Source of the DNA: a virus | Taxonomy: Duplodnaviria; Heunggongvirae; Uroviricota; Caudoviricetes | Strand: one strand, 5' to 3' | IMG/VR virus record: IMGVR_UViG_2541047870_000002 | Length of the DNA: 42,586 nt | Shown here: positions 1 to 42,586 of the stretch, piece after piece | Position numbering within the stretch: position 1 is the first letter of the stretch | How the letters are laid out: each line of letters starts with the position of its first letter | Notes under the pieces: model-generated | What the model was told of the DNA's origin: nothing | Seen by the model: only the letters and a program-made list of their open reading frames with translations | The model's database searches: none | Translations under genes and position numbers: made by a program

Positions 1-465
1 TCACTTTGATTCAATTTTGAAACTTTTTTTAACCACTAAAATCATGCAGCTAATCACTTCTGCAATGAGGTTAAGAGATAGCACGATAGCAAAAAGTTCT
101 AAAGCAGTAAATAGCTTGCCTTTAGAAGGGATAAATTCGTGCTGAGGATAATTTACTAGTGGTATGTCATAATTACGTAAATAGGGAAGGAAGATTGTTA
201 CTGCCAGACACATGACCAGTAATTTCAAATCTAATTCTAAACTATCTAAATAGTCCGTAAAGTCTGTGCTTTTCTCGCCCTTATTAATGACAGCCAAAAT
301 TCCGAAGATAACGGAGATACCTGCGGCAATACCTCCAAGTATTGAACCTATTACTCCAGCAGAAGCCTGCTCAAGTAAGGTATAAATGGTTTTATCAGTC
401 GATGCTAATGCTAAGCACAAAAAGAAGGTAGCTATAGCTTTAATCCAGACAGTTAGATTTTGCAT
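1..465 (-). CDS. small multi-pass membrane protein (about 4 predicted TM helices), cargo gene
   Basis: 154-aa ORF with four long hydrophobic stretches; start overlaps upstream gene stop by 26 nt; AT-rich; window begins exactly at its stop codon. Confidence 0.55.
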   Translation of the reverse strand: MQNLTVWIKAIATFFLCLALASTDKTIYTLLEQASAGVIGSILGGIAAGISVIFGILAVINKGEKSTDFTDYLDSLELDLKLLVMCLAVTIFLPYLRNYDIPLVNYPQHEFIPSKGKLFTALELFAIVLSLNLIAEVISCMILVVKKSFKIESK

Positions 466-1336
466 TTTTGAACGTATACCTGTTTTGATGTAATGCTATG
501 ATCTCTTTAATATCATTTGCTGAGTAGCCATCAAGTTCAATTTCTGATATCTCACCTTCGATCAGCACGATTTTGGCTGTCTGATTACTGGATACCGTAG
601 TAGATTTTGACTTGAGTGTCTTACGTCCTTTAATCAACCATGACCCGCCACCATCTTTGACCCAGTCAACAAGAGTCTCAGCCCAATGAGAACCTTTGAG
701 TTTCAAATTGCCATCTTTGTTTTCAAAAATAGTGGTCACAGTATTTGCATTGGTATCTTTTTCAAGCTTCCGTAAATCATTGGTTAACGCTTGCTTACTG
801 CTTCCGAAGATATTCGGAGTAATCAGCGTAAAGCTGACTTTGTCGATAAATTGAAGCCTATGGTATTCTGACCAAAAATCTTCCATTTCAAGACAAGGCT
901 CTATAAATATTCTAAGTCCTAACTGAGCCAAATAGTCGTTATTGGCTAGATCTTCGAACGCTTTAGCAACTTGTTGCGCATCCTTGAAAACAGCGGTTTT
1001 CCTCTCAACCAGTAACACCTGCTCTACTTTGTCCCAAATCCATACGATAGGTGGATAGTTGTCTACATCGTACTCTCGAAAGTCTTTATCATGTCCTTTA
1101 ATCTTTTGCAGCTTTGATATGACTCCAGCCATAACACCATCAGTAGGTTTTATGCTCAATTTCAGGGTGTAACTAGTTTTCTTATGAACGGAAGGTGTTG
1201 ATGACGTCATGTGTAAATTTTTTGCAGCGATAACCATAGCATTTTCAAAATGAGAGATATCTTTCTGAACAGTTCCTTTCGAAAAGAGGTCTGGATCGCG
1301 CGGTCTCATTAACACACGTAAGGCATACAACTGCAT
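440..1336 (-). CDS. hypothetical soluble protein, no recognisable domain; cargo gene coupled to downstream membrane protein
   Basis: 298-aa ORF, AGGAG RBS 8 nt upstream of ATG at 1336; no HExxH, P-loop or other motif seen; AT-rich relative to phage core. Confidence 0.55.
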   Translation of the reverse strand: MQLYALRVLMRPRDPDLFSKGTVQKDISHFENAMVIAAKNLHMTSSTPSVHKKTSYTLKLSIKPTDGVMAGVISKLQKIKGHDKDFREYDVDNYPPIVWIWDKVEQVLLVERKTAVFKDAQQVAKAFEDLANNDYLAQLGLRIFIEPCLEMEDFWSEYHRLQFIDKVSFTLITPNIFGSSKQALTNDLRKLEKDTNANTVTTIFENKDGNLKLKGSHWAETLVDWVKDGGGSWLIKGRKTLKSKSTTVSSNQTAKIVLIEGEISEIELDGYSANDIKEIIALHQNRYTFKNAKSNCLD

Positions 1337-1451
1337 AAGAAAACTCCTGTAAACTATTTGGTTTCATTATTCCATAAAACCAAGCACTTTCAAGAGCTTA
1401 ATTTTCTTTCAATTCTGTATGCATATACAGTATCATTCAATTTTGTAAAAT

Positions 1452-2579
1452 TCAAACCTTGATTTTTGCCCATTCCTTACCACGATCATCATGGTATTTA
1501 GCTGTCTGGTTAGGCGATTTATGTCCCAGAAGTTTTTGGGTGTCGACGCCCTGAGCTTCGTAAAGTCGCTCAGATAAAGATCTTTGTTCATGGAATGTGG
1601 CGGGCGAACCTTCACCCCAGTCAATGCCTGCTAAATCCCTCGCTTTACTGAAATTCATCGTCAATGTATTGGCTTTTACTTGCGCGCCACGTTCAGCCTG
1701 TGAAGTAGTACGAAAAAAATGTACAAGGTATGGGCTGACTGCATAGTCACGGCAGCGGGCTACTACATCGCGTAAACTCCAGTTAATTGCATTGAGGCGA
1801 AGGGAAAGCGGGATGGCGATTTTGCTCCCGGTTTTTTCTTGGATGACGTGAAGATGATCATCCCAAATATCGCTAAATTTCATACGTGAGATATCACCTA
1901 ACCGTTGGCCGGTAACCAGTGCTAACAGCATGGCATTCCCCATATAACGATGGCGGGCATCTGCGATATCAAAGATTTTTTGCCATTCTTCAAGACTTAA
2001 CCGTTGTCGGGTAATTTTTCTTCTGGGTTGTTTGGTTGCCAGTGCTGGATTATAGCCCGGAGGGACTTCCCCATAGTGTTGTGCCTCCTTGAATACATCA
2101 ATTAGAACGGAGCGGACTACTTGCGCCATCCTCGGTTGCCCGGCAGTGATATACTCGTCAAGTAATTGTGCTATATCCCTTACATCAACTGATGAAATTA
2201 ATTTCATTCCTGCTCGTTCCCTGAGCAAGGATACTGGTTTGGCTTTCTGTTTATAGGTGTTTAGCTTTATATCGCCACTTTCCAGTCTGTCATCCTGGAT
2301 TGCTTGATAGCGATCTAACCAGGTTGACGTTGTGATTGCTTTTCCTTTGCTGGTTGCGATCCTGTCACTGATAGCCAGAATCTGCCGGGTTCTTTGCTCA
2401 GCCAGGCGTGAATTTGCCTCAGTGGCAATAGCAATGGCTTCAGCTTCGTTTGTGCCTAAAGAATGAAACTTCCCGGTCACTGGATGTTTATATCGCCAAT
2501 AGACTTTATTTACTTTTCTACTATAAAGCGGATACAAGTTCGGGACTGAAACATTATTTTTACGTGGTCTGGCTGCCAT
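1452..2579 (-). CDS. int: tyrosine site-specific integrase (lambda Int family)
   Basis: 375 aa; C-terminal catalytic region with conserved R, H-x-x-R and Y context (…LLGHKSPNQTAKYHDD…); adjacent excisionase; prophage end position. Confidence 0.9.
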   Translation of the reverse strand: MAARPRKNNVSVPNLYPLYSRKVNKVYWRYKHPVTGKFHSLGTNEAEAIAIATEANSRLAEQRTRQILAISDRIATSKGKAITTSTWLDRYQAIQDDRLESGDIKLNTYKQKAKPVSLLRERAGMKLISSVDVRDIAQLLDEYITAGQPRMAQVVRSVLIDVFKEAQHYGEVPPGYNPALATKQPRRKITRQRLSLEEWQKIFDIADARHRYMGNAMLLALVTGQRLGDISRMKFSDIWDDHLHVIQEKTGSKIAIPLSLRLNAINWSLRDVVARCRDYAVSPYLVHFFRTTSQAERGAQVKANTLTMNFSKARDLAGIDWGEGSPATFHEQRSLSERLYEAQGVDTQKLLGHKSPNQTAKYHDDRGKEWAKIKV

Positions 2580-2805
2580 TACTTAAAATCCTTTGTAGAA
2601 TAATAGAATCATTTTTCTTGATGACAGGAGTAACTAATTCCCCAACTAACTCTGCGTCCTCACGCACTCGCCATAGTCGACCTTGTTTCATTGCCGGTGG
2701 ACAAAATAAATTCTGCTTAGCATAACGACGCAATGTGGACACGCTTGGAGGATTACTTCTGTATTTTTCCGCAGCCCATTCCTCAAGTGTCAGCATTTGA
2801 AGCAT
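2560..2805 (-). CDS. xis: excisionase (Xis-like); start chosen at second ATG with GAGG RBS
   Basis: Small basic protein immediately upstream of and overlapping int start; ORF track 2560..2820. Confidence 0.6.
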   Translation of the reverse strand: MLQMLTLEEWAAEKYRSNPPSVSTLRRYAKQNLFCPPAMKQGRLWRVREDAELVGELVTPVIKKNDSIILQRILSNGSQTT

Positions 2806-2848
2806 TTTTGATAACCTCATTTCTTTTGCTACAAAACTATTTCACTAG

Positions 2849-3397
2849 TTAATTTCGCTGTCTGGATTGTTTATGCATCTTATGCAGCTCTTTAAAGCGT
2901 TCCATAAACATCCCGTAGGCATGGCCCGGTGCCAGTGGAATCACGTTGAACATCTCTGTTGCCGGGATGCCTTCCAGTACAGGCCAGAAAGAGCCATCAT
3001 CAAGCCCGAGATCGCGGCGTTCGGTTGCCAGCATGATGAGATCGGCATATTTCACGGGCGTACTCATAACCGGGGGTAACCCGTATTTCTCACGGATTAC
3101 GGCGTCTATTTTTTCTTCCATCTGTTTATAGTCAGGAAGAAGGCGTTTCAGTGGAGCGGGGATGTCCTGGCAATACGCTTCTGTTGCATCATGCATTAAC
3201 GCTTCAAAAGCAAATTCCTGCGGTACCAGTTGGCTGCAAAGAACCGCATGTTGGGCGACGCTGTAGAAGTGTGAAAGATGTCCTGCAAAGCGACAGATAT
3301 TTGAAAGGGAAACCGCGATATCGTTAATAACGATGTCGTCTTTATTTATCCTGTCATAATAAAAATGCTTCCCAGAAAAAGTTTTAATAAATGACAT
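2849..3397 (-). CDS. HD-domain phosphohydrolase (YfdR-like 5'-deoxynucleotidase family)
   Basis: H…HD motif (AQHAV…LMHDATEAY); start set at internal ATG with GGAGAA RBS (ORF track 2849..3460). Confidence 0.7.
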   Translation of the reverse strand: MSFIKTFSGKHFYYDRINKDDIVINDIAVSLSNICRFAGHLSHFYSVAQHAVLCSQLVPQEFAFEALMHDATEAYCQDIPAPLKRLLPDYKQMEEKIDAVIREKYGLPPVMSTPVKYADLIMLATERRDLGLDDGSFWPVLEGIPATEMFNVIPLAPGHAYGMFMERFKELHKMHKQSRQRN

Positions 3398-3525
3398 TTT
3401 GTTCTCCACGTTATTTGCGCTGCACCGCACTGAATTCTGGTAAAAGGAAGCCCTCACCATCCGGCGATTATTGAGTTAATTACGTTTCCATAAATGCCCC
3501 CGCAGGGGCATTTGCAGTAATCAAA

Positions 3526-4350
3526 TCAGGCGGTGAAAGTACCAATAAAGGTTTCTACTTTGCTGTCTTTGAATTTCTCAACAAGCAGATCGCGAAATTC
3601 GTTAGCCATTTCTTCCTGCACCGCCTCCATCTGAATAATGCGCAGAACAAGTACAGGACGATCGCCAGTGATAATGCTGAGGCGTAATTTAAAAGAACGT
3701 TCTTTCAGACCTTCAAACGGAACGCATTTAAATTCAAATGCCACTGGCATAATGTCTTTGGTCTTCGCTTCGACAGACTCCATCAGGGAGCGTTTGCCGC
3801 TGAAGTCATTATCTTCAAAATCAGCGGTCTGGTTTGCTTCAATCGTGATTTTACGGACAGCCGCAGCCGCTTTTGTTGCCTGGATAGCGTCACCATTAGC
3901 ATCAAAACCCACAAGGTAGTCGGCCCAGTCTTCAATCCATTCTGCCAGTGACTTCTGGGAGTTACGCTCGCTGTTAACAGACAACAGTGCAGAGAACGGT
4001 GCTGTCTTTTTCAGTTTGAGAGTGGCGGTGTTATCTGCGTGACCTGGTTCATCAATAGTACCCAGGTTAAGCACACTGACGGCACGCATATTATCAGCAT
4101 CGATAAAGCAGCGGGTGCCTTCATCTGCAAGATCTTTAGAATAACGGGTAAAGTCATCGATGCTGGCAGTGGAAAGCGCACCACGGAAACGGAAGCGATT
4201 TAAATTAAATTTTTCCAGATCATGAATGCGGAAATTCTCAGGCAATGCCACAGCATCGGCACCAATCTTACTGATAATTTCATTAACACCCTGAGCAGAA
4301 ATAAGAGCATGGATTTGATTAATTGCGGTTGCGTCTAAGTTCTGAGACAT
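3526..4350 (-). CDS. YfdQ-like prophage protein (DUF2303-type), function unknown
   Basis: 274-aa ORF; resembles from memory the CPS-53 prophage YfdQ family; gene order YfdP-like/YfdQ-like/HD hydrolase matches that prophage. Confidence 0.55.
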
Positions 4351-4415
4351 AATAAGTCCTCACTATATAAAGATATTCAGTGATGAGATAAATAATCAGT
4401 TAATTAAGAACGATA

Positions 4416-4778
4416 TTAATGACCTGCTGCGCGGAGTTTTCCGTCAGGTTCACCGGCAAGAGTCAGTAATTGTCCCTGGTCTTCCTGCAGAATAGTCAGG
4501 CGACCACCGCGATTGACATACATCGGCGTTTCGGTGGTGTCTTCTTCAGAAATTTTCCCGCGGTTAGTCGGGCGAACATATGAGAGTTTGTGTTTGATTT
4601 TCACACGGTTCTCATCAAATGGTTCGATTTCCAGGTTGAGTGAGACCTTACCTTTGGTTTTCGTGTTCATCACACCGGAAGCGACTTCACTGAGAACTGC
4701 GCCGATTTTGGTTTCAAATACGCCGCCGTCCAGCTCCCCGATAAATGCCTGCACATCAGTACTGCGTTCGCTAGCCAT
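4416..4778 (-). CDS. hypothetical early protein (YfdP-like), 120 aa
   Basis: Start at internal ATG with GAGGAG RBS; the upstream extension of the 226-aa track ORF is Arg/Cys-rich junk. Confidence 0.5.
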   Translation of the reverse strand: MASERSTDVQAFIGELDGGVFETKIGAVLSEVASGVMNTKTKGKVSLNLEIEPFDENRVKIKHKLSYVRPTNRGKISEEDTTETPMYVNRGGRLTILQEDQGQLLTLAGEPDGKLRAAGH

Positions 4779-4827
4779 TTTGCTGCTCCTCATCATATCG
4801 ACCCTGCAAGGCCGATTAGTTTCTCCA

Positions 4828-4914
4828 CAAAACAGAGAAGAACACCTGCGGTGGCAGCCGCCCGGATGGATTGAGTTATGAGCCCGTCGTCCGGTGATGC
4901 TCTTCTCTGTTTTG
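4828..4914. repeat. long inverted repeat (about 14-16 bp arms, about 55 nt loop) in GC-rich non-coding block
   Basis: caaaacagagaagaac … gctcttctctgttttg are reverse complements; region 4780-5246 lacks a credible ORF. Confidence 0.5.
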
Positions 4915-5179
4915 TAAAAAGGACGGTACCAGCCGGAAGCAAGGGTACAAGCTGGTACCGCCAAGACTACACACAGCATAAAGTTGTGGTGCCGGGTGCC
5001 TCCCGGTGCCTGGCGAAGGTTGCACACCAGGCGGGTGGGTATCCACAGAAGGTCGACTGTCAGCCTCAACCTTAACCCGCGTGCGCTGAGCAGCATTCAC
5101 CACAACGCTAAGGATTCTCTCTGGTTGAAAATACTTAGCTGTTATGTGCCTGCTTTTAGCCACATCAGGCGAGGTGGAC

Positions 5180-5232
5180 CTGGTTATTCCCCAACAACAA
5201 GGATTCGGTTAATCTGGTTATCCCCAACAACG
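5180..5232. promoter_or_regulatory. two direct repeats CTGGTTAT(T)CCCCAACAAC spaced 34 bp, immediately upstream of the 144-aa gene
   Basis: Near-identical 18/19-mers at 5180-5199 and 5214-5232; RBS and ATG of 5247 gene follow. Confidence 0.45.
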
Positions 5233-5246
5233 CAAAAGGAAAAGAA

Positions 5247-5681
5247 ATGTCCGGTAATATCTACACGTTGTACAAATCCCACTGTGAAAATGTTGGAAAG
5301 TATCGGGGCATTGAAATCAGTGGGATAGTGTCATCAGTCGAAATAAGCAAAGTGGAATCAAGGGCAACATTACTTACTCTTCTGGATCTTGTCTTACATG
5401 AGCACCGGAAGAAATTCGGCACTCCCTATAATCAGTTGAATGGGAAAAAGGCTCTGGTTCACCTTATTCTGATGAAGCATCACTGGATGCCAAAACAGAT
5501 TAATGAGATGAAATTTGATGAACTTCTTCTTTCAATTCAGGATGAACTCACACTTGATAAAATAAGCGTAACCGCCCAGAAATTTTTAGATTATCGAGAC
5601 TGGAGATCACAAATTCATCACTTTGATGATTTTGACGAAAATGAATGGGATCCTAATTTGTCTGCACAATATCTAAAGTAA
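5247..5681 (+). CDS. hypothetical protein (reverse-oriented moron within the leftward early operon)
   Basis: 144-aa ORF with AAGGA RBS; AT-rich; no recognisable motif. Confidence 0.5.
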   Translation: MSGNIYTLYKSHCENVGKYRGIEISGIVSSVEISKVESRATLLTLLDLVLHEHRKKFGTPYNQLNGKKALVHLILMKHHWMPKQINEMKFDELLLSIQDELTLDKISVTAQKFLDYRDWRSQIHHFDDFDENEWDPNLSAQYLK

Positions 5682-5859
5682 CATCCTGTGATAAAACCGT
5701 GATTTCCTGATCCAGTTTTTTTAAGGAGTCTATTGTTTCCTGTCGATAAGACAGCACTTCACGAAGCTGGTTTATAGCTGCCAGCTTCTTTGTCATCCAC
5801 TCATAAATTTCCTCATCTGTGTAGCCAGGCGCGACGATTTTGGGTTCTGTTTTGTGCAT
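5653..5859 (-). CDS. small acidic protein, first gene of leftward early operon (N-position)
   Basis: Strong RBS GAGGAGGTG 5 nt before ATG at 5859; 68 aa; no arginine-rich motif; 3' end overlaps the convergent 144-aa gene. Confidence 0.5.
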   Translation of the reverse strand: MHKTEPKIVAPGYTDEEIYEWMTKKLAAINQLREVLSYRQETIDSLKKLDQEITVLSQDVTLDIVQTN

Positions 5860-5904
5860 TTCACACCTCCTCAAGTTATCAGTTACTTGTTGATGGGGAC
5901 CAGA

Positions 5905-5942
5905 TTGTTAAAGAGCTAAGCGTCCTGTAGGGCGCTTTTTTG
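5905..5942 (-). promoter_or_regulatory. boxA-like element (GCTCTTTAACAA on minus strand) with adjacent hairpin: candidate nutL; the same hairpin plus T6 reads as an intrinsic terminator on the plus strand
   Basis: Minus-strand RNA would read …GCGCCCUACAGGACGCUUAGCUCUUUAACAA…; hairpin 5919-5936 followed by TTTTTT on plus strand. Confidence 0.4.
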
Positions 5943-6016
5943 TTGCTAACGAATCATCCTGGACTTCATATGCCCCAGGCGGCTACTTCGTGGGTGTCCT
6001 GCCTGTTCGTTGTCTT

Positions 6017-6080
6017 AACACCTTTAAGTTGTAATTTAGTTGTGGTTTTGAATGTTGTCAACAACTTTATGTGGTTTGAA
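6017..6080. promoter_or_regulatory. left operator cluster (OL-like): repeated AAGTTGT / ACAACTT half-sites
   Basis: Motifs cacctttaagttgt, tagttgtgg, caacaactttatgtgg are near-identical to motifs in the cI-cro intergenic region. Confidence 0.5.
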
Positions 6081-6124
6081 CGAGTAGCCAAGGAGTGCAA
6101 GGATTATCAAAAAAAGGAGGTTGT

Positions 6125-7015
6125 ATGGAAGACGCGCTTTACGCTTTTAATTACACACAGAACCGGGACAAGTTATTTGCTAACTTGATTAGCATCATTG
6201 ATGGAATCATTGCAGATGGAGTTGTCCGTGAAGAGGAGGTTCTTTACTTAGATACATGGTTACTTGAAGCAAAGCAGATTATCAATAATGGAGTTATAAA
6301 AAGTCTATCTGCTCGGGTGTCGGATATTCTTGCGGATGGAATAATCACATCAGAAGAACGTGATGACCTTAAAAATAGCCTTCTCCAAATACAGAGGGAA
6401 ATTCTTGATATCCCTGAAATTGATTTTTACTCCAAGGATGTAGATGTCCATTTACTTAATGGACTATGTAAAGGATTAATTGCTGATCGGAACTTAACTC
6501 AAGAAGAAATAAGATATCTTAATTGGTGGCTTGAGCAAAATGGAGCTTTGAAGAACAACTACCCAGGAAAAAAACTTTATGCACTTGTAAAGGAAATTCT
6601 TAAAGATGGTGTTATTACTGAAGATGAGAGTTTAACTCTACATAAGGCATTAGTAGACTTCACAGGATGTGACTTGGAAAGTGGGGTGGTGGATGGTTTG
6701 GCGACCAGGCTGCCTATTGATGTAGGGGCTTCGATAGAGTTAGAGGGTAAAACCTATTGTCTTACAGGCACTTTTGTTGCAGGAAAGAGAGCCGTAGTTG
6801 AAAATTTGATTAAAAATGCTGGTGGGAACATCAGTAGTGGAATTACTCAAAAGTTGGATTTTTTAGTAATTGGGACGCTTTCCTCCCGTGATTGGAAATT
6901 CTCTAGTCACGGAAGGAAGATCGAAAAGGCTATATCTTATAGGGATGATAATGGTGCAAAACTTAAAATTATTTCTGAAGAAATGCTTTTCGATGCATTA
7001 CCAAGTTCGCGATGA
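6125..7015 (+). CDS. TerB-like tandem repeat protein with C-terminal BRCT domain (immunity-region moron)
   Basis: Four repeats of the ADGxIxxEExxxL type in the N-terminal two thirds; C-terminal …GKTYCLTGTFVAGKRAVVENLIKNAGGNISSGITQKLDFLVIG… resembles the LigA-type BRCT fold; AGGAGG RBS before ATG at 6125 (ORF track starts at GTG 6095). Confidence 0.55.
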   Translation: MEDALYAFNYTQNRDKLFANLISIIDGIIADGVVREEEVLYLDTWLLEAKQIINNGVIKSLSARVSDILADGIITSEERDDLKNSLLQIQREILDIPEIDFYSKDVDVHLLNGLCKGLIADRNLTQEEIRYLNWWLEQNGALKNNYPGKKLYALVKEILKDGVITEDESLTLHKALVDFTGCDLESGVVDGLATRLPIDVGASIELEGKTYCLTGTFVAGKRAVVENLIKNAGGNISSGITQKLDFLVIGTLSSRDWKFSSHGRKIEKAISYRDDNGAKLKIISEEMLFDALPSSR

Positions 7016-7684
7016 CCAGAATACCCTACCTATAACATGAATTCTGGCTCGTCTATCTTCAAAGGTGAGTATTTCATCTGGGTACTCATCTTTGTTGAAG
7101 CTTCTAAGAATCAAGCCACCGTCAGGTAAGTTGATAAGTATTTTAACCCTTAGCAATACACCATCTCGTACGGCATAAAGATCGCCATCACGAATAGGAA
7201 CGGTTTGAGAAATATCAACGGCAACAAGATCTCCATTATTGAGAACCGGTAATAAACTGTTCCCCCATATTTGTACGATCTTGGCATTAGATGCACATAC
7301 GCCAGATTTTCTCAAATCTGCTCTTCTTAACGGAAACCAGTCAATAGCTGATTCAACTATTTCAGCCAGACATCCGTTACCTGCCGATAACTCGACATCT
7401 AAAACAGGAATGTTTACGAAAATATCGGGGTCTAATGCGGTGCTTTCTGCTTCTTTTACAACAAGATCAGGTATGGATGCGTTGTCTTCAATACCAAGTT
7501 GTAACCACTTTTGTGATACACCTAAAACTTTTGCAATTTCTTTAATTTTGCGCGGTTGTAGAGTTTCGCCATTCTCTATTTTGGCTACAGATTGTTGTGA
7601 AAGTCCAATTTTTTCAGCTAGTTGAGCTTGGCTCATGCCAGCTTTCTCTCTACCTATCTTTAATCGTTCTGCCAGTGTTTTCAC
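6998..7684 (-). CDS. cI: CI-like prophage repressor (N-terminal HTH_XRE, C-terminal S24/LexA-like self-cleaving peptidase)
   Basis: HTH …MSQAQLAEKIGLSQQSVAKIENG…; C-terminal peptidase-like domain; GTG start with GAGGG RBS; divergent from cro. Confidence 0.85.
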   Translation of the reverse strand: MKTLAERLKIGREKAGMSQAQLAEKIGLSQQSVAKIENGETLQPRKIKEIAKVLGVSQKWLQLGIEDNASIPDLVVKEAESTALDPDIFVNIPVLDVELSAGNGCLAEIVESAIDWFPLRRADLRKSGVCASNAKIVQIWGNSLLPVLNNGDLVAVDISQTVPIRDGDLYAVRDGVLLRVKILINLPDGGLILRSFNKDEYPDEILTFEDRRARIHVIGRVFWSSRTW

Positions 7685-7710
7685 AACATATCCCTCTCTT
7701 TTTTGATGAG

Positions 7711-7800
7711 GTTACAACTTTATGTTTTAGCTTTCCAACACCTAAAAGTTGTGGTAAAAGTTGTTAATGTTGTATTCTTGCAGCTCGTAACAACTTAACT
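7711..7800. promoter_or_regulatory. right operator cluster (OR-like) with divergent promoters for cI and cro
   Basis: Repeats ttacaactttatg, cacctaaaagttgtgg, aaagttgttaatgttg, cgtaacaactta between cI and cro starts. Confidence 0.55.
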
Positions 7801-7819
7801 ACCAAAAAAGGAGAAAGCT

Positions 7820-8068
7820 ATGACACCTGAGCAATTAGCCTTATCGGAGGCAATCGCTCTGGCTGGTGGTCAATCAGAATTGGCTCGGAAGCTCACAGCC
7901 AGCAGCGGTCATTTAGTAAAGCAACAACATGTCTGGAACTGGTTGAACAGAGAAAAGCGTCCCCCTGCAAAGCTCTCGATATTCATTGAAAAGACCACTG
8001 GCATATCAAAAGAAAAATTACGTCCAGATATTTTTCAAAAGATTAAAGATTCATCAGATGAAAAGTAA
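7820..8068 (+). CDS. cro: Cro-like HTH regulator
   Basis: 82-aa ORF divergent from cI, AAGGAG RBS, small basic HTH protein. Confidence 0.65.
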   Translation: MTPEQLALSEAIALAGGQSELARKLTASSGHLVKQQHVWNWLNREKRPPAKLSIFIEKTTGISKEKLRPDIFQKIKDSSDEK

Positions 8069-8090
8069 CCACAGTTTTAAGGAGATAGCC

Positions 8091-8648
8091 GTGGGTAAGC
8101 ATCACTGGAAAATAGAAAAACAGCCTGAGTGGTACGTGAAAGCTGTCAGAAAAACTATCGCGGCGTTGCCGGGGGGTTACGCTGAAGCCGCTGACTGGCT
8201 GGATGTAACAGAGAACGCTTTATTCAACCGCCTTCGTGCAGATGGCGATCAGATTTTCCCGCTGGGATGGGCAATGGTTTTACAGCGTGCTGGTGGCACT
8301 CACTTCATTGCTGATGCTGTGGCGCAGTCTGCAAATGGCGTCTTTGTGTCTCTTCCTGACGTCGAGGATGTGGACAACGCCGATATTAACCAGCGTCTGC
8401 TGGAAGTCATTGAACAGATCGGCAGTTATTCAAAACAGATTCGTTCAGCAATCGAAGACGGTGTAGTGGAACCGCATGAGAAGACAGCAATTAACGACGA
8501 GCTGTATCTCTCAATTTCGAAGCTGCAGGAACATGCAGCACTTGTCTACAAAATTTTTTGCATTTCAGAAAGTAATGACGCCCGCGAGTGTGCAGCTCCG
8601 GGCGTCGTGGCGTCGATTGCTTCTGGTTGTGGAGAAACTAACGCATGA
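8091..8648 (+). CDS. CII-position regulatory protein (YmfL-like), function uncertain
   Basis: GTG start with AAGGAG RBS just after cro (ORF track 7986..8648); position equivalent to cII. Confidence 0.4.
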
Positions 8649-8983
8649 ACAGTTTAACAACACACTACCGTCGCTCGCAACTGATTGCGCTTCCTTTACC
8701 GGGTGGAAAAGCGAAGGTGGAGTATTGCTATGCAGTGAATGTACCAGGTGACAGGGAAATTGTAACCCACAGCTTTGCAGAGTGGGCTGTGGGTGATTTC
8801 AACCGGCAGAAGGAGACAGTCCTTTGCGACAAGTTAACCGCTGGTTCAAAGATCACTACGGAGTGCCCGTCAGAGTCATTCGTTGGGAACCGGAAACACA
8901 ACGGGTTATCTACCTTCGCGAAGGTTATGAGCATGAATGCTTCAGTCCGCTCGAACAGTTTCGTCGTAAATTCAGGGAAATAG
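8645..8983 (+). CDS. hypothetical protein (YmfM-like size and position)
   Basis: 112-aa ORF with ATGA start-stop overlap with upstream gene; an alternative small ORF with strong RBS exists in another frame at about 8824..9003. Confidence 0.35.
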
Positions 8984-8992
8984 AGGTCGGTC

Positions 8993-9934
8993 ATGAGCAC
9001 TAAATTAACCGGCTATGTATGGGATGGTTGCGCTGCATCAGGCATGAAGTTATCCAGCGTGGCAATTATGGCCCGCCTGGCTGATTTCAGTAATGACGAA
9101 GGTGTGTGCTGGCCATCAATTGAAACCATTGCCCGTCAGATTGGCGCGGGGATGAGTACCGTCAGAACGGCTATCGCACGGCTGGAAGCAGAAGGCTGGT
9201 TAACGCGTAAGGCGCGTCGCCAGGGTAACCGTAATGCGTCGAATGTTTATCAGCTTAACGTTGCGAAGCTTCAGGCAGCGGCATTTTCTCAACTGTCAGA
9301 TTCTGACCCGTCAAAATCTGACGCATCAAAATCTGACCCGTCAAAATTTGATGCGTCGAAATCTGGCAAAAAAGCGGGTTTTCACCCGTCAGAATCTGGC
9401 GGGGATCCGTCAGTAAAATCAAAACATGATCCGTCAGATAAAAAATCTTCTCGTCCGGACGCTTCGCAACCGGACACGCAGACGGATGGACAGGATTTTT
9501 TAACTCGCCATCCTGATGCGGTTGTATTCAGCCCTAAAAAGCGCCAGTGGGGGACGCAGGATGATTTGACCTGCGCACAGTGGCTTTGGAAAAAAATCAT
9601 CGCCCTGTACGAGCAGGCCGCCGAATGTGACGGCGAGGTGGTTCGTCCCAAAGAACCTAACTGGACAGCCTGGGCAAACGAAATTCGCCTGATGTGTGTG
9701 CAGGATGGTCGTACTCACAAACAAATCTGCGAGATGTACAGCCGCGTCAGCCGCGATCCGTTCTGGTGCCGTAACGTGCTCAGCCCGTCGAAGCTGCGGG
9801 AAAAATGGGATGAGCTTTCCCTGCGCTTATCGCCGTCCGTAAGCACGTACACCGAAAAACGCGAAGACCCGTACTTCAAATCCAGTTACGACAACGTGGA
9901 CTACAGCCAGATCCCGGCAGGATTCAGGGGGTGA
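8993..9934 (+). CDS. replication initiation protein (O-like; N-terminal winged-helix domain, low-complexity linker, C-terminal DnaT-like domain)
   Basis: N-terminal HTH-like segment; Ser/Asp/Lys-rich linker encoded by tandem DNA repeats; position after cro/cII. Confidence 0.65.
   Translation: MSTKLTGYVWDGCAASGMKLSSVAIMARLADFSNDEGVCWPSIETIARQIGAGMSTVRTAIARLEAEGWLTRKARRQGNRNASNVYQLNVAKLQAAAFSQLSDSDPSKSDASKSDPSKFDASKSGKKAGFHPSESGGDPSVKSKHDPSDKKSSRPDASQPDTQTDGQDFLTRHPDAVVFSPKKRQWGTQDDLTCAQWLWKKIIALYEQAAECDGEVVRPKEPNWTAWANEIRLMCVQDGRTHKQICEMYSRVSRDPFWCRNVLSPSKLREKWDELSLRLSPSVSTYTEKREDPYFKSSYDNVDYSQIPAGFRG
9296..9445 (+). repeat. iteron-like tandem repeats (about 15-bp period, core TCA(A/G)AATCTG) followed by A-rich tract: putative replication origin inside the O-like gene
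   Basis: Five contiguous 15-bp units at 9296-9370 plus three further CCGTCAG-type copies and aaaaaatc tract. Confidence 0.5.
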
Positions 9935-9936
9935 TC

Positions 9937-10425
9937 ATGAGTCTTTTGAATGAAGTTCAGAAATACATTGAAGCCCATCCGGGGTGTACTTCCGGAGACA
10001 TTGCGGATGCTTTTGCAGGTTACTCACGGCAGCGCGTTCTGCAGTCAGCAAGCAAGTTACGTCAGAGTGGTCGTGTGGCTCACCGTTGTGAAGGGGATAC
10101 ACGCAGACATTTCCCGCGCCTGACTGAGAGAGCGCAGGAGGCGGAACCGCAACCAGTTCGTGAAACCAGACCTGTGCGCAATTTCTATGTCGGCACTAAC
10201 GACCCGCGGGAGATTTTGTGCCTGACCCGCCAGGCTGAAGAACTGGAGTCCAGGGGCTTATACCGTCGTGCTGCAACGGTGTGGATGGCGGCATTCCGTG
10301 AAAGCCACTCCCAGCCAGAACGAAACAATTTTCTGGCGCGTCGTGAGCGGTGCTTACGGAAAAGCAGCAAGCGCGCTGCATCGGGTGAAGAGTGGTATCT
10401 GTCAGGGAATTACGTGGGGGCTTAA
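9937..10425 (+). CDS. PerC-family-like transcriptional regulator
   Basis: Motif AEELESRGLYRRAATVWMAAF resembles the PerC signature; start at ATG with AGGGGG RBS. Confidence 0.4.
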   Translation: MSLLNEVQKYIEAHPGCTSGDIADAFAGYSRQRVLQSASKLRQSGRVAHRCEGDTRRHFPRLTERAQEAEPQPVRETRPVRNFYVGTNDPREILCLTRQAEELESRGLYRRAATVWMAAFRESHSQPERNNFLARRERCLRKSSKRAASGEEWYLSGNYVGA

Positions 10426-10751
10426 TGACGACGTTAACTCAATGCCAGCAGCAGGTGCTGGATATGCTGATTTCTTATCAGAAAGAACGTGGCTTCCCGC
10501 CAACCAATCAGGAGGTGGCAACCATGCTGGGATACCGTTCGGTGAATGCAGCGGTGGAGCATCTTCGTGCGCTGGAGAAAAAAGGCGTCATCACGATAAA
10601 GCGTGGCGTGGCCCGGGGGATAACGCTTCATACCGCGGTGAAGGACGACGACAGCGAGGCGGTCGGGATTATCCGCTCACTGCTTGCCGGTGAGGAAAAC
10701 GCCAGGCTGCGTGCAGCCCACTGGTTACATGAGAGGGGCCTGAAAGTATGA
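10425..10751 (+). CDS. LexA N-terminal DNA-binding-domain protein (no peptidase domain)
   Basis: MTTLTQCQQQVLDMLISYQKERGFPPTNQEVATMLGYRSVNAAVEHLRALEKKGVI closely parallels the LexA winged-helix domain. Confidence 0.6.
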   Translation: MTTLTQCQQQVLDMLISYQKERGFPPTNQEVATMLGYRSVNAAVEHLRALEKKGVITIKRGVARGITLHTAVKDDDSEAVGIIRSLLAGEENARLRAAHWLHERGLKV

Positions 10752-11136
10752 AGCTTATTCTGCCTTTTCCGCCCAGCGTGAACACGTACTGGCGACACCC
10801 CAACAAAGGGGCGTTTGCTGGTAAGAGCCTGATAAGCACGGCGGGGCGAAAATTCCAGAGCGCGGCGTGCGCAGCAATAGTTGAGCAGTTACGTCGTCTG
10901 CCGAAACCAACGTCGGCACCTGCTGCGGTGGAGATCGTGTTGTTTCCACCGGATAACCGGATCCGCGATCTGGACAACTATAACAAGGCGCTGTTTGACG
11001 CCCTGACCCACGCGGGGTGTGGGAAGACGACAGTCAGGTGAAAAGAATGCTGGTGGAGTGGGGACCGGTTATCCCGGAAGGGAAGGTCGAGATCACTATC
11101 AGTAAGTACGAGAAAACGGCGGGTGCAGCCGCCTGA
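10748..11136 (+). pseudogene. rusA: RusA Holliday-junction resolvase, interrupted by a 1-nt frameshift in a G-run near 11014
   Basis: N-terminal 90 aa match RusA (…RDLDNYNKALFDALT…); C-terminal part continues in the +1 frame to a stop at about 11134-11136. Confidence 0.6.
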
Positions 11137-11155
11137 TCAAGAGGAGAAACGAAGT

Positions 11156-11953
11156 ATGAATAATCTGATGGTCATTGATGGTATTGAAGTTCGTCGTGAT
11201 GCTTATGGGCGTTACAGCCTGAACGATCTGCACAGGGCTGCCGGTTCTCTGGATAAGCATAAGCCTGCATTCTGGCTCCGCAATGAGCAAACTGAACGTT
11301 TAATAAGCGAGTTGCAGATTTGCAACTCGGTCAATATAGAGCCAGTTAACGTTATTCGTGGCGGAAATAACCAGGGGACGTATGTCTGCAAAGAACTGGT
11401 GTATGCCTATGCAATGTGGATCAGCCCGTCATTCCATCTGAAGGTGATCCGTACTTTCGACATGGTAACCAGCGCACCGGAAAAATTATCCGGACAGGCT
11501 GCTGACAAGATGCAGGCTGGTGTGATTCTGCTGGACTTTATGCGCCGGGAATTAAACCTGTCTAACTCTTCAGTGCTTGGTGCCTGTCAGAAGCTTCAGG
11601 AGGCTGTTGGCTTACCGAATCTGGCACCGCGCTATGCCATTGATGCTCCTGCTGACGCGCCTGATGGCTCAAGTCGCCCGACACTGTCACTGAGTGCACT
11701 GCTGAAACAGTATGGTATCTGCCTGACGGCTAATCAGGCATATCACCAGATGGCGAAGCTGGGGATCGTTGAACAACGCGAACGATACAGCCGTAGCGCG
11801 ATTAACAACATCAAAAAATTCTGGTCGCTGACGGCGAAAGGCTGCATGTTCGGCAAGAACATCACCAGTCCCGCAAATCCGCGCGAGACGCAGCCGCATT
11901 TCTTCGAATCCCGATTCCCTGAGCTGTTAAAGCTGCTCGATACCGTTCATTGA
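11156..11953 (+). CDS. KilA-N domain protein (antirepressor-like)
   Basis: N-terminal KilA-N-like segment; GAGGAG RBS; ORF track 11123..11953. Confidence 0.55.
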   Translation: MNNLMVIDGIEVRRDAYGRYSLNDLHRAAGSLDKHKPAFWLRNEQTERLISELQICNSVNIEPVNVIRGGNNQGTYVCKELVYAYAMWISPSFHLKVIRTFDMVTSAPEKLSGQAADKMQAGVILLDFMRRELNLSNSSVLGACQKLQEAVGLPNLAPRYAIDAPADAPDGSSRPTLSLSALLKQYGICLTANQAYHQMAKLGIVEQRERYSRSAINNIKKFWSLTAKGCMFGKNITSPANPRETQPHFFESRFPELLKLLDTVH

Positions 11954-11954
11954 G

Positions 11955-12950
11955 GTGACCGTGAGAGCACTACTGACCCCTGAAATTGCCCCGCGTATGG
12001 GGATCGTATTGTTCAGGCCAGGTTCAGAGCTGATGCCCCTGTTTATGCAGGGGCGTGTCCTGCTGGAGCCTGAGCCGGAGCGTTATTCATCTTTCGCCAG
12101 TGGTGCCGTTCCGGCGGCATCACAACCGCTGGCGGATGATCCTGCCGTTCGGGCCGTGTTCCGCAATGAGGCAGTGATCCGTCGTGCTGGTGGCGTGGAA
12201 TGTCTTGAAAGCTGGTTACTTCGTGAAAAAGGCTGCCAGTGGCCTCATTCCAACTGGCACAGCGAGAACATGACCACAATGCGACACGCGCCTGGCGCAA
12301 TCCGTCTGTGCTGGCACTGCGATAACCAACTGCGCGATCAGTTCACGGAACGGCTGGAATCAATGGCAACGGATAACTGTGCCCGCTGGGTGTTGTCTGT
12401 TGTGCGTCGGGATCTCGGTTTTGATGATAGTCACGTTGTGACAATGCCGGAACTGTGCTGGTGGCTGGTTCGTAATGATCTGGCGGATGCCTTACCGGAA
12501 AGCGCAGCCCGTAAGGCACTGAGATTACCGAAGCCTGTTGTGCCGTCTGTCACCCGGGAAAGTGACCTTGTGCCTTCGGTTCCAGCCACCAGCATCATGC
12601 AGGATAAAGCGAAAAAGGTGCTGGCGCTGAAAGTGGAGCCGGAGTCGCCGGAGTCTTTTATGTTACGCCCCAAACGTCGCCGCTGGGTTAATGAAAAGTA
12701 CACGCGCTGGGTTAAGACACAGCCGTGTGCATGTTGTGGAAAGCCTGCTGATGATCCCCACCACCTGATAGGCCACGGTCAGGGGGGAATGAGTACAAAA
12801 GCGCATGACCTCTTTGTGTTGCCTTTGTGCAGAAAGCATCACGACGAGCTGCATGCGGATACCGTGGCATTTGAAGAGAAGTATGGCTCCCAGCTGGAGC
12901 TGATATTTCGTTTTATCGACCGTGTGTTGGCAATTGGTGTGCTAGCCTGA
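11955..12950 (+). CDS. DUF968-like protein with C-terminal Cys/His nuclease-like motif
   Basis: C-terminal CACCGK…HHLIGHGQGG…CRKHHDELH cluster; GTG start. Confidence 0.45.
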   Translation: MTVRALLTPEIAPRMGIVLFRPGSELMPLFMQGRVLLEPEPERYSSFASGAVPAASQPLADDPAVRAVFRNEAVIRRAGGVECLESWLLREKGCQWPHSNWHSENMTTMRHAPGAIRLCWHCDNQLRDQFTERLESMATDNCARWVLSVVRRDLGFDDSHVVTMPELCWWLVRNDLADALPESAARKALRLPKPVVPSVTRESDLVPSVPATSIMQDKAKKVLALKVEPESPESFMLRPKRRRWVNEKYTRWVKTQPCACCGKPADDPHHLIGHGQGGMSTKAHDLFVLPLCRKHHDELHADTVAFEEKYGSQLELIFRFIDRVLAIGVLA

Positions 12951-12964
12951 TTTGGTGGAGAAAG

Positions 12965-13333
12965 TTGATGCGTGATATTCAGATGGTTCTGGAGCGTTGG
13001 GGGGCATGGGCGGCGAGTGATAGTTCAGGCGTTGATTATTCACCTATAGCCGCTGGGTTTAAGGGACTTCTTCCCTATACAAGCAAGAAACGCTTGGCTT
13101 GTTCGGATAGTGATGCCTTAATTATTGAAGGTTGTCTTGCTCGTCTAAAGCAAAAAAGGCCGGACGAACATTCGCTTCTTGTTGCCCATTACCTATACGG
13201 TATCTCTAAAAGAAAGCTCGCCAAGGCTCGTAAAAAAGATGAGAAATTGATACGTATAGAAATACAGCTAGCCGAAGGATTTATTGATGGCTGCCTTTCC
13301 ATGCTAGATCTAACATTAGATTTGGACGTTTAA
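12965..13333 (+). CDS. Q: late-gene antiterminator Q (QuuD-like small Q family)
   Basis: N-terminus MRDIQMVLERWGAWAA matches from memory the DLP12 QuuD family; located just upstream of the lysis region. Confidence 0.7.
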   Translation: MMRDIQMVLERWGAWAASDSSGVDYSPIAAGFKGLLPYTSKKRLACSDSDALIIEGCLARLKQKRPDEHSLLVAHYLYGISKRKLAKARKKDEKLIRIEIQLAEGFIDGCLSMLDLTLDLDV

Positions 13334-13334
13334 T

Positions 13335-13359
13335 AATACGCCCCTGCATGGGGCGTATT
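13335..13359. terminator. perfect 10-bp hairpin (AATACGCCCC/GGGGCGTATT) between convergent Q and NTPase genes; likely bidirectional terminator
   Basis: Inverted repeat with 5-nt loop, flanked by T/A-rich sequence on both sides. Confidence 0.5.
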
Positions 13360-13361
13360 AT

Positions 13362-14693
13362 TTACTGGATGAGTGACATTTGATTAATATATTTTATCAA
13401 TAACTCTCTGGGTGTAGTACTCCAAAAATTTATGTGTTCATAATCAGTATAAACATTTGTGAATTTTTTAAGTTCTTCATCACTTTTAGGGGCAAATCGC
13501 TCATTAAGAGTAATACTGTCTTTAATTATTCCGAAGAATACAATGGATATTTCAGGGATTTGCGATCTTCTCTCATAAGAATAAGGTATTTCTTTTATGT
13601 TAAGCAGGTCTGCTAAATAAGATATAGATTCAGCGGTAATTTCTTGTTTTAGTTTTTCCTTGTTACCAAAGCAATGTATGAAGGCAGCTACGACAAAGAT
13701 CATATTTATTAAAGGATCACTGCTTTTGTTCTCATCGTCGTTTAACAGTTGAAAAATGTTAAGATTGCGTGAAAATGTTTGTGTTTCACGTAATGATAAG
13801 TTGGTTCGTTGAATTAAATCACGGATAAAGCAACCTGATAATCTATTGATTTTATTCAATAATCTTGTTTTTTCTACAAGGTAATCCCAATATATAACAG
13901 AGGCTTTACATACGTTGTGACCATTTATCAAACATGTATCTGGAAGCGTGATGGTATATTTTATAAACTTGTCAAGATACTTTTGTGAGTTAATGCTATA
14001 ACCATAAATATGATTTATAGATGCTTTTAATTGTTCTGTGTTTGTAACTAAAATAAAAAAGACATTATTGATGTCAAAAATGTGTTTTATTGTTTCAATG
14101 ACATTTGTTGAAAAACTCGGCTTACATCGGTCTAATTCATCAATTATAATTACGATTTTTTGATTTTTTGATATGCTTTCGATGCAGGATTTAAGTGAAT
14201 TTATGTTTTTCTCTGAGTCCATATGGTCTTCAAGCAAATTTTCAATAGTCCCATCTATTGCTGCATTGCTTGCTTTCTTCATCGCATCTTGGAATTCTTC
14301 GGCAACTTCACTAGCCTCCTGTCGTAAAAACCAACCTGCACCAGCTTTTAGTACCGTTTTTAAACCAAAGCGAATTGCAGGAAGAGATCGCTTAATGAAG
14401 TGTTGTTTTTCTTCCTCAGGCAAAATGCTGGCAATTGCAGAGGTTATGAGAAGTAATGGAGATTCTGCATGATCCCCTTTAAAGGCATCAATATAAACAA
14501 CTTTAGATTCAGTTTCTTGCTCAATAATGAGATTTTTCAGTTTGATACTAAATTCTGTTTTCCCTGTTCCCCATGCGCCGTCTATTACCAGTGGTGAAAT
14601 GTCTGCCTCTGGTTTTAGCAACTTGATGATATTTTCAGCGATGTTTCTTCGTTGGAACTCGTCACGTTCAGTGAAAGATAGTGTATCTAACAT
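13362..14693 (-). CDS. KAP-family P-loop NTPase (moron between Q and late promoter)
   Basis: Walker A LVIDGAWGTGKT and Walker B IIIDELDRC (the DELDR/DDLDR form typical of KAP NTPases); very AT-rich; reverse orientation. Confidence 0.65.
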   Translation of the reverse strand: MLDTLSFTERDEFQRRNIAENIIKLLKPEADISPLVIDGAWGTGKTEFSIKLKNLIIEQETESKVVYIDAFKGDHAESPLLLITSAIASILPEEEKQHFIKRSLPAIRFGLKTVLKAGAGWFLRQEASEVAEEFQDAMKKASNAAIDGTIENLLEDHMDSEKNINSLKSCIESISKNQKIVIIIDELDRCKPSFSTNVIETIKHIFDINNVFFILVTNTEQLKASINHIYGYSINSQKYLDKFIKYTITLPDTCLINGHNVCKASVIYWDYLVEKTRLLNKINRLSGCFIRDLIQRTNLSLRETQTFSRNLNIFQLLNDDENKSSDPLINMIFVVAAFIHCFGNKEKLKQEITAESISYLADLLNIKEIPYSYERRSQIPEISIVFFGIIKDSITLNERFAPKSDEELKKFTNVYTDYEHINFWSTTPRELLIKYINQMSLIQ

Positions 14694-14754
14694 AATATAA
14701 ACCTATTAACTCCTACAGTAAAAAACGAATAATACGACTTTGGGATTAAAAATC

Positions 14755-14790
14755 ATTAACGCGGTCCGCAAAAATTCTTGTAATCTGTTA
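14755..14790 (+). promoter_or_regulatory. candidate late promoter (pR'-like), weak assignment
   Basis: TTAACG, 17 bp, TGTAAT upstream of a strong terminator and the holin gene. Confidence 0.25.
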
Positions 14791-14815
14791 AGAGTGGTTA
14801 CTTCGCCACACAGCT

Positions 14816-14846
14816 TAAACCCGCCGTCGAGCGGGTTTTGTCGTTT
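14816..14846 (+). terminator. intrinsic terminator (tR'-like) upstream of lysis genes; Q would need to read through it
   Basis: Perfect 8-bp stem AAACCCGC/GCGGGTTT, 6-nt loop, followed by TTTTGTCGTTTC. Confidence 0.55.
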
Positions 14847-14990
14847 CTGGGCTTTGGTATTCGTTGGGCTTGGTCTATCTAGCTCTTATCCATTGGCTCG
14901 GCTTCTTTTACGTTTCCGCTTCTGATTTGCGGTTCGTGGTACTCCCTCAATTTGCACCTCTTGTATCGGCGAGGTGAGAGATAACTACAA

Positions 14991-15317
14991 ATGCCTCATA
15001 ACCCAAATACCTGGCTGGAGTTGGTCCAGAGCTGGTGGCGTGGAGACACACCGCTGGGCGCAGTGATTATGTCGATTGTTATGGCTGGTTTACGTATCGC
15101 CTATTTTGGCGGTGGTGGCGGTTGGAAGCGAAAAACACTCGAAATTCTACTCTGTGGCGCTCTGACGCTGACTTTTGCATCCGCTCTTGAGTATGTCGGA
15201 TGGCCTAAATCACTATCTGTTGCCATTGGTGGTGGGGTGGGGCTGATCGGTGTCGATGCTATTCGTGGGGCTGCAATGCGAGTAATCGGTAACAAATTTG
15301 GTGGCTCTAAGGAGTAA
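14991..15317 (+). CDS. holin
   Basis: 108 aa with three hydrophobic segments and charged C-terminus, immediately upstream of endolysin. Confidence 0.7.
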   Translation: MPHNPNTWLELVQSWWRGDTPLGAVIMSIVMAGLRIAYFGGGGGWKRKTLEILLCGALTLTFASALEYVGWPKSLSVAIGGGVGLIGVDAIRGAAMRVIGNKFGGSKE

Positions 15318-15320
15318 TTT

Positions 15321-15797
15321 ATGCAGGTACTAAATTCCCAGCGTAAAGCTTTCTTGGATATGGTGGCATGGTCAGAAGGAACGGATAACGGGCGACAACC
15401 GACACGTAACCACGGTTATGACGTTATTGTTGGTGGTGAACTGTTTACTGATTACTCCGATCATCCTCACAAACTTGTCACGCTAAACCCGAAACTTAAA
15501 TCAACAGCTGCCGGACGTTATCAGCTTCTTTCCCGTTGGTGGGATGCTTACCGTAAACAGCTTGGTTTGAAAGACTTCTCCCCCAAAAGCCAGGACGCTG
15601 TGGCATTGCAGCAGATTAAAGAGCGTGGCGCTTTACCGATGATTGATCGCGGTGATATCCGTCAGGCAATCGACCGTTGCAGCAATATCTGGGCTTCACT
15701 GCCGGGCGCTGGTTACGGTCAGTATGAACATAAAATCGGTGACCTGATTGCCCGATTTAAAGAGGCTGGTGGGGTGGTAAATGAAGTTGAGCTATAA
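15321..15797 (+). CDS. R: endolysin, lambda R-type lytic transglycosylase
   Basis: Near-identical over most of its length to lambda R as recalled (…QRKAFLDMVAWSEGTDNGRQPTRNHGYDVIVGGELFTDYSDHP…). Confidence 0.9.
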   Translation: MQVLNSQRKAFLDMVAWSEGTDNGRQPTRNHGYDVIVGGELFTDYSDHPHKLVTLNPKLKSTAAGRYQLLSRWWDAYRKQLGLKDFSPKSQDAVALQQIKERGALPMIDRGDIRQAIDRCSNIWASLPGAGYGQYEHKIGDLIARFKEAGGVVNEVEL

Positions 15798-16248
15798 GTT
15801 GGTTATCGCTGCTTTCTTCGTTACTGTCATTGGTTCTTTTATCTTTTCAGCGAATCATTACCACAATAAAGCCATTGAATACAAAAAGCAGCGCGACGAA
15901 AACGCAATGGCATTAGATTCGGCTATGGCGACGCTCTCTGATATGCAGAAGCGTCAACGTGACGTAGCAGAACTTGACGCCAGATATACAAAGGAGCTTG
16001 CTGATGCTAACGCGACTATCGAAAGTCTCCGTGCTGATGTTTCTGCTGGCCGTAAGTGGCTGCGCGTCAAAGCAGTCTGTCCCGACATGCATAAAATCAC
16101 CGCCGCCTCCGGCGTGGATGATGGCTCCAGCCCCAGACTTACTGACACCGCTCAACGGGATTATTTCGTTCTCAGAGAGCGCATTGAAACCATAACTAAC
16201 CAATTGAATGGCCTGCAAGAGTATGTGAGATCACAGTGTTCATATTAG
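15781..16248 (+). CDS. Rz: i-spanin Rz
   Basis: N-terminal TM segment, coiled-coil, lambda Rz-like motifs (QRDVAELDARYTKELADA…RKWLRVKAVC). Confidence 0.85.
   Translation: MKLSYKLVIAAFFVTVIGSFIFSANHYHNKAIEYKKQRDENAMALDSAMATLSDMQKRQRDVAELDARYTKELADANATIESLRADVSAGRKWLRVKAVCPDMHKITAASGVDDGSSPRLTDTAQRDYFVLRERIETITNQLNGLQEYVRSQCSY
16037..16195 (+). CDS. Rz1: o-spanin Rz1 lipoprotein, embedded in +1 frame of Rz
   Basis: Lipobox LAVSGC, proline-rich PPPPAW motif as in lambda Rz1; start set to internal Met of track ORF 15974..16195. Confidence 0.75.
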   Translation: MFLLAVSGCASKQSVPTCIKSPPPPAWMMAPAPDLLTPLNGIISFSESALKP

Positions 16249-16286
16249 AAAAGTCTTACCATAAGATTTTTGTATATGGATGCATT

Positions 16287-16661
16287 ATGTCTCAATACGC
16301 GCGTGCTGCTTTAATTGCTTATTATTTGGTTGCTGATAATTCATTATCCCCTCGTGATGCATGGGAGGCTGCTGTCGCTGAGGTTACAGAAAGCGAATCG
16401 GCAAGAAAGAAAGGATGCCCAAGGGCAACGTTTCTCGCTCTGACGGATAGCGGTTATCTGAAGAATGTAAAACCACAGCATGGGGAGAGAAAGGTCGGTA
16501 AGTTGTACCAAAGGGCAATTGAAGTTGCGAATCTGATTCTTGATTTGCCCGGAATCAGCAAAGCTGAGTTAGTTGATAAAACTTGCTATAAAGACAGGCA
16601 AGGGTCTTATGACATTGTTCTGACACTCGCTCAGTACGGATTTCTTCAACGTCCTCAGTAA
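16287..16661 (+). CDS. hypothetical protein
   Basis: 124-aa ORF after the lysis cassette (track 16236..16661, start moved to internal ATG); no motif recognised. Confidence 0.4.
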   Translation: MSQYARAALIAYYLVADNSLSPRDAWEAAVAEVTESESARKKGCPRATFLALTDSGYLKNVKPQHGERKVGKLYQRAIEVANLILDLPGISKAELVDKTCYKDRQGSYDIVLTLAQYGFLQRPQ

Positions 16662-16852
16662 GATATCAAGTGATTTATGGCCTCGCTTTTAGCGGGGCTT
16701 TTTCACATCTGAATTTCACTGCGCACCCCACGCGCACATTATCACCCGAGCCTTTCAGAAAGTTGAGCCTGAGAACTGCCGTATATGGTGGCGACCATCT
16801 CGGGGCGGCTTTTCTGTGGGGCAGGCTCAATTTTCTAAAAGGTAAAAGCGCT

Positions 16853-17350
16853 ATGAAAGCAATCACGCTTTTTAATACACCGATCCGTGTTGATGAATCA
16901 GGAATGATCTGCCTCACTGACATGTGGAAAGCTAGTGGTAAAAGTGAATCTGAATCGCCGTACCACTACCTGCGAAACAAGCAGACCAAAGAGTTCTTGG
17001 CTGAGCTGGAGAAAAACCACGAATCTGTGGTTTTTACGGAACGCGGTGTGCACGGTGGAACTTATGGAGGAAAGTTCGTTGCTTATGATTACGCAGCATG
17101 GCTAAACCCTGAATTTAAATATGCAGCCTATAAAGTCCTCGATGACTACTTCACCGGAGAGCTTCAGCATCGCAGCAGCTTAAGTGCACAGCTCAATATG
17201 AAGTGTCACGAGTTTGATCAGAAGAAAGATATGGCGAGCTTTTGCGGGCAGGGACTGGCTGCTTGGCGTTACACCAAGCCAGTTCTGATGGCTGAAATTA
17301 GTAACCTGGCTACCCAGCTGCAGCTCACAATACCCGGGCTGCATTCATAA
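16853..17350 (+). CDS. KilA-N domain protein
   Basis: N-terminal KilA-N-like segment; AAAGG RBS; the upstream part of track ORF 16670..17350 is implausible. Confidence 0.5.
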   Translation: MKAITLFNTPIRVDESGMICLTDMWKASGKSESESPYHYLRNKQTKEFLAELEKNHESVVFTERGVHGGTYGGKFVAYDYAAWLNPEFKYAAYKVLDDYFTGELQHRSSLSAQLNMKCHEFDQKKDMASFCGQGLAAWRYTKPVLMAEISNLATQLQLTIPGLHS

Positions 17351-17623
17351 GCGCTCGAATCAATATGCCTACCACACCGCTCGTGTGCGGATGAACAGTG
17401 TCAGCTCATGTAAGACAGCAGATTGTTCAACCATATGTGGAAGTGTTCCAATATCCAATTTGCGCAAAGCTTTATTATCATCTTAAGTAAGATATTGATT
17501 ATCAGATTGATTAAATAATCTTTTTTCATAGTCCCTCTTCAATATTCAGTTTTAATGGAGGGAAGAATGCGGAGTTTGTGATTTGCGTTGTAGACAGAGA
17601 AGAGTTAAACGAGTCGATTTCTC

Positions 17624-17974
17624 ATGCCTGCCTTAATCCCCAGAGCCTGCCGTGTTCGCGGCTGCCGCCATACCACAACTGACCCGTCAGGCTATTGCGA
17701 AAGCCACAAAAGCGAAGGCTGGAAGCAATACAAACCTGGACAATCCCGTCATCAGCGCGGCTACGGTTCGAAGTGGGTCAGTATCCGCGCGCGTGTCCTG
17801 AAGCGTGACAAAGGCCTGTGCCAGTTGTGCCTGCGTGCCGGTGTGGTGCGTGAGGCGAAAACCGTTGACCACATTATCCCTAAAGCGCATGGCGGCACTG
17901 ATGCTGACTGCAATCTGCAGAGTTTGTGCTGGCCGTGTCATAAGGCGAAGACGGCCCGTGAACGGCTTAAGTGA
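17624..17974 (+). CDS. HNH endonuclease (terminase-associated, HK97 gp74-like)
   Basis: Cys pairs and HNH core (…CQLCLRAG…VDHIIPKAHGG…CWPCHKAK…); located directly upstream of terS. Confidence 0.8.
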   Translation: MPALIPRACRVRGCRHTTTDPSGYCESHKSEGWKQYKPGQSRHQRGYGSKWVSIRARVLKRDKGLCQLCLRAGVVREAKTVDHIIPKAHGGTDADCNLQSLCWPCHKAKTARERLK

Positions 17975-18000
17975 TAATAATTCTCAACTGTTTGAGGGTA

Positions 18001-18060
18001 GGGGCGGGTCCAATCCCTGTGACCTGACGTCTTCCGGACTGCCCGCCCCATCGTTTTTTT
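18001..18060 (+). other. GC-clamped long hairpin plus T7 between HNH and terS: terminator and/or cos-region element
   Basis: GGGGCGGG…CCCGCCCC inverted repeat followed by TTTTTTT. Confidence 0.35.
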
Positions 18061-18099
18061 ATACCCGCGAAAAATGAAATTTAACCAGGAGTGCCGCAT

Positions 18100-18594
18100 A
18101 TGGCTGGAACGGCGGGGCGTTCCGGGCGTCGCCCCAAGCCAACGGCGCGCAAGGCGCTGGCCGGAAACCCCGGCAAGCGAGCCCTGAATAAAGATGAACC
18201 TGTTTTTACGCCCATCAAAGGTGTTGAGCCACCGGAGTGGTTCGCTGAAGAAGATCTCCCTCTCGCTACGATCATGTGGCAACTGACAACTAAAGAACTC
18301 TGCGGTCAGGGCCTGCTGTGCGTGACTGACCTCGCGGTGCTTGAGCGGTGGTGCGTGGCCTACGAGTTCTGGCGACGTGCCGTGAAAAATATTGCCAGAC
18401 AGGGCAACACCATCACCGGTGCAATGGGCGGTATGGTCAAAAATCCGGAGCTGACCGCCAAAAAAGAACAGGAGTCCGAGATGAGCAGTACGGGGGCAAT
18501 GCTCGGACTCGACCCCAGCAGCCGCCAGCGTCTGATTGGCCTGGCGGGGCAGAAGAAAGCCACTAACCCGTTTCTGAAAATCATCGAATCATGA
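18100..18594 (+). CDS. terminase small subunit (P27-type)
   Basis: ATG with AGGAG RBS 9 nt upstream (track ORF begins at GTG 18091); basic N-terminus; upstream of terL with overlapping stop/start. Confidence 0.8.
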
Positions 18595-20324
18595 GCCGGA
18601 AATCTTACCCCAACGTAAATGCTGCCAATCAGTATGCCCGTGATGTCGTGCGCGGAAAGATTGTGGCCTGCCAGTTTGTGATTCAGGCCTGCCAGCGCCA
18701 TCTTGATGACCTAATGGAGGAAAAAAGTAAGTCGTTTCGTTACCGCTTCGACAAGGACCTGGCTGAACGGGCCGCGAAATTTATTCAGCTGTTGCCGCAC
18801 ACCAAGGGTGAGTGGGCATTTAAGAGGATGCCCATCACGCTGGAGCCGTGGCAGCTCTTTGTGATCTGCTGCGCGTTTGGCTGGGTCAATAAAGGCTCCC
18901 GGCTGCGCCGCTTCCGTGAGGTGTATACCGAAATCCCCCGTAAGAACGGCAAATCGGCAATCTCTGCCGGTGTCGCCCTGTATTGTTTTGCCTGTGATAA
19001 CGAGTTCGGCGCGGAAGTGTATTCCGGTGCCACGACGGAGAAACAGGCATGGGAAGTCTTTCGCCCGGCAAGACTGATGTGTAAACGCACACCCATGCTG
19101 ACGGAAGCGTTCGGGATTGAGGTTAACGCCTCAAACATGAACCGTCCGGAGGATGGTGCGCGTTTTGAACCGCTGATCGGTAACCCCGGTGATGGTTCAT
19201 CACCCCACTGTGCGGTGGTGGATGAATATCACGAGCACGCCACAGATGCGCTTTACACCACGATGCTTACCGGGATGGGGGCGCGACGTCAGCCACTGAT
19301 GTGGGCTATCACTACCGCCGGGTACAACATTGAGGGGCCGTGCTACGACAAACGGCGGGAAGTCATCGAGATGCTCAACGGCTCGGTGCCTAACGATGAA
19401 CTGTTCGGGATCATCTATACCGTTGATGAAGGTGACGACTGGACCGACCCGCAGGTGCTGGAAAAAGCCAATCCAAATATTGGCGTGTCGGTTTATCGCG
19501 AATTTTTGTTAAGTCAGCAGCAGCGTGCGAAAAATAACGCCCGTCTGGCAAACGTCTTTAAAACAAAACACCTCAATATCTGGGTGTCGGCGCGTTCGGC
19601 GTATTTCAACCTGGTGAGCTGGCAGAGCTGCGAGGATAAATCACTGACTCTTGAGCAGTTCGAGGGGCAGCCGTGCATTCTGGCCTTTGACCTGGCGCGT
19701 AAGCTGGATATGAACAGCATGGCGCGACTTTATACCCGCGAGATTGACGGTAAAACGCATTACTACAGTGTGGCCCCGCGTTTCTGGGTACCGTATGACA
19801 CGGTGTACAGCGTCGAGAAAAATGAAGATCGACGGACAGCCGAACGCTTTCAGAAATGGGTGGAAATGGGCGTTCTGACCGTTACCGATGGTGCGGAGGT
19901 GGATTATCGCTACATCCTCGAGGAGGCCAAAGCGGCGAACAAAATCAGCCCGGTCAGTGAGTCACCCATCGACCCCTTCGGGGCGACCGGGTTGTCACAT
20001 GACCTTGCTGATGAAGACCTGAACCCCATCACTATCATTCAGAACTACACCAACATGTCCGACCCGATGAAAGAGCTGGAAGCGGCAATTGAATCGGGGC
20101 GCTTTCATCATGATGGCAATCCCATCATGACCTGGTGTATCGGCAACGTGGTCGGCAAAACCATTCCGGGTAACGATGATGTGGTGAAGCCCGTTAAAGA
20201 GCAGGCGGAAAACAAAATCGATGGTGCAGTTGCGCTGATTATGGCGGTTGGCAGAGCCATGCTGTACGAGAAAGAAGACACGTTGTCTGACCACATTGAG
20301 TCCTATGGGATCCGCTCGCTTTAA
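18591..20324 (+). CDS. terminase large subunit
   Basis: 577 aa; Walker A-like IPRKNGKS; nuclease domain in C-terminal half; canonical position. Confidence 0.9.
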
Positions 20325-20335
20325 CTGAGGTAATT

Positions 20336-20518
20336 ATGATCATGCTGATTCTCGCGCCTCTGGTGGGCGTGCTGGGGGCGCTTTTGCTGGCGTATGGTGC
20401 CTGGCTGATTTATCCCCCGGCGGGGTTTGTTGTTGCCGGGGCGTTGTGCCTGTTCTGGTCGTGGCTGGTGGCGCGATATCTTGACCGTACACAGTCGTCT
20501 GTCGGCGGAGGTAAATAG
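20336..20518 (+). CDS. small hydrophobic protein (two TM helices)
   Basis: 60-aa ORF between terL and portal, RBS TGAGG. Confidence 0.35.
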
Positions 20519-21759
20519 TGTTCTTTTCGGGATTATTTCAACGAAAAAGTGACGCGCCGGTGACCACGCCAGCAGAGCTGGCGGATGCTATCGGGCTGTC
20601 ATATGACACCTATACCGGAAAGCAGATCAGCAGCCAGCGGGCCATGCGACTGACGGCGGTTTTTTCCTGCGTCAGGGTGCTGGCAGAGTCGGTCGGGATG
20701 TTGCCCTGCAGTCTGTATCACCTGAACGGCAGCCTGAAACAGAGGGCCACCGGCGAACGTCTGCATAAGCTGATCTCCACGCATCCCAATGGCTATATGA
20801 CGCCGCAGGAGTTCTGGGAGCTGGTGGTCACCTGTCTGTGCCTGCGGGGAAACTTTTACGCCTACAAAGTGAAAGCATTTGGCGAAGTGGCTGAACTGCT
20901 GCCCGTCGATCCCGGCTGTGTGGTACCGAAGCTTAACAGTAGCTGGGAGCCGGTCTATCAGGTCACATTCCCGGATGGCTCCACGGATGTACTGAGCCAG
21001 GAGGATATCTGGCATGTGCGCACGCTGACGCTGGACGGACTGGTGGGGCTGAATCCCATCGCCTATGCCCGCGAGGCAATATCGCTGGCGGCAGCGACCG
21101 AAGAGCACGGGGCCAGACTGTTCAGCAATGGCGCGGTGACGTCGGGTGTGTTGCGTACAGAGCAGACGCTGTCAGATCAGGCTTATGAGCGCCTGAAGAA
21201 AGATTTTGAGGAGCGTCACACCGGGCTTGGCAATGCTCACCGCCCGATGATCCTTGAGATGGGGCTGGACTGGAAGTCGATGGCGCTGAACGCCGAGGAC
21301 AGCCAGTTCCTGGAAACCCGCAAGTTTCAGCTTGAAGAAATCTGTCGTCTGTTCCGGGTGCCGTTGCACATGGTGCAGAACACCGATCGCGCCACCTTCA
21401 ACAATATCGAAGAGCTGGGGCTGGGATTTATCAACTATTCACTGGTGCCGTATCTGACCCGCATCGAACAGCGGATCAACACCGGACTGGTACGAAAAAG
21501 TAAGCAGGGCGTTTATTACGCCAAATTTAACGCCGGGGCGTTACTGCGCGGGGATATGAAGTCCCGTTTTGAAGCCTACGCCACCGGGATCAACTGGGGA
21601 ATTTACTCTCCCAATGACTGCCGCGACCTGGAAGATATGAATCCGCGTCCCGGTGGTGATGTCTATCTCACACCGATGAACATGACCACGAAACCCTCCG
21701 ATGGCAGTAAAGCCGGTAAGCAGAAGGATAACGCCAATGCAGACGAAACAACGTCTTGA
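20518..21759 (+). CDS. portal protein (HK97 family)
   Basis: 413 aa, GTG start with GGAGG RBS, position after terL. Confidence 0.85.
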   Translation: MFFSGLFQRKSDAPVTTPAELADAIGLSYDTYTGKQISSQRAMRLTAVFSCVRVLAESVGMLPCSLYHLNGSLKQRATGERLHKLISTHPNGYMTPQEFWELVVTCLCLRGNFYAYKVKAFGEVAELLPVDPGCVVPKLNSSWEPVYQVTFPDGSTDVLSQEDIWHVRTLTLDGLVGLNPIAYAREAISLAAATEEHGARLFSNGAVTSGVLRTEQTLSDQAYERLKKDFEERHTGLGNAHRPMILEMGLDWKSMALNAEDSQFLETRKFQLEEICRLFRVPLHMVQNTDRATFNNIEELGLGFINYSLVPYLTRIEQRINTGLVRKSKQGVYYAKFNAGALLRGDMKSRFEAYATGINWGIYSPNDCRDLEDMNPRPGGDVYLTPMNMTTKPSDGSKAGKQKDNANADETTS

Positions 21760-22387
21760 TGTACCGCTGAGTCTGAAATCTGTCAGTGACTCCGGTGAGT
21801 TTGAAGGGTATGGCTCCGTCTTTGGTGTAAAGGACAGCCACGATGATGTGGTGATGTCCGGGGCATTTGCTGCTTCCCTGCGGGCGTGGAGTGACAGAAA
21901 AGCGTTACCTGCGCTGCTCTGGCAGCACCGCATGGATGAACCCATCGGTGTTTACACCGAAATGAAGGAAGACGATGTCGGGCTTTACGTCAGGGGACGG
22001 TTGCTTATTGATGATGATCCCCTCGCAAAACGCGCACATGCACACATGAAGGCCGGTTCGTTAACCGGCCTTTCTATTGGGTACGTCCTGAAAGACTGGG
22101 AATACGACCGGAGCAAAGAAGCCTTTCTGCTGAAAGAAATCGACCTCTGGGAAGTCAGCCTGGTGACGTTCCCGTCTAACGACGAGGCGCGGATCAGCGA
22201 CGTCAAGAACGCACTGGCCCGCGGGGAAATCCCCGAACAGAAAAAAATTGAAAGAGTCCTGCGTGATGTCGGACTCTCCCGTACCCAGGCCAAAGCATTC
22301 ATGGCCGGGGGCTATGGCGCACTGTCCCTGCGCGACGCTGAGGATGTGGGCTCTGCACTGAATGCACTGAAAAATCTGAACTTCTAA
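21737..22387 (+). CDS. prohead maturation protease (HK97 family)
   Basis: Position between portal and capsid; ORF track 21701..22387 with start moved to internal ATG. Confidence 0.75.
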   Translation: MQTKQRLDVPLSLKSVSDSGEFEGYGSVFGVKDSHDDVVMSGAFAASLRAWSDRKALPALLWQHRMDEPIGVYTEMKEDDVGLYVRGRLLIDDDPLAKRAHAHMKAGSLTGLSIGYVLKDWEYDRSKEAFLLKEIDLWEVSLVTFPSNDEARISDVKNALARGEIPEQKKIERVLRDVGLSRTQAKAFMAGGYGALSLRDAEDVGSALNALKNLNF

Positions 22388-22401
22388 TCAGGAGAAATAC
22401 G

Positions 22402-23607
22402 ATGGCGGTTGATATTAAAGATGTCGAACAGGTCGCGCAGGAGCTGCAGCAGAAGTTTGACGACTTCAAAGCAAAGAACGACAAGCGCGTGGATGCGATT
22501 GAGCAGGAAAAAGGCAAACTTGCCGGGCAGGTGGAAACCCTGAACGGGAAACTCAGCGAGCTGGAAAACCTCAAAAGCGATCTTGAAAAAGAGCTGCTTG
22601 AGCTGAAACGTCCGGCAGGTGGTGCGCAAAATAAACTGGCCACCGAGCATAAAGAAGCGTTTGTGGGCTTCCTGCGTAAAGGCCGTGAAGATGGCCTGCG
22701 CGATCTGGAGCGCAAGGCATTACAGGTGGGCACCGATGAAGACGGCGGCTATGCCGTGCCGGAAGCACTGGATCGCAACATTCTCACCCTGCTGAAAGAT
22801 GAAGTGGTGATGCGCCAGGAAGCCACGGTGATCACCGTTGGTGGTTCCGACTACAAAAAACTGGTGAATCTGGGCGGCACGGCTTCCGGATGGGTTGGCG
22901 AGACTGACGCGCGCTCCCAGACTGCCACCTCAAAACTGGGCCTGATTGAACCTTTCATGGGGGAAATCTACGGTAACCCGCAGGCCACCCAGAAAATGCT
23001 GGATGATGCCTTTTTCAACGTGGAAGCATGGATCAATAGCGAGCTGGCAACCGAATTTGCCGAACAGGAAGAAATTGCCTTTACCACCGGCGATGGTACC
23101 AAGAAGCCGAAAGGGTTCCTGGCGTATGAATCCACTGATGAAACCGATAAGGTCCGGGCGTTCGGCAAACTTCAGCATATTGTATCCGGCGAAGCGACGG
23201 GGGTGACCGCAGACGCCATTATCAAACTGATTTACACGCTGCGAAAGGCACACCGCACTGGCGCGAAGTTCATGATGAACAACAACAGCCTGTTTGCCAT
23301 CCGTCTGCTTAAAGACAGCGAGGGTAACTATCTGTGGCGTCCGGGGCTGGAACTGGGACAGCCGTCCTCTCTGGCGGGTTACGGTATCGCTGAAAACGAA
23401 CAGATGCCGGATATCGCCGCTGATGCGAAAGCCATTGCATTTGGTAACTTCAAACGGGGTTACACCATCGTTGACCGTATCGGCACCCGCATTCTGCGTG
23501 ACCCGTACACCAATAAACCGTTTGTCGGTTTTTATACCACCAAGCGCACCGGCGGGATGCTGGTCGATTCGCAGGCCATCAAACTGCTGAAGATTGCAGC
23601 GGCGTAA
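22402..23607 (+). CDS. major capsid protein (HK97 fold, with N-terminal coiled-coil delta domain)
   Basis: 401 aa; coiled-coil N-terminus then capsid domain; follows protease. Confidence 0.9.
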   Translation: MAVDIKDVEQVAQELQQKFDDFKAKNDKRVDAIEQEKGKLAGQVETLNGKLSELENLKSDLEKELLELKRPAGGAQNKLATEHKEAFVGFLRKGREDGLRDLERKALQVGTDEDGGYAVPEALDRNILTLLKDEVVMRQEATVITVGGSDYKKLVNLGGTASGWVGETDARSQTATSKLGLIEPFMGEIYGNPQATQKMLDDAFFNVEAWINSELATEFAEQEEIAFTTGDGTKKPKGFLAYESTDETDKVRAFGKLQHIVSGEATGVTADAIIKLIYTLRKAHRTGAKFMMNNNSLFAIRLLKDSEGNYLWRPGLELGQPSSLAGYGIAENEQMPDIAADAKAIAFGNFKRGYTIVDRIGTRILRDPYTNKPFVGFYTTKRTGGMLVDSQAIKLLKIAAA

Positions 23608-23614
23608 TCACTCA

Positions 23615-23642
23615 GGGGCGCGGAACCGCGCCCCCTGTTCTG
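23615..23642 (+). terminator. hairpin (GGGGCGCGG/CCGCGCCCC) after capsid gene; possible attenuator
   Basis: Perfect 9-bp GC stem, 2-nt loop, followed by CTGTTCTG. Confidence 0.4.
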
Positions 23643-23656
23643 ACGGGCGAAGAATC

Positions 23657-23857
23657 ATGATCCTGAAACAAGATCTGAAATGGTCACCGGACGGTATGCG
23701 TGTTGAGGTCATTCGGGCCGGTGAGTATGACGACGGGGCGCTTCCTGCCCGGGTGCAGGAGATTGCACTTCAGGCCGGGTTATCAGAGCGCGGAATCAGT
23801 GCAAAAAGCAGTAAAGCGGCAAAAGAGAAAAAAGCCTCGACCAGTAAAGAGGGCTGA
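23657..23857 (+). CDS. small hypothetical head protein
   Basis: 66-aa ORF (track 23594..23857, internal ATG) in the head-completion region. Confidence 0.35.
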   Translation: MILKQDLKWSPDGMRVEVIRAGEYDDGALPARVQEIALQAGLSERGISAKSSKAAKEKKASTSKEG

Positions 23858-23859
23858 GT

Positions 23860-24183
23860 ATGCTTCTGACAATGGAAGAGATTAAAGCCCAACTCCGGCT
23901 GGATGAGGATTTCGATGCTGATGACCGCCATCTGCAACTGCTGGCCTGTGCGGCACAAAAGCGGACGGAAACGTATCTGAACCGGAAGCTCTATACACCG
24001 GATGAAACCATTCCGGACAGCGATCCGGACGGGCTGCACCTGCCGGATGATATTCGTCTGGGGATGCTGATGCTTATCAGCCATTTTTACGAAAACCGCT
24101 CGTCGGTTACGGAAGTGGAGAAACTCGACATGCCGCAGAGTTTTGGCTGGCTTGTCGGCCCGTACAGGTACTTTCCGCAATGA
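23860..24183 (+). CDS. head-tail connector protein (gp6-like)
   Basis: 107 aa, conserved position after capsid. Confidence 0.6.
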   Translation: MLLTMEEIKAQLRLDEDFDADDRHLQLLACAAQKRTETYLNRKLYTPDETIPDSDPDGLHLPDDIRLGMLMLISHFYENRSSVTEVEKLDMPQSFGWLVGPYRYFPQ

Positions 24184-24590
24184 AAATTCGTCAGGCGCAG
24201 ACCAGCGCAACCTACATTCTGCCGGACCCCGGTGAACTGAATAAACGCGTCCTGATCCGCCTGCGGGTGGATATGCCCGCGGATAACTTTGGCGTGGAGC
24301 CTCAATACCCGGTTACGTTCCGGACATGGGCGAAGGTTATCCAGACCAGTGCCACCACCTGGCAGGAAACCGCGCAGACCGGGGACGCCATCACCCATTA
24401 CATCACCATTCGTTACCGCCGGGGGATCACCGCTGATTATGAGGTGGTCTGTGATGACAGTGTGTACCGGGTGAAACGTCAGCGCGATCTGAACGGGGCG
24501 CGGCGCTTTCTGCTGCTGGAGTGTACGGAGCTGGGCGAATTTACGCAGAGTCACGGAGGCAGCAATGGCGACTCCCTTTTTTCACGTTGA
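24180..24590 (+). CDS. head-tail adaptor / head closure protein
   Basis: 136 aa, overlapping start/stop with neighbours. Confidence 0.5.
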   Translation: MKIRQAQTSATYILPDPGELNKRVLIRLRVDMPADNFGVEPQYPVTFRTWAKVIQTSATTWQETAQTGDAITHYITIRYRRGITADYEVVCDDSVYRVKRQRDLNGARRFLLLECTELGEFTQSHGGSNGDSLFSR

Positions 24591-25071
24591 TGTTCAGCAG
24601 CCCGCGGAGATGCGCTTTAACCGCGCCCGTGTCCGGCGGGCGTTTGTCACGATTGGTCAGCGTCATATGCGTGATGCCCGTCGGCTGGTGATGCGCCGTG
24701 CGCGGTCGGCACCGGGTGAAAACCCCGGTTATCAGACCGGACGCCTGGCTCGTTCGATTGGTTACATGGTGCCGGGAGCCAGTAAAAAGCGAGCCGGTTT
24801 TATGACACGTATAGCCCCTAACCAGCGCACCGGGAAGGGGAACCGGATGATCTCTGGTGACTTCTATCCGGCGTTTCTGTTTTTTGGTGTCCGGGGAGGA
24901 GCAAAACGTCGTCGCAGTCATCATCGTGGTGCATCCGGTGGCAGCGGCTGGCGACTGGCTCCACGTAATAACTTCATGGTGGAAACGCTTGAAAAGAACC
25001 GCAGCTGGACACGCTATTTTCTGGCGCGGGAATTACGTAAATCACTGAAGCCGGAGCGACGACACAGATGA
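24565..25071 (+). CDS. HK97 gp10-like neck protein
   Basis: 168 aa, basic, position. Confidence 0.5.
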   Translation: MATPFFHVDVQQPAEMRFNRARVRRAFVTIGQRHMRDARRLVMRRARSAPGENPGYQTGRLARSIGYMVPGASKKRAGFMTRIAPNQRTGKGNRMISGDFYPAFLFFGVRGGAKRRRSHHRGASGGSGWRLAPRNNFMVETLEKNRSWTRYFLARELRKSLKPERRHR

Positions 25072-25628
25072 AACTGACGCCTGTTATTGCTGCGCTGCGT
25101 GCCCGCTGTCCGTATTTTGAAAACCGGGTTGCAGGCGCGGCCCAGTTCAAAAATCTGCCGGAGGTCGGAAAGCTGAAACTCCCGGCGGCATATGTTGTAC
25201 CGGGTGATGATTCTCCGGGAGAAAACAAAAGCCAGACCGACTACTGGCAGGAGCTGAAAGAGGGTTTCTCCGTGGTTGTCATACTGAGTAACGGGCGTGA
25301 TGAGCGCGGTCAGTTTGCCTCGTATGATGTGGTGGACGATGTCCGGCAGATGCTCTTTAAGGCTCTGCTGGGCTGGAACCCGGAGGCGTGCGGTAACCCG
25401 ATTACCTATGACGGCGGCACGCTGCTGGATCTGAATCGTCATGAGTTGATTTATCAGTTCGATTTTTCGGTCATCAGCGAGCTGACCGAAGACGATACCC
25501 GCCAGCAGGATGATCTGAACAGTCTGGATGAACTGCAAACGCTGGCGATTGATGTTGATTATCTCGAGCCCGGTAACGGGCCTGACGGCGATATCGAACA
25601 TCACACCGAAATAACCCTTCCTTCCTGA
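25068..25628 (+). CDS. tail completion / tail terminator protein
   Basis: 186 aa, immediately upstream of sheath gene. Confidence 0.45.
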   Translation: MKLTPVIAALRARCPYFENRVAGAAQFKNLPEVGKLKLPAAYVVPGDDSPGENKSQTDYWQELKEGFSVVVILSNGRDERGQFASYDVVDDVRQMLFKALLGWNPEACGNPITYDGGTLLDLNRHELIYQFDFSVISELTEDDTRQQDDLNSLDELQTLAIDVDYLEPGNGPDGDIEHHTEITLPS

Positions 25629-25636
25629 GGATCCTC

Positions 25637-25807
25637 ATGTTTGTCAAACCTGTTAAAGGGCGGTCAGTGCCTGACCCTGCCCGCGGCGACCTTTTGCCCG
25701 CCGAAGGGCGAAATGTTGACGAGAACAACTACTGGCTGCGCCGTGAAGCAGCGGGTGATATCCGGCGCGTGAATAAAAAGGTGAACACCGATGACGATAA
25801 GCTTTAA
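25637..25807 (+). CDS. small ORF (56 aa) preceding the sheath gene
   Basis: GAGGA RBS then ATG; not in ORF track because under 60 aa; overlaps sheath start. Confidence 0.3.
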   Translation: MFVKPVKGRSVPDPARGDLLPAEGRNVDENNYWLRREAAGDIRRVNKKVNTDDDKL

Positions 25808-27287
25808 CACCATTCCGTCGAATACGCTGGTTCCGCTGTTTTATGCGGAAATGGATAACCAGGCGGCGAATACTGCACAGGACAGCGGAGCATCGCTGCT
25901 GATTGGTCATGCCAATAACGGTGCAGAGATTGTTGCCAACAGTCTGGTGCTGATGCCGTCGGCAGACTATGCACGCCAGATTTGTGGTGCGGGAAGTCAG
26001 CTGGCGCGTATGGTCGAGGCTTATCGCCAGACTGACCCGTTTGGTGAGCTGTATGTGATTGCCGTTCCGGAAGCCACAGGCGCGGCGGCAACGGTTACGC
26101 TGACGGTGACCGGGGAGGCAACCGAAACCGGCACGGTGAATGTGTATGTGGGACGTACCCGCGTGCAGGCACCGGTGACTAACGGCGATAACGTCACGAT
26201 GATTGCCAGCAGTATCCAGGATGCCATCAATGCCGTTCCGACCCTGCCGTTTACGGCTTCATCTTCGGCAGGCGTGGTCACACTGACCGCGCGTCATAAG
26301 GGGCTTTGCGGGAATGAAATTCCTGTCAGCCTCAATTACTACGGCTTCGGTGGGGGTGAAGTGCTGCCAGCAGGCGTACAGATTGCCGTGGCGACGGGGA
26401 CCGCCGGAACGGGCGCTCCGGTTCTCACCGGCGCGGTGGCTGCAATGGCGGATGAGCCGTTTGATTATATCGGTCTGCCGTTCAACGACACGGCCTCCCT
26501 TAACACGCTGGTGACCGAGATGAACGATACCAGCGGTCGCTGGAGCTATGCGCGTCAGCTTTATGGCCATGTGTATACGGCAAAGATCGGCACGCTGTCA
26601 GAACTGGTGACCGCAGGTGACCAGTTTAACCAGCAGCACATTACCCTGGCGGGGTACGAAAAAGACACCCAGACGCCTGCCGATGAGCTGGCGGCAAGCC
26701 GTACCGCCCGCGCAGCGGTGTTTATCCGCAACGATCCGGCACGTCCCACGCAGACCGGTGAGCTGGTGGGTATGCTGCCTGCGCCGAAGGGGAAACGGTT
26801 CACGATGACCGAACAACAGACCCTGCTGTCTCATGGCGTGGCAACGGCGTATGTCGAAAGCGGGGTACTGCGCATTCAGCGTGATGTCACCACGTACAGG
26901 AAAAACGCTTACGGGGTTGCGGATAACAGCTATCTCGACAGCGAGACGCTGTATACCAGTGCGTATGTACTGCGCAAACTGAAATCCGTCATTACCAGTA
27001 AGTACGGGCGTCACAAGCTTGCCAGCGACGGTACCCGCTTTGGTCCCGGTCAGGCGATTGTCACCCCGGCGGTGATCAAAGGGGAACTGCTGGCAACCTA
27101 CCGTCAGCTTGAGCGTGCGGGGATCGTGGAAAACTACGAACTGTTTAAGCAGTACCTGGTGGTGGAGCGTGATGCCAGCGATCCGAACCGCCTGAACACG
27201 CTGTTCCCGCCTGACTATGTTAACCAGTTGCGTGTCTTTGCCGTGGTTAACCAGTTCCGTCTTCAGTATTCAGAGGAGTCTGCATAA
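25791..27287 (+). CDS. contractile tail sheath protein (Mu gpL-like)
   Basis: 498 aa, AAGGTG RBS, followed by tube, chaperone pair and tape measure. Confidence 0.8.
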   Translation: MTISFNTIPSNTLVPLFYAEMDNQAANTAQDSGASLLIGHANNGAEIVANSLVLMPSADYARQICGAGSQLARMVEAYRQTDPFGELYVIAVPEATGAAATVTLTVTGEATETGTVNVYVGRTRVQAPVTNGDNVTMIASSIQDAINAVPTLPFTASSSAGVVTLTARHKGLCGNEIPVSLNYYGFGGGEVLPAGVQIAVATGTAGTGAPVLTGAVAAMADEPFDYIGLPFNDTASLNTLVTEMNDTSGRWSYARQLYGHVYTAKIGTLSELVTAGDQFNQQHITLAGYEKDTQTPADELAASRTARAAVFIRNDPARPTQTGELVGMLPAPKGKRFTMTEQQTLLSHGVATAYVESGVLRIQRDVTTYRKNAYGVADNSYLDSETLYTSAYVLRKLKSVITSKYGRHKLASDGTRFGPGQAIVTPAVIKGELLATYRQLERAGIVENYELFKQYLVVERDASDPNRLNTLFPPDYVNQLRVFAVVNQFRLQYSEESA

Positions 27288-27643
27288 TGGCCCGTATCGG
27301 GGGAACCTGTTATTTCAAAATTGACGGTCAGCAGCTATCGCTGACCGGCGGCATTGAGGTGCCCATGAACAGGACGGTCAATGATGACATCATCGGCCTG
27401 GACGGTTCAGTGGACCGCAAGGAAACTCACCGTGCGCCTTATGTCAAAGGGACCTTCAAGGTGCCGAAGAATTTTCCGGTGAGCAAAATCACCTCGTCTG
27501 ATGAGATGACCATCACTGCCGAGCTGGCGAACGGTCAGGTCTATGTATTGTCGTCCGCCTGGCTGCACGGCGAAGCGAACCATAATGCCGAAGAAGGCAC
27601 GGTTGATCTTGAGTTCCACGGTGAAGAAGGGGATTACCAGTAA
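27287..27643 (+). CDS. tail tube protein
   Basis: 118 aa directly after sheath. Confidence 0.7.
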   Translation: MARIGGTCYFKIDGQQLSLTGGIEVPMNRTVNDDIIGLDGSVDRKETHRAPYVKGTFKVPKNFPVSKITSSDEMTITAELANGQVYVLSSAWLHGEANHNAEEGTVDLEFHGEEGDYQ

Positions 27644-27912
27644 TGAAAGAGCTTGAGTTAAAGAAACCGATTATCGCTCATGGCGAGACACTCTCCGTAC
27701 TGGAGTTTGATGAACCCACCGGGAAGGATGTCCGCGAGCTGGGGTATCCCTACCAGATGAATCAGGATGAGTCCGTCAGACTTCTGGCGCATGTGGTGTC
27801 GAAATACATTGTGCGGCTGGCGAAAGTGCCGCAAAGCTCTGTCGACCAGATGTCTCCGGCAGACCTGAATGCAGCGGCGTGGCTTGTGGCTGGTTTTTTC
27901 CTCCAGGCCTGA
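27643..27912 (+). CDS. tail assembly chaperone (G-like)
   Basis: 89 aa between tube and tape measure; contains slippery heptamer near its 3' end. Confidence 0.55.
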   Translation: MKELELKKPIIAHGETLSVLEFDEPTGKDVRELGYPYQMNQDESVRLLAHVVSKYIVRLAKVPQSSVDQMSPADLNAAAWLVAGFFLQA

Positions 27913-28061
27913 CGGCTGAATACCTCACTGATCGCTTCTTTGACTGCGCCAGCTACTGGCGCATTAATCCCTTCGAATTGCTGAATATGCCGATCAGTGA
28001 AATTCCCTTGCTGGTCAGTCAGGCAAACAGGATAGAGCAGGAGAAACGCACACATGGCTGA
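27879..28061 (+). CDS. tail assembly chaperone frameshift extension (GT-like, made by -1 frameshift from the preceding ORF)
   Basis: Overlapping -1 frame ORF; T TTT TTC slippery site at 27894-27900. Confidence 0.45.
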   Translation: MACGWFFPPGLTAEYLTDRFFDCASYWRINPFELLNMPISEIPLLVSQANRIEQEKRTHG

Positions 28062-29889
28062 ATTTGAGCTTAAGGCGTTGATCACCGGTGTCGACAGGCT
28101 TTCTCCCGCGCTGTCGAAAATGCAAAAGAAAATCCGGGGATTTAAACGCCAGGCGGAAGAAGCGTCACAGGGTGGGCTGGCGCTTGGTGGCGGACTGGCA
28201 GCGGGTCTGACGCTTTCCCTGAAATCTTATGCCGATCAGGAAAACGCCGCCACCGGGCTGAAAGTCGCCATGATGGATGCGAACGGCGAGGTTGGAAAGA
28301 GCTTTCAGGACATCAATAAACTGGCTATTGGCCTGGGTAACCAGCTACCCGGTACAACGGCTGATTTCCAGAACATGATGCAGATGCTGGTGCGTCAGGG
28401 GATCCCGGCAGAAAACATTCTTGGTGGTGTGGGTAAAGCGACAGCTTATCTTGCGGTACAACTGAAAAAAACACCGGAAGCGGCTGCTGAGTTTGCTGCA
28501 AAGATGCAGGATGCTACCGGAACGGCCTCAGAAGACATGATGGGGCTGTTCGACACAATTCAGAAGGCGTTTTATCTGGGCGTTGACGACACCAACATGT
28601 TGTCATTCTTCACTAAAACCAGCTCTGTTCTGAAGATGGTGAACAAGGACGGTCTTCAGGCTGCACAGAGTCTTGCCCCCATCAGTGTCATGATGGATCA
28701 GATGGGGATGAACGGGGAGTCGGCAGGTAATGCCCTGCGAAAAGTTATCCAGTCCGGATTAAGCGTTAAGAAAATCAGGGACGTCAATAAAATCATGGCC
28801 CGCCAGAAACTCGGGGTACAGCTCGATTTTACTGATGGCAAAGGGAGTTTTGGCGGTCTTGATAACATGTTCAGGCAACTGGCAAAGCTGCGAAAACTGA
28901 CCGACGTTAAGCGAACCGGTGTACTTAAGGCAATATTTGGTGATGATGCCGAAACCCTTCAGGTGGTCAATGCGCTGATCGATAAAGGAAAGGATGGCTA
29001 CGATCAGATCCAGCAGAAGATGAATAAACAGGCCAGCCTGAATAAACGTGTTCAGGCCCAGCTTGGTACGCTGTCCAACCTGTGGGAGGCAATGACGGGG
29101 ACCGCAACTAACGGCCTTGCGGCTATTGGCGGCGCATTTTCTGGTGACGCTAAGAACATCACGCAGTGGCTGGGGGAGTTGGGGGAGAAATTCACGAAGT
29201 TTGCGGATGAAAATCCCCGGGTTATTCGCGGCGTCGTCGGGCTTGCTGCCGGTCTTGCGATTCTGAAACTGGGATTGATGGGCGTGGGCGGTGCCATCAG
29301 TATTGTCAGCAGGATCATGTCGATGACGCCGATTGGCATGATTGCGACGGCGATTGCTCTGGCTGCGGGATTAATTATCACTAACTGGGATGTTGTCGGA
29401 CCTTATTTCAAGAAGCTCTGGGAAACTATTGGTCCTTATTTTGAGGCAGGCTGGGAACTTCTGAAGAAGGTTTTTGCCTGGTCGCCGCTGGGGATGGTGA
29501 TCAATAACTGGGGACCGGTTGTTAAGTGGTTTCAGGATATGTGGGACAAGCTGAAGCCGATTATTGAATGGTTTACCGACAGTTCCGGTGACACGGTCGA
29601 TGCCATTAACTCGGCGCAGTGGGGCGCGGGTGCTTATGATGCTTATGGGACGGGAATACCGCCACGGGGATACACTCCTTATCCGGCGGTGGATCCGGCT
29701 CAGGCAAACAACGCCTCCGGTGCCACAGGCCCGAATCCCTTCATGATCAACAAAGCTTCTGCGCCAAAAGTTGATGGTGAGATCAAGGTCTCTTTTGTGA
29801 ATTCGCCTCCGGGTATGCGGGTTATGGAAACGCGATCCAGCGGTTTTGATGTCAGCCATGATGTTGGCTATACGCGCTTTGGCAGGTAA
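28054..29889 (+). CDS. tail tape measure protein
   Basis: 611 aa, Ala/Gly-rich helical protein with C-terminal hydrophobic segments, canonical position. Confidence 0.8.
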   Translation: MAEFELKALITGVDRLSPALSKMQKKIRGFKRQAEEASQGGLALGGGLAAGLTLSLKSYADQENAATGLKVAMMDANGEVGKSFQDINKLAIGLGNQLPGTTADFQNMMQMLVRQGIPAENILGGVGKATAYLAVQLKKTPEAAAEFAAKMQDATGTASEDMMGLFDTIQKAFYLGVDDTNMLSFFTKTSSVLKMVNKDGLQAAQSLAPISVMMDQMGMNGESAGNALRKVIQSGLSVKKIRDVNKIMARQKLGVQLDFTDGKGSFGGLDNMFRQLAKLRKLTDVKRTGVLKAIFGDDAETLQVVNALIDKGKDGYDQIQQKMNKQASLNKRVQAQLGTLSNLWEAMTGTATNGLAAIGGAFSGDAKNITQWLGELGEKFTKFADENPRVIRGVVGLAAGLAILKLGLMGVGGAISIVSRIMSMTPIGMIATAIALAAGLIITNWDVVGPYFKKLWETIGPYFEAGWELLKKVFAWSPLGMVINNWGPVVKWFQDMWDKLKPIIEWFTDSSGDTVDAINSAQWGAGAYDAYGTGIPPRGYTPYPAVDPAQANNASGATGPNPFMINKASAPKVDGEIKVSFVNSPPGMRVMETRSSGFDVSHDVGYTRFGR

Positions 29890-29949
29890 TGAAAAATTAA
29901 TCTGTTAATGAGTCCCACTCCGGTGGGATTTTTTATGTACGGAGTTTAT

Positions 29950-31278
29950 ATGACGTGGAAAGACAGACTTCAGGACGCGTCATTTCGCGGTGTGCCGTTT
30001 AAGGTTGAAGAAGAAAGTACGGGAACCGGTCGTCGTGTGGAAACGCACGAATACCCGAACCGCGACAAACCCTATACCGAAGACCTGGGGAAAATCACTT
30101 TCCGCCCGTCCATCACGGCTTATGTGGTGGGAGATGACTGCTTTGACCAGCGCGATCGCCTGATTGACGCGCTGAATAAACCCGGTCCCGGCACGCTTGT
30201 CCATCCGACTTACGGTGAGCTGAAAGTCTGTGTTGACGGAGAGGTTCGGGTCAGCACATCGAAGAGTGAAGGGCGTATTGTCCGCTTTGACCTGAAGTTT
30301 GTCGAAGCGGGAGAACTCTCTTACCCCACATCAGGTGCGGCGACGGCGCAGACGCTGATGTCATCCTGTTCTGCACTGGATGACTGCATCAGTGACAGTT
30401 TCAGTAGTTTCAGTATCGATGGCGTGGCAGATTTTGTGCAGAACGACGTCGTCGGTAATGCCGGCACAATGCTTGGGTATGTTTCTGATGCGATGAAAGT
30501 GGTGGATTCTGCCGTATCGGATGCCGCCAGGCTGTTGCAGGGGGATATCTCGGTACTTCTGCCGCCGCCATCGTCAGGCAAAAATTTCGTTGAGCAGGTG
30601 CAGAAAATGTGGCGTACCGGGAAACGCCTTTATGGTAACGCCAGCGACCTGGTCACCATGATCAAAACGCTTTCCGGTGTCAGCCTCGGCAGCGATCTGC
30701 AACCGCGCGGCGTCTGGAAAACGGACAGTAAAACCACCGCCACGGCTACGCAGCAGCGTAATGTGGTTGCCAGCACCCTTCGTACGACCGCAATCAGCGA
30801 AGCGGCGTATGCCGTCACCCGATTGCCTGCGCCAACAACTTCCGCGGTGATGCAGAATGCCGCAGTGGGGCAGGCAACAACACCCGCGCAGAGCACTGAC
30901 TGGCCTTCCGTCACGCATCCGGCACTGAACAATGCTCCGGCGGTGAAAAGCACGGTTGACCTGCCGACGTGGGAAGAACTGACTGACATTCGCGACACAC
31001 TGAATACGGCAATTGATAAGGAGTTGTCCCGTACAACCAGTGATGCGCTGTTTCTGGCGCTGCGCCGGGTGAAAGCAGATCTGAATGCGGATATCAACAC
31101 GCGCCTTGAACAGTCTGCACGGATCATTCAGCGCACGCCGGATGAGGTTTTACCCGCGCTGGTGCTGGCGGCGACCTGGTTTGATAATGCGGCGCGTGAC
31201 GCGGACATTATCCGGCGTAATGCCATTACGCATCCCGGCTTTGTGCCGGTGATCCCTCTGAAGGTGCCAGTGCAATGA
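29950..31278 (+). CDS. DNA circularization protein N-like tail protein (Mu gpN family)
   Basis: Position and size in Mu-type tail gene order; track ORF 29908..31278 with internal ATG. Confidence 0.6.
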   Translation: MTWKDRLQDASFRGVPFKVEEESTGTGRRVETHEYPNRDKPYTEDLGKITFRPSITAYVVGDDCFDQRDRLIDALNKPGPGTLVHPTYGELKVCVDGEVRVSTSKSEGRIVRFDLKFVEAGELSYPTSGAATAQTLMSSCSALDDCISDSFSSFSIDGVADFVQNDVVGNAGTMLGYVSDAMKVVDSAVSDAARLLQGDISVLLPPPSSGKNFVEQVQKMWRTGKRLYGNASDLVTMIKTLSGVSLGSDLQPRGVWKTDSKTTATATQQRNVVASTLRTTAISEAAYAVTRLPAPTTSAVMQNAAVGQATTPAQSTDWPSVTHPALNNAPAVKSTVDLPTWEELTDIRDTLNTAIDKELSRTTSDALFLALRRVKADLNADINTRLEQSARIIQRTPDEVLPALVLAATWFDNAARDADIIRRNAITHPGFVPVIPLKVPVQ

Positions 31279-32354
31279 ACGACAATGTCACGCTACGGGT
31301 AAATGGCCGGGAGTGGAATGGCTGGACATCGGTGCGCATCGGTGCCGGTATTGAACGGCTGGCGCGGGATTTCAGTGTGGAGATCACCCGCCAGTGGCCG
31401 GGAGATGAGGGTATCACCACGCTTCAGCCGCGCATTAAAAACGGTTCAAAAGTGGAAGTGCTGATTGGTGATGAGCTGGTGATCACCGGCTGGGTGGAGG
31501 CGACGCCCGTTCGTTACGATTCCCGTTCGGTCAGCACCGGTATTGCCGGACGCAGTCTGACGGCTGACCTGATTGACTGTGCAGCCGAACCGACACAGTT
31601 TAACGGACGCTCGCTGGTGCAGATTGCGCAGGCGCTTGCTGCGCCTTTCGGCATTGAGGTGGTGAACAGCGGTGCGCCGTCGGGTGTTATTCCTGATGTT
31701 CAGCCTGATCACGGTGAAACGGTGATTGAGGTAATCAACAAAATACTCGGTCAGCAGCAGGCACTGGCTTACGACGACCCGCACGGCAGGCTGGTGATTG
31801 GCGGTATTGGCTCAACGCGGGCACATACTGCGCTGGTACTCGGGGAAAACATCCTTTCCTGCGATACGGAGAAGAGTATCCGGGAGCGATTTTCTGTTTA
31901 CCAGGTGGCGGGGCAGCGTGCCGGAAACGACGATGATTTCGGTGAGGCCACCACCACCGCGCTGCGGGCCCGCACAGAGGACGCATTTATTGCCCGTTAC
32001 CGTCCGATGTATATCAGGCAGACAGGGCAGGCTACGGGGGCAGGCTGTATTGCGCGTGCTGACTTTGAAGCCCGACAACGGGCGGCGCGGACGGATGAAA
32101 CCACCTATGTGGTGCAGGGCTGGCGACAGGGTAACGGTACGCTGTGGCAGCCCAACCAGCGGGTGATTGTCTTTGATCCGGTCTGTGGTTTCGACAATAC
32201 CGAACTGCTTGTTTCGGAAGTCACGTTTACTCAGGACCAGAACGGCACCCTGACGGAAATCCGTGTCGGCCCGCCTGATGCTTATCTGCCTGAACCCGAA
32301 GCCCCCGGCGCGCGGAAAAAGAAAAAAGCCAGAGTACAGGAGGACCCGTTCTGA
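31275..32354 (+). CDS. baseplate hub protein (Mu gpP / gp44-like)
   Basis: 359 aa, position in Mu-type baseplate cluster. Confidence 0.6.
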   Translation: MNDNVTLRVNGREWNGWTSVRIGAGIERLARDFSVEITRQWPGDEGITTLQPRIKNGSKVEVLIGDELVITGWVEATPVRYDSRSVSTGIAGRSLTADLIDCAAEPTQFNGRSLVQIAQALAAPFGIEVVNSGAPSGVIPDVQPDHGETVIEVINKILGQQQALAYDDPHGRLVIGGIGSTRAHTALVLGENILSCDTEKSIRERFSVYQVAGQRAGNDDDFGEATTTALRARTEDAFIARYRPMYIRQTGQATGAGCIARADFEARQRAARTDETTYVVQGWRQGNGTLWQPNQRVIVFDPVCGFDNTELLVSEVTFTQDQNGTLTEIRVGPPDAYLPEPEAPGARKKKKARVQEDPF

Positions 32355-32902
32355 TGAGGACGATTGAAGCCATGCAGCGACAACTCCTCGGCCTGATTGG
32401 GCGGGCGGTGGTGAAAAGCATCAGTGCCGCCACGAAATGTCAGACCGTGGATGTGTCCCTGATTGCCGGTGAACTCAAAGCCGGGGTTGAACATCTTGAA
32501 CCCTACGGTTTTACCGCAAGGGCAAACAGCGGTGCGGAAGCGGTGGTGTTGTTTCCGGATGGTGACCGTTCTCATGCGGTGGTTGTTACGGTGTCGGACC
32601 GGCGCTACCGCCTGAAAGGGCTGCAGACGGGTGAGGTGGCGGTCTATGACGATCAGGGGCAGTCCGTGACGCTGACCCGGGCGGGGATCGTGGTGGACGG
32701 TGCAGGGAAAACGATCACGTTTCGCAATGCATCTAAAGCACGTTTTGAAATGGACCTGGAAGTGACCGGACAGGTGAAAGACCTGTGCGACTCCGGCGGC
32801 ACCACCATGTCAGCGATGCGGCTTGCCTATAACGGCCATCGTCACAGAGAGAACGGTCAGGGCAGTAACACCGACAAACCGGATAAAGCGATGGAGGCAT
32901 GA
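32354..32902 (+). CDS. baseplate spike / assembly protein V-like (Mu gp45-like)
   Basis: 182 aa, position. Confidence 0.55.
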   Translation: MRTIEAMQRQLLGLIGRAVVKSISAATKCQTVDVSLIAGELKAGVEHLEPYGFTARANSGAEAVVLFPDGDRSHAVVVTVSDRRYRLKGLQTGEVAVYDDQGQSVTLTRAGIVVDGAGKTITFRNASKARFEMDLEVTGQVKDLCDSGGTTMSAMRLAYNGHRHRENGQGSNTDKPDKAMEA

Positions 32903-33327
32903 TGGAACTGTGGCTGACGGTGAACGGTAAACGCACCTGCGCCAGCGCACCGCTGGATCCGCTGACCCGCGCCGTGGTGATTTCCCTGTTCACCTGGCGG
33001 CGGGCGGAGCCTGATGACAATGCCGACGTCCCGATGGGATGGTGGGGGGATACCTGGCCTGCGGTACAGAATGACCGTTACGGCTCCCGGCTGTGGCTGC
33101 TTCAGCGCGGCAAACTGACCAATCAGCTGGTGCAGACGGTAAGGGGGTATATCCGCGAATGCCTGCAATGGATGATTGATGACGGTGTGGTGTCCCGTAT
33201 TGATCTGGATATCCGCCGCACCGGGATTAATGAACTGGGTAACAGTATCACTCTCTGGCGTCGTGACGGACCGGTAATGATTTCTTTTGATGATCTGTGG
33301 AGTGCGATAACGCATGGCGGACAGTGA
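32899..33327 (+). CDS. baseplate protein (GP46/gpW-like)
   Basis: 142 aa, position. Confidence 0.55.
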   Translation: MMELWLTVNGKRTCASAPLDPLTRAVVISLFTWRRAEPDDNADVPMGWWGDTWPAVQNDRYGSRLWLLQRGKLTNQLVQTVRGYIRECLQWMIDDGVVSRIDLDIRRTGINELGNSITLWRRDGPVMISFDDLWSAITHGGQ

Positions 33328-34372
33328 ATTTCAGCGCCCGACGCTGGCAGAAAATATCAGTATGCTCCGTAACGATTTATTCGCCAGGCTGGACGTCAGC
33401 GACACGCTCCGGCGCATGGATGAAGACGTGCGGGCAAAGGTGTATGCGGCGGCGCTGCATACGGTTTACGGTTACATCGATTATCTGGCAATGAACATGC
33501 TGCCTGACCTGTGCGATGAGTCCTGGCTGGCGCGACATGCTGCGATGAAACGGTGTCCGCGCAAGGGGGCCACGGCTGCCAGCGGGTATATGCGCTGGGA
33601 AGGTGTCAGCGATGGCCTGAAGGTGACCGCCGGAAGTGTTATTCAGCGCGATGACCTTGTTCAGTACACGGCAACTGCCGATGCAACCAGCACCGATGGT
33701 GTCCTGCGCGTGCCGATCGCCTGCTCAAGTGCAGGCGCGGTCGGTAACGCTGACGACGGTACGTCATTAATCCTGGTCACGCCGGTTAATGGTCTGCCGT
33801 CTTCCGGCGAGGCAGATACCCTGACAGGTGGATTTGATACTGAAGAGCTGGAAACGTGGCGCGCCCGCGTCATTGAGCGGTATTACTGGACGCCTCAGGG
33901 CGGGGCTGACGGGGACTATGTCGTCTGGGCTAAAGAAGTGCCCGGCATTACCCGCGCATGGACATACCGACACTGGATGGGAACGGGGACTGTCGGTGTG
34001 ATGATTGCCAGCAGTGACCTGATTAACCCCATTCCGGAAGAATCAACGGAAACGGCGGCAAGACAACATATCGAGCCACTGGCCCCGGTGGCAGGCTCTG
34101 ATTTGTATGTATTCAGGCCGGTGGCACATACGGTGGATTTTCATATCCGCGTGACGCCGGACACACCAGAAATACGAGCCGCCATCACCGCGGAGTTGCG
34201 TTCGTTTCTTCTGCGTGATGGTTATCCGCAGGGAGAACTGAAGGTATCGCGTATCAGTGAGGCGATTTCCGGTGTGAACGGGGAATACAGCCATCAGTTG
34301 CTTGCACCGGCAGACAATATCTCCATTGCGAAAAATGAACTGGCGGTTCTGGGGACAATTTCATGGACGTGA
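33314..34372 (+). CDS. baseplate J-like protein (Mu gp47-like)
   Basis: 352 aa, position. Confidence 0.65.
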
Positions 34373-34947
34373 CAAACGATGATTACATCCGTCTGTTGTC
34401 GGCACTGTTGCCACCCGGTCCGGCGTGGTCAGCCAGAGATCCGGCGATTGCCGGTGCGGCACCGTCATTAACCCGCGTTCATCAGCGTGCGGATGCCCTG
34501 ATGCGGGAGCTGGATCCGCGCACCACCACTGAACTGATAAACCGCTGGGAGCGTCTGTGCGGTCTGCCGGATGAATGTATTCCCGCAGGGACACAGACCC
34601 TTCGCCAGCGTCAGCAACGGCTGGATGCGAAGGTTAACCTGGCGGGCGGCATCAACGAGGATTTTTATCTTGCACAGCTTGCTGCCCTGGGCAGGCCAGA
34701 TGCCACCATCACGCGATACGACAAAAGCACCTTCACCTGCTCATCGGCCTGTACTGACGCGGTGAATGCGCCGGAATGGCGGTATTACTGGCAGATCAAC
34801 ATGCCAGCCGCCACCAACACCACTTGGATGACATGTGGCGATCCCTGTGATTCCGCGCTGCGTATCTGGGGCGACACCGTTGTCGAATGTGTGCTTAACA
34901 AACTCTGCCCGTCGCATACCTACGTAATTTTTAAATATCCGGAGTAA
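34363..34947 (+). CDS. baseplate wedge/tail protein (YmfQ / DUF2313-like, Mu gp48-like)
   Basis: 194 aa, position before tail fibre. Confidence 0.55.
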
Positions 34948-34950
34948 TCC

Positions 34951-35877
34951 ATGCATCGTATAGACACGAAAACCGCGCAGAAGGATAAGTTCGGCGCGGG
35001 TAAGAACGGTTTTACCCGTGGTAACCCCCAGACCGGCACACCTGCCACCGATCTGGATGATGACTACTTTGACATGTTGCAGGAAGAACTCTGCAGCGTG
35101 GTGGAGGCATCCGGTGCCAGTCTGGAGAAGGGGAGGCACGACCAGCTGCTTACCGCGCTTCGTGCGCTGCTGTTAAGCCGCAAAAATCCGTTTAGCGATA
35201 TCAAATCGGACGGCACGGTGAAAACGGCTCTCGAAAACCTTGGTTTGGGAGATACAAGCGGATACGTGGGACGCTGGGTGAATACCCGGGTTTTCACGTC
35301 ATCAGGTACGTACACCCCGACGCCAGGAACAAAACGGATCAGGGTCACAATAACGGGCGGCGGTGGCGGAGGGGGCGGCTGCAAGGCTATATCCAATAAT
35401 GAAACGTTTTTCGGTGCTGGCGGCGGGGCAGGTGGGACAGTAATCACCAAGCTGATCCTGACGAAGGATAGTTATCCTGTCACTATCGGTGCAGGTGGGG
35501 CCGGCGGCGTTAGTGCGACGAACGGCCTCAAGGGCGGTGATAGCTCGTTCGGATCGGTAATAGCCCCTGGTGGTGAAGGTGGTGGAAAATCAGGAGTCAC
35601 AAACACGAACGGTGGTAACGGCGGCGTGCCAAGTACTGGCGGTATCAACATCATTGGTGGAAATGGAGGCGACGGTCAGTCCGGAAATATCGGCGTCAGC
35701 GGTGAAGGCGGAACATCGTACTGGGGGGGCGGTGGACGCGCAGGCGCTGGCGGTGGTGTTAGTGGTAAGGCATATGGTTCAGGTGGCGGTGGCGCATACG
35801 ATGCCGGTTATAGCGGAACCAGTATGACAGGCGGGAAAGGTGCTGCTGGGATTTGTATTATCGAGGAGTTTGCATAA
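34951..35877 (+). CDS. tail fibre protein with glycine-rich C-terminal region
   Basis: 308 aa; C-terminal half dominated by GG/GGxGG repeats; followed by tail fibre assembly gene. Confidence 0.6.
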
Positions 35878-36293
35878 TGAATGCGTCATATGCAGTTATT
35901 GAAAATGGGATGGTTGTGAATGTCATTGTCTGGGATGGCGAGGCTGAATTCACAGTGCCGGATAATCAGCAGCTCATTGATATTTCTGATATCAGTGAGC
36001 ATCCCGGAATCGGCTGGGTGTATTCAGACGGGGTATTTACTGCGCCGCTCCCTCCGGAACGTTCTCATGATGAACTGGTAGCTGACGCTGAACAGAAAAA
36101 ACAGTCGCTGATAGACGCAGCAATGGCCAATATCAGCGTGATTCAGTTAAAGCTGCAGGCCGGGCGCAAACTGACGCAAGAAGAAACTACCCGACTTAAC
36201 GTTGTGCTGGATTATATCGAGGCTGTGACGGCAACAGATACCAGCATTGCACCGGATATTGAGTGGCCGGATGAACCGTGCTTCGCTGAGTAA
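35877..36293 (+). CDS. tail fibre assembly chaperone (Tfa)
   Basis: TAATG stop-start overlap with fibre gene; 138 aa; typical Tfa position. Confidence 0.65.
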   Translation: MNASYAVIENGMVVNVIVWDGEAEFTVPDNQQLIDISDISEHPGIGWVYSDGVFTAPLPPERSHDELVADAEQKKQSLIDAAMANISVIQLKLQAGRKLTQEETTRLNVVLDYIEAVTATDTSIAPDIEWPDEPCFAE

Positions 36294-36553
36294 AGTCTGT
36301 TGAGGAGAAGCGGTTTAATTGTAACTCAATTCTTTTTGTGTAATAAAAGTAGGACAAAACTGTGACACATAAAGCCTCGCAATGGTTTGCAAGGCTTTGA
36401 ACGCTTCTGTATTGATGATGTGACGCGGTTTCGTTTATTTCCATTCTATATATTGATGTCGATTTTTATGAATATAGAGCATACGGATAAACTGCAGTGT
36501 GATTAGAGTCAAAGTAATAGTTGTTGACTCTAATCATTGCAAAGTGACTTTAC

Positions 36554-37621
36554 TTAATGAAATTTATCTCGGATGAATTGTTGCGATGGTTTTTCAATAA
36601 ATATATATGACATATAGCTAATTGCCATTAATGTAAGCATGAATAAAATGAATACCTTGGGGCTGTAAAAAAGATCGCGTCCATAGCCAATCTTGTCAGC
36701 TAAATAAACAACAATGATTTGCAAAGGAAAATGTAAAAGATAAGATGAATAACTGATATCGCCCAACCATTCAATTTTTTTCCCAAAATCGTTTCGTATT
36801 GCGCTAATTGATACAAGGAAAAAGATTATGGAGGTAAATCCGAATAAGATAATTGAGAATATATCTGCTACTTGCAGGGTAAAGATAACTCCCCATGAGA
36901 TCAATAGAAAAACACAAGCAAAAATAAAAAATAACTTTGCGCTAATATTATTTATGGCCGCAATCGTAATTTTATAAGTCAGACCACCAATAAAGAAAGA
37001 GAATGCGCCGATCATTATGGGATTGTTAATTTTGAAAAAGTAGTACGACAATGCAACTATTAAAATTGATATGAATGTTGTTTTTGATGTGAACTTGCAT
37101 AATATAAAAAATATCATGTACATAAGTACTTCAATCGACACGGACCATGTCGGGGCGTTGAAGGACCAACCTCGCTCAAATCCCCATGATTGAATCATCA
37201 ATAAATTCAGAATGGCATGGTAAATGTCATTCATAGGATAAACAAAAAAATAATTATGACTTTTAAAGAAAATAATTTGTAATATTGCCACGGCAGCAAA
37301 TGTAAATATATAAAGTGGATATAATCTACTGACACGGTTAACTATAAAAGTTTTTGCTGAGGTTTTATTGCTGTGTATATTGTCAGCGTATAGATAAAAA
37401 AATATGAATCCAGAAATCATAAAAAACAATTCGACAGCATATAAACCGTAATGATAAAAGACGGAAAAAAAATCATAAAAAGGTTGGCGGTTTATGATTA
37501 TGTCAGATGCAGCATTCTTTTTCATAAAAAAATGTTGCCAATGCCATAACACAACGGAAAGTGCGGCAAATCCTCTCAGAACATCCAGGGTATATATTCT
37601 CTTCCCAAAAACATTCGTCAC
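36554..37621 (-). CDS. acyltransferase family 3 integral membrane protein (O-antigen/LPS acetyltransferase-like), lysogenic conversion candidate
   Basis: 355 aa, about 10 TM helices, N-terminal motif …LDVLRGFAALSVVLWHW… typical of OafA/Oac-type acyltransferases; very AT-rich; reverse orientation. Confidence 0.8.
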   Translation of the reverse strand: MTNVFGKRIYTLDVLRGFAALSVVLWHWQHFFMKKNAASDIIINRQPFYDFFSVFYHYGLYAVELFFMISGFIFFYLYADNIHSNKTSAKTFIVNRVSRLYPLYIFTFAAVAILQIIFFKSHNYFFVYPMNDIYHAILNLLMIQSWGFERGWSFNAPTWSVSIEVLMYMIFFILCKFTSKTTFISILIVALSYYFFKINNPIMIGAFSFFIGGLTYKITIAAINNISAKLFFIFACVFLLISWGVIFTLQVADIFSIILFGFTSIIFFLVSISAIRNDFGKKIEWLGDISYSSYLLHFPLQIIVVYLADKIGYGRDLFYSPKVFILFMLTLMAISYMSYIFIEKPSQQFIRDKFH

Positions 37622-37984
37622 AACGAACCTCTTTTAATAAAGTCAAGTGATAATGAAAGATAAATATTGTAAACGAAAAAGCACTGGACTGGAACATATA
37701 TCTCTGCCTATAATTTAACCAGGATAATTTTACTAACGCAGTCATAATTCGTTCATGTATACCAGATGAAAGTACATGTTCTATGAAATAGGGTTTTGCC
37801 TGGAGTTTGAAGGTTTTTAACGATTATACCTGTTTAATCGACTCCCCATGTTTTTTGACATTATCCACCGCACACGATACTGGATGCCAGGCAAACTGAT
37901 TTGCTGGCATAAAGTCACTGAGAATTTTTTACCAACAATATCTTGCCACATCTTTGATCCTACCCACGTAATATGGACACAGGC

Positions 37985-38851
37985 CTAAGCGAGGTTCTGG
38001 TTTTCAAATTGTTCCGGACTGAGGCCGCCACACCAACTGTGCCGCCGCCACCGATTGTAATCACATTCGATATAATTAAACACCGTTGCCCGCATTATTT
38101 CCCGGCTGATAAAGTGTTCTCCATGGATACATTCCACTTTCAGCGAATGAAAGAAGCTTTCCACGCAGGCATTATCGTAGCAGCAACCTTTTGCGCTCAT
38201 ACTTCCACGCAGATTATGCCGCTTCAGTTGCGCCTGATAATCTGCTGAACAGTACTGGCCTCCACGGTCCGTGTGAACGATAACGTTCCGGGGCCTCTTA
38301 CGCCGCCACAGCGCCATCTGCAGGGCATCGCAGGCCAGTTGCGCCGTCATGCGTGGCGACATTGACCAGCCAATAACGGCACGTGACCACAGGTCAATGA
38401 CCACTGCCAGATACAGCCAGCCTTCATCTGTACGTAAGTACGTGATGTCTCCTGCCCACTTCTGGTTCGGGCCACTGGCGTAAAAATCCTGCTCCAACAG
38501 ATTTTCTGACACAGGCAGGCCGTGTGCGCGGTAGCTGACCGGGCTGAACTTCCGGGAGGCCTTTGCCCTCAGTCCCTGACGGCGCAGGCTTGCCGCCACG
38601 GTTTTTACGTTAAAGGGGTAACCCTGAGCACGCAGTTCATCCGTCAGGCGTGGGGCACCGTAACGCTGTTTTGACCGGGTAAAAGCCGCGAGGACAACGC
38701 TGTCGCAGTGTTGGCGGAACTGCTGACGCGTGCTTATCCTTGTCCGCCGCTGACACCACGTATACCAGCCGCTGCGGGCCACCCGGAGCACGCGGCACAT
38801 TGCTTTGATGCTGAACTCAGCCTGATGTTTTTCAATAAAGACATACTTCAT
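37985..38851 (-). CDS. insF: IS3 transposase OrfB (DDE integrase domain)
   Basis: 288 aa, recognised IS3 transposase sequence. Confidence 0.9.
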
Positions 38852-39147
38852 TTCAGGCGCTTCGCGAAGTATGTCGCGGCCTTTTGGAGGATAGCCAGCT
38901 CTTCATCCCGTTCTGCCAGCTGGCGTTTGAGACGTGCAATCTCGGTAGACATCTCCAGTTCACGTTCAGAAGACGTCTGCTGATTTTGCTGTTTACTGCG
39001 CCAGTTGTAGAGCTGTGATTCATACAGGCTGAGTTCACGGGCTGCGGCAGTAACACCGATGCGTTCAGCAAGCTTCAGGGCTTCACTGCGAAATTCAGGC
39101 GAATGCTGTTTACGGGGTTTTTTACTGGTTGATACTGTTTTTGTCAT
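38848..39147 (-). CDS. insE: IS3 transposase OrfA (HTH)
   Basis: [32 protein letters not shown]… recognised as IS3 OrfA; track ORF 38848..39156. Confidence 0.9.
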
Positions 39148-39432
39148 GTGAGTCACCTCTGACTGAGAGTTTACTCACTTAGCCGCGTGTCCACTATTGC
39201 TGGGTAAGATCACTTTTCCCGCACAGTTTCGGCAATAGAATCAGCGGGCAGCGGTCATCAATATTCATCAGACATTGATCTGCCGCACTATCTGACCGGT
39301 GTCCTGCTGAGAATACTAATTTCTTTTTTTGCAAGTGCTGTCCAATCATGATTGGGGGGGGGCGGCGGAGTTGAAACCGCAGGTACGTTGTATGCAATAA
39401 CGTGCTGCGGTTTAATCTTATCAATTGAATAC

Positions 39433-40209
<777 letters not shown>

Positions 40210-40910
40210 CTATTGTCTGTGAATTATTTGTCTGGCATATGTTAATGAATGTTTTGAGGATTCACAACCAATAGTATGGGCTAACGTCATCCTACATTTG
40301 AGGTGGCCAAAAATAAGCAATTTTTAGTAGGCACGAAGTTGAGCACCATCGCCCATTCATATCTGTGTGTAAGTTGTATCAGACAGAGTCTGAACTAATG
40401 AAATAGAATTAATCCCATATTGTTACTAATCGAACAGTTATTCTGAGATGTTACATTGTAACGAGGGTATATCGTTGGGTATGCCTGAGGTATTGCACAC
40501 CATTAGACCTACGGCGAACTTCCCCTGTCTCCAGACGTTGCTGATACTAAAGATAACGGTGCTGCATTTTATCAGAATTGCCATAGAGAATTGCATTATA
40601 GTAAAAATGAGAAAGAACTAATTGAGATGCATTGCGTTAATATAAACCGATTACAGAAATAAAATTGTTTATTAAAGTCACATTTAAGATGTAATACCCT
40701 ACTTGGTAAAAATTTTCTCTGATCATAATTTCTGCAAATATTAATTGCTATTTTTATGCTAAAAGTGGTTATCAAAACTCAAAAACACATGTTGATAATC
40801 AATGAGTTAGGGAGATGCTAAGAGCTAATGAGTTATATGCAAGTTAGTAAAATTATGTTGCTATATCAAATAGTTGAGAATTAATCATCTAACTAATGTT
40901 ACGCCATATG

Positions 40911-41060
40911 GGTTGGACTGAAGCGGCTGACCTGATTGTTAAAGGTATGGAAGGCGCAATCAATGCCAAGACCGTAACCTATGACTTCGAACGTCTGATG
41001 GAAGGCGCTAAATTGCTGAAATGTTCAGAGTTTGGTGACGCGATCATCAAGAATATGTAA
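40911..41060 (+). pseudogene. icd: 3'-terminal fragment of isocitrate dehydrogenase gene (icd'), marks the attR junction
   Basis: Translates to [49 protein letters not shown]-stop, recognised as the Icd C-terminus; no upstream icd sequence. Confidence 0.8.
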
Positions 41061-41082
41061 TCTCTCCATGTGTTAAATATTG

Positions 41083-41116
41083 AAACGGGCGTATAACACG
41101 CCCGTTGTTTTATTTA
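41083..41116 (+). terminator. intrinsic terminator following the icd fragment
   Basis: Stem AACGGGCGT/ACGCCCGTT, 5-nt loop, then GTTTTATTT. Confidence 0.6.
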
Positions 41117-41162
41117 TGTGGATATTATTAATAGCATATCGAGCATATTTATATAAAACCCT

Positions 41163-41486
41163 TTACTTGAGCCCATATGGGCATATTTTTATAATGCAAC
41201 TATTATGCAAACATTTATTTGTTATTTTGCTTTCTCCTGGAGGACACTCTTGACTGCTTTTGAGTAGACTCCATAAATCCTTGTTGAATGGTGCGATGTT
41301 ATAAATAGTAATAGGATATTCTTTATCTTTAAGGATAATACCAGATTTAACCGGTTTAAATATACTGCCAGGAGGGAGAAATATAGTAGATTGATACCAG
41401 ATGATCATTTTCATATCACCCCATATGACTGAAAAAGATATACCGCATGTAGGTTGAATTACCGTGTCAATTACTATCCACTTCAT
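41163..41486 (-). CDS. iraM: anti-adaptor protein IraM (host gene)
   Basis: 107 aa beginning [19 protein letters not shown]…, recognised as E. coli IraM. Confidence 0.8.
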
Positions 41487-41928
41487 TTGTTATGTCTTAT
41501 CCCACGGTATTTAATATAGTTCATTTGGATATTCATTTCTTTATTTTGCATATGAGTATATTACCCCTTCAAAAAATAAATTAATTAAAACGATTGCTTA
41601 TATAAAACAAAATTTAAAGCAAGGAATCTCAATGGATGTTAAACAAAATGAGATTTAGTGAAAACAATAAATTATTCACTTCGTTTTAGATTTGTTTAGC
41701 TATAATGTTATACATTCAAATGACTGAACATCCTGTAATTAAAACATAGCCTTTATGCTACTTGGTGCCAATTTGCTAAACATTATGGTTGCTTTTTTAT
41801 ATAACGATAATAATGAATATAAGCATGACATGAGAATAAGGTTCCAATTTTTGAGTTATATAGGAAAGGTTTAACCTGTTCCTGGCTAAAATACATATAA
41901 CTGGATGATGACTAAACCAAAACACATG

Positions 41929-41980
41929 TGCGTTAAGTATTGAAACGGGCGTATGGCACACCCGTTGTTTTTATAAATAT
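41929..41980 (+). repeat. second, diverged copy of the icd-terminator region (about 50 bp, roughly 85 percent identical by eye to 41066-41116)
   Basis: catgtgcgttaagtattgaaacgggcgtatggcacacccgttgttttt versus catgtgttaaatattgaaacgggcgtataacacgcccgttgtttta. Confidence 0.5.
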
Positions 41981-42181
41981 ATTAACCGTTATAAAATAAC
42001 GTATAGAAAGTCAAGTGATCACATTTCAAATATCAATTTGATAGTATTGGCCTGGTGATTATTTATGGGTAGCAATAAAAGGACAGTATTTATCATCCAT
42101 AGGGATAGTCTCTGTACTTTTATTCCCATTATGCTAATGCCTTACTGAATTATGAAGCATTTCTTTAGTATCCAACTTTAG

Positions 42182-42586
42182 CTAGATTAATGGTTTATTA
42201 TTTTCTACATCTTCAATATATAAAAGCGTATTATCAATGGCGTAGTAACTGCGTTTGTTATGATTAACATCAGTAACCCAACGGAAAACGCCCGCGCCTG
42301 CTAGTGTTGAACAGTATTCCCGAAATGTAGATTTTCCGCAAATATGAAGCAATGCGGCCTCTTTTATTTTAGCAGGGTTCTTGGTCGTACTAACTTTTAA
42401 CAGGTTCCTGGTTCCTCTTAATAACAAAACCGTATCATCGTGAGTAATAATTCTGATGTTATCCGTAGCCAGATAATAAATGTAATGTGCAATACGGTGA
42501 TGTTTTAATTCTGAATAAAACCAGGAGAAGTTTTGCTCTTTTCTCACTTGCTCAAACATCTTTTGAAAAACAACGACCTGATCCAT
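42182..42586 (-). CDS. ycgX: host protein YcgX-like (DUF1398-type); start codon coincides with the window edge
   Basis: 134-aa ORF downstream of iraM in the order expected for the E. coli icd locus (from memory). Confidence 0.5.
   Translation of the reverse strand: MDQVVVFQKMFEQVRKEQNFSWFYSELKHHRIAHYIYYLATDNIRIITHDDTVLLLRGTRNLLKVSTTKNPAKIKEAALLHICGKSTFREYCSTLAGAGVFRWVTDVNHNKRSYYAIDNTLLYIEDVENNKPLI

Follow-up and report, generated by a model that had tools for sequence, protein, structure and literature searches.

What is encoded in the block at positions 4780-5246 of the window, a stretch of 42,586 nucleotides of phage DNA? To its left lies a yfdP-like gene (4416-4778, minus strand; PHROG 204, and yfdP in RefSeq relatives), preceded by a 5' untranslated region (4779-4826, minus strand) with the ribosome binding site (RBS) GAGGAG at 4786-4791. 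To its right a gene of 144 aa (5247-5681, plus strand) belongs to PHROG 5286 and is named 'ECs1072 family phage-associated protein' in RefSeq. The first-pass annotation had described the block as GC-rich and devoid of a credible open reading frame (ORF), and both statements were confirmed. The GC content is 0.52-0.57 over 4651-5250 versus 0.39-0.43 in both flanks (300-nt windows), and the ORFs crossing the block, 65-226 aa in all, comprise the yfdP-like gene over-extended at its N-terminus and ORFs of 65-114 aa. RefSeq labels the block only as a 'frameshifted' hypothetical pseudogene, and in phage SfIV its ORFs carry a CDS annotation (SfIV_34/SfIV_35). The block was found in 2781 of the 5426 complete E. 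coli genomes (~half) and is also carried by the Shigella serotype-converting phages SfII, SfIV and SfV. Every element of it, the repeats included, is conserved in related prophages, and its substitutions are compensatory, the pattern expected for RNA helices.

It is probable that the block is a stretch of a leftward early operon encoding structured RNAs on the minus strand, beside a conserved DNA cassette. A structured RNA had been among the earlier suggestions for the block as a whole. Sequence comparison strongly supports this for 4827-5106 on the minus strand, which appears to comprise members of two known RNA families, STnc100-like and DicF-like, and a long hairpin; in 5137-5231, on the other hand, significant RNA structure was found on neither strand. 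Both RNA families have been described before, and the copy in the window is unannotated.

Structured RNAs on the minus strand

The Rfam/Infernal scan proposed in the first-pass annotation gave no match in the window at gathering thresholds, while a search for significant matches with all 4227 families yielded STnc100 (RF02076) as the sole match in the whole window. The alignment spans 4913-5136 and takes in the full model (1-206 of 206), terminator included, with a score of 41.9 bits (E 2.4e-7 when 1.5 kb was searched, 6.9e-6 for both strands of the whole window and 4227 families). Because this score is below the curated gathering cut-off of STnc100, 47 bits, the RNA is filed here as a divergent relative or subfamily of STnc100. 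The structured part proper, identified by the Rfam match, covariation and the minimum-energy fold, occupies 4983-5106. According to the family alignment it is closed by helix P1 (5098-5106/4983-4991), followed by a GAAU joint and P2 (5079-5094), P4 (5026-5032/5008-5014) and P5 (4992-5006), a hairpin of the form CCGGG-AGGCA-CCCGG. A pseudoknot, seen in both alignment and covariation, pairs segment a (AAGGUUG, 5067-5073) with a' (CAACCUU, 5016-5022) in the loop of P4. The STnc100 architecture is thus complete in the window copy, with P1, P2, P4 and P5 and the motifs GUGAAU and CACCGGGAGGCACCCGGCAC. All four helices are reproduced by the minimum-energy fold of the window RNA, P2 containing one U-C mismatch at a pair that is G-C in relatives. 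As modelled, the STnc100 fold looks more elaborate than that of an ordinary small RNA. Its fold energy in the window barely beats that of shuffled sequences (z -1.8 for the minus strand versus z -2.2 for the plus strand). Since both strands fold equally well, the strand call for this part rests on the covariance model, the orientation of the terminator and the gene context.

Covariation across relatives, likewise proposed earlier as a check, was analyzed in 51 dereplicated STnc100-family members with 500 shuffles and slid controls, and the helices were found to covary. Standard pairs make up 85% of the named helices versus 73% in shuffles, and cells changed on both sides number 171 versus 76. 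The observed covariation score was reached by none of the 500 shuffles (0/500) and every slid control was lower. The P4 stems and the a/a' pseudoknot co-vary over about a dozen sequence versions, the complementarity of cognate a and a' segments averaging 7.1 nt, compared to 5.2 nt for non-cognate pairs and 4.9 nt for shuffled loops. Among relatives the interior of the RNA is exchanged wholesale with retention of the helices, and the joints and loops GUGAAU, the CUNNGCG loop and CACCGGGAGGCACCCGGCAC are invariant in the family. In some relatives the interior is reminiscent of a 16S rRNA fragment (L114) or of tRNA T-arms (L098). Readings of this scaffold as an integron attC-like, ERIC/REP, Y RNA or K-turn element, as a hammerhead, twister or HDV ribozyme, or as a lambda-type boxA/boxB nut site were set aside on inspection only, motif order or sequence being a misfit. 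HK022-type put RNA was rejected as the identity of the structured RNA; Rfam gave no STnc100-like match in HK022.

Next on the minus strand lies a module of the DicF small RNA family (4916-4978), recognized with a covariance model of DicF from K-12 and variants of it. DicF is known to regulate cell division, metabolism and the virulence of EHEC. The profile (R1) contains no sequence of the window type; its 10 members, DicF of K-12 and nine variants, come from the dicF position of Qin-like operons. It matched 4916-4978 over its full length with 37.6 bits (E 4.5e-8, a rough value owing to shortened calibration), and SfV and mEp460 with 39.3 and 23.1 bits. Rfam DicF (RF00039) scored only 19.4 bits (E 0.28) at 4921-4975 on the same strand, below its 48-bit cut-off. 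A direct blastn-short comparison of the window with K-12 DicF gave nothing significant, and the homology was found only via a profile of intermediates. The module begins with a single-stranded 5' part, UGCUGUGUGUAGUCUU (4963-4978), and continues with a stem (4951-4962/4922-4933) and a U-run (4916-4920). This GC-rich stem directly precedes UUUUU at 4920-4916, as in an intrinsic terminator, and by its sequence the 'perfect 9-bp hairpin' reported at about 4921-4955 is the likely terminator of the DicF-family module. The hairpin itself is real and was described too short. It is a perfect 10-bp stem (4924-4933/4951-4960), or 12-13 bp with one G-U pair, and because the stem runs over 4922-4933/4951-4962 the earlier end coordinate of ~4955 falls a few bases short. 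A consensus terminator scan did not pick up the terminator at 4916-4962, which was overlooked because of its 17-nt loop. The module folds with -23.2 kcal/mol (z -3.4). The 3' segment with which DicF pairs to ftsZ is not conserved in it, and RNAduplex predictions with ftsZ mRNA were without discriminating power, authentic DicF itself reaching only z -0.95.

The third element is a long hairpin (4827-4915) with arms at 4891-4915/4827-4851 and a Y-shaped apex, in which lies a conserved apical loop, GACGGGCUCAUAACUCAAUCCA (4867-4888). The inverted repeat noted earlier is real, and longer than the 14-16 bp claimed: the arms are 25 nt, 84% complementary and 39 nt apart. Fold energies are -47.2 kcal/mol for the minus strand (z -6.9) and -39.3 for the plus strand, so that the minus-strand RNA is 8 kcal/mol more stable. 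Comparison by eye of ST64B with the window showed a double change from G-C to A-U, besides several changes on one side only that leave pairing intact. Counting G-U pairs, the 25-nt arms reach the length of near-continuous double-stranded RNA (~20 bp or more) recognized by RNase III, and the hairpin is, judged by length, a predicted RNase III-type substrate. Its apical motif is found again in several related contexts, where the stems around it differ. In sequence this loop is similar to the initiator tRNA-fMet anticodon arm: compared with that of metZ, 13 of 14 nt agree in the window and 14 of 14 in SfIV, and a weaker 3' similarity to metZ is also present. A tRNA or tRNA-like gene was rejected as an explanation: ARAGORN detected no tRNA or tmRNA, and hence no cloverleaf, in the window, and the likeness is limited to these 13-14 nt of anticodon arm and the weaker 3' similarity.

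The direct-repeat cassette and the early-left operon

The right end of the block is of a different nature. It contains a 95-bp cassette (5137-5231, plus strand), recognized by its conservation across phages, with two direct repeats at its end. These paired repeats, CTGGTTATTCCCCAACAAC (5180-5198) and CTGGTTATCCCCAACAAC (5214-5231), had been noted upstream of the 144-aa gene and proved to be there as described. They share the core AT(T)CCCCAACAAC, and the motif occurs nowhere else in the window, 0.02 matches being expected by chance at up to 3 mismatches. A spacer with the RBS AAAGGAAAAG of the 144-aa gene follows (5232-5246, plus strand). The cassette is 98.9% identical in the PhiR29/PhiR49 phages and 84-87% in Klebsiella Kp4882-1 and Salmonella F1055. 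In each phage homology stops with the second repeat, beyond which lies a different plus-strand ORF. The cassette stands immediately upstream of different plus-strand genes in four phages, whose hosts belong to three genera (E. coli, Klebsiella and Salmonella). The repeats may act at the DNA level or in the leader, as parts of a portable cassette in front of a plus-strand accessory gene, and 5137-5231 is a candidate promoter/operator or 5' leader of the 144-aa gene. A regulatory region for the reverse-oriented moron, as suggested earlier for the block, is thus plausible for this separately conserved cassette only. A promoter scan detected no consensus sigma-70 promoter for the 144-aa gene in the cassette. 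Interpreted as DnaA boxes, CII sites or iterons, the direct repeats gave no good fit.

A likely early-left promoter, PL, was found by promoter scan at 6061-6033 on the minus strand (TTGACA-17-TAAATT). Operator-like AAGTTGT/ACAACTT motifs overlap it, and the same motifs occur between cI and cro (7700-7790). It is followed on the minus strand by a conserved PL leader RNA (6010-5949), found behind at least 8 promoter/operator types, and a perfect rrn-type boxA, GCUCUUUAACAA (5916-5905). The DicF-like module shares the strand of the PL region and of yfdP-like/xis/int and is situated between them. In ST64B, mEp460 and SfV the same RNA modules are located between cI/PL and the yfdP-like gene, on the early-left strand. 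Within the block itself a consensus promoter scan found no promoter.

Operon model and alternatives

These observations argue for a reading that we hold to be right with somewhat more than even confidence, in which the block supplies processed small RNAs and an internal terminator from the untranslated interior of the early-left (PL) operon, its right end being an accessory-gene control region. Leftward transcription would begin at the repressor-controlled promoter near 6061-6033 and pass a 68-aa gene and the antisense strand of the 144-aa gene before reaching the RNA modules; that the transcript must cover ~430 nt antisense to the 144-aa gene before the block counts against this reading. The first module would be a ~125-nt STnc100-family RNA, closed by a P1 of 9-12 bp and consisting of three hairpins, a variable insert and the pseudoknot. 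The second would be a DicF-family small RNA, a short single-stranded 5' segment followed by a GC-rich terminator hairpin with a U-tail, and the third the 25-bp hairpin directly ahead of the yfdP-like RBS. By analogy with Qin dicBF, RNase III, acting at P1 and at the long hairpin, and RNase E might excise the RNAs from the polycistronic transcript. The internal terminator would halt some polymerases, setting the 3' end of the DicF-like RNA, and the remaining ones would read through to yfdP-yfdQ-yfdR-xis-int, possibly aided by the conserved PL leader RNA and boxA. Once freed, the DicF-like RNA could act in trans as an Hfq-dependent base-pairing regulator of host mRNAs.

An unlikely alternative is that the RNAs are stand-alone small RNA genes, independent of PL and active in the lysogen: transcription would start at a promoter of their own, immediately upstream of 5106-5136, and stop at the terminator at 4916-4962. 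The product would be a moron-like RNA of ~220 nt, as in the Rfam STnc100 model, the whole of which, terminator too, is taken in by the RF02076 alignment. Approximately one fifth to one quarter of the family is clearly of this kind, having a strong promoter whose distance is fixed and in many cases a terminator ~50 nt downstream, and the STnc100 members EcOnc27 and PasD are abundant, Hfq-bound small RNAs in growing, uninduced cells (PMC12711010; 10.64898/2026.05.13.724894). However, the length of P1 goes with the promoter: it is short (mean 6.6 bp) in family members that carry TTGACN-17/18-TAnnnT at a fixed distance and long (mean 12.5 bp) in members that lack this promoter, the window copy among them. 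Embedded copies have a P1 of 9-21 bp. A promoter scan of 5100-5300 on the minus strand found none, and upstream conservation extends only ~60 nt past P1, beyond which ST64B and mEp460 have other sequence. A boxA-like element, UGCUCUUU, lies directly upstream of some type-B members and is absent at the window copy.

It is also conceivable, and in our estimation quite unlikely, that STnc100-type RNA is no ordinary base-pairing small RNA at all. It might be a modular pseudoknotted scaffold with an invariant core and a swappable interior, which binds a protein or ligand as sensor, decoy or sponge and is deployed either stand-alone or as a cassette excised from an operon by RNase III. The initiator-tRNA-like loop could then be a decoy for readers of the anticodon arm, such as VapC-type anticodon nucleases or the ribosomal P site. 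If true, an unrecognised class of phage riboregulators would be present in the early-left leaders of about half of the E. coli genomes.

The ornate pseudoknotted fold and the invariant joints and loops could also be expected of a cis-acting sensor, riboswitch-like or protein-binding, that governs the terminator 20-70 nt downstream of the STnc100-like domain and gates the early-left genes. This we regard as very doubtful. An intrinsic terminator does occur 35-90 nt downstream in 63 of 126 distinct STnc100-family members, and AAGGUUG of the window has two possible partners, the P4 loop and a local ACCUU segment, a choice that could serve as a switch. Nevertheless, the genes downstream of members are unrelated (dicB, yfdP, a sialate esterase, tRNAs), many copies stand alone, some form tandem arrays of 2-4, and the Qin copy has no terminator after it. 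Furthermore, P1 of embedded copies is unusually long for a ligand-gated helix and anti-terminator pairing is not evident. Finally, that the block is real or degraded protein-coding sequence, as the ORFs of 65-226 aa and the SfIV and RefSeq annotations would have it, or a site-specific recombination site, as had been suggested, is highly improbable: changes are compensatory in helices and not codon-patterned, the RNA interior is swapped wholesale while the helices stay, covariance models match two RNA families, and nothing supports a recombination site, no integrase or recombinase adjoining and the integrase lying >2 kb to the left, beyond yfdP, yfdQ and yfdR. Identification of a small RNA cluster corrects the annotation as 'frameshifted pseudogene' or hypothetical ORFs.

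Comparison with known systems

With STnc100, which includes EcOnc27/sRNA103 of E. coli O157 and the related PasD RNAs of EPEC, the window RNA has in common the helices, the motifs GGUGAAU and CACCGGGAGGCACCCGGCACC, the prophage location and a downstream terminator. It differs in P2, which is of the GC type (GCGG..CGC) instead of CCCC/GGGG, in P1 (GUUGUGGUG/CACCACAAC) and in the lack of the stand-alone promoter known from other members. Moreover, it is located in the early-left operon, while STnc100 of the EcOnc27 type lies downstream of stx2/Q, in the late region (PMC12370729). The covarying pseudoknot, the variable interior and the split between promoter-bearing short-P1 and embedded long-P1 copies offer handles on the role of STnc100-type RNA.

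The PL leader recalls the put RNAs of HK022, since both are two-stem RNAs of ~65 nt situated directly after PL in many heteroimmune phages, with YCAGGAUGA in common (PMC9378689). Its position just after PL does fit, but identity with put was rejected. Alignment to putL and putR is not significant (z 1.85 and 1.6, compared to 10.3 for putL versus putR), and a motif search, which found both putL and putR in HK022, found one leader copy in the window and no second one in its rightward operon.

The PL transcript of phage lambda contains RNase III processing hairpins at the N leader and at sib. Like these, the window hairpin is long and near-perfect and lies in the untranslated leftward early transcript, directly before an RBS. 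There is no sequence relationship, the apex in the window bears the initiator-tRNA-like loop, and as an RNase III substrate the window hairpin is a predicted one.

A further parallel is the dicBF operon of the K-12 prophage Qin. In the ydfC-dicB interval STnc100 scores 34.4 bits (E 6.9e-5) and adjoins DicF (76.7 bits), so that in Qin, as in the window, a terminator-bearing small RNA adjoins an STnc100-like RNA in a repressor-controlled early-left lambdoid operon. Qin DicF and the window module share the core UUGGCGGUAYCAG...CCG(Y)CCUUUUU; they differ in the 5' single-stranded part, the hairpin loop and the ftsZ-pairing segment, and the downstream gene is dicB in Qin and yfdP-like in the window. 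Qin DicF is known to be cut out of the operon transcript, and its 72-nt form ends at an RNase III cut 19 nt beyond the 53-nt form (PMC5069750). By coordinate count this cut falls within the 21-bp P1 of the Qin STnc100-like copy. As the order of the modules is reversed, dicF preceding the STnc100-like RNA in Qin and the STnc100-like RNA preceding the DicF-like one in the window, processing details may differ. DicF and STnc100/PasD, studied separately so far, are thereby linked as a shared, permutable genomic unit of early-left operons.

An STnc100-family RNA in the block

The block at 4780-5246 is a real, unannotated RNA cluster in which two known prophage RNA families are newly arranged. Its neighbours are a yfdP-like gene on the minus strand (4416-4778) and a 144-aa gene on the plus strand (5247-5681). 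The Rfam scan suggested in the first-pass annotation returned no match in the window at gathering thresholds. By E-value, STnc100 (RF02076) matched full-length at 4913-5136 on the minus strand with 41.9 bits, short of its cut-off of 47 bits (E 2.4e-7 when 1.5 kb was searched, 6.9e-6 when the search took in the entire window), and this was the sole Rfam match across the whole window. Relatives were gathered from IMG/VR via two motifs, which gave 168 matches, 103 of them distinct and 51 left after dereplication. Helix P1 closes the family fold. It encloses the joint GAAU, hairpin P2 with a CUNNGCG loop, a segment a, an insert that varies but has at least one hairpin, P4 with a' complementary to a in its loop, and an invariant hairpin P5 (CCGGG-AGGCA-CCCGG) that stacks on P1. 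In the window the RNA spans 4983-5106 on the minus strand; P1 is formed by 5098-5106/4983-4991, P2 by 5079-5094 (with one U-C mismatch), P4 by 5026-5032/5008-5014 and P5 by 4992-5006, while a (AAGGUUG) is located at 5067-5073 and a' (CAACCUU) at 5016-5022.

The covariation analysis, likewise suggested at first pass, showed that P1, P2 and P5 covary well above shuffles in the 51 sequences. Standard pairs fill 85.3% of their cells in this alignment (72.8% when shuffled), both sides have changed in 171 cells (76), and the covariation score of 0.361 (0.148) was reached by none of 500 shuffles, with all slid controls at or below 0.171. The search pattern left only one pair of P5 free to vary, and this pair is complementary in 51 of 51 sequences (G-C in 43, U-A in 8). 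The P4 stems and the a/a' pairing vary in concert over about a dozen sequence versions; mean a/a' complementarity is 7.1 nt for cognate partners, 5.2 for non-cognate partners and 4.9 for shuffled loops. The minimum-energy fold of the window RNA recovers P1, P2, P4 and P5. Its energy barely improves on that of shuffles (z -1.8), and as plus-strand RNA the region folds equally well, so the case is built on covariation and the match to the model, not on thermodynamics.

'Type B' relatives (mEp460 and others) keep P1 and GUGAAU, but their P2 and P5 sequences differ, their interiors are unrelated and they go undetected in the Rfam scan. Six type-B interiors from IMG/VR (L114, L098, L034, L119, L215 and L134) are also unrelated among themselves; that of L114 resembles a 16S rRNA fragment and that of L098 holds two tRNA T-arm-like hairpins. 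Some scaffolds adjoin tRNA gene arrays or form three to four tandem copies. The structural features found at family level suggest that the STnc100-type RNA goes beyond a simple base-pairing sRNA.

A stand-alone sRNA gene is the likeliest of the rival explanations, and part of the family is of this kind. A TAnnnT hexamer precedes GUGAAU by a few bases in 32 of 112 distinct type-A members, ending exactly 9 nt before it in 21 of these, usually with TTGACN 17-18 bp further upstream. P1 is short in these 32 members (mean 6.6 bp) and averages 12.5 bp in the 80 members without the hexamer, reaching 21 bp in copies of the type found in Qin, the E. coli K-12 cryptic prophage with the dicBF operon. This split in promoter-like hexamer and P1 length indicates that some members are stand-alone genes and others are operon-embedded; the window copy belongs with the embedded ones. 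A terminator follows 35-90 nt downstream in 63 of 126 distinct members, and in 7 of the 15 strictly promoter-bearing ones. Some phages carry two to four copies, and some copies adjoin tRNA genes. Canonical STnc100 has been located 75 nt downstream of stx2B (PMC12370729) and overlaps the Hfq-bound sRNA EcOnc27 (PMC12711010). A common origin of STnc100 and the EPEC sRNA PasD has been proposed (10.64898/2026.05.13.724894).

DicF-family module and long hairpin

The perfect hairpin noticed at first pass was found as a 10-bp stem (4924-4933/4951-4960), preceded on the minus strand by UGCUGUGUGUAGUCUU and followed by UUUUU. The Rfam DicF model gave only 19.4 bits on the window, and blastn-short of DicF against the window found no significant match. 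K-12 DicF and the window sequence are linked by variants that take the place of dicF in Qin-like operons. Nine of these variants, with the window type excluded, were combined with K-12 DicF in a covariance model, which matched 4916-4978 on the minus strand full length (37.6 bits, E 4.5e-8), as well as SfV (39.3 bits) and mEp460 (23.1 bits). The segment with which DicF acts on ftsZ is not conserved in the window module; an ftsZ duplex test of the module was without discriminating power.

The long inverted repeat has 25-nt arms (4827-4851 and 4891-4915) that are 84% complementary. The hairpin 4827-4915 folds at -47.2 kcal/mol as minus-strand RNA (z -6.9) against -39.3 as plus-strand RNA. By eye, the hairpin is retained in ST64B, where a double change has turned one G-C pair into A-U and several one-sided changes preserve pairing. 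At this length it qualifies as a substrate of RNase III type, lying shortly before the ribosome-binding site of the yfdP-like gene, and would probably be cleaved. The apex carries a conserved loop, GACGGGCUCAUAAC(C/U)CAAUCCA, seen again in other leader contexts where the flanking stems differ yet stay complementary. In SfIV, 14 nt of this loop match the metZ (initiator tRNA) anticodon arm exactly, and 13 do so in the window, with weaker similarity to the metZ 3' part; ARAGORN found no tRNA. Within the loop (4867-4888, minus strand), CGGGCUCAUAAC(C/U)C is identical or nearly so to the tRNA-fMet anticodon stem-loop. The motif occurs in the window and at L001 (SfIV), L003 (ST64B), L023, L038, L075 and L113, and its flanking stems covary in other phage leaders. 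The tRNA-fMet-like loop may mimic the tRNA, act as a decoy or be a relic derived from a tRNA.

Proposed early-left transcription across the block

A lambdoid prophage of SfIV/SfV/SfII/ST64B type makes up the window, with int, xis, yfdR-like, yfdQ-like (DUF2303) and yfdP-like genes leftward on the minus strand, a LexA-type repressor (6998-7684, minus) and a cro-like gene (7820, plus). The top sigma-70 match in 4300-8200 is 6061-6033 on the minus strand (TTGACA-17-TAAATT); AAGTTGT/ACAACTT motifs overlap it and recur between cI and cro, and together they are taken as the early-left promoter and operator, PL/OL. ST64B, mEp460 and SfV are without the reversed 144-aa gene, and there the block, on the early-left strand, has cI/PL on one side and the yfdP-like gene on the other. 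In the window, transcription from PL would read antisense through the entire 144-aa gene, which is convergent with a minus-strand 68-aa gene (3' ends overlapping at 5653-5681); a plus-strand terminator-like hairpin lies at 5918-5937. Between PL and cI, a plus-strand 306-aa gene (6095-7015; C-terminal BRCT domain, PHROG 3989), absent from SfIV, points towards the repressor gene, with whose 3' end it overlaps.

A leader RNA of about 62 nt (6010-5949, minus strand; ACGAACAGGCAGGAC.CCCACGAAGUAGCCGCC...GGAUGAUUCGU) is conserved behind PL, at a distance of 10-20 nt, in phages of at least eight operator/immunity types (also at about 3425-3490 of L236 and 4600-4665 of L003), and its outer and second stems covary. 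The window has no rightward-operon copy of it, and the N position shows no evident arginine-rich N-like protein. Next in the PL leader comes a perfect rrn-type boxA, GCUCUUUAACAA, at 5916-5905 (minus strand), about 45 nt upstream of the 68-aa gene (5653-5859, minus; PHROG 1744). Upon derepression, leftward PL transcripts would cross the block. The STnc100-like and DicF-like RNAs would be freed by RNase E and by RNase III, the latter cutting at P1 and in the long hairpin. An internal terminator would halt a share of the transcripts, and the remainder would reach yfdP-yfdQ-yfdR-xis-int, a read-through that may be helped by the leader RNA and boxA. A riboswitch-like attenuator is a further, less probable explanation. 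The RNA isrK and C4 antisense RNA, which exceed Rfam cut-offs in the rightward operons of ST64B (L003 6731-6919) and mEp460 (L004 6674-6862), are both lacking in the window.

The block is a mosaic. The part 4780-4964, with the untranslated region and both hairpins, is about 95% identical in many phages (mEp460, cdtI, Stx2 phages), 4965-5177 is common to far fewer, and the sequence beyond 5177 to fewer again. Among 5426 complete E. coli genomes, 2781 have the block. The rival reading of the block as coding sequence or as a DNA site is the least likely one. The ORFs across it are an over-extended yfdP-like gene and short ORFs, which bears out the first-pass view that none is credible. The two block-crossing CDSs of SfIV (SfIV_34 and SfIV_35; L001 4637-5549) and the 'frameshifted hypothetical protein' pseudogene placed over the RNA block in RefSeq NZ_CP116241 (L241 3014-3324) are likely annotation artefacts. 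The higher GC content claimed for the block was confirmed (0.52-0.57, flanks about 0.40), as were the paired direct repeats (5180-5198 and 5214-5231), whose motif has no other copy in the window (chance expectation 0.02 matches). These repeats belong to a cassette (5137-5231) that is conserved independently of either flank, with 98.9% identity in PhiR29/PhiR49 and 84-87% in Klebsiella Kp4882-1 and Salmonella F1055. Each repeat keeps its core, AT(T)CCCCAACAAC; homology stops at the second repeat in each phage, with a different plus-strand ORF within about 15 nt. Folding gave no significant RNA structure on either strand of this region, and the promoter scan no consensus sigma-70 promoter. The cassette is most economically read as a putative portable promoter/operator or leader of rightward accessory genes, to which some factor would bind.

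Comparison with HK022 and Qin

The leader RNA is like HK022 putL in position, size and the YCAGGAUGA motif, but its sequence similarity to put is not significant. A parallel to the pairing of modules is found in Qin. The 170 nt between dicF and dicB in K-12 contain an STnc100-like RNA (34.4 bits, E 6.9e-5), adjoining DicF, which scores 76.7 bits. This structured RNA, at L125 2943-3090 directly after dicF, is unannotated in K-12. The module order in Qin is opposite to that of the window. The 72-nt form of DicF has a 3' end generated by RNase III (PMC5069750). Counted from the annotated DicF 5' end, 72 nt leads to L125 2954, a position in the 5' strand (2943-2963) of the Qin copy's 21-bp P1, and these coordinates suggest that RNase III cuts P1 of the Qin copy.

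Follow-up and report, generated by a model that had tools for sequence, protein, structure and literature searches.

Early antitermination in lambdoid phages has been explained by the N protein and its nut sites or, in HK022, by the put RNA. SfV, SfII, SfIV, ST64B, e14 and their relatives have neither N and nut nor put, which raises the question of how their early-left operons are transcribed. Here we address this question in a 42,586-nt stretch of viral DNA (IMG/VR record IMGVR_UViG_2541047870_000002, hereafter the window), in which the leader of the early-left transcript offers two testable candidates: a BoxA joined to a terminator of the opposite strand, and a 64-nt structured RNA. The latter is the more surprising find.

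The early-left operon and its untranslated stretch

The region around this leader carries the immunity and early-left functions of a lambdoid prophage similar in type to SfIV, SfV and e14. Its segment 5200-6013 shares 98-99% identity with Shigella phage SfIV and with the Escherichia phages Kati, vB_EcoM-689R6 and vB_EcoS-569R4. The genes and control regions that matter for what follows are these:

1452-2579, minus strand: integrase
4912-5136, minus strand: STnc100/DicF-like non-coding stretch (Rfam STnc100, 41.9 bits, below the gathering score of 47)
5247-5681, plus strand: convergent 144-aa gene (phrog_5286, no assigned function)
5653-5859, minus strand: first gene of the pL transcript, 68 aa (ORF list; PHROGs phrog_1744, 6e-35)
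6017-6076, minus strand: pL with OL operators (-35 TTGACA at 6061-6056, 17-nt spacer, -10 TAAATT at 6038-6033)
6998-7684, minus strand: cI (ORF list, family searches)
7820-8068, plus strand: cro, YdaS-type (ORF list, family searches)
8097-8648: CII-like gene (ORF list, family searches)
12965-13333: Q-like antiterminator (PHROGs)

The leftward promoter is sigma-70-like (score of 10/12 in the promoter scan) and is overlapped by two operator-like repeats, AACACCTTTAAGTTGT (6017-6032) and AACAACTTTATGTGGT (6060-6075). Because these repeats recur in the cI-cro intergenic region (7713-7773), the promoter was assigned as OL/pL, and its transcript would start near 6026. A 296-aa BRCT-domain gene (6125-7015, plus strand) is inserted between cI and this promoter. 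As the initial annotation had pointed out, the first product of the leftward transcript is acidic (pI 4.8, 2 Arg) and lacks an arginine-rich stretch of the RNA-binding type. Its family, phrog_1744, has no assigned function, no Pfam family was found for it, and homologues of its gene follow the hairpin-BoxA cassette described below at loci L134, L150 and L218. Scanning of left-operon ORFs against PHROGs gave no N-type antiterminator match, and the sole antiterminator match obtained with PHROGs was the Q-like protein at 12965-13333.

The convergent 144-aa gene overlaps the 68-aa gene by 29 nt and is crossed in antisense by the pL transcript. GC content is low from 5200 to 5900 (0.32-0.41), and this segment looks like one inserted cassette. 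Past the 68-aa gene the pL transcript is untranslated for about 875 nt, from 5652 to the start of yfdP at 4778. It consists of RNA antisense to the 144-aa gene and, further on, of the STnc100-like region, and has no marked C-over-G skew. Reading of the sequence showed that the STnc100-like region ends at about 4960-4912 in a 10-bp stem followed by U5, which is terminator-like on the leftward strand, and the SfV annotation places a terminator at the position equivalent to this stem. Transcription from pL must pass this terminator-like site near 4912 to reach yfdP, yfdQ, yfdR and int.

BoxA and the rightward terminator beside it

In the leader region ahead of the 68-aa gene the minus strand reads AAAAAAGCGCCCTACAGGACGCTTAGCTCTTTAACAATCTGG, and the following elements lie there:

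5916-5905, minus strand: BoxA, GCTCTTTAACAA (RNA GCUCUUUAACAA)
5916-5900, minus strand: extended BoxA 17-mer, GCUCUUUAACAAUCUGG
5918-5941, plus strand: predicted intrinsic terminator of rightward transcripts, AAGCGUCC-UGUA-GGGCGCUU, then a U-run

An rrn-type boxA preceded by a hairpin had been reported on the minus strand at 5905-5942, about 50 nt upstream of the first leftward gene. Both coordinates and sequence proved to be as described, with an exact match, and the distance from the end of BoxA to the ATG at 5859 was measured as 45 nt, the 68-aa gene having a GGAGG Shine-Dalgarno sequence. The site is about 110 nt downstream of pL and is sense-oriented with respect to this predicted promoter (6061-6033, minus strand). 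The window has a single perfect match to GYTCTTTAANA, the gamma-proteobacterial BoxA consensus derived by Baniulyte et al. 2017 (PMC5725501), namely the 11-mer GCTCTTTAACA (5916-5906, minus strand), and the exact 12-mer GCTCTTTAACAA likewise occurs a single time. By chance, 0.005 occurrences of the 12-mer and 0.16 of the consensus would be expected in the whole window; for one strand of the 170-nt leader the corresponding values are 1e-5 and 3e-4. The first 13 nt of the phage site, GCTCTTTAACAAT, equal the rrn leader sequence, and the rrn leader sequence TGCTCTTTAACAATTTATCAGACAATCTGTGTGGGCAC was present in all 5426 complete E. coli genomes with a median of 7 copies per genome. No second BoxA (nutR analogue) was found in the right operon by the consensus scan of the window.

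The terminator scan identified a plus-strand hairpin at 5918-5937 with an 8-bp stem and a 4-nt loop, followed by T6. This hairpin folds at -11.5 kcal/mol on the plus strand versus -7.5 kcal/mol on the minus strand, and the plus strand was the more stable one in 43 out of 43 hairpin variants of the cassette (mean of -11.8 versus -7.3 kcal/mol). In nearly all variants the stem has a U.G wobble when read from the plus strand but a C.A mismatch when read from the minus strand; since a wobble of this kind becomes a C.A mismatch in the complement, the asymmetry points to the strand that uses the hairpin. An rrn-like boxB on the minus strand was rejected on these grounds, and with it the earlier suggestion that the hairpin is part of the boxA element on the leftward RNA. 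The initial annotation had further interpreted the plus-strand hairpin and T6 as the terminator of the convergent 144-aa gene. Its reading as a terminator is supported, and the 144-aa gene exists, but this gene stops 237 nt before the hairpin is reached, and the 68-aa gene lies between the two. The terminator block of Escherichia phage PhiR29_1 comes immediately after the end of an opposite-strand gene, and in 22 of the 48 distinct contexts the opposite strand has an ORF of 50 or more codons whose stop codon is 10-80 nt away from BoxA. We regard the hairpin as an intrinsic terminator for rightward accessory-gene transcripts.

A search with a pattern anchored on the hairpin end and BoxA retrieved the same cassette from at least 120 IMG/VR contigs. 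On the leftward strand it consists of A5-8, the hairpin, TT(A/C/T) and GCTCTTTAA(C/A)AATCTGG, often followed by ATATCC. Among the matches listed, the sequences downstream of the cassette fall into 48-51 unrelated classes, and at least five different kinds of leader lie upstream of it. The next gene is sense-oriented in 13 of the 48 cassette classes. BoxA has the same orientation at every cassette locus for which the leader or promoter upstream was read. Conservation of BoxA was assessed only at loci fetched by upstream-RNA or hairpin patterns that did not include BoxA, which avoids circularity. At these loci the 11-mer after the hairpin was exactly GCTCTTTAACA in 7 unique variants and changed at the N position alone in 2. 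The site was unrelated (at least 4 mismatches) in the remaining 71, and no partly decayed copies of the 11-mer were seen among the loci fetched in this way. Variation in these sequences affects the spacer base, the loop and some stem bases of the hairpin and the positions following AAT, while the BoxA core is constant. The terminator and its BoxA make up a mobile cassette. BoxA itself is a known kind of element, of which the portable cassette of reverse terminator and BoxA in N-less prophages, with its T7-type extension, represents a novel form.

The spacing between BoxA and the terminator is 3 nt (2 nt in one variant), and so fixed a distance could indicate that these bases are conserved for a role in the plus-strand RNA. 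The invariance of BoxA could also partly reflect the recent spread of one cassette.

The extended BoxA is shared with lytic phages. An identical 17-mer, GCTCTTTAACAATCTGG, is found in T7 (NC_001604, 813-829, plus strand), 63 nt downstream of the A3 start (750) and upstream of gene 0.3 (925). Ten Vectrevirus (T7-like) records contain the 20-mer TTAGCTCTTTAACAATCTGG, which in vB_EcoP_C is found near the ocr gene and reads in the same direction as the early genes on either side of it. Neither the T7 nor the Vectrevirus copies have a hairpin alongside. Considering this together with the sense orientation, the conserved unit is BoxA plus the UCUGG that extends it, a unit that host RNA polymerase reads in the sense direction. 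In the literature search the BoxA 17-mer was found only inside a T7 fragment, and no functional study of this T7 site was retrieved.

A conserved 64-nt RNA at the head of the transcript

Between pL and the cassette, the leader contains a structured RNA with the following parts:

5948-6011, minus strand: conserved structured leader RNA (comparative alignment, covariation)
6011-6006 with 5953-5948, minus strand: helix P1
6003-5982, minus strand: core GGCAGGAC(G/A)CCCACGAAGUAGC, 22 nt, essentially invariant
5979-5975 with 5962-5958, minus strand: helix P3
5957-5954, minus strand: conserved AUGA before the 3' strand of P1

The P3 loop, GGCAUAYGAA, is essentially invariant. P1 begins about 15 nt past the inferred start site, and its placement is alike in SfV, ST64B, ZF40, YeP1 and e14. 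In the inspected records with cI directly upstream, the RNA lies about 100-120 nt past the cI stop codon. The block 5949-6013 is conserved among the window, SfIV, PhiR29_1 and SfV, while the downstream genes differ, as does the promoter, which belongs to a different immunity type. A distant-similarity search detected the RNA in 51 phage records, nearly always unannotated, from phages of Escherichia, Shigella, Salmonella (ST64B, SEN34, SPN3UB), Klebsiella, Citrobacter, Yersinia, Pantoea and Pectobacterium (ZF40). The core GGCAGGACRCCCACGAAGTAGC occurs in at least 120 IMG/VR contigs, in about 100 distinct versions of the RNA. Nearly all of the 73 scanned loci have one copy, and no second copy (putR analogue) was found in the right operon.

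Comparative data define the structure of this RNA, as the single-sequence fold of the whole leader gave a z of 0.41. Across 41 diverse sequences, 96% of the cells are paired versus 17-48% when slid by 1-3 columns, and double changes occur in 10 of the 11 variable pairs of P1 and P3; the core served as the search key for the collected RNAs, so that this pairing evidence concerns P1 and P3. Versions of P1 include AACGAA/UUCGUU, GUCAUC/GAUGAC and CCACC/GGUGG. The same two helices were independently obtained with RNAalifold, and the window copy scores 89 bits with the covariance model built for the 64-nt RNA (R1). A hammerhead-like three-way junction, considered for the GAUGA and CGAA motifs, was rejected with 4 nt between the helices versus the 7 needed and with no Rfam match.

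Very conserved as it is, this RNA is absent from Rfam: the search of 4000-10000 against Rfam 15 at permissive thresholds gave no match at 5900-6015, its sole result being the STnc100/DicF-like match below threshold at 4913-5136. Nothing is annotated in RefSeq at the position of the RNA in E. coli genomes. A 120-nt query comprising the RNA and the BoxA cassette matched 1375 of the 5426 complete E. coli genomes, i.e., about a quarter, and in 1054 of these 1375 the query coverage was at least 80%, which corresponds to RNA plus cassette. E. coli K-12 MG1655 has a copy in e14, between ymfK and ymfJ (NC_000913.3, 1202107-1202180, minus strand, 72.8 bits), which makes genetic testing easy. The literature search found no paper with the core sequence of the RNA; King et al. 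2011 (on put-like RNAs) and Mehta et al. 2004 (on e14) were outside its scope.

The put RNA of HK022 is about 70 nt long, lies just downstream of pL and acts independently of protein (PMC9378689). RNAs of the put family suppress terminators in cis through the beta-prime zinc-binding domain of RNA polymerase. Likewise, the 64-nt RNA directly follows pL, is close in size to the put RNAs of HK022 and HK639 (about 65-70 nt) and belongs to lambdoid phages that have no N. It differs from put in that P1 encloses the core and the P3 hairpin, as opposed to two adjacent stems, and in that each phage has a single copy, with no counterpart in the right operon. The window copy has short similarities to put (CGAAC.GGC and CAGGAUGA), mostly within the covarying helices. 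With model R1 neither HK022 nor HK639 gave a match, not even at the putL-like RNA annotated in HK639, and a model built from three sequences (R2; putL and putR of HK022 and putL of HK639) gave no match in the window leader at E values up to 10. Membership in the put family was rejected because neither covariance model finds the other family and the shared bases lie mostly in covarying helices.

In phages that lack N, the RNA stands at the very start of the early-left transcript, with terminators further downstream, and its core is constant across host genera; for these reasons a cis-acting antiterminator is the leading idea for its function. We tentatively suggest that it is such an antiterminator, put-like in function and binding the host transcription machinery, which is a plausible reading held with less than even confidence. 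A similarly tentative view extends this to the whole leader. The RNA would represent a new protein-independent class of cis-acting processive antiterminators, unrelated to put, in N-less lambdoid prophages, to which the T7-type BoxA cassette adds Nus-dependent Rho resistance in a subset, making it an RNA-only counterpart of nut. If true, N-less lambdoid prophages in about a quarter of E. coli genomes (K-12 with its e14 included) and in many other enterobacteria express their early-left operons through the 64-nt RNA. Other roles that the RNA may have are stabilisation of the 5' end, ligand sensing or a processing signal.

Roles considered for the BoxA cassette

BoxA RNA binds NusB-NusE and, together with NusA, NusG and SuhB, gives rise to Rho-resistant RNA polymerase. 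Complexes of the rrn type counter mainly Rho, and are not known to overcome intrinsic terminators efficiently. In rrn operons, BoxA antitermination proceeds without any phage protein and protects untranslated RNA from Rho (PMC4807359). Similarly, an upstream BoxA guards the long untranslated transcripts of CRISPR arrays from Rho termination (Stringer et al. 2020, PMC7665894).

We consider it somewhat probable that the phage BoxA recruits host Nus factors and thereby makes transcription from pL Rho-resistant without N. The leader stacks three elements, namely the 64-nt RNA near the 5' end, the reverse terminator, and BoxA 3 nt after the hairpin. The reverse terminator would stop rightward accessory transcripts of the opposite strand before they enter the immunity region. 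Once pL fires, the BoxA RNA would bind NusB-NusE(S10), which with NusA, NusG and SuhB would form a Rho-resistant elongation complex that does not require phage N. This resistance could allow transcription to cross the roughly 0.9 kb of untranslated RNA (5652 to 4779) to yfdP, yfdQ, yfdR and int, and the BoxA of the cassette may offset the polarity on the pL operon that comes from an inserted opposite-strand gene. The coupling of BoxA and reverse terminator in a portable cassette suggests how an operon could take up accessory genes of the opposite strand and avoid polarity. We infer Nus binding, Rho resistance and this anti-polarity rationale from the sequence, strand, promoter context, conservation and distribution of BoxA. 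The proposal of the initial annotation that the antitermination factor may be host-derived thus gains ground: the lack of an N match, the invariant BoxA core and the presence of the same 17-mer in early regions that host RNA polymerase transcribes in T7 and Vectrevirus make a Nus mechanism without N the best reading.

Comparison with described systems places the site among several BoxA contexts. It is like the rrn leader antiterminator (boxB-boxA-boxC; Nus factors, SuhB, S4) in the 13-nt identical BoxA GCUCUUUAACAAU, the independence from any phage protein and the presence of a hairpin just upstream. It is unlike it in that the phage hairpin is a terminator of the other strand, mismatched on the leftward RNA, and in its context of a phage early operon. 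After AAU, the phage sequence continues with CUGG(AUAUCC) and that of rrn with UUAUCAG and, further on, boxC; the boxB and GU-rich boxC of rrn are not found around the phage site, downstream of which lie UCUGG and variable sequence. With the nut sites of lambda it shares the position of BoxA in the repressor-controlled early-left leader of a lambdoid prophage, where Nus binding is expected. The site differs from nut in having no conserved boxB after BoxA, no N-like arginine-rich protein and no site in the right operon. Folding of 5904-5860 gave no significant or conserved hairpin (z = 0.48), and the lack of a conserved boxB 3' of BoxA also follows from the divergence of the cassette sequences right after the 17-mer.

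The BoxA elements of CRISPR arrays (PMC7665894) and of the suhB leader (PMC5725501) have in common with the phage site a stand-alone GYTCTTTAANA, a long untranslated transcript and a proposed protection from Rho. The phage BoxA, on the other hand, belongs to a phage operon and is fused to a reverse terminator in a mobile cassette. The Nus-dependent mEpimmI phages (PMC11893012) use the N-like Gp17 and were set aside as unrelated to the case of the window. The T7 early leader, from A3 to gene 0.3, has the identical 17-mer in sense orientation behind a strong host-polymerase promoter, although T7 is lytic and has no adjacent hairpin.

The distribution of BoxA limits the part that can be attributed to it. 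Of the 97 distinct leaders that carry the 64-nt RNA and could be followed over 1.5 kb, 14 have a consensus BoxA in that range, which suggests that it is an accessory and probably not the main antitermination device. SfV and the e14 of K-12 have a similar left operon without BoxA; together with the 14 of 97 leaders this indicates that BoxA is dispensable for such operons and that the general solution is something else. As BoxA acts mainly against Rho, it also leaves the passage of the STnc100-type terminator unexplained. A further point against the BoxA explanation is that C does not markedly exceed G in the untranslated stretch.

These considerations bear on an alternative that we deem unlikely, in which the 64-nt RNA alone, put-like and protein-free, antiterminates the pL operon and BoxA is a dispensable add-on brought by the cassette. 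The RNA is present in all relatives, as opposed to the 14 of 97 leaders with BoxA, and stands at the very 5' end of pL transcripts regardless of immunity type, in phages that lack N. Its covariation and its invariant core across phages of Escherichia, Salmonella, Klebsiella, Yersinia, Pectobacterium and Pantoea are as expected of an RNA that binds a conserved host machine. However, the antitermination role of the RNA is putative, with no match to the put covariance model and none of put RNAs to its own model, and action of the RNA alone would leave both the invariant BoxA core of the cassette and the T7 17-mer unexplained.

That the 17-mer instead acts on the plus strand, belonging to the 3' region of mRNAs from opposite-strand genes, and that its identity to BoxA is coincidental, seems improbable to us. 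Variants of this explanation make it the seed or Hfq-binding module of a small RNA derived from the 3' UTR, or an upstream element that raises terminator efficiency. Within the 11-mer, variation is confined to the one position that the BoxA consensus gives as N, and in T7 and Vectrevirus the 17-20-mer lacks the hairpin and runs sense with genes read by host RNA polymerase, which argues against a plus-strand function for these bases. The next gene is also sense-oriented in 13 of the 48 classes. Points in favour of this explanation are the constant 3 nt (2 nt in one variant) to the plus-strand terminator, the ends of opposite-strand ORFs 10-80 nt away in 22 of the 48 classes, and the expectation that a lysogen would make plus-strand transcripts only.

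Nus factors at a BoxA can also repress rather than activate (PMC5725501), and the phage BoxA lies less than 50 nt from a start codon, the criterion applied in that study. A brake like that of the suhB leader, with Nus factors repressing translation of the 68-aa gene and so promoting Rho termination, is nevertheless quite doubtful, given that the cassette is equally frequent before opposite-strand genes without a nearby start codon and that the 33 nt from BoxA to the Shine-Dalgarno sequence hold nothing conserved.

Least probable of all is a functionless passenger, a short linker conserved where mosaic phage genomes recombine that happens to equal BoxA; lambdoid genomes are generally known to share short boundary sequences and conservation stops abruptly a few bases past the 17-mer, but the exact 12-mer has a chance expectation of 1e-5 for the leader, its flanks mutate while the BoxA core is constant, and the same 17-mer recurs in unrelated lytic phages. 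This sharing with the T7 early leader hints that the extended BoxA GCUCUUUAACAAUCUGG may be a general phage device for transcripts made by host polymerase.

Variation in the leader RNA and a copy in prophage e14

The core of the 64-nt leader RNA, a conserved structured element located just after the early-left promoter pL, was invariant except at window position 5995, where the window carries A versus G in 125 of the 126 collected copies (core GGCAGGACACCC). At least one complete E. coli genome, NZ_CP075632, was identical to the window across the whole 120-nt query that spans this RNA and the BoxA cassette (a plus-strand terminator hairpin together with an rrn-type BoxA). In one viral contig, L097, the leader RNA occurs twice on the minus strand; the more downstream of the two, at 978-1037 (47.5 bits), is a diverged version some 640 nt from the other. 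The covariance model of the leader RNA (R1) also retrieved a copy from E. coli K-12 MG1655:

NC_000913.3 1202107-1202180 (6108-6181 of L329, the e14 stretch), minus strand: leader RNA copy in prophage e14, model R1, 72.8 bits

This copy, which carries no annotation in NC_000913.3, is flanked by ymfK (cohE) and ymfJ and has one extra nucleotide 3' of the core. The locus lacks a BoxA cassette.

A second leader motif and the surroundings of BoxA

Another conserved leader motif includes a covarying hairpin:

L007 (mEp237), about 2575-2640, also in L134, L140, L175 and L234: second leader motif TTAACGCGCAGCAGGT..AACGTTCCGCYRGCCNGGCGAYAAGGCA

In many relatives this motif lies 3' of the 64-nt RNA, and elsewhere it stands alone, preceding the BoxA cassette; it is not in the window. 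The 5' half of put RNA is vaguely similar to it, although the put model, built from HK022 putL and putR and HK639 putL, gave no match to the motif.

In vB_EcoP_C, a long-range pairing (CCTATCAAG...CTTGATAGG, L233 1486-1536) surrounds the BoxA 20-mer of the Vectrevirus early region. This arrangement recalls the RNase III sites between the early genes of T7 and is also reminiscent of rrn, in which BoxA lies within the processing stem.

Early-left genes and an STnc100-like stretch

The convergent 68-aa (minus strand) and 144-aa (plus strand) genes (window 5247-5859) share 29 nt and lie in a segment of low GC content (0.32-0.41). In several unrelated contigs (L134, L150, L218), the first sense gene past the BoxA cassette encodes a member of phrog_1744, the family of the 68-aa protein. 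The untranslated portion of the pL transcript 5' of yfdP contains a further feature:

Window 4912-5136, minus strand: STnc100-like non-coding stretch, Rfam STnc100 41.9 bits, sub-threshold (gathering score 47)

It includes a weak DicF-like segment, and its 3' end consists of a 10-bp stem followed by U5.

Candidate accessory and defence genes

Window 6125-7015, plus strand: 296-aa protein gene, C-terminal BRCT domain (Pfam, 1.3e-6), phrog_3989
Window 13362-14693, minus strand: 443-aa protein gene, PADLOC candidate defence family PDC-S20 (1e-176)

The BRCT gene, whose product is weakly similar to the PADLOC candidate PDC-S48, is an opposite-strand insertion separating cI from pL, the gap occupied by rexAB in lambda; it is absent from SfIV, SfV and PhiR29. 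The 443-aa protein also showed similarity to PifA and QatA, weaker than that to PDC-S20, and its gene lies directly past the Q-like gene on the opposite strand.

Follow-up and report, generated by a model that had tools for sequence, protein, structure and literature searches.

The 42,586-nucleotide stretch of viral DNA analyzed here (the window) contains two clusters of AAGTTGT/ACAACTT half-sites, which are almost certainly the left and right operators (OL and OR) of the 434-like repressor of an E. coli prophage, in an ordinary lambdoid arrangement. The best explanation, which we consider probable, is a lambdoid module whose repressor has a 434-like DNA-binding domain, with two dyads on each side and additional lone half-sites lying over the promoters. 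Judged from its sequence, the module appears to be an ordinary lambdoid OL/OR pair with a new specificity and a modest regulatory twist. We infer that the sites are bound by CI, and probably also by Cro, and the promoter start sites given below are predicted positions. The features of the region are as follows.

6013-6017, no strand: mosaic junction, where the left arm that is also found in heteroimmune SfIV, Kati, and SfV stops and the immunity module starts
6018-6032, no strand: operator L1, ACACCTTTAAGTTGT, 13/14 match to the palindrome, spanning about -6 to +9 of pL
6033-6038, minus strand: pL -10, TAAATT (TAGATT in some relatives), conserved
6037-6043, plus strand: lone half-site L1', TAGTTGT, overlapping the pL -10 and conserved in the OL alignment
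6056-6061, minus strand: pL -35, TTGACA, found by consensus scan and weight matrix
6061-6075, no strand: operator L2, ACAACTTTATGTGGT, 12/14 match to the palindrome, between two back-to-back -35 hexamers
6076-6104, plus strand: candidate BRCT promoter, -35 TTGAAC (6076-6081), 17-bp spacer, extended -10 TG (6096-6097), -10 AAGGAT (6099-6104), predicted start ~6111
6125-7015, plus strand: gene for a BRCT-domain protein of 296 aa, with two helical-bundle repeats ahead of the C-terminal BRCT domain
6998-7684, minus strand: gene for the CI-like repressor, 228 aa, GTG start, 434-like helix-turn-helix plus S24 self-cleaving domain
7709-7738, minus strand: candidate PRM, -35 TTGGAA (7738 to 7733), 18-bp spacer, -10 TAACCT (7714 to 7709), predicted start ~7702
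7714-7728, no strand: operator R1, ACAACTTTATGTTTT, 12/14 match to the palindrome, overlapping the -10 and spacer of the candidate PRM, an OR3-like position
7738-7752, no strand: operator R2, ACACCTAAAAGTTGT, 12/14 match to the palindrome, overlapping the PR -35 by 4 bp and the candidate PRM -35 by 1 bp, OR2-like
7749-7778, plus strand: predicted PR, -35 TTGTGG (7749-7754), 18-bp spacer, -10 TATTCT (7773-7778), predicted start ~7785
7758-7773, plus strand: tandem half-sites R3, AAGTTGT (7758-7764), and R3', ATGTTGT (7767-7773), with a period of 9, within the PR spacer and reaching the edge of its -10
7790-7796, minus strand: lone half-site R4, ACAACTT, invariant, at about +6 to +12 of PR
7820-8068, plus strand: gene for a Cro-like protein of the YdaS family, 82 aa (Pfam YdaS_toxin, E 7.8e-15)

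Both clusters were found where the preliminary description had placed them, at 6017-6080 and 7711-7800, with exact half-sites starting at 6026(+), 6061(-), 7714(-), 7746(+), 7758(+), and 7790(-). The motif is concentrated there, with six of the 12 exact half-sites of the window falling within 154 bp and the other six being spread over the remaining 42.4 kb. About 0.02 copies would be expected in 154 bp (Poisson P(≥6) ~1e-13). The clusters share a longer string as well (AACACCTTTAAGTTGT at 6017-6032 versus AACACCTAAAAGTTGT at 7737-7752), and identical copies of ACAACTTTATGT are present at 6061-6072 and 7714-7725. The half-site motif is real, but the bare 7-mer that had been described is unlikely to be the full site; the binding unit is most likely the 15-bp near-palindrome ACAACTT-N-AAGTTGT. 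With at most two mismatches, the 15-bp palindrome ACAACTTNAAGTTGT occurs five times in the window compared with 0.14 times in shuffled sequences, and four of the five copies are within the two clusters. In total, there are four near-palindromic sites, L1 and L2 on the left and R1 and R2 on the right, besides four conserved lone half-sites. It should be noted that a simple 434-type dimer model does not account for these lone half-sites (R3, R3', R4, and L1'), some of which are tandem direct repeats.

Several other candidate sites were rejected. The sequence ATGTTGT-CA-ACAACTT (6052-6067) is not kept in relatives and owes its resemblance to the pL -35; its half-site copy ATGTTGT (6052-6058), which is mostly pL -35, was discounted likewise. 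A half-site inside cI (7496-7502), which is part of an 11-bp inverted match to 7710-7720, was dismissed as a distal operator because relatives have lost it through changes at synonymous positions. The remaining 15-mer, at 4973-4987, sits in DNA that is 95-98% identical to that of heteroimmune phages and was not accepted as a fifth operator. A single dimer-site model for R3, R3', and R4 also failed, since their spacings vary by genus (N16, N5, N4) and no fixed geometry fits. An Rfam scan of the window gave no matches.

The two clusters overlap the predicted promoters PR, PRM, and pL, in line with their initial interpretation as OR and OL. The near-consensus leftward promoter pL (TTGACA-17-TAAATT) matched 10/12 positions in a consensus scan and had the top weight-matrix score, 14.8. 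Its predicted start site (~6026) and -10 are covered by L1 and L1', which would thereby repress it. Relative to pL, L2 is centered at about -42, and relative to the candidate BRCT promoter at about -43; since its geometry is nearly alike with respect to both, repression of pL must rest on L1 and L1'. The geometry of L2 alone would predict activation of pL, a promoter that must be repressed. The left region would resemble a second OR, in which back-to-back promoters about 85 bp apart have L2 as their common operator.

On the right side, R1 and R2 are 24 bp apart. Bound repressor at R2, over the PR -35, together with R3, R3', and R4, would shut off transcription of cro. The position of R2 adjoining the -35 of the candidate PRM would be an activating one, like that of OR2 in lambda or 434, and R1 over the -10 would provide OR3-like negative autoregulation. 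The -10 of PR is a perfect TATAAT in most relatives. The candidate PRM, with a weight-matrix score of 7.15, was practically tied with an alternative at 7.09 (TTTAGG-18-TAAAGT), which we judged less likely because its -35 falls within R2 and lacks conservation in Proteus. Among relatives, the TTGGAA of the candidate PRM is invariant, and its -10 is TAAAAT in Providencia and Proteus.

The repressor matched Pfam HTH_3 (1.4e-15) and, as a full-length match, Peptidase_S24 (1.1e-14), and its translation shows by inspection the Ala-Gly (LSAGNG), GNS, and RVK motifs. Its best match in the PDB is the 434 repressor (E 4e-13), the closest solved relative of the N-terminal domain. The Gln-Gln-Ser of the recognition helix is kept, as it is in all relatives examined, and so is the arginine equivalent to Arg43. 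In the 434 repressor, Gln28 and Gln29 read the outer ACA of ACAA...TTGT. The 434-type Gln-Gln motif therefore fits the ACA...TGT ends of the sites found here, which lends further support to the OL/OR interpretation.

The relatives came from Escherichia, Serratia, Providencia, and Proteus. The OL alignment comprised 16 relatives, of which 14 were non-redundant, and pairwise identities were calculated from 14 sequences on the OL side and 12 on the OR side. The sites and promoter hexamers were strongly conserved across genera (0.8-1.0), which supports the OL/OR reading, whereas the fixed-length spacers were not (0.30-0.41, without indels). Four-fold (synonymous) sites of cI had an identity of 0.39, comparable to the spacers. 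On the left side (14 relatives), L2 was the most conserved element (0.97), followed by the pL -35 (0.96), L1 (0.89), and the segment containing L1' and the pL -10 (6033-6043, 0.88), and the 12-bp stretch of the pL spacer at 6044-6055 had an identity of 0.32 with zero indels. On the right side (12 relatives), the identities were 0.99 for R1 and 0.95 for R2, while R3, the GTTGT core of R3', and R4 were invariant (1.0). The fixed-length 11-bp spacer between R4 and the PR -10 showed 0.33 identity. Furthermore, some lineages have the lone mismatch of L1 in its left half and others at the corresponding mirror position of the right half (ACAACTTTAAGGTGT), a swap that indicates dyad symmetry of the site. 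A tandem of the R3/R3' type was found again in the Providencia-type module.

Matches to phages end at window positions 6013-6016, and the pairwise identity of the left flank among the relatives is only 0.29. SfIV/SfV-type Shigella prophages share the early-left arm up to this junction and the overall genome type. However, they have another repressor, GGTACAT-type operator repeats, and no BRCT gene. In SfIV, the GGTACAT-type repeats are present in both OL and OR, directly after the same CCTGCCTGTTCGTTGT sequence. The exchange of the motif exactly at the mosaic junction in this heteroimmune phage is one more observation in favor of OL and OR. In the phage collection, no near-identical match to the immunity region was found to the right of 6016, and the closest phage repressors were at most 45% identical.

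The best rightward promoter candidate upstream of the BRCT gene had a weight-matrix score of 9.0, a value that is not rare, as 138 sites in the window (both strands) reach at least 8. Its hexamers had identities of 0.86 and 0.81 and its spacer 0.41, with zero indels across four genera. In Proteus, the -10 is AACTAT at unchanged spacing, and in a lineage, exemplified by strain RM9088, from which the BRCT gene is deleted, the TG has changed, as has the -10. With its fair -35 and extended -10, the promoter may need no activator, and the predicted leader is only ~14 nt. The -35 directly adjoins operator L2, and 24 bp separate the operator edge from the -10, just as they separate R2 from the -10 of the PRM candidate. 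If this weak, extended -10 promoter is real as predicted, the center of L2 would lie at about -43, compared with about -42 for a PRM-type operator next to the -35 of a weak promoter. In all characterized lambdoid phages, OR2-bound repressor activates PRM (PMC5977221). Because the spacing of L2 is the same as that of R2 to the PRM candidate, we tentatively favor a reading in which L2-bound CI activates the promoter of the BRCT gene, which would then be expressed in lysogens. In this widespread enterobacterial module, OL may perhaps even be a second two-way switch, a more speculative proposal in which one L2-bound repressor dimer would help to silence pL and would also turn on the divergent BRCT promoter.

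It is doubtful, by comparison, that the left cluster serves as OL for pL only. The BRCT promoter would then be autonomous and constitutive, of the accessory-gene type, and indifferent to L2-bound repressor, and L2, by cooperating with L1, would make the repression of pL more stable. A reasonable -35 (TTGAAC or TTGATT) with an extended -10 TG is often activator-independent, and the 43 bp between the centers of L1 and L2, about four helical turns, suits cooperative binding. However, the direct adjacency of the -35 to L2, with a spacing invariant in four genera, argues against autonomy, as do the operator-to-(-10) distance shared with the PRM candidate and a -10 (AAGGAT) without the usual first T. 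Repression of the BRCT promoter by L2-bound repressor looped to L1 is unlikely. It would make the BRCT gene an early lytic gene, divergent from pL after induction, with a transcript running antisense into cI. The operator adjoins the core promoter, and the gene converges on cI with a tail-to-tail overlap of 18 bp and no terminator between them, so that rightward transcription would oppose cI expression. L2, however, overlaps neither the -35 nor the -10 of the candidate promoter, and more distant homologues are co-transcribed with repressor genes (e.g., the lysogenic operon of K139, and phi1), which points to expression in lysogens.

Some or all of the conserved half-sites, especially the R3/R3' tandem and R4, might be bound by another protein of the module, either the YdaS-type Cro or a CII/YmfL-type activator, although we regard this as improbable. 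The R3, R3', and R4 copies form no dyads, a CII-like gene lies just downstream, and lambda CII binds direct repeats. Yet the half-site has the same sequence as the strong half of each of the four dyads, its copies are spread over PR as repressor sites should be, and lambdoid Cro normally uses the operators of CI too. A chance repeat or a duplication remnant without binding function, for which nothing but the short length of the motif speaks, has hardly any probability left. It is effectively refuted by the conservation pattern (0.9-1.0 for the sites versus 0.39 at synonymous positions), and both the enrichment (P ~1e-13) and the change of the motif along with the repressor in SfIV stand against it.

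The module has the organization expected of lambdoid phages, with divergent cI and cro genes, repeated operator copies over PR and PRM, a second cluster of the same operators over the leftward early promoter, and a repressor with an N-terminal helix-turn-helix and a C-terminal S24 domain. Three dyads per cluster at ~23-24 bp, however, were not found. Each cluster has two full dyads, the rest being lone or tandem half-sites, in contrast to the three evenly spaced dyads of phage 434 (OR1-3, OL1-3). Phage 434 resembles the present module in its S24 self-cleaving C-terminal domain, its divergent cI and cro, and its dyad operators with ACA...TGT outer ends and one good and one poorer half. The site described here, however, is 15 bp long with the half-site ACAACTT, whereas that of 434 is the 14-bp ACAA-N6-TTGT, and the recognition helix reads QQSVAK instead of QQSIEQ. 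The replacement of Gln33 by Lys suggests an immunity specificity different from that of 434. With this helix and the 15-bp site, homoimmunity with 434 was rejected; the module would work like 434 but represent a different immunity type. In addition, the Cro protein is of the YdaS type, by sequence not of the 434 Cro fold, and has a weak match to the Xfaso1 Cro structure 3bd1.

As at OR of lambda, two divergent promoters ~83-85 bp apart have a common operator next to a -35, centered near -42/-43. Unlike in lambda, this layout is also present at OL. An accessory gene lies between pL and cI in both phages, in lambda the lysogen-expressed rexAB. However, rexAB is co-transcribed from PRM, whereas the BRCT gene, which is convergent with cI, is preceded by a candidate promoter of its own.

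For an immunity type that is present in ~1% of complete E. coli genomes (48/5,426) and in related prophages of several genera, this study defines, at the level of prediction, the operator code and the arrangement of the promoters. E. coli strains 2012C-4221, RM7190, and NCTC9038 are examples of carriers. No description of this immunity type turned up in the searches made here. If OL is indeed a two-way switch, the family of BRCT-plus-helical-repeat proteins would have a lysogen-expressed function, possibly in phage exclusion or the sensing of DNA ends. Phages of Escherichia, Serratia, Providencia, Vibrio (K139 orf2), and Pseudomonas have members of this family linked to repressor genes, and such a conserved repressor-linked family is a candidate for altering the properties of lysogens or defending them against other phages.

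In Vibrio phage K139, Pseudomonas phage phi1, and three IMG/VR contigs, a gene for a homologue of the BRCT protein immediately follows a repressor gene. In K139, orf2 encodes a full-length homologue (33% identity over 95% of the length) next to the repressor gene, in an operon, cI-orf2-glo-int, that is annotated as lysogenic. K139 differs in being P2-like, with an unrelated repressor and operators, and its BRCT gene runs in the same direction as cI and does not require a separate promoter. The function of orf2 was not discussed in the paper on the K139 family, and literature searches on the motif, on PDC-S48, and on prophage BRCT proteins found nothing relevant.

The protein encoded in the window has the BRCT fold at its C-terminus and two helical bundles at its N-terminus, for which a fold search returned only generic helical bundles without a functional lead. 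The name NAD-dependent DNA ligase, which databases often give to this family, was rejected, since only the C-terminal BRCT region matches and the adenylation and OB-fold domains were not found. LigA models gave 20-28 bits against cut-offs of 369-1051. A partial match to the PADLOC model for PDC-S48, a candidate defense system, was observed, in which residues 119-251 aligned with model positions 239-377 of 411 (E 2.4e-7).

The window represents a lambdoid E. coli prophage resembling SfIV and SfV. Its matches to the phages SfIV, Kati, and SfV end at 6013-6016, one to two bases left of the left motif cluster. The module that follows (6017-7819) was present, with at least 80% coverage, in 48 of 5,426 complete E. 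coli genomes, and a search of the phage collection found no near-identical counterpart.

Genes of the module and its surroundings
5653-5859, minus strand: 68-aa gene, neighbour of the left cluster
6125-7015, plus strand: BRCT-domain gene
6998-7684, minus strand: CI-like repressor gene (HTH_3 and Peptidase_S24 domains)
7820-8068, plus strand: Cro-like YdaS-family gene
8091-8648: CII/YmfL-like gene

The preliminary description had reported motifs built from AAGTTGT/ACAACTT half-sites at both 6017-6080 and 7711-7800, and a search across the whole window bore this out. Exact half-sites occurred 12 times versus 5.6 expected from shuffles, and six of the 12 fell within these two clusters (154 bp), where ~0.02 copies would be expected (Poisson P ~1e-13). 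The clusters also have longer strings in common. In context, the half-sites form a 15-bp near-palindrome, ACAACTT-N-AAGTTGT, which occurred five times with up to two mismatches, compared with 0.14 in shuffles. Besides the predicted operators L1, L2, R1, and R2, the search returned ACAGCATAAAGTTGT (4973-4987, two mismatches, intergenic), which we rejected. Phages with other immunity types have this stretch at 95-98% identity, making chance the probable explanation. L1 reads ACA(C/T)CTTTAAGTTGT in some lineages and ACAACTTTAAGGTGT in others; its one imperfect position thus shifts to the mirror-image position, supporting the dyad symmetry of the site.

Relatives were collected from E. coli genomes, from IMG/VR contigs with BRCT homologues of 73-92% identity, and from Providencia, Proteus, Serratia, and a "Pseudomonas lundensis" assembly (repressors of 57-71% identity). 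In all of them both clusters were arranged alike, with ~1.65 kb and a BRCT homologue separating them. Conservation was measured as pairwise identity over 14 non-redundant OL (left operator) regions, which had no indels between 5999 and 6104, and 12 OR (right operator) regions.

Predicted elements of OL and OR, with pairwise identity
OL left flank: 0.29
6018-6032: L1, near-palindrome with at most two mismatches, 0.89
6038 to 6033, minus strand: pL -10 TAAATT, with conserved lone half-site L1' (6037-6043), 0.88
12-bp stretch (6044-6055) of the 17-bp pL spacer: 0.32
6061 to 6056, minus strand: pL -35 TTGACA, 0.96
6061-6075: L2, near-palindrome with at most two mismatches, 0.97
6076-6081, plus strand: candidate BRCT -35 TTGAAC, next to L2, 0.86
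6082-6095: 14-bp stretch of the BRCT-promoter spacer, 0.41
6096-6104, plus strand: BRCT-promoter TGn and -10 (TG-c-AAGGAT), 0.81
7714-7728: R1, near-palindrome with at most two mismatches, 0.99
7738 to 7733, minus strand: TTGGAA, candidate PRM -35, 1.00
7738-7752: R2, near-palindrome with at most two mismatches, 0.95
7758-7764: conserved lone half-site R3, 1.00
7767-7773: conserved lone half-site R3', core 1.00
PR -10: 0.92
11-bp spacer from PR -10 to R4: 0.33
7790-7796: conserved lone half-site R4, 1.00

In the same genomes, the repressor gene was just 0.39 identical at its four-fold degenerate sites, which argues that the conserved islands are under strong selection. Two further candidates were dropped on conservation: ATGTTGT at 6052-6058 was not kept in relatives, and a half-site copy inside cI at 7496 was lost at synonymous positions.

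The predicted leftward early promoter pL (10 of 12 consensus positions) scored highest in a rough weight-matrix promoter scan. L1 spans about -6 to +9 of pL, L1' overlaps its -10, and L2 overlaps the upstream edge of its -35 by one base. The predicted cro promoter PR (TTGTGG-18-TATTCT, plus strand) has a perfect TATAAT as its -10 in most relatives; R2 overlaps its -35, R3 and R3' fill its spacer, and R4 lies at +6 to +12. For the repressor-maintenance promoter PRM, the best-conserved candidate pairs TTGGAA with TAACCT over 18 bp, and a second candidate scored almost equally but was not conserved in Proteus. If the favoured assignment holds, R2, centred at ~-43, would take an OR2-like activating position and R1, overlapping the -10, an OR3-like position. 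Every known lambdoid repressor represses PR, activates PRM from OR2, and then represses PRM, according to PMC5977221.

In its N-terminal domain, the repressor most resembles the DNA-binding domain of 434 repressor (E 4e-13). As in 434 repressor, its recognition helix, kept in every relative examined, starts Gln-Gln-Ser; however, Gln33 of 434 is Lys here. In 434 co-crystal structures, the outer ACA of ACAA-N6-TTGT is read by Gln28 and Gln29. Like 434 operators, the sites here end in ACA...TGT, with one extra base and different inner positions, a pattern expected of a 434-like protein with new specificity. SfIV has the same left arm as the window up to CCTGCCTGTTCGTTGT; beyond it, GGTACAT-type repeats surround the TTGACA -35 of SfIV, and related repeats lie between its cro and its repressor gene, which differs from the one here, indicating that the motif travels with the repressor. 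Promoter overlap, conservation, the 434-like helix, and this motif switch uphold the earlier reading of the clusters as OL and OR of the CI-like repressor. The module follows the standard lambdoid plan, with operators of a new specificity.

A simple dimer-on-dyad model fits the lone and tandem half-sites poorly. R3 and R3' repeat in tandem with a period of 9, and N16 separates R3' from R4 in the Escherichia type, against N5 or N4 in the Providencia and Proteus modules. In the Providencia-type module (L061), the same tandem half-site, AAGTTGTCAAAGTTGT, appears at two places (2340-2355 and 4102-4117), one ~45 bp to the left of that module's L1 and the other in OR, so a direct-repeat site type seems to coexist with the dyads. 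Possible binders of these half-sites are CI, engaging a single domain, Cro, and the CII-like protein.

The hairpin at 5918-5937 with its T-run is a strong rightward intrinsic terminator, which ends an ECs1072-family gene (5247-5681) and keeps transcription from upstream out of OL; a promoter for the BRCT gene must therefore lie between ~5945 and 6110. The top candidate there in the scan, at 6076-6104, has hexamers conserved in four genera and a 17-bp spacer of invariant length and variable sequence; Proteus has AACTAT as the -10 in that position. An internal deletion of ~720 bp has left a BRCT remnant in about two dozen E. coli genomes (L002 3476-3625 and L003 3475-3624 in two of the loci compared). 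There the TG and -10 are altered, with L1, L2, and pL intact; since these genomes keep both operators and the repressor gene (82% DNA identity), the BRCT gene is dispensable for immunity. L2 occupies the 14 bp separating the back-to-back -35 hexamers of pL and the candidate BRCT promoter. From operator edge to -10 is 24 bp for both L2 to the BRCT promoter and R2 to the PRM candidate, and the predicted starts are ~85 bp (pL-BRCT) and ~83 bp (PR-PRM) apart, so OL is built like a second OR. One operator common to pL and the candidate promoter of a repressor-linked BRCT gene would be modestly novel.

More distant BRCT homologues lie directly downstream of repressor genes in the same orientation, in Vibrio phage K139 (L055 2280-5308; cI-orf2-glo-int, a lysogenic operon according to its record), in phage phi1 of Pseudomonas (L057 1569-3112), and in three IMG/VR contigs (L053, L060, L062); the family thus appears to be expressed together with the repressor. 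Here the BRCT gene converges on cI, so if CI bound at L2 activated the BRCT promoter, the result would be the same. We lean towards such activation, though tentatively. A constitutive promoter is a somewhat unlikely reading, to which the extended -10 and fair -35 lend weight, as the promoter may need no help. Repression of the BRCT promoter we consider improbable. As L2 stands to pL in nearly the same geometry as to the BRCT promoter, L1 and L1' must account for the repression of pL.

The BRCT and repressor genes overlap tail-to-tail by 18 bp (6998-7015) with no terminator between, so each transcript must read antisense into the other gene. BRCT homologues beside repressor genes recur in unrelated temperate phages (Vibrio, Pseudomonas), often mislabelled NAD-dependent DNA ligase. 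The enterobacterial-type module in JAWQUI010000002.1 (L005), the assembly labelled Pseudomonas lundensis, has OL and OR nearly identical to those of an IMG/VR locus (L041) and could reflect horizontal transfer or assembly contamination. The rRNA-operon boxA antitermination element is TGCTCTTTAACAA. In the leftward pL transcript, the hairpin 5918-5937 is followed by GCTCTTTAACAA (5917 to 5906), also found in SfIV, which nearly matches boxA and may be a nut-like site.

Follow-up and report, generated by a model that had tools for sequence, protein, structure and literature searches.

In phage P22, sieB is an exclusion gene of the immunity region, adjacent to the repressor gene, and of the two Rex proteins of lambda, RexA is a sensor and RexB a membrane protein. 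A repressor-adjacent slot is held by RexAB and likewise by BstA of the Salmonella phage BTP1, a protein with a DNA-binding domain and a tight association with repressor loci (PMC8585504). Genes in such a slot would be expected to be expressed in the lysogen. In P2-like prophages, the interval between cI and int has been named a defence hotspot (Rousset et al. 2022). In the Vibrio cholerae phage K139, orf2 and cI are on one strand, with orf2 after cI and before glo and int, in an annotated lysogenic operon PL-cI-orf2-glo-int; its product (NP_536630) is present too in Kappa, VPUSM 8 and 919TP. Here we describe a relative of K139 Orf2 in the immunity cassette of a tailed phage (IMG/VR record IMGVR_UViG_2541047870_000002), whose 42,586 nucleotides we refer to as the window. 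The coding part of the cassette contains the following features:

6114-6120, plus strand: Shine-Dalgarno sequence AAGGAGG, read from the sequence and kept in related loci
6125-7015, plus strand: BRCT-family coding sequence, 296 aa (open reading frame with Shine-Dalgarno sequence; PHROG 3989 match; RefSeq WP_000389078.1 at the same coordinates)
6998-7684, minus strand: cI-type repressor, 228 aa, with HTH_3 and Peptidase_S24 domains (Pfam), convergent with the BRCT gene
7820-8068, plus strand: Cro-like protein with a helix-turn-helix of the Pfam YdaS_toxin family

The open reading frame at 6125-7015 is a genuine prophage gene with a strong ribosome-binding site: its ATG starts 4 nt past the Shine-Dalgarno sequence, and RefSeq names the product 'BRCT domain-containing protein'. 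The cassette is ordered OL - BRCT gene - cI - OR - cro, with a mosaic boundary at OL1. As the original prediction described, the gene sits between PL/OL and cI on the opposite strand and converges on the repressor gene, with an overlap of exactly 18 bp (6998-7015). It is also AT-rich, as had been stated (38.0% GC compared to 48.9% for the window), but this is not peculiar to it: cI (40.2%) and cro (42.2%) are low in GC as well, so AT-richness is a property of the whole immunity cassette. A search for an ion-channel partner gene within the window yielded none, no ter genes were found near the BRCT gene among the open reading frames and annotation of the window, and an Rfam scan of positions 5500-8200 returned no known RNA elements at E≤1.

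The gene had been called 'inserted'. A recent arrival would not fit its distribution among enterobacterial prophages, where the convergent, overlapping layout with an orthologous cI occurred in all 80 loci compared, and where complete E. coli genomes contained cI in 48 cases and the BRCT gene in 47. Sequence identities of the two products run in parallel in these loci (58% for the BRCT protein versus ~65% for cI in one comparison, 100% versus 99% in another). Judged by these comparisons, the BRCT gene is a fixed component of the immunity cassette that has diverged alongside cI.

The family extends well beyond this group. PHROG 3989, a group whose annotated function is 'unknown', aligns with the window protein from end to end (E 1.5e-128; residues 2-295, profile positions 2-295 of 296), and the family comprises more than 1,000 clusters (50% identity) at E<1e-30. 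Its architecture, thought at first to be unrecognised, is indeed covered by no described defence family, but is known to databases as PHROG 3989 and K139 Orf2. In P2-like prophages the BRCT gene directly follows cI within the lysogenic operon, and the order cI-BRCT-cargo-int recurs in Aeromonas, Aliivibrio and Oceanimonas prophages and in most P2-like loci from IMG/VR. Presence is variable: K139-type cI occurs in 35 phage records and the BRCT gene in eight, E. coli RMDEC465 has an internally deleted BRCT gene and retains cI and OL, and the gene is truncated in three further loci (L036, L037 and L094). Variable presence, together with these deletions and truncations, indicates that the gene is accessory and non-essential. 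Homologues are found as well without any repressor, in small integrative islands, in several marine gammaproteobacterial MAGs, where the surrounding genes (TonB receptor, SPFH, ABA4-like) are conserved and the setting looks chromosomal, and in V. harveyi among housekeeping-type genes. A specific tie to S24 self-cleaving repressors was considered and rejected, since the cI of K139 is of the Phage_CI_repr/CI_C type.

The domain structure of the 296-aa protein was examined with an AF2 model (mean pLDDT 83.7), hhalign and profile searches, and comprises three parts:

6149-6409, plus strand: four-helix bundle 1, aa 9-95, repeats 1 and 2, with D31/E38 and D71/E78 (AF2, hhalign)
6422-6673, plus strand: four-helix bundle 2, aa 100-183, repeats 3 and 4, with D121/E128 and D161/E168 (AF2, hhalign)
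6737-6997, plus strand: single C-terminal BRCT domain, aa 205-291, with conserved T214, G215, R222, S254-R255-D256-W257 and K265

Within the N-terminal half, a four-helix bundle has been duplicated. The two copies (aa 15-86 and 105-176) align with an hhalign probability of 99.5% (E 3.7e-22); of the four repeats, the first matches the third and the second the fourth (E ~1e-14), and a D-x6-E pair is present in every repeat, which bears out the predicted four-repeat architecture. In the model, the helices of bundle 1 span residues 3-29, 36-52, 56-69 and 76-94, mostly at pLDDT 81-95. The helical domain is acidic (pI 4.5) and the BRCT domain basic (pI 9.2). A membrane or secreted protein was rejected (Kyte-Doolittle maximum of 1.52 in a 19-residue window, TM segment absent); the product is a soluble cytoplasmic protein made of a helical duplication and a single BRCT. 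Short forms of the family (~205-215 aa) begin roughly where bundle 2 starts. Longer relatives carry fused extra domains, X1, X2 and X3, which have no Pfam match and thus give no functional clue.

The repeats had been labelled 'TerB-like', a label that we could not confirm. The window protein has no match to TerB (PF05099) in Pfam at E≤1, and no match to a TerB fold appeared in its fold search. Matches occur in seven of 46 family members, all of them weak (best E 0.048), and the family consensus reaches 16.3-16.6 bits against a Pfam cut-off of 24.4 (E ~0.01, profile positions 9-39 of 118). SHOCT_2 and GA_3 reach scores equal to or above that of TerB. TerB homology of the four repeats is thus not supported by these profile searches.

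The predicted C-terminal BRCT domain was recovered by both sequence and structure. Pfam PF00533 matches aa 206-290 of the window protein with 29.0 bits (gathering cut-off 21.3) and is found in 46 of 46 family members scanned, and the fold search confirmed the BRCT alpha/beta fold. The nearest solved sequence is the BRCT of RFC1, whose T, G, R and K align with T214, G215, R222 and R255, residues that are invariant or at least 90% conserved across the family. We take these positions to be those of the RFC1 phosphate-pocket residues (T/S-G, R, K/R); phosphate-binding residues of the RFC1 BRCT were reportedly defined by Kobayashi et al. in 2006/2010. The best Foldseek neighbours are NAD-dependent ligases (9a6z_B, viral LigA, 9hu3_B). 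NCBIfam LigA models match a stretch from aa ~175 or ~203 to ~255 through their C-terminal end, with 20-30 bits against cut-offs of 369-1051. DNA ligase identity was rejected, since the match is limited to the BRCT and adenylation, OB, Zn and HhH domains are all missing; the frequent database name 'NAD-dependent DNA ligase' for this family is a misannotation.

Tandem BRCTs are phosphopeptide readers. The domain described here resembles instead the single, DNA-binding BRCT of the LigA/RFC1 type, which makes DNA ends or nicks a likelier ligand than phosphoproteins. The original prediction had named phosphorylated or DNA-end-associated partners as typical of BRCT domains. We infer from the resemblance to LigA and RFC1 that the protein probably binds DNA ends.

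Operator-like motifs had been noted at 6017-6080, and these resolve into two palindromes. We defined the operator motif as a 15-bp palindrome, ACAmC-N5-GkTGT, with two copies at OL and two at OR. The control elements on either side of the BRCT gene and cI are:

6018-6032: operator OL1, ACACCTTTAAGTTGT, spanning the predicted PL start
6033-6061, minus strand: PL, the leftward early promoter, -35 TTGACA at 6061-6056 and -10 TAAATT at 6038-6033 (scan 10/12; conserved)
6061-6075: operator OL2, ACAACTTTATGTGGT, overlapping the PL -35 by 1 nt and abutting the -35 of the BRCT gene promoter
6076-6104, plus strand: candidate BRCT gene promoter, -35 TTGAAC at 6076-6081 and extended -10 TGcAAGGAT at 6096-6104
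7711-7777: OR region, with operators at 7714-7728 and 7738-7752
7738-7711, minus strand: predicted PRM, -35 TTGGAA at 7738-7733 and -10 at 7716-7711 (from conservation)
7749-7777, plus strand: predicted PR, -35 at 7749-7754 and -10 at 7772-7777 (from conservation)

The operators are conserved among prophages whose proteins are just 58-83% identical. The candidate BRCT gene promoter, with a 17-nt spacer and a predicted start at ~6111, was detected by phylogenetic footprinting only: a consensus sigma-70 scan of the plus strand found no promoter, and an alignment of 17 divergent loci showed that both promoter elements and the spacer length are conserved while the spacer sequence varies. The -35 reads TTGATT in most relatives and TTGAAC here, and the -10 hexamer (AAGGAT) is weak. 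No operator lies over the core of this promoter (-35 to +1); OL2 is immediately upstream, in an activator-like position. The layout at OR is near-identical, with the operator at 7738-7752 overlapping the predicted PRM -35 by 1 nt; the operator centres lie at about -43 from the predicted BRCT gene start and at about -41 from the predicted PRM start.

Because the predicted promoter of its gene is placed against OL2 in much the way that the predicted PRM is placed against the OR operator, the BRCT protein is most likely produced in the lysogen, its gene stimulated or at least left unrepressed by the repressor. This rests on the annotated lysogenic operon of K139 and on the predicted geometry of promoter and operator, and agrees with the initial suggestion that expression is wired to the repressor. 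Transcription of the BRCT gene would collide head-on with that of cI, and its transcript must enter the 3' end of cI, given the 18-bp overlap and the lack of a strong terminator between the genes.

The genes beside homologues in other lineages are often of defence type. In three lineages the homologue adjoins an Ion_trans channel gene, and either of the two may come first; a KAP NTPase adjoins homologues in two cases. Other homologues lie next to TIR_2, to GmrSD and HEPN, to RT, PolA and RNase_T, or to SNase. In P2-like prophages, such neighbours are perhaps independent cargo of the same hotspot. The PADLOC check proposed with the original prediction gave a single result, a partial match to candidate PDC-S48 (E 2.4e-7; aa 119-251, profile positions 239-377) that takes in bundle 2 and the BRCT up to its middle and accounts for about one third of the 411 profile positions. 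No family member tested matched the full PDC-S48 profile, no PADLOC model is matched by the window protein over its whole length, and we found no paper that mentions PDC-S48. On the strength of this PADLOC search, a known defence system was rejected as the identity of the gene.

The reading that we favour, tentatively, is that the BRCT protein is made in the lysogen, where it senses DNA ends or nicks in the service of phage exclusion. It would bind to foreign DNA, whether entering the cell or being replicated, at 5'-phosphate ends, nicks or gaps, and would then be the part of a superinfection-exclusion or abortive-infection function that senses or blocks. In the window phage it seemingly acts alone; in other lineages it may work with exchangeable adjacent effectors (Ion_trans channels, KAP NTPase, TIR, exonuclease, SNase). 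A more ambitious and doubtful version makes the family the sensor of a new modular anti-phage system, composed of gate, BRCT, effectors and OL promoter. Here the acidic duplicated helical domain would gate the LigA/RFC1-type BRCT. On invading DNA, this BRCT would recognise 5'-phosphate ends, nicks at cohesive ends or replication gaps, and it would signal to Ion_trans channels (by depolarisation, on the logic of RexAB), to KAP NTPase, to TIR or to nucleases. The stand-alone lambdoid protein might block the sealing of cos ends by host ligase, a mechanism that is speculative given a window copy that has no adjacent effector or enzymatic domain. OL would carry a second PRM-like, cI-activated promoter driving the BRCT gene, so that the left operator mirrors the right. 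The searchable literature yielded no functional study of any family member; judged by gene neighbourhoods, a phage-exclusion sensor is a credible candidate role.

Other explanations account for parts of these data. It is possible, though unlikely, that the protein is a cellular-type accessory of DNA metabolism, a nick- or gap-binding adaptor related to the LigA C-terminus but non-catalytic, which serves repair or replication and which temperate phages carry for conversion or fitness (helping with circularisation, integration or damage tolerance, for instance) rather than against other phages. The ligases among its structural neighbours, the LigA-like HhH_2 and BRCT module fused in some relatives, an NCBIfam match to an epsilon-BRCT protein, and an RNase_T/DnaQ-like gene that adjoins one homologue (L177) all agree with this, as do the marine MAG and V. 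harveyi settings, which point to a cellular role in those lineages. Against it stands a strong enrichment of the family beside the repressors of two prophage types that are unrelated to each other, and in small integrative islands, as well as its variable presence among phages with a common cI and its non-repair neighbours such as TIR, KAP NTPase and ion channels. A still less probable role is modulation of lysis and lysogeny, in which the protein would sense DNA damage and tune induction or maintenance together with the repressor; a 2026 preprint suggests this in passing for BRCT genes of Roseobacter prophage regulatory modules (PMC13345283). The position inside the immunity cassette, the strict linkage to and co-divergence with cI in enterobacteria, and a convergent overlap that could couple the expression of both genes are consistent with it. 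Physical linkage alone predicts co-divergence, however, and the partner repressors here and in K139 belong to unrelated classes, most phages with a K139-type cI do without the gene, RMDEC465 has lost it, and repressor-less homologues exist.

It is improbable that the gene encodes an early lytic or anti-host factor that is off in the lysogen and comes on with PL upon loss of cI. Such a protein could target host DNA ends, ligase or RecBCD, while antisense transcription into cI locked the switch, and both the location of its promoter in the OL region, divergent from PL, and the read-through into the 3' end of cI would suit it; the operator-free promoter core with OL2 upstream, and the K139-type homologue co-transcribed with cI from a lysogenic promoter, argue against it. 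Least probable by far is a TerB-type metal or tellurite stress protein fused to a BRCT: its ADG...E motif and scattered weak matches recall TerB, but these fall below the cut-off, cover 30 of 118 profile positions, are equalled or bettered by SHOCT_2 and GA_3, and come with no ter genes nearby.

We found no BRCT-based anti-phage system in the searchable literature. If the favoured exclusion reading is true, a BRCT-based DNA-end sensor would join the known prophage-encoded exclusion functions. The family is large and sits in the best-studied slot of temperate phages, beside the repressor, in lambdoid and P2-like phages alike. The small ion channels that repeatedly accompany it offer an analogue, open to direct test, of the RexAB mechanism that has so long gone unresolved, and the predicted PRM-like promoter at OL would be a new switch architecture. 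If the reading is wrong, the gene is still a conserved, often misannotated accessory of the immunity cassette.

Several known systems share parts of this arrangement. The single, bacterial DNA-binding type of BRCT also occurs at the C-terminus of LigA and in ligase subunit B of T5-like phages, but LigA has the four further domains that the window protein lacks, and the human RFC1 (p140) BRCT (PDB 2K6G/2K7F/2EBU) belongs to a eukaryotic clamp loader. TerB and SHOCT have in common with the family a short 'aDGxhxxxE' helix-turn-helix signature, but every profile match is sub-threshold, and PDC-S48 is itself an unvalidated defence candidate. K139 Orf2 is a homologue (33% identity, E 1e-38, 95% of the length), which is equal in length, has the same two-bundle and BRCT architecture, and is likewise adjacent to a repressor gene. 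Unlike orf2, the window gene converges on cI and has its own predicted promoter at OL, and its repressor is of the HTH and S24 type, whereas that of K139 is of the 186/P2 type (Phage_CI_repr and Phage_CI_C). Lambda rexAB, BTP1 bstA and P22 sieB share with the BRCT gene their genomic slot next to the repressor; they differ in that no sequence or domain relation was detected and that the BRCT gene is oriented opposite to cI. The pairs of BRCT and ion-channel genes in other lineages nevertheless recall the pair formed by RexA and RexB.

The window carries an e14-like lambdoid prophage in which, as had been predicted, a gene for a BRCT-domain protein (the BRCT gene) converges on the cI repressor gene, the 3' ends of the two sharing 18 bp (6998-7015). 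The predicted ORF and its strand are real, with AAGGAGG preceding the start codon:

6125-7015, plus strand: BRCT gene, ATG 4 nt after AAGGAGG; product of 296 aa
6998-7684, minus strand: cI repressor gene, product of 228 aa with HTH_3 and Peptidase_S24

The gene is AT-rich as claimed (38% GC; window, 48.9%) but not peculiarly so: cI (40%) and the Cro-like gene cro (42%) are AT-rich too, and low GC is thus a trait of the whole immunity cassette (left operators OL, BRCT gene, cI, right operators OR, cro). DNA likeness to sequenced phages (SfIV, SfV, SfII, Kati and others) ends at ~6013-6016, the edge of the left operators, and at the DNA level the BRCT gene was found in no phage record of the collection. 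Of 5,426 complete E. coli genomes, 47 carry it, on the chromosome and beside the repressor in every case, annotated as 'BRCT domain-containing protein'; E. coli RM7190 has an identical copy within a prophage integrated at icd. Beyond the integrase (1452-2579), window positions 1-1336 hold two minus-strand ORFs of 154 aa (reaching the window end) and 298 aa, neither with a Pfam match. RM7190 carries a DUF262 gene at this place, from which both ORFs differ, and this prophage end may be a variable cargo position.

The original prediction described the gene as inserted between OL and cI, a view contradicted by its linkage to the repressor and their co-divergence. At 80 of 80 enterobacterial IMG/VR loci it converges on, and overlaps by 8-17 bp, an orthologue of the same cI (with the window included, the overlap is 8, 14 or 17-18 bp in every enterobacterial locus), and identities of the BRCT protein and cI drop in parallel (100%/99%, 83%/84% and 58%/65%, respectively); flanking genes vary from locus to locus. 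Among complete E. coli genomes, cI was found 48 times and the BRCT gene 47 times, the sole exception being RMDEC465, which keeps OL and cI and has an internally deleted BRCT gene. Three IMG/VR copies are truncated. The constant linkage, parallel divergence, RMDEC465 deletion and truncated copies together indicate that the BRCT gene is a fixed but dispensable part of the immunity cassette and no recent insertion. The RMDEC465 remnant (positions 3161-3490 of retrieved locus L174) comprises the first ~30 nt and last ~130 nt of the gene, with the same OL operators and a cI 83% identical in DNA. No clear terminator was found between cI and the BRCT gene in the window or homologous loci, and convergent transcription could couple the two.

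Linkage to a repressor extends to P2-like prophages. In Vibrio phage K139, the annotated lysogenic operon, PL-cI-orf2-glo-int, has the homologue in second place. Prophages of Aeromonas, Oceanimonas and Aliivibrio share the order cI-BRCT-variable gene(s)-int, as do most of 25 distant IMG/VR loci, with additional genes between cI and the BRCT gene at some P2-like loci. The cI-int interval of K139-like phages is a defence hotspot (Rousset et al. 2022). K139 has a repressor of the 186/P2 type (Phage_CI_repr and Phage_CI_C), whereas that of the window is of the S24 type; K139-type cI occurs in 35 phage records, the BRCT gene in just 8. With two repressor classes and these counts, it is the repressor slot to which the gene is linked, not one repressor chemistry, and its behaviour is that of accessory cargo.

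A consensus scan gave the leftward early promoter PL and no plus-strand promoter. When the 260 nt upstream of the BRCT gene were aligned across 17 loci with proteins 58-100% identical, sharply conserved blocks emerged between variable spacers. The PL hexamers were among these blocks, and so were the operator-like motifs that had been predicted 5' of the gene:

6061-6056 (-35, TTGACA) and 6038-6033 (-10, TAAATT), minus strand: PL, from the consensus promoter scan
6018-6032: OL1, predicted operator over the PL start, ACAmCTTTAAGkTGT, conserved block in 17 loci
6061-6075: OL2, predicted operator, ACAACTTTATGTGGT, conserved block in 17 loci
6076-6081 (TTGAtt), 17-nt spacer, 6096-6104 (TGcAAGGAT), plus strand: predicted promoter of the BRCT gene, conserved blocks

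The plus-strand elements are read as an extended -10 promoter with a predicted start near 6111; the spacer is kept in length and not in sequence, and TGcAAGGAT is followed by an A-run and then the Shine-Dalgarno sequence. The same 15-bp operator type is present twice at OR, where the copy at 7738-7752 shares 1 nt with the -35 (TTGGAA, 7738-7733) of the inferred cI promoter. Measured from predicted starts, this OR operator is centred at ~-41 of the cI promoter and OL2 at ~-43 of the BRCT gene promoter. Lambda cI on OR2 activates PRM at this geometry. No operator was found over the core promoter of the BRCT gene. From this free core promoter and the PRM-like spacing we predict expression in the lysogen, matching the K139 arrangement, and possibly stimulation by cI; transcription from the predicted promoter must then enter the cI 3' end.

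Just left of OL, a terminator-like hairpin (5918-5945, plus strand; 8 pairs, then a T-run) would halt rightward ymfI-side transcripts short of the BRCT gene. The PL leader contains a 66-nt block (5946-6011, minus strand) conserved in 10 related prophages, in which RNAalifold placed a 5-bp hairpin (5958-5979, loop GGCAUAUGAAGU) with compensatory changes at 3 of 5 pairs; an outer stem is formed by CGAACA/UGAUUCG. This block had no Rfam match and may be a nut- or put-like antitermination or processing element.

The predicted C-terminal BRCT-like domain was borne out by sequence and by fold. Pfam places BRCT at aa 206-290 (29 bits; cut-off 21.3) and in 46 of 46 family members scanned, and an AlphaFold2 model built from a 46-sequence alignment (mean pLDDT 83.7) has nine helices in aa 3-180 followed by a BRCT alpha/beta unit, whose top Foldseek matches were NAD-dependent ligases, the RFC1 BRCT and ligase subunit B of T5-like phages. 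By sequence, the closest solved chain is the RFC1 BRCT (E 9e-4). Residues T214, G215, R222 and R255, invariant or nearly so across the family, align to T, G, R and K of RFC1, four positions that Kobayashi et al. (2006/2010) reportedly assigned to the phosphate groove. The RFC1 BRCT binds tightly to 5'-phosphorylated DNA (PMC9293009). The phage protein pairs a basic BRCT (pI 9.2) with an acidic helical region (pI 4.5), and no membrane segment was found in it. Many database entries are named NAD-dependent DNA ligase, which is wrong: LigA models match the BRCT alone, at 20-30 bits versus cut-offs of 369-1051.

The four predicted N-terminal repeats are also real. The two halves align with each other (hhalign probability 99.5%, E 3.7e-22), repeat 1 pairing with 3 and 2 with 4 (E ~1e-14), and in all four an Asp is conserved together with a Glu at a seven-residue distance. 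Profile tests did not support their TerB identity: the window protein had no TerB match at E≤1, only 7 of 46 members had matches, all sub-threshold, and the family consensus reached 16 bits (cut-off 24.4) over 30 of 118 profile positions. As SHOCT and GA-like motifs equal or outscore TerB, we call the domain a duplicated but unclassified four-helix bundle that carries a TerB/SHOCT-like motif; a TerB-type metal protein is extremely improbable.

The architecture, which the original prediction could not place in any described phage-defence or anti-defence family, is catalogued, as PHROG 3989 ('unknown function'; matched end to end, E 1.5e-128) and through its homologue Orf2 of K139 and kin (33% identity over 95% of length), but its function is blank and no PADLOC defence model matches in full. 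The sole PADLOC result was partial: aa 119-251 aligned with positions 239-377 of the 411-position profile of PDC-S48, itself an unvalidated candidate, and relatives tested likewise matched partially. Close relatives, with identities of 69-100%, come from Escherichia, Citrobacter, Serratia, Klebsiella, Enterobacter, Salmonella and others; Orf2 as query added hundreds from Vibrio, Aliivibrio, Aeromonas, Alteromonas and related genera, nearly all of 290-305 aa. When 1.84 billion representative proteins were searched with a profile, 5,283 clusters matched at E≤1e-3, of which 1,072 reached E≤1e-30. The two main forms have two bundles plus BRCT (~295 aa) or one bundle plus BRCT (~205-215 aa), the short form being present also in Pseudomonas and Sulfurimonas phages. 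Longer members add LigA-like HhH_2 plus BRCT, N-terminal transmembrane anchors, a third bundle, or recurrent domains lacking a Pfam match. We found no paper in the searchable literature giving the family a function; the sole comment is in a 2026 preprint, which suggests in passing a response to DNA damage for BRCT genes in the regulatory modules of Roseobacter prophages (PMC13345283).

Homologues elsewhere have varied neighbours. Mutually homologous Ion_trans channel genes accompany the homologue in an Aliivibrio prophage, directly following it across a 2-nt gap; in a Porticoccus MAG, following it across a 25-nt gap; and in Litorivivens, in a non-prophage context, lying upstream of it with an 8-nt overlap. 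The pairing thus spans three lineages, both gene orders, and prophage and non-prophage settings. Retrieved loci with neighbouring genes:

L178 (Aliivibrio) 4501-6158; L096 5004-6661; L171 4283-5903; L186 322-1939: BRCT-family gene and small Ion_trans gene
L177 (metagenome-assembled genome) 1-5382: RVT_1 (561 aa), DNA_pol_A (516 aa), RNase_T (217 aa) and BRCT-family gene, co-directional, last two overlapping

A KAP NTPase gene is downstream of the homologue in one prophage, and in an integrative island of Alteromonas the two are adjacent and divergent; further neighbours encode a TIR_2 protein, GmrSD plus HEPN, SNase, and, in L177, the RNase_T whose gene overlaps the homologue after RT and PolA genes. 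The L177 cluster adjoins a gene for a 1,977-aa DUF4011/AAA_11/AAA_12/DUF3320 helicase and looks like a defence-island type. A species-level scan (one genome per species) found 41 loci. Several marine gammaproteobacterial MAGs (L193-L200, L210) share a block of TonB-dependent receptor, BRCT-family gene, convergent SPFH/Band 7 gene and ABA4-like gene, which suggests a chromosomal, vertically inherited copy, and in V. harveyi the homologue sits amid ordinary chromosomal genes. The family is not restricted to mobile elements.

We tentatively favour a lysogen-expressed protein whose BRCT would bind 5'-phosphate ends, nicks or gaps and whose role would be to exclude foreign DNA; the acidic duplicated domain would be a regulatory or partner-binding module. 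In the window phage it would work alone, for example by occupying cos-end nicks or DNA ends; in other lineages it may be coupled to channels, NTPases, TIR or nucleases. The chromosomal synteny and ligase-like fusions in the family point instead to an accessory of cellular type, for repair or replication, that phages carry, a reading which we consider unlikely. A modulator of induction or maintenance acting with cI is decidedly unlikely, given the two repressor classes, the variable presence of the gene and homologues in repressor-free contexts, and an early lytic or anti-host factor, a reading weakened by the operator layout and the K139 arrangement, is very unlikely.

The family is known and named yet functionally blank, so the sequence itself is not new. 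Undescribed in the searchable literature are the BRCT-based architecture that occupies the repressor slot in two types of phage, the modular neighbourhood of the family and the PRM-like promoter at OL. The BRCT gene would belong among repressor-linked prophage accessory or exclusion genes, and the BRCT/Ion_trans layout of its relatives recalls a RexA/RexB-like sensor with a membrane partner.

Follow-up and report, generated by a model that had tools for sequence, protein, structure and literature searches.

The window analyzed here is the whole 42,586-nt stretch of a Caudoviricetes genome (IMG/VR record IMGVR_UViG_2541047870_000002), and its rightward early operon carries, after cro-like and cII-like genes, an O-type replication initiator gene. 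The product matches PHROG 391, "replication initiation O-like" (6e-135), and begins with an N-terminal winged helix, continues through a predicted disordered linker into a C-terminal domain like that of lambda O, and ends in a DnaT-like tail. Inside the gene lie an array of short repeats, an A/T-rich tract and a short inverted repeat, which together form the candidate origin described below (Table 1).

Table 1. Features of the initiator gene, its candidate replication origin and the gene downstream (coordinates of the window; a dot marks features given without a strand)
Feature	Coordinates	Strand	Description
Replication initiator gene, O-type	8993..9934	+	313 aa; PHROG 391, HTH_36, lambda O homology, AlphaFold2 layout
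N-terminal winged-helix DNA-binding domain coding region	8993..9286	+	aa 1-98; presumed iteron reader
Iteron array	9295..9367	.	five 13-bp near-palindromes GTCA(A/G)AATCTGAC, exact 15-bp pitch
Iteron 1	9295-9307		GTCAGATTCTGAC
Iteron 2	9310-9322		GTCAAAATCTGAC
Iteron 3	9325-9337		ATCAAAATCTGAC
Iteron 4	9340-9352		GTCAAAATTTGAT
Iteron 5	9355-9367		GTCGAAATCTGGC
Iteron 6	9388..9400	.	GTCAGAATCTGGC; 33 bp after iteron 5; adjoins the A/T-rich tract
A/T-rich candidate DNA-unwinding element	9404..9451	.	two direct repeats GATCCGTCAG(T/A)(A/T)AAA, 9404-9420 and 9428-9447
Right arm	9453..9475	.	GTCCGGACGCTTCGCAACCGGAC, short inverted repeat GTCCGG..CCGGAC
Lambda-O-like C-terminal domain coding region	9491..9823	+	aa 167-277
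C-terminal tail SQIPAGFRG	9905..9931	+	matches the C-terminal motif of host DnaT
PerC/YfdN-family regulator gene (context only)	9931..10425	+	Pfam PerC 7.5e-9; PHROG 1324 "transcriptional activator"; RefSeq yfdN

The N-terminal domain matches Pfam HTH_36 at aa 23-70 (E 4e-11) and folds into helices and strands over aa 3-98 in the AlphaFold2 model; when this model was compared with the PDB using Foldseek, MarR/ArsR-type winged helices were its only matches. The same comparison returned zero fold matches for the C-terminal domain, a sequence search of the PDB found no relative apart from weak MarR matches, and Pfam and NCBIfam hold no model for the O C-terminal domain. This domain is modeled with a pLDDT of about 87-96 and is 39% identical to the O proteins of lambda, phage 21 and 933W, the match to lambda O extending over aa 172-270 of that protein (tblastn E 4e-17, pairwise BLASTP E 1e-25). 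Directly upstream of it, the repeats encode a low-complexity linker (SDSDPSKSDASKSDPSKFDASKS, aa 101-125), as a first, sequence-only reading of this DNA had noticed. The six sites together encode aa 101-136, and given that the pLDDT is below 50 for aa 102-154, this segment is a predicted disordered linker. In the alignment, the repeats face the stretch of O whose codons contain the four lambda iterons and the AT-rich region, so that the parallel with ori-lambda drawn in the earlier reading rests, through the identity of the C-terminal domains and the position of the repeats, on homology beyond analogy. The K-12 CPS-53 copy, yfdO, which starts at gene position 234, was discarded as a guide to domain boundaries, being a deletion remnant annotated as a pseudogene.

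The repeats had been described as five contiguous 15-bp units, which are present where that reading located them, although full iterons number 5+1 rather than five: six copies of a 13-bp near-palindrome lie within 9295-9400 (106 bp), five of them at the 15-bp pitch. The proposed core, TCA(A/G)AATCTGAC, is exact in units 2 and 3 but has 1-2 mismatches in the other units. Tandem Repeats Finder reports 9302-9365 with a period of 15, 4.3 copies and a score of 86, or alternatively with a period of 30 and a score of 100, and a separate repeat search found copies in register at 9296, 9311, 9326, 9341 and 9374/9389. With ≤2 mismatches allowed, GTCARAATCTGAC gives 10 strand-matches in the 42.6-kb window compared with 1.8 expected, a number reached by 0 of 100 shuffles. 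Nine of the 10 fall on the six iteron sites, and the sole match outside the array, at 2374 and with 2 mismatches, leaves the window without a second motif cluster. A logo built on 92 sites from 12 non-redundant genes reads T82 C100 A92 R A99 A78 T95 C80 T91 G96 A76 C78.

Genes of the E. coli-type cluster have between 5 and 9 sites, and iteron 6 is retained in the Pantoea, Klebsiella, Citrobacter and phiNP alleles. Alleles with just one or two array units also occur naturally and are not uncommon (P0032, with 288 aa, is one, found on 128 Salmonella contigs), a point against an origin here: either such alleles are defective or the long array is dispensable. The 15-bp pitch leaves just 2 bp between neighboring 13-bp sites; adjacent dimers would thus be turned to different sides of the helix, where they might collide, and their geometry must differ from lambda's. 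No DnaA box (≤1 mismatch) was found within 9200-9600, the nearest lying at 8369 and 8628.

The A-rich tract pointed out in the sequence-only reading is real, since 9412-9451 is 72% AT and the least stable 40-mer of the gene, a signal that is moderate window-wide, where it ranks in the top 5.7%. The least stable 40-mer also lies directly after the iterons in 15 of 17 other classes and in lambda O. Each of the two direct repeats of this element carries a Dam site, and GATC density reaches 18.2 per kb in the A/T-rich zone compared with 3.9 per kb elsewhere. Three additional CCGTCAG-type copies had been counted with the array. They are present, at 9386, 9407 and 9431, but only the first belongs with the iterons, as the flank of iteron 6; the later two are parts of the GATCCGTCAG(T/A)(A/T)AAA repeats and belong to the GATC-bearing A/T-rich element common to classes with differing iterons, and are thus not allele-specific iterons. 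Given that CCGTCAG occurs 28 times in the window against 4.1 expected, the heptamer alone is weak evidence, and we rejected it as a stand-alone iteron signal. The right arm, in turn, is conserved in classes whose iterons are unrelated and is also where recombination joins the origin and C-domain cassettes, with mosaic junctions at ..S(R/C)PDASQPD... The segment first proposed as the origin was too short, the predicted origin reaching ~9475, where this inverted repeat is conserved.

Synonymous codons are nearly frozen over nt ~9284-9487. Among identical residues in 12 non-redundant genes of the window's class, the fraction sharing the same codon is 0.81-0.93 in this zone (iteron array, 0.86; aa 126-137, 0.91; A-rich tract, 0.93; aa 153-166, 0.81) compared with 0.52 in the N-terminal and 0.55 in the C-terminal domain, a contrast with a column-wise Mann-Whitney p = 2e-19 for sequences that are related, hence non-independent, and whose alignment inside the repeats is ambiguous. 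Serine codons in the zone are TCA or TCT, while AGC is common elsewhere, and amino-acid identity is at its lowest where the codons are frozen. Purifying selection operates at the DNA level across the whole ~9295-9475 element.

We surveyed 27 N-terminal clusters. The C-terminal domain is joined to at least 7 different (unrelated or diverged) N-terminal domains, each with its own array in the same place. These arrays comprise 4-9 repeats at nt ~250-500, spaced by 15, 21-24, 22 or 23 bp, the majority of them palindromes. Over 13 genes, the motif-by-gene matrix is block-diagonal, and the sequence of the recognition helix co-varies with the repeat motif. The Citrobacter phage phiNP has the same N-terminal domain, 5+1 iterons and A-rich tract joined to an unrelated C-terminal domain; judging from these comparisons, the DNA-binding domain, the iterons and the A-rich tract are inherited together as one cassette. 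An array particular to each N-terminal domain, frozen codons and joint inheritance argue for a function of the repeats at the DNA level.

The anatomy of the locus, the lambda O homology, the way in which repeats and DNA-binding domain co-vary by class, and the DNA-level selection are direct observations, and from these results we infer, with good confidence, that ~9295-9475 is the vegetative replication origin of a lambdoid prophage, located inside its own initiator gene. The origin predicted in the earlier reading is thereby supported, as far as sequences can tell, by homology to lambda O, class-specific repeats, suppressed synonymous change and cassette inheritance. The local GC skew profile gave no usable signal.

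Iterons of plasmids act both in initiation and in its control, and the sites could likewise be bound by this initiator for regulation, serving autorepression, a transcriptional roadblock or handcuffing copy control, with the true origin elsewhere in the prophage. We consider this unlikely, since the position of the array is homologous to ori-lambda, the gene's least stable segment and a conserved right arm come after it, the motif forms no other cluster in the window, and a scan of 7500-10600 found no sigma-70-like promoter for the sites to repress. Alternatively, the repeats might be slippage-prone coding repeats whose role is confined to encoding a flexible, low-complexity linker, the DNA itself having no function. 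In favor of this, unit number varies and the encoded segment is predicted to be disordered, and in-frame deletions in the AT-rich part of lambda O leave alleles whose proteins still complement (PMC6022878), indicating that linkers of this kind tolerate changes in length. The comparison of repeat number among relatives, suggested in the sequence-only reading as a check, gave a count of about 1 to 9 units, yet the DNA core is kept while the amino acids vary: Pantoea units encode S/C/F/N/E and keep TCA-AAA-TCT-GAC. In addition, all units are dyads, unrelated DNA-binding domains have unrelated repeats at the same position, and the same-codon fraction is 0.86-0.93 compared with about 0.53 in the domains, the non-repetitive A-rich tract being frozen equally, which makes slippage without DNA function hardly credible.

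The frozen codons, for their part, could reflect a boundary of mosaic recombination, an overlapping reading frame or mRNA structure, an explanation that we find very improbable in each of its forms. Mosaic junctions are indeed located in the zone, at ..PDASQPD.., but recent exchange would also raise amino-acid identity, which is lowest there. The mechanical ORFs that overlap the zone (9234-9416 on the plus and 9255-9422 on the minus strand) are the repeats read in other frames. As for RNA structure, the palindromes at 9294-9368 produce a weak Rfam match to mir-5880, but its 30.7 bits are far under the gathering score of 97 bits and the family is a eukaryotic microRNA, so that we rejected an RNA element here as an artefact of the palindromes; a single-unit hairpin would have a 1-nt loop, and a terminator-like hairpin on the minus strand (9388-9375) was rejected because it is absent from the Pantoea and Klebsiella alleles.

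The tail of the initiator is identical at 8 of 9 residues to aa 171-179 of E. coli DnaT (SQIPPGFRG). The IPxGFRG motif hardly varies among 107 DnaT representatives, and other alleles of the initiator match DnaT over ~17 residues, e.g., VNHISEPDTEIPPGFRG. Beyond the tail, no homology to the ssDNA-binding domain of DnaT was detected: Pfam DnaT (PF17948) gave no match, at E up to 10, in the C-terminal halves of the window's and related initiators, while E. coli DnaT itself was matched at 3.7e-21. An adjacent P gene accompanies none of 170 GFRG-tailed genes, compared with 11 of 11 genes with a WENTL or lambda tail. The gene downstream of the initiator, which the sequence-only reading suggested cloning along with it, is not a P-type replication partner, being PerC-like by Pfam PerC (with PHROG 1324 also indicating a transcriptional activator), and no P, DnaC or DnaB family member was found among the early-region ORFs scanned in the window. 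The P-type loader next to O that marks an O-P module is absent here, and the module is "O-only," a single O homolog without a helicase or loader gene. In SfIV, a 98% identical gene is the only annotated replication gene among 54 genes. ORFs of 440-446 aa that follow some Pantoea alleles, which by size might be DnaB helicases, were rejected as such because they contain a ParB HTH domain.

Based on this anatomy, a mechanism can be proposed in which dimers of the N-terminal winged helix would bind the six 13-bp palindromic iterons, and the resulting nucleoprotein complex would, by analogy with the lambda O-some, stress the adjoining GATC-bearing A/T-rich tract and promote its melting. The lambda-O-like C-terminal domain and the DnaT-like IPxGFRG tail might then bring host DnaB-DnaC to the melted DNA without phage P. 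Recruitment of the helicase through the tail is the weakest step, for which the evidence is a 9-residue motif and a correlation in gene neighborhood. A broader version of this proposal, in which the O-only initiator dispenses with a P-type loader and the motif shared with DnaT recruits host DnaB-DnaC at the phage origin as well as at restarted forks, is possible but on balance doubtful; under it, no P-type loader would be needed because the C terminus carries the DnaT motif.

The candidate origin resembles ori-lambda, whose anatomy has been described (PMC6022878, PMC7466680), in being located mid-gene within the initiator, where a flexible linker is encoded, in the order of its elements (several dyad iterons, an A/T-rich region, then a conserved and homologous C-terminal domain) and in the place of its gene, downstream of cro-like and cII-like genes in the rightward early operon. 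It differs in the N-terminal domain, which is HTH_36 here and Phage_rep_O in lambda, both winged helices, and in the iterons, which are 13 bp long at a 15-bp pitch and number 5+1, whereas lambda has four of 18-19 bp at about 20-24 bp, these being 18-bp inverted repeats that bind O dimers (PMC6022878). The A/T tract is 72% AT compared with 77.5% in lambda, there is no P gene, and the protein ends in IPxGFRG rather than in the ..NTDWIY.. ending of lambda O. In the Stx phages 933W and P27, which have six iterons, closely related phages differ in iteron number, additional iterons lengthening the initiator linker, and the iterons nearest the A/T tract are bound best (PMC7466680). Iteron number is similarly variable among the relatives of the window's gene, with 5 to 9 sites, but the Stx phages have lambda-type iterons, a lambda-type N-terminal domain and a P protein. 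The Salmonella phages P22 and L also encode distantly related origin-binding proteins with their own repeats inside the coding region, four of ~20 bp in P22 gene 18 and six imprecise ones of 11 bp in phage L (PMC8022706); their initiator, however, is paired with a DnaB-type phage helicase (gene 12), while the early region of the window has neither helicase nor loader.

In theta plasmids of the pSC101, RK2 and R6K type, iterons are usually intergenic, ~17-22 bp long and spaced by about two helical turns, and are accompanied by DnaA boxes. A winged-helix Rep protein binds these direct iterons next to an A/T-rich unwinding element (PMC4081077). The candidate origin, in contrast, has its array within coding sequence and no DnaA box inside it; it would work like an iteron theta plasmid origin, by analogy, without belonging to that family. 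With E. coli DnaT, the initiator has only the terminal IPxGFRG motif in common, the DnaT domain being absent here.

A further counterpart is the O-only module of phage LLS, a common type that one survey counted in 34 of 314 Enterobacteriales lambdoid phages (Zheng et al. 2025, PMC12315714) and that likewise consists of a single O homolog and lacks P, helicase and loader. The module of the window is 97% identical, over 77% of the query, to the LLS relative mEp460_4F5. Chi sites are frequent in the window as well, 12 compared with 1.35 expected and 11 of them on one strand, as described for phages without a Rec module in the same survey. That survey notes that no O-only lambdoid phage has been studied so far and that how they replicate is not understood, and it presents the type without an origin or a mechanism of helicase recruitment (PMC12315714). 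The present analysis adds the iteron array, the constraint on synonymous sites and the tail resembling that of DnaT. In the literature covered, we found no description of an origin for this module, and the paper on SfIV, an isolated serotype-converting phage, names a replication module but no origin (PMC3851460).

About half of complete E. coli genomes have a match to the replication module (2,724 of 5,426, near full length in 1,576), and SfII and SfIV, two serotype-converting phages of Shigella, carry it as well. For this module, the analysis provides a concrete predicted origin of ~180 bp with separable parts, namely six iterons, a GATC-bearing A/T tract and a right arm. Since such an arrangement is textbook knowledge from lambda and P22, the origin call alone is not surprising; less expected are the absent loader gene and the DnaT-type C-terminal motif, which is perfectly anti-correlated with an adjacent P gene. 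Their conjunction suggests a route by which the initiator directly recruits the host helicase, and the tail motif may be a pointer to the element of DnaT that recruits DnaB/DnaC. How DnaT hands over to DnaB/DnaC is described as unknown (PMC13377028). If this reading of IPxGFRG is true, it would explain how O-only lambdoid phages replicate and would provide a concrete candidate for the hand-over by DnaT.

The gene that holds the repeats has a full-length match to PHROG 391 ("replication initiation O-like"; 6e-135), in agreement with the O-like assignment of the sequence-only reading, and sits in a lambdoid gene context. In an AlphaFold2 model based on an alignment of 26 homologs, the 313-aa initiator comprises a folded winged-helix domain (aa 1-98; Pfam HTH_36 at aa 23-70), a disordered stretch (aa 102-154, pLDDT below 50), a confident helical domain (aa 166-278) and a disordered C-terminal tail. 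The repeats and the A-rich tract encode exactly the stretch that is predicted to be disordered. When compared with the PDB using Foldseek, the N-domain matched solely MarR/ArsR-type winged helices. By tblastn against phage records, aa 167-277 share 39% identity with the O C-terminal domain of lambda, 21, 933W and others (E 4e-17), and direct BLASTP pairs aa 70-277 with lambda O aa 78-270 (E 1e-25). In this alignment the repeat-encoded residues face O residues ~103-140, the part of O that the four lambda iterons and the AT-rich region encode. The repeats therefore lie in a homologous, and not merely similar, position, and the earlier parallel with ori-lambda rests on homology. Ori-lambda is located in the middle of O, where a flexible linker joins the N-terminal DNA-binding and C-terminal P-binding domains, and contains four 18-bp inverted-repeat iterons, each bound by one O dimer, and a 39-bp high-AT region (PMC6022878; PMC7466680). 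Origins have also been proposed within the initiator genes of P22 and L (PMC8022706).

Coordinates of genes and sequence elements in and around the candidate origin
Feature	Position	Strand	Remark
PHROG 3989 ORF	6095-7015	+	306 aa; beside cI-like repressor
cI-like repressor	6998-7684	-	
YdaS/cro-like protein	7820-8068	+	
CII (CP76)-like protein	7986-8648	+	
DUF4222 protein	8645-8983	+	
Initiator	8993-9934	+	313 aa
Iteron 1	9295-9307		GTCAGATTCTGAC
Iteron 2	9310-9322		GTCAAAATCTGAC
Iteron 3	9325-9337		ATCAAAATCTGAC
Iteron 4	9340-9352		GTCAAAATTTGAT
Iteron 5	9355-9367		GTCGAAATCTGGC
Iteron 6	9388-9400		GTCAGAATCTGGC
A-rich tract	9412-9451		72% AT
Conserved inverted repeat	9453-9475		GTCCGGACGCTTCGCAACCGGAC; after A/T-rich tract
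DnaT-like tail	9905-9931		SQIPAGFRG, aa 305-313
PerC/YfdN regulator	9931-10425	+	
LexA DNA-binding-domain-only protein	10392-10751	+	119 aa; Pfam 3.7e-19
Putative RusA	10748 onward	+	from N-terminal sequence and relatives' annotation
PHROG 8614 ORF	13362-14693	-	443 aa; opposite strand, between early and lysis regions

Tandem Repeats Finder reads 9302-9365 as 4.3 copies of period 15 or, with a higher score, as an array of period 30, and a repeat search of the window finds in-register copies from 9296 onward. Every 15-bp unit holds one 13-bp near-palindrome on reading the sequence. Allowing up to 2 mismatches, GTCARAATCTGAC has 10 matches on both strands of the 42.6-kb window, 9 of them on the six iterons, compared with 1.8 expected and with 0 of 100 shuffles reaching 10. 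The five contiguous repeats reported earlier are correctly placed, but the full iterons number five plus one; likewise, the three CCGTCAG copies are present (9386, 9407 and 9431), but the later ones are part of a shared A/T-rich element. Since this heptamer is over-represented across the window (28 on both strands versus 4.1 expected from dinucleotide shuffles), which may reflect a codon-context effect, it carries little weight by itself as an origin signal; a local cluster spans 8867-9437. Read as RNA, 9294-9368 gave an Rfam match to mir-5880, a eukaryotic microRNA family (30.7 bits versus a gathering score of 97, E 0.0026), which is an artefact of the tandem palindromes.

The A-rich tract noted next to the repeats is the least stable 40-mer of the gene, ranking only in the top 5.7% across the window, and the least stable 40-mer also lies just 3′ of the repeats in 15 of 17 other classes and in lambda. 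Among 25 class representatives, GATC is found after the iterons at 18.2 per kb versus 3.9 per kb elsewhere, a pattern seen in most classes; in the window, the sites at 9404 and 9428 head two direct repeats, GATCCGTCAG(T/A)(A/T)AAA, 24 bp apart. With the conserved inverted repeat, the predicted origin reaches ~9475, beyond the 9445 of the sequence-only reading. Many relatives (SfII, SfV, phiNP, a Klebsiella phage; loci L001 3567-4220, L002 2978-3631, L127 3675-4499 and L128 3370-4251) carry a Dam-type methylase gene 1-2 genes downstream of the initiator, which is absent there in the window and likewise in SfIV; origin control through methylation or SeqA is possible. To the right of the AT-rich region of lambda (L126 1163-1186), CGTCAGAGAATTCTGGCGAATCC resembles CCGTCAGAATCTGGCGGGGATCC at 9386-9408, i.e., the sixth site and its flank, and in several other alleles a lambda-type ..SENSGES.. 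version of the right-flank segment replaces ..SCPDASQPD...

The codon comparison covered 12 genes from the window's class with <92% protein identity, from E. coli, Salmonella, Klebsiella, Citrobacter and Pantoea. The same-codon fraction, that is, the share of identical residues also using the same codon, is 0.52 in the N-domain (aa 1-95), 0.86 in the iteron array (aa 101-125), 0.91 at aa 126-137, 0.93 in the A-rich tract (aa 138-152), 0.81 at aa 153-166 and 0.55 in the C-domain (aa 167-280). At the amino-acid level the domains are 0.71-0.83 identical and the middle zone less so, at 0.49-0.66. The column-wise median is 1.00 for aa 98-165 versus 0.52 elsewhere (Mann-Whitney p = 2e-19, which overstates the evidence, given the relatedness of the sequences and an uncertain alignment within the repeats); the effect is large and extends to the non-repetitive A-rich tract. 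TCA (100) and TCT (77) make up most of the 211 serine codons of this zone, AGC dominating elsewhere, and in Pantoea the units vary in residue (S, C, F, N or E) and retain the DNA core TCA-AAA-TCT-GAC.

The same C-domain was found in 41 loci from different species and, after viral-contig scans, the set comprised 192 unique genes in 27 N-terminal clusters. The N-terminal domains fused to it are of at least seven kinds, unrelated or diverged, and every class carries a particular array of 4-9 repeats at gene nt ~250-500: GTCAAAATCTGAC every 15 bp in the window type, GTTCAGA(A/T)TCTGAAC every 15 bp (relatives' loci L016/L233), TTGACCCGTCAA every 15 or 30 bp (L014/L235), GGTGCAGGAGATTCACC every 21-24 bp (SfV orf39/L022), GGACAATTTGTCC every 23 bp (L031), TTCCGCAGAATCGCGGAAC every 22 bp (L024/L037) and a motif of its own every 23 bp in L015. 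The motif-versus-gene matrix is block-diagonal, and within the HTH_36 group the motif shifts along with the recognition-helix sequence (STVRTAI, STVITAI or STVKAAI). In Citrobacter phage phiNP, the N-domain of the window (86% identity), 5+1 iterons and the A-rich tract are all present and join an unrelated domain, Phg_2220_C, at ..ASQP.., and in other alleles foreign N-domains with foreign repeats meet the window's C-domain at ..S(R/C)PDASQPD..; DNA-binding domain, repeats and A/T tract thus move together. Comparing repeat number among relatives, as had been suggested, gave 5 to 9 sites in 114 loci of the E. coli-type cluster, with eight array units in a 987-bp gene of one E. coli chromosome; protein clusters with just 1-2 units also occur, and not rarely in Salmonella. 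Stx phages vary similarly, with six iterons compared with lambda's four, and the two ori-lambda iterons nearest the AT tract are enough in vitro for unwinding and ori-lambda plasmid replication (PMC7466680). In E. coli K-12-type CPS-53, yfdO (L003 2502-3209) is a 5′-truncated pseudogene starting at gene position 234; it keeps the array and the C-domain without the DNA-binding domain, an orphan origin whose own initiator is gone.

Unlike the lambda O-P module, the window lacks a partner for O: no member of the P (lambda helicase loader), DnaC or DnaB families was found among the early-region ORFs scanned, and the downstream gene, which the suggested replication test would include, encodes a PerC/YfdN regulator and no replication partner. 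Being without a loader, the module fits the "O-only" type, found in 34 of 314 lambdoid phages in a 2025 survey, which describes O-only replication as "not yet understood" and none of the 34 as experimentally studied (PMC12315714). In SfIV, an isolated serotype-converting phage according to its paper (PMC3851460), a 98% identical initiator gene is the sole annotated replication gene, so a single gene plus host factors probably suffices. The LexA-domain protein lacks the protease domain and is conserved downstream of the initiator in SfII, SfIV and SfV-type phages. The PHROG 3989 and PHROG 8614 ORFs may be accessory (moron) genes. Chi sites (GCTGGTGG) number 12 in the window versus 1.35 expected, 11 of them on the + strand (e.g., 6818, 7862, 8289, 11049, 12186, 15031, 20464 and 26762).

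The initiator ends in ..VDYSQIPAGFRG and E. coli DnaT in ..EPDSQIPPGFRG, with 8 of the 9 tail positions identical; in other alleles the match covers ~17 residues (the tail observation includes L021, L022, L034 and L128). Outside the IPxGFRG motif no initiator-DnaT similarity was detected. Across 107 DnaT cluster representatives the motif is nearly invariant, as conserved as the ssDNA-binding domain, and the flanking stretch is more variable. Three tail types occur among the 192 genes with an O-type C-domain. Where enough downstream DNA was available, all 11 genes with ..WENTL or lambda-like ..DWI.. tails (8 N-terminal clusters) had an adjacent P gene and none a DnaC/IstB-like gene, compared with 0 and 10, respectively, of the 170 with IPxGFRG (15 clusters). 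Pfam Phage_lambda_P identified three of these P genes and phmmer, queried with lambda P and two of these proteins, all 11. The phiNP protein also ends in IPxGFRG despite its unrelated C-domain, so the motif is short and seems portable. Two papers state that it is unknown how DnaT recruits DnaB/DnaC (PMC13377028; PMC11087952); from the correlation, the motif may contact or recruit host DnaB-DnaC.

We observe the anatomy, the homology, the co-variation of motif and domain and the DNA-level constraint directly, and consider it likely that the segment from the iterons through the conserved inverted repeat, to ~9475, is the phage's replication origin. By analogy with lambda, winged-helix-domain dimers would occupy the dyad sites and the dimer-iteron complex would destabilize the adjoining A/T tract; helicase recruitment is the weakest step. 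The element would act like ori-lambda and shares ancestry with it in C-domain and position; the DNA-binding domain comes from another family, and iteron size and pitch differ. With 13-bp sites at a 15-bp pitch, 2 bp separate neighbours and the array amounts to half-sites that alternate every 7-8 bp; its occupancy and geometry must therefore differ from those of the lambda O-some, with alternate-site occupancy at a 30-bp period or a continuous filament both possible. In the papers that we found and read, no origin of this module is described. Calling the segment an origin is unremarkable and has good support; what a specialist might find worth testing is the O-only context and the DnaT-type tail.

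Follow-up and report, generated by a model that had tools for sequence, protein, structure and literature searches.

A reverse-strand KAP-family NTPase gene of the PDC-S20 candidate family between Q and the late-promoter-like module of a lambdoid prophage

The window analyzed here, a stretch of 42,586 nucleotides from a virus of the Caudoviricetes (IMG/VR record IMGVR_UViG_2541047870_000002), contains a gene for a KAP-family P-loop NTPase that separates the antiterminator gene Q from a late-promoter-like module. A preliminary description, made from the sequence alone, had placed a reverse-strand and strongly AT-rich reading frame at this site, and both points were borne out. The frame occupies 13362..14693 on the minus strand, starts with ATG and encodes 443 amino acids. 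Its GC content is 33% (0.330; GC3 0.279), compared to about 51% in the flanking DNA (0.526 and 0.505 in the 5 kb on each side). The features of the locus are the following:

12965..13333, plus strand: antiterminator Q of the PF06530 type, a distant relative of Q21 that bounds the cargo slot on the left.
13332..13362, no strand assigned: bidirectional terminator-like hairpin with a 13-bp stem (AATAATACGCCCC/GGGGCGTATTATT) between the convergent genes Q and KAP.
13334..14747, no strand assigned: AT-rich cargo cassette of 1,414 bp, missing from empty-site relatives.
13362..14693, minus strand: KAP-family P-loop NTPase, 443 aa, member of PDC-S20 and of phrog_8614.
13365..13733, minus strand: codons for aa 321-443, a fast-evolving, all-helical C-terminal domain and proposed specificity or sensor region.
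14319..14396, minus strand: codons for aa 100-125 (LPAIRFGLKTVLKAGAGWFLRQ), among the most conserved blocks, in the helical insert between Walker A and Walker B.
14694..14747, minus strand: 5' region of the KAP gene, cassette-specific and conserved only in part with Citrobacter.
14748..14846, plus strand: late-promoter-like module with a tR'-like intrinsic terminator (stem 14817-14838) and the candidate -10 hexamer TAATCT at 14781-14786.
14991..15317, plus strand: lambda-family holin, the first late gene (Pfam Phage_holin_3_1, E 5.7e-25).

The gene on the left of the slot is indeed Q, as had been proposed, since it matches Pfam Phage_antitermQ (PF06530) with an E value of 1.8e-52; against the PDB it gives a weak match to Q21 (6jnx/6p18). 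On the right, the holin gene is followed by an ORF of 158 aa without a Pfam match, which PGAP annotates in an identical segment as a GH104 glycoside hydrolase of the endolysin type, and by a further ORF of the lysis region. The window is collinear with E. coli strain CFSAN064035 within 12900-15100 only. The prophage of that strain is integrated at tRNA-Thr beside proA. This integration site was rejected for the window, because its left arm encodes an intE-type integrase together with ymfK and ymfL and no tRNA gene is found in the window.

The cassette has a GC content of 0.332 and consists of the hairpin abutting the Q stop codon, the reverse KAP gene and 54 bp of 5' sequence. In an alignment with phage PhiR49_2 the homology ends at the 3' end of Q and restarts at 14748, and positions 14748-14839 of the window are 88% identical to the sequence that directly follows Q in this phage. 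In PhiR49_2 and in several E. coli genomes the site is empty, with the module lying within about 20 bp of Q. The earlier suggestion of a moron inserted between Q and the late promoter agrees with this comparison: measured against phages with an empty site, the 1,414-bp cassette has been inserted. The hairpin between Q and KAP folds with -22.1 kcal/mol on one strand (z -5.6) and with -20.8 kcal/mol on the other (z -5.3). It belongs to the cassette and not to the empty site, and comparable hairpins abut Q in cdtI and DLP12. Of the features by which a moron is recognized, we thus saw the insertion, the deviant GC content and an own terminator hairpin; a dedicated promoter did not rise above chance. 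A promoter scan of the region returned 9 consensus matches, compared to 6.7 +/- 2.7 expected from shuffled controls, and hence no excess. One -10-like site ending at 14694 was ruled out as promoter of the KAP gene because it abuts the ATG, and an Rfam scan of 13250-15050 gave a sub-threshold chance match only. DNA of 33% GC is the kind typically silenced by H-NS in E. coli. The KAP gene has this composition and no promoter stands out above chance, so that its expression in the lysogen is only presumed. The gene would then be expressed on its own, independent of the late operon.

The region beyond the cassette had been described as a candidate late promoter with a tR'-like terminator (14755-14846). 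A terminator scan revealed the hairpin at 14817-14838 followed by a T-run, and the module around it is conserved in cdtI, in Citrobacter and, for its downstream half, in DLP12. The terminator stem of Citrobacter has a different sequence and yet the pairing is kept, which supports a real tR'-like terminator in the module. While this part of the description holds, the promoter remains a candidate, with a -10 hexamer that comes from alignments read by eye and whose positions 2 (A) and 6 (T) are the same in every version.

In other prophages the slot between Q and the module carries different cargo, always on the strand opposite to Q, and in some prophages it is empty. The cargo includes a TIR protein of 271 aa (PADLOC TIR-TM, E 1.7e-57), an SDH/ClpP-like serine proteinase of 331 aa, and a DUF6731 protein combined with a protein of 147-149 aa (phage cdtI, strain EC-14-2-9). 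PADLOC gave no match for the two-gene cargo of the cdtI type or for the SDH proteinase. The porin gene nmpC was also said to occupy this slot, and the K-12 prophage DLP12 confirms it with the order quuD, hairpin, reverse nmpC with IS5, downstream half of the module and essD. The nmpC locus therefore shares with the KAP locus the slot, the reverse orientation of the cargo and the succession Q, hairpin, cargo, module and holin; it differs in that the cargo is a porin instead of an ATPase and in the upstream half of the module. The same had been claimed for stx, and here the description has to be corrected. In Stx phages, the Q-modified polymerase reads stx, which has the orientation of the late operon and is found downstream of pR'/tR'. 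In PhiR49_2, too, the genes characteristic of the stx region, namely those for a methylase and for tRNA, come after the module. The stx slot is thus a different one, located downstream of the module. Because the slot-mates of the KAP gene include the nmpC porin and proteins without defence annotation, the position in this slot is no proof of a defence function, and a literature search for a Q-adjacent defence hotspot returned nothing specific. As a recurrent reverse-strand slot, the junction from Q to the late promoter would offer an easy starting point in searches for new cargo genes of prophages.

We then turned to the protein itself. Both Walker motifs named in the preliminary description are found in the translation, Walker A (GAWGTGKT) at aa 39-46 and Walker B (IDELDRC) at aa 184-190, the latter as part of IIIDELDRC (aa 182-190). 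G39, W41-K45 and D185-C190 are invariant across 51 homologues. KAP-family membership, for which a profile search and a PADLOC search had been suggested as checks, is clear from both. Pfam KAP_NTPase (PF07693) matches with E 8.9e-71 and 239 bits at a cut-off of 20 bits; the domain spans aa 15-317 and covers model positions 1-292 of 293. Consequently, the C-terminal part without a motif, given before as 250 aa, is reduced to about 125 residues. The PADLOC model PDLC04956 of PDC-S20 matches over the full length (E 1e-176, 587 bits, residues 3-442 against model positions 4-449 of 450), and the other three PDC-S20 models give matches as well. PHROGs places the protein in phrog_8614, a family without functional annotation, and PGAP labels the identical protein in the identical E. 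coli segment as 'KAP family NTPase', a label that is also used in the top-listed complete genomes. A PDB sequence search with the KAP protein gave no match. PDC-S20 is one of 145 phage defence candidates (Payne et al., bioRxiv 10.1101/2024.01.29.577857) and owes its nomination to 'guilt by embedding', as BREX, DISARM or type I RM loci enclose members of the family. The contexts sampled here are prophage slots, in contrast to the RM and BREX loci behind the nomination. Size (about 445 aa) and single-gene layout are common to the family and our protein. Judged by its profile matches, the KAP protein is a member of PDC-S20, and nothing at the sequence level sets it apart from the family. No paper naming PDC-S20 turned up in the literature collection that was searched.

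Relatives of the KAP protein are numerous. A word-index search yielded 2,195 matches at E <= 1e-5, mostly of 440-447 aa and from Enterobacterales, and an exhaustive search gave 264 clusters (50% identity) at E <= 1e-30 and 9,962 at E <= 1e-3. Among 50,697 sequenced phage records, tblastn detected no close relative. The whole segment from Q over KAP to the holin gene is present at 98-100% identity in about 50 of 5,426 complete E. coli genomes; in one E. coli genome the KAP copy is interrupted by IS903B. An orthologue in Citrobacter (66% identical) is intact and occupies the same site; it converges on a Q with 79% identity to that of the window, lies about 55 bp from the same module and has different lysis genes downstream. 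The orthologue of Salmonella Typhimurium has 92% identity and belongs to a cluster of 2,139 sequences with a Salmonella Typhimurium representative. It is intact and retains the order DUF968, Q, KAP and holin within a decayed prophage remnant, where an NEL/LRR effector gene and an acyltransferase gene are its neighbours. As in the window, a single ORF lies between Q and the late module in Citrobacter and Salmonella.

More distant homologues (about 45% identity; E. coli, Serratia, Yersinia) belong to P2/186-like prophages, where the genes for the CI repressor and the integrase flank them on the same strand. This arrangement is the layout of a lysogenic operon. An ORF of 160-169 aa precedes the KAP gene in some of these contexts, not in all. 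The scanned homologues at 44-66% identity match PDC-S20 at E 1e-172 to 1e-182. The CI-integrase interval of P2 belongs to a minor defence hotspot listed for P2, and the Pfam domains on record for P2 and P4 elements include KAP_NTPase. A position next to cI and int would also suit a role in lysogeny. The KAP protein could accordingly serve lysogenic conversion or prophage maintenance, for instance as an ATPase with a regulatory effect on prophage stability, induction or host physiology, or it could form part of an addiction-type module. The nmpC porin and similar non-defence cargo of the slot would be in line with such a function, and so would the persistence of the gene in the decayed Salmonella remnant beside a virulence-effector gene. 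We regard it as improbable, however, because the PADLOC and NCBIfam matches of the protein are defence-related only (PDC-S20, PifA and QatA), a fast-evolving C-terminus such as it has is typical of arms-race proteins, and, with a single ORF in the cassette, there is no toxin-antitoxin partner.

Comparison with the Salmonella orthologue gave a dN/dS of 0.14 overall; the ratio is 0.11 within aa 1-320 and rises to 0.40 within aa 321-443. The overall value, together with the intact Citrobacter orthologue in the same slot, argues for sustained selection on the KAP gene. It also bears on the idea that the gene is a hitchhiker, silenced by H-NS or otherwise unexpressed, that has no present function in the host. 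The GC content of 33%, the lack of a promoter above chance and the copy disrupted by IS903B would be expected for such baggage; purifying selection, the Citrobacter orthologues that stayed intact in the same slot at 66% identity and the presence of the gene in about 50 complete E. coli genomes at 98-100% identity make this very hard to believe.

In an alignment of 51 sequences, residues 1-260 and 301-320 are conserved, and residues 261-300 and 321-443 are highly variable. Within the conserved parts lie Walker A and B, an N-terminal RDE motif and, in the lid, an LSLRE motif. Entropy is high in the C-terminal part. In the conserved block of aa 100-125 it amounts to 0.97 (aa 101-120), and P105, A106, K116 and L123 are invariant. 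An AlphaFold (AF2) model of the protein reached a pLDDT of 81 and a pTM of 0.78, with low confidence at residues 113-128 (pLDDT 41-45) and 142-157, both in the helical insert of about 100 residues between Walker A and B. For aa 100-125, strong conservation in the family contrasts with a poor placement in the model. According to Foldseek, the closest solved fold is that of RdrA (8hr8, 8fnu, 8fnt; E 1e-6 to 5e-4), at low TM-scores of 0.37-0.47 and 12-16% identity, and ATPases of the ORC/Cdc6 type are similar as well. A search for transmembrane helices in the KAP protein found none (maximum 19-residue Kyte-Doolittle value 1.53). No nuclease, TIR, protease, pore or other effector domain was recognized in it, and no DNA- or RNA-binding domain.

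Taken together, we consider it fairly probable that the KAP gene is horizontally acquired, single-gene anti-phage defence cargo that is expressed in the lysogen. This reading is based on the antisense insertion of foreign composition with its own terminator, on a slot in which other prophages have a TIR-TM defence protein, and on the position of relatives in a lysogenic operon of an unrelated phage lineage. It is furthermore based on purifying selection combined with a fast-evolving C-terminus, on the intact state of the gene in the decayed Salmonella remnant, on membership in the candidate family PDC-S20 and a fold closest to a defence ATPase, and on the anti-phage activity of other KAP NTPases (PifA, EF_KAP, the metagenomic KAPs and Reve). 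The evidence is circumstantial, and the low TM-scores to RdrA, the missing close relatives in phage records, the non-defence slot-mates, the lack of a recognizable effector domain and the absence of a promoter signal above chance in AT-rich DNA that may be silenced count against a defence function.

As a defence protein, the KAP gene product would be a soluble KAP/AAA+-like NTPase of three parts, namely a core with lid (aa 15-317), a helical-hairpin insert and a helical C-terminal domain. The variable C-terminal region may recognize a protein of the infecting phage. Recognition might then lead to NTP-dependent oligomerization or to a conformational switch of the core, by analogy to the ring-forming RdrA and to ORC/Cdc6, and this switch would block the infection. 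Since the protein has no nuclease, TIR, protease or pore domain, the output would have to come from the ATPase itself or from the conserved insert. One possible output, which we suggest with little confidence, is a PifA-like action at the inner membrane; it is a guess because neither an effector domain nor a transmembrane helix is recognizable. A still more speculative and rather doubtful proposal joins both levels of the analysis. PDC-S20 would represent a minimal KAP defence protein, in which a hypervariable helical C-terminal domain senses phage proteins and the conserved hairpin insert (aa ~93-142, where other KAPs are described to have membrane helices) provides the output, and the Q/late-promoter junction would be a dedicated reverse-strand hotspot at which lambdoid prophages exchange defence genes (KAP, TIR-TM and others). 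If the KAP gene is active, it would validate a widespread candidate family (about 264 clusters at 50% identity, E <= 1e-30). With sensing and output both confined to about 440 residues, this very small KAP ATPase would then also be a handy model for phage blocking by KAP proteins.

Among the known systems, PifA had been named as the relevant KAP protein. PifA accounts for the exclusion of phage T7 by the F plasmid, and abortive infection is triggered by T7 gp1.2 or gp10. The link holds for the ATPase domain only. The PifA model matches aa 7-252 of the KAP protein (E 6.3e-18), revealing a common KAP-type P-loop domain, but the alignment is confined to model positions 13-255 of 720, and the large C-terminal part of PifA is missing from our protein. 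An orthologue of PifA was rejected on this ground. PifA is encoded in the pif operon of the F plasmid and the KAP protein in a prophage; both are single proteins on a mobile element and have no transmembrane helices, a feature typical of many KAPs that PifA lacks (PMC13001434). QatA was rejected as well, because the NCBIfam match of 34 bits stands against a cut-off of 600 bits and is partial (aa 125-246), the PADLOC match to QatA is partial too, and the neighbours are Q and holin instead of qatBCD. RdrA of RADAR is a ring-forming defence ATPase and the best match of the KAP protein among solved structures, but with about 800-850 aa it is much larger than our 443-aa protein. An RdrA orthologue was rejected, as there is no adjacent RdrB deaminase gene and no PADLOC match to RdrA at E <= 1.

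Experimentally active KAP proteins are also known from other elements. EF_KAP and three metagenomic KAPs have anti-phage activity that requires Walker B, and the protection by EF_KAP is equal at an MOI of 1 and 10 (PMC12632615). These observations raise the possibility, which we hold only tentatively, that the KAP protein defends without killing or arresting the cell, through direct binding or remodelling of a phage replication or assembly component as reported for EF_KAP. This would be a sub-variant of the defence explanation and no separate alternative. It would suit a protein without membrane segment and toxic effector domain, and a fold of the ORC/Cdc6/RdrA kind is typically found where a protein loads onto a nucleic acid or onto a protein partner. 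However, no DNA- or RNA-binding domain is recognized in the KAP protein, and EF_KAP is set apart by its description, with N-terminal transmembrane helices and a C-terminal region of 322 aa that are both missing here (PMC12632615). Reve (586 aa) is a single-gene KAP defence from P4 satellite hotspots that is active in experiments (bioRxiv 10.64898/2026.02.27.708500). We compared its ORF, taken from the supplementary sequences of that work, and rejected it as a member of the same family: only the neighbourhoods of Walker A and B are shared (blastp E 0.009 over 27 residues around Walker A), and Reve matches PDC-S49 of PADLOC and not PDC-S20. None of the active KAP proteins PifA, EF_KAP, metagenomic KAPs and Reve is an orthologue of the KAP protein. 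The gene described here is a KAP NTPase defence candidate of a kind already catalogued as PDC-S20 and no new type of system. With Reve and EF_KAP, single-gene KAP-domain defences on mobile elements, it has in common this setting and a C-terminal region without known fold.

Where the conserved late module follows the antiterminator gene Q, the junction is a recurring slot for reverse-strand cargo, in the window as well as in three other prophages (L011, L012 and L013), phage cdtI (L002) and the K-12 prophage DLP12 (L022). Depending on the prophage, the slot is empty or contains the KAP gene, the nmpC porin, a TIR-TM protein, an SDH/ClpP-like proteinase, or a DUF6731 protein together with a small protein. 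A description of this junction as a hotspot was not found in the literature searched.

Slot cargo:
window 13334-14747, reverse, KAP cassette
L011 1075-1890, reverse, cargo of another prophage
L012 1236-2231, reverse, cargo of another prophage
L013 1070-2482, reverse, cargo of another prophage
L002 1955-3343, reverse, cargo of phage cdtI
L022 1024-3880, reverse, cargo of DLP12, with nmpC

Immediately 3' of the Q stop codon we found a GC-rich hairpin, which is a different one for each cargo type (window 13332-13362 for the KAP cassette, about 1935-1960 in cdtI and about 1065-1085 in DLP12). A terminator that separates the cargo from rightward read-through seems to be either brought along by the cargo or favoured by selection. 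At the other border of the slot, the late module falls into two halves. The upstream half, with the palindrome GCGGTCCGC, is kept only beside PF06530-type Q genes (window 14748-14790 versus DLP12 3860-3905), while the downstream half, comprising GTTAAGAGTGGTTACTTCGCCACACAGC and the terminator, is kept also in DLP12, beside quuD. This suggests that one part of the late module is specific to Q and the other is shared.

KAP homologues were also present in P2-like prophages of Serratia and Yersinia, where the CI repressor and the KAP gene are separated by an ORF of 160-169 aa without a Pfam match.

ORF beside KAP in these prophages:
L016 7470-7970
L017 7461-7970
L019 7494-7976

The ORF is missing from the lambdoid KAP contexts and from some of the E. 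coli P2-like ones, and could be an optional KAP partner or a separate cargo gene. The Salmonella Typhimurium orthologue (region L014 5375-11428) is intact, with 92% identity, in a decayed prophage remnant, and is adjoined by genes for a NEL/LRR effector and an Acyl_transf_3/SGNH protein. Its cluster contains 2,139 sequences, so Salmonella expression or fitness datasets already published may include it. Of the about 50 KAP genes in E. coli genomes, one, in strain SZQ1 (NZ_CP173996.1), is interrupted by IS903B.

The left arm (window 1-9000) is a mosaic and carries an intE-type integrase, yfdQ and ymfK/ymfL regulators, with GC dips to 0.375-0.41 at 1-1000 and 6001-8000. Coverage of at least 80% of this arm is reached by a single complete E. 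coli genome, and none of the complete-genome set carries the whole prophage exactly as in the window. Further AT-rich cargo lies past the tail-fibre genes.

Right end of the window:
36554-37621, reverse, Acyl_transf_3 acyltransferase
37985-38851, reverse, IS3-type transposase (rve)
39433-40206, reverse, LEM-3-like GIY-YIG protein
40000-42586, stretch of 31-37% GC with small ORFs of no assigned function (41163-41486; 42182-42586, the latter extending beyond the window edge)

Within the KAP protein itself, the block LPAIRFGLKTVLKAGAGWFLRQ (aa 100-125; window 14319-14396) is one of the family's best-conserved stretches. Despite this high conservation, its pLDDT in the AlphaFold model is about 41-45. 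The block lies within the insert that separates Walker A from Walker B and may serve for interaction or output. In other KAPs, membrane helices have been described in this insert.

Follow-up and report, generated by a model that had tools for sequence, protein, structure and literature searches.

A decayed second copy of the icd terminator beside iraM as a probable fossil of serial integration at the icd locus of Escherichia coli

It has long been established that the elements e14 and phage 21 integrate into icd and duplicate its last ~165 nt (Hill et al. 1989, as cited in PMC13626634 and PMC6379469). The stretch of DNA analyzed here (the window; 42,586 nt of a Caudoviricetes genome, IMG/VR record IMGVR_UViG_2541047870_000002) bears near its right end an icd 3' fragment followed by the canonical icd terminator, which we call T1, and then, between iraM and ycgX, a second and diverged copy of that terminator, T2. 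Why does a second icd terminator lie there, with iraM between the two copies, and what does it record? The coordinates on which the argument rests are collected in Table 1. The ymgL−ycgX flank at the right end of the window is found beside icd in every E. coli. A link between PhoP and iraM is established, and the iraM upstream region contains a PhoP-box-like repeat.

Table 1 Features of the window discussed in the text, with positions counted from its first nucleotide.
Feature	Coordinates	Strand	Remark
Resident e14-family prophage	1-40895		Fills this part of the window; head, tail and lysis genes
intE-type tyrosine integrase of the resident prophage, 375-aa ORF	1452..2579	-	icd-proximal (left) end of the prophage
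xisE-region ORF	2560-2820		From the ORF list; together with 1452-2579, 98-99.7% identity to the annotated intE/xisE prophage of 268.2
IS3-family insertion	37956-39212		Present in the window, absent from the relative 268.2
e14-type arm-type motif GGTTATCAAAAC	40766..40777	+	Phage side, ~120 bp left of the attR junction
Displaced icd 3' fragment (icdC-type pseudogene)	40896..41060	+	Left edge is the attR junction
T1, canonical icd terminator	41069..41111	+	Hairpin 41084-41106 plus T-run
iraM (RssB anti-adaptor, PmrD-fold family)	41163..41486	-	Sole gene within the T1-T2 cassette
iraM upstream regulatory region	41487..41928	-	Part of the cassette
PhoP-box-like repeat	41686-41702		In the iraM upstream region, overlapping a minus-strand promoter-like site
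ymgK, 14 codons	Within 41487..41928		In the iraM upstream region; annotated in relatives
T2, putative fossil icd terminator copy	41929..41971	+	Hairpin 41944-41966 with one C.A mismatch, then TTTTT; right-hand direct repeat of the iraM cassette
TAACCGTTATAAAA, candidate degenerate e14-type arm-like site	41983..41996	+	12 nt right of T2
ycgX (DUF1398), phage protein family	42182..42586	-	First sizeable gene right of T2

The icd fragment itself was assigned by comparison with occupied and unoccupied sites. Its ORF comprises the last 54 codons of icd plus the stop (165 nt, with the C-terminal end ...IIKNM) and matches, at 100% identity, the 3' end of icd in the prophage-free strain DS26-1, where the order is rluE, intact icd, iraM, ymgL and ycgX. 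Identity to DS26-1 starts exactly at 40896, and to the left of this position the window resembles the phage-side flank of the K-12-type e14 attR, TTA(A/G)TCATCTAACTAATG. Over its entire length the window is collinear with the e14-family prophage (~39 kb) that is integrated in icd of E. coli 268.2, in which intE/xisE are icd-proximal and head, tail and lysis genes lie between; positions 1-6013 share 99.7% identity with its intE/xisE-annotated region. Since homology to prophage-free E. coli starts at 40896, the e14-family prophage that occupies the window to the left has its attR at this junction. The left edge of the fragment coincides both with the start of the icd modules carried by phages and with the start of homology to the unoccupied icd, and a tyrosine integrase and an excisionase occupy the opposite, icd-proximal end with contiguous phage genes between. 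Position 1 of the window lies ~20 nt inside the left end as defined by the 268.2 prophage, so the left junction falls just outside; it bears a decayed icd module (seen in contig L009) and an arm site ~20-330 nt before position 1. An attL-type left junction, together with a further small remnant, is present in 268.2.

This part of the finding is already textbook knowledge. The e14 attR and the icdC pseudogene of E. coli K-12 were reportedly described by Hill, Gray & Brody in 1989, and the K-12 arrangement agrees with the window in the ~165-nt icd 3' fragment at the int-distal end, in its start position, in the phage-side flank and in having iraM and ycgX downstream. The difference is in the element, e14 being a defective prophage of 15 kb, whereas that of the window is full-length (~40 kb), with head, tail and lysis genes and an IS3-family insertion. 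The initial annotation, made from the window alone, had read the fragment as marking the attR of an icd-integrated prophage, and the start of DS26-1 identity, the collinearity with 268.2 and the starts of the phage modules bear this out. The fragment it reported, from 40911 and with 49 codons, begins further left and is longer, and the boundary had been placed near 40905-40930. For programs that call prophage boundaries, the right end is 40895/40896, and T2 is not an att site of the current element.

T1 begins 8 nt past the icd stop codon and spans 43 nt, with a 9-bp G+C-rich hairpin and the tail GTTTTATTT. Its predicted fold has −17.8 kcal/mol (z = −4.2), and it was the sole good terminator-like site called in that stretch; a stable G+C-rich hairpin directly before a U-run characterizes it as a Rho-independent terminator, which probably also terminates the convergent iraM transcript. 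T2 matches T1 at 38/43 positions (88% identity), with a start-to-start spacing of 860 nt, and every difference between the two sits left of the last 11 nt. The second copy is real, as had been claimed, and lies 860 bp, not 850 bp, further on.

Could a match of this length be fortuitous, or represent a dispersed hairpin repeat or a local duplication made without mobile elements? T2 is short (43 nt) and lies between genes in A+T-rich DNA, a setting in which hairpins resembling terminators are common. When either copy was compared with the whole 42.6-kb window by local BLAST, the other copy was the only match found, with E = 7e-9, and the resemblance is for this reason not due to chance. The terminator sequence occurs in a median of two copies per E. 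coli genome, all consistent with modules at the icd locus, and representative genomes have one or two loci with the pattern. With a maximum of six copies per genome, the sequence lacks the many copies of a REP-, BIME- or MITE-like intergenic repeat, a candidate that we rejected, and an Rfam search of 40000-42586 returned sub-threshold noise only. Across bacteria and archaea, with one genome per species, the pattern was confined to Escherichia and Shigella apart from two short metagenome-assembled contigs labelled Sutterella and Veillonella; both bear the icd 3' end along with the terminator, and are therefore read as misnamed Escherichia contamination. The precise presence/absence polymorphism of the intervening segment and an icd coding tail beside a counterpart of T2, both presented below, also speak against a fortuitous or repeat origin, which we regard as effectively refuted.

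T1 and T2 form direct repeats around an 860-bp cassette that consists of iraM and ~440 bp of its upstream sequence. The interior of the cassette (41114-41928) has 29.6% G+C, whereas the icd fragment has 45%. Of 5426 complete E. coli genomes, 3842 cover at least 80% of a query that runs across iraM and includes both copies, and in 1036 of the 5426 the segment between the copies is exactly absent, one terminator being kept in contiguous sequence; in 199 of these 1036, icd is intact and both prophage and iraM are missing. In NGF1, ATCC 25922, U12A and STEC299, for example, icd or the displaced fragment is followed by a single terminator and then by the right flank of T2 (TATAAATAT...ymgL, ycgX), with exactly 860 bp missing. 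Direct repeats derived from the 3' end of the target gene hence flank, as at the boundaries of an island, a segment that is precisely absent elsewhere. Prophage-free strains carry T2 at the same place, and T2 is therefore unrelated to the present prophage. Neither integration machinery nor recognition sites were found inside the 860-bp cassette. In E. coli, the sequence to the left of T2 showed no significant remnant of icd when anchored alignments of 30-165 nt were evaluated against shuffles and genomic controls (p ~0.5).

The single terminator at the iraM-less sites is T1-like at 43/43 positions and has the five-T run of T2, and no T1/T2 hybrid was seen in five alleles. The iraM-less state could be ancestral, with the displaced copy drifting later, which fits a single T1-like terminator. 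A later deletion fits equally well, in which T1 and T2 would have recombined within their last 11 nt.

Phages that use icd carry the same terminator. Phage 21 and ~25 related phages bear the icd 3' end with the terminator, and the homology of these modules runs from position 1-7 to position 218 of the fragment (40896-41113 in the window), so that it ends ≤2 nt from the right end of the T1/T2 repeat (41111). The phage 21 record (GenBank OL657228) is annotated with an icd-like pseudogene, the terminator, the P1P2P3 arm sites and then int; its module ends at GTTGTTTTAT. The arm consensus is YYTTCCCCAAAA in phage 21, compared with (A)ACGGTTATCAAAA in e14-type elements, whose modules (L009 and L038-L040) have 2-3 copies of AACGGTTATCAAAA immediately right of the terminator. 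The e14-type arm motif also stands on the phage side of the attR of the window (Table 1), and three icd modules are stacked in strain 268.2. The likeness of the phage 21-type and e14-type layouts argues that the icd 3' end with its terminator is a module that each element brings. T2 differs from the phage 21 attP in being devoid of the coding part and in having an e14-type arm-like site as its neighbor. The right flank of two further contigs (L005 and L007) had been considered as a third flank type and turned out to consist of phage-21-type arm sites, these being ordinary lysogens.

A larger version of the island is preserved in divergent lineages. IraM homologues at 73-75% identity led to three contigs from public SRA assemblies (L017, L027 and L028), and a variant of YcgX led to three longer ones, of which L038 and L039 are from NCBI assemblies with proteins labelled E. 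coli and L040 is a sequencing-run contig. The mnmA−icd region of the longer contigs is 96.5-96.7% identical to that of DS26-1. In L039 and L040, icd is followed by a terminator copy T(a), e14-type arm sites, a gene for a 455-aa protein, a TrkH-family (trkG-like) gene and a different hairpin, and then by iraM (80% nucleotide identity), a ymgB-like gene, the iraM upstream region, ~195 extra nt, ATCAAGAATATGTTAA, a spacer, a second terminator copy T(b), ycgX, bluR and bluF. T(a) and T(b) are ~6.3 kb apart. This 6.3-kb island starts with e14-type arm sites without an integrase, and no integrase is left anywhere in it or in the 860-bp cassette.

The sequence ATCAAGAATATGTTAA is a 16-nt icd tail, namely the last four codons and the stop with one inserted base, at the correct distance from the hairpin of T(b); T(b) with the icd tail is also present in L017. 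T(b) holds the position of T2, with orthologous flanks on both sides, and the two have in common an AAGT variant where T1 has AAAT. The icd tail, the position and the shared variant together imply that T2 is the remainder of an icd 3'-end module that had been displaced. On the 3' side of iraM, the small and the large island become homologous immediately after a hairpin and a T-run in each, a pattern compatible with a deletion from one terminator tail to another. Between the two island types, the iraM cassettes differ by ~20% and the flanking housekeeping genes by 3.4%, and this disparity indicates either an old relationship or separate, perhaps repeated, acquisition.

Taken together, T2 is probably the fossil of an icd 3'-end module, a product of serial integration at this gene, and the region downstream of icd an accumulation of stacked integration remains. 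Elements of the e14 and phage-21 types recombine at a core ~165 nt before the icd stop, each bringing a replacement module (the last 165 nt of icd and the terminator) followed by arm sites and int. With each integration, icd gains a new 3' end and terminator, and the previous module, with everything behind it, is shifted to the far side of the element. Read from left to right, the uppermost layer is the resident prophage and the second the module that it displaced, i.e., the icd fragment with T1 (40896-41111). The third would be an older element whose sole surviving cargo is iraM with its own promoter region (41114-41928), and the fourth T2, as the remnant of the module that the iraM element had displaced, cut in E. 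coli to its terminator part of ~45-50 nt. We infer this order of events, and the 860-bp cassette would likewise be a larger island reduced by deletion. Among the points against this reading, the T1-like terminator at the empty site requires, if T2 is the older module, that T2 drifted after its displacement or that active icd terminators are homogenized by selection or by exchange with phage modules; the icd-tail evidence is from the divergent lineages only; and neither form of the iraM island has kept an integrase.

A rival reading is an integration scar of another geometry, in which the iraM element crossed over within the last 11 nt of the terminator (CCCGTTGTTTT), T1 being host-derived and the diverged left part of T2 coming from the attP of the element. 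Such a crossover would account for an empty-site terminator that equals T1 at 43/43 positions and for differences that all lie left of the last 11 nt, and the iraM, ymgL, phage-21-arm and e14-arm flanks do all diverge right after GTTGTTTT(T)AT. The end of the phage-borne module, however, accounts in full for this common breakpoint, and the known icd-targeting integrases cross over ~165 nt upstream, the excision of e14 swapping the icd 3' end (PMC13626634). Moreover, T(a) of the large island precedes e14-type arms, as expected of a module brought by the element, T(b) retains icd coding sequence, and the arm-like site lies to the right of T2 and not to the left. The positions of the arm sites and the icd tail thus accord less well with a crossover in the terminator than with one at the 165-nt core, and we consider the former improbable.

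The arm-like site bears on what brought the module of T2. TAACCGTTATAAAA is the sole match to TAACGGTTATCAAA with ≤2 mismatches in the whole window on both strands, where 0.29 would be expected, and it stands 12 nt from the terminator, compared with 12-15 nt in the e14-type modules. The site is also present right of the terminator at the iraM-less empty site. It suggests that the sequence right of T2 is a fossil arm and that the module of T2 was itself brought by an e14-type element that left ycgX, a reading that we hold loosely because this 12-of-14 match was noticed after the fact. The degenerate arm site and ycgX would then possibly be a fifth layer, the remains of a still older element.

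The initial annotation had proposed that the second copy may be the scar of an earlier integration, suggested comparing prophage-free strains, and taken a copy at the same place in such strains, with no att-like context, as evidence to the contrary. That comparison, now made, does find T2 at the same place in prophage-free genomes, but an att-like context exists for the older event. The proposed scar is supported by the precise absence of the segment in 1036 genomes, by the 6.3-kb island with its icd tail and by the arm-like site; what it records is unrelated to the present prophage.

Does T2 still act as a terminator? On the plus strand, the mismatch reduces its hairpin to −11.4 kcal/mol (z = −0.3) with the U-run kept, and a terminator scan made no call at T2 on either strand. 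Whereas the T1 stem was invariant across the alleles examined, T2 occurs with an intact stem in L042 and L043 and departs from this form in three different ways elsewhere, each time without compensation in the stem. The type of the window, shared with DS26-1 and others, has a G-to-A change in the 3' arm and that of L041 a G-to-A change in the 5' arm; the K-12 type (L008 and L044) has the 5'-arm G-to-A together with two further changes, a C-to-G in the 3' arm that is likewise uncompensated and an A-to-G located just within the loop. T(b), the counterpart of T2, is wholly deleted in L038. As a plus-strand terminator T2 is most likely non-functional, and its independent uncompensated stem mutations, set against the invariant T1 stem, argue that it is a relic.

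Some function may persist where the minus-strand ycgX−ymgL transcript ends. We accordingly weighed the alternative that T2 is kept for a function, either as a 3' hairpin or terminator of that transcript or as an insulator before the iraM promoter, which would be compatible with an origin as a scar. None of the iraM-bearing E. coli alleles examined lacks T2, and on the minus strand the G-to-A changes of the window type and of L041 leave the hairpin paired through G.U, at −13.4 and −12.6 kcal/mol versus −15.3 kcal/mol for the intact form. The minus-strand tail UCAAUACUU, on the other hand, is a poor U-tract, the K-12-type allele is mismatched on both strands (−9.7 kcal/mol), and the missing terminator call on both strands and the outright loss of T(b) in L038 also speak against retention. 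Two transitions in the favorable direction are expected by chance in ~1/4 of cases, and the allele sample is small. Maintenance of T2 by function is thus rather unlikely.

The cargo between and beyond the terminator copies is of phage type. IraM homologues at 54-69% identity occur as opposite-strand morons between the Q antiterminator and holin genes of lambdoid prophages, including Stx prophages, and YcgX homologues at 70% identity as prophage morons in E. albertii. IraM, the TrkH-like protein of the 6.3-kb island and YcgX match PHROG families 4407, 1916 and 413, respectively. The TrkH-like protein is full length and comparable to Rac trkG. With prophage-moron homologues, PHROG matches and 29.6% G+C, the cargo has the marks of a mobile origin. 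At the DNA level, similarity between the cassette and phage-borne iraM-like morons was confined to the coding region, and no donor phage was identified in this comparison. The YcgX homologues looked up proved to be paralogues in unrelated contexts, namely these E. albertii prophages and a fli-region gene in Escherichia sp.

The locus can be placed among known cases. The end of DLP12 is marked by a 47-bp argU repeat (PMC6379469). As with scars and tandem islands at tRNA and other target genes, the duplicated 3' part of the target marks the far end, repeated use of the site stacks elements, and decay leaves repeat-flanked cargo; the differences are that the target icd is protein-coding and that the surviving T2 is a terminator alone, the coding part and the crossover core having been lost. 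Among anti-adaptors, iraL is on the potB island of CFT073 (PMC4045071). The chromosomal iraM resembles the IraM, IraL and RssC prophage morons in being a small A+T-rich gene with its own promoter that is present or absent among strains, and differs from them in lying outside any recognizable prophage, bounded by two copies of the icd terminator. The second terminator copy and the cassette boundaries are not described in the literature searched, where icd and icdC alone are treated. The locus adds a clean new case to the scars that derive from the 3' end of a target gene and lie at integration hotspots.

For iraM, the consequence is a corrected record. Its presence or absence among strains is known, and the gene has been placed 'on the e14 prophage' (PMC4045071), an assignment that prophage-free strains bearing iraM contradict. 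The gene would instead be what an older element left behind at this hotspot, with its boundaries and the empty site now defined, and its variable presence from strain to strain is explained, strains with and without the gene having the same flanks, icd to the left and T2 with ycgX to the right. In addition, fossils that consist of a terminator alone can mark old integrations after the coding part and the core have gone, which is useful for delimiting islands near att sites in protein-coding genes. Tentatively, iraM and the ymgL−ycgX flank may have been laid down in the manner of growth rings by successive e14-type integrations, each leaving a terminator module and cargo, a possibility to which we give less than even weight. 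If it holds, a branch of RpoS regulation that PhoP controls, located a few kb from phoPQ, would have originated as prophage cargo and been domesticated, the sequence of acquisitions being readable from the fossil modules, and, should the flank extend further, the bluR/bluF−ycgZ−ymgAB network could be included.

The cassette, the 860-bp segment that holds iraM between the icd terminator T1 and its second, decayed copy T2, carries a putative regulatory region of its own, since a promoter-like site on the minus strand lies upstream of iraM and is overlapped by a PhoP-box-like direct repeat. The phoPQ genes are close by, no more than a few kb away on the upstream side of icd. To the right of T2, we found that CGTTATAAAATAACG (41987-42001), a 6-bp perfect inverted repeat with AAA at its centre, overlaps an arm-like site.

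Features of the iraM upstream region and the right arm of the prophage
Feature	Coordinates	Strand	Remarks
PhoP-box-like direct repeat, CGTTTT-AGATT-TGTTTA	41686-41702		overlaps the promoter-like site
Promoter-like site, -35 TAAACA, -10 AATAAT	within 41671-41702	-	~190 nt upstream of iraM
IS3-family element with two ORFs (102 and 288 aa)	37956-39212		inserted in the right arm of the prophage
LEM-3-like GIY-YIG gene	39433-40206		follows the IS3-family element

The icd terminator hairpin seems to be a recurrent target of IS200C, because this element adjoins T1 as well as T2 in E. coli 746, directly 3' of GTTGTTTTT in each case (~330 and ~1905 of locus L043), and accompanies the single terminator in two further strains (H128 and H129), where it was placed only to the interval between icd and ymgL. 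The T1 loop of strain 746 is inverted (GTGTTATAC).

The prophage of E. coli 268.2 does not have the IS3-family element and is otherwise 98-99% identical to that of the window. The interval that separates this e14-like prophage from the intact icd is occupied by another e14-type remnant, which is small (40790-41945 of locus L009). It comprises an ORF of 615 bp, part of an integrase gene and a decayed icd module (the 3' end of icd plus terminator) with an arm site, so that three icd modules are stacked in one strain. In Shigella flexneri SFBU0723 (L003 and L004), the chromosome has two complete copies of the segment that runs from the icd 3' fragment through T1 and iraM to T2; they are separated by ~50 kb, an interval that includes the origin of the record.

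In the iraM-less strains NGF1 and ATCC 25922, an island encoding the iron/manganese transporter SitABCD adjoins icd. This island matches the b-region of phage 21, in which sitA and the same 759-bp ORF lie to the left of attP, and is therefore a phage-21-type prophage remnant at icd. In E. coli U12A, the iraM-less attR terminator (~362 of L047) bears the left-hand variant TTAAAAACGGTAACGGG, which is found elsewhere in T(a), the terminator that follows icd in the divergent lineages L039 and L040. This shared variant suggests an exchange of icd modules between elements and hosts.
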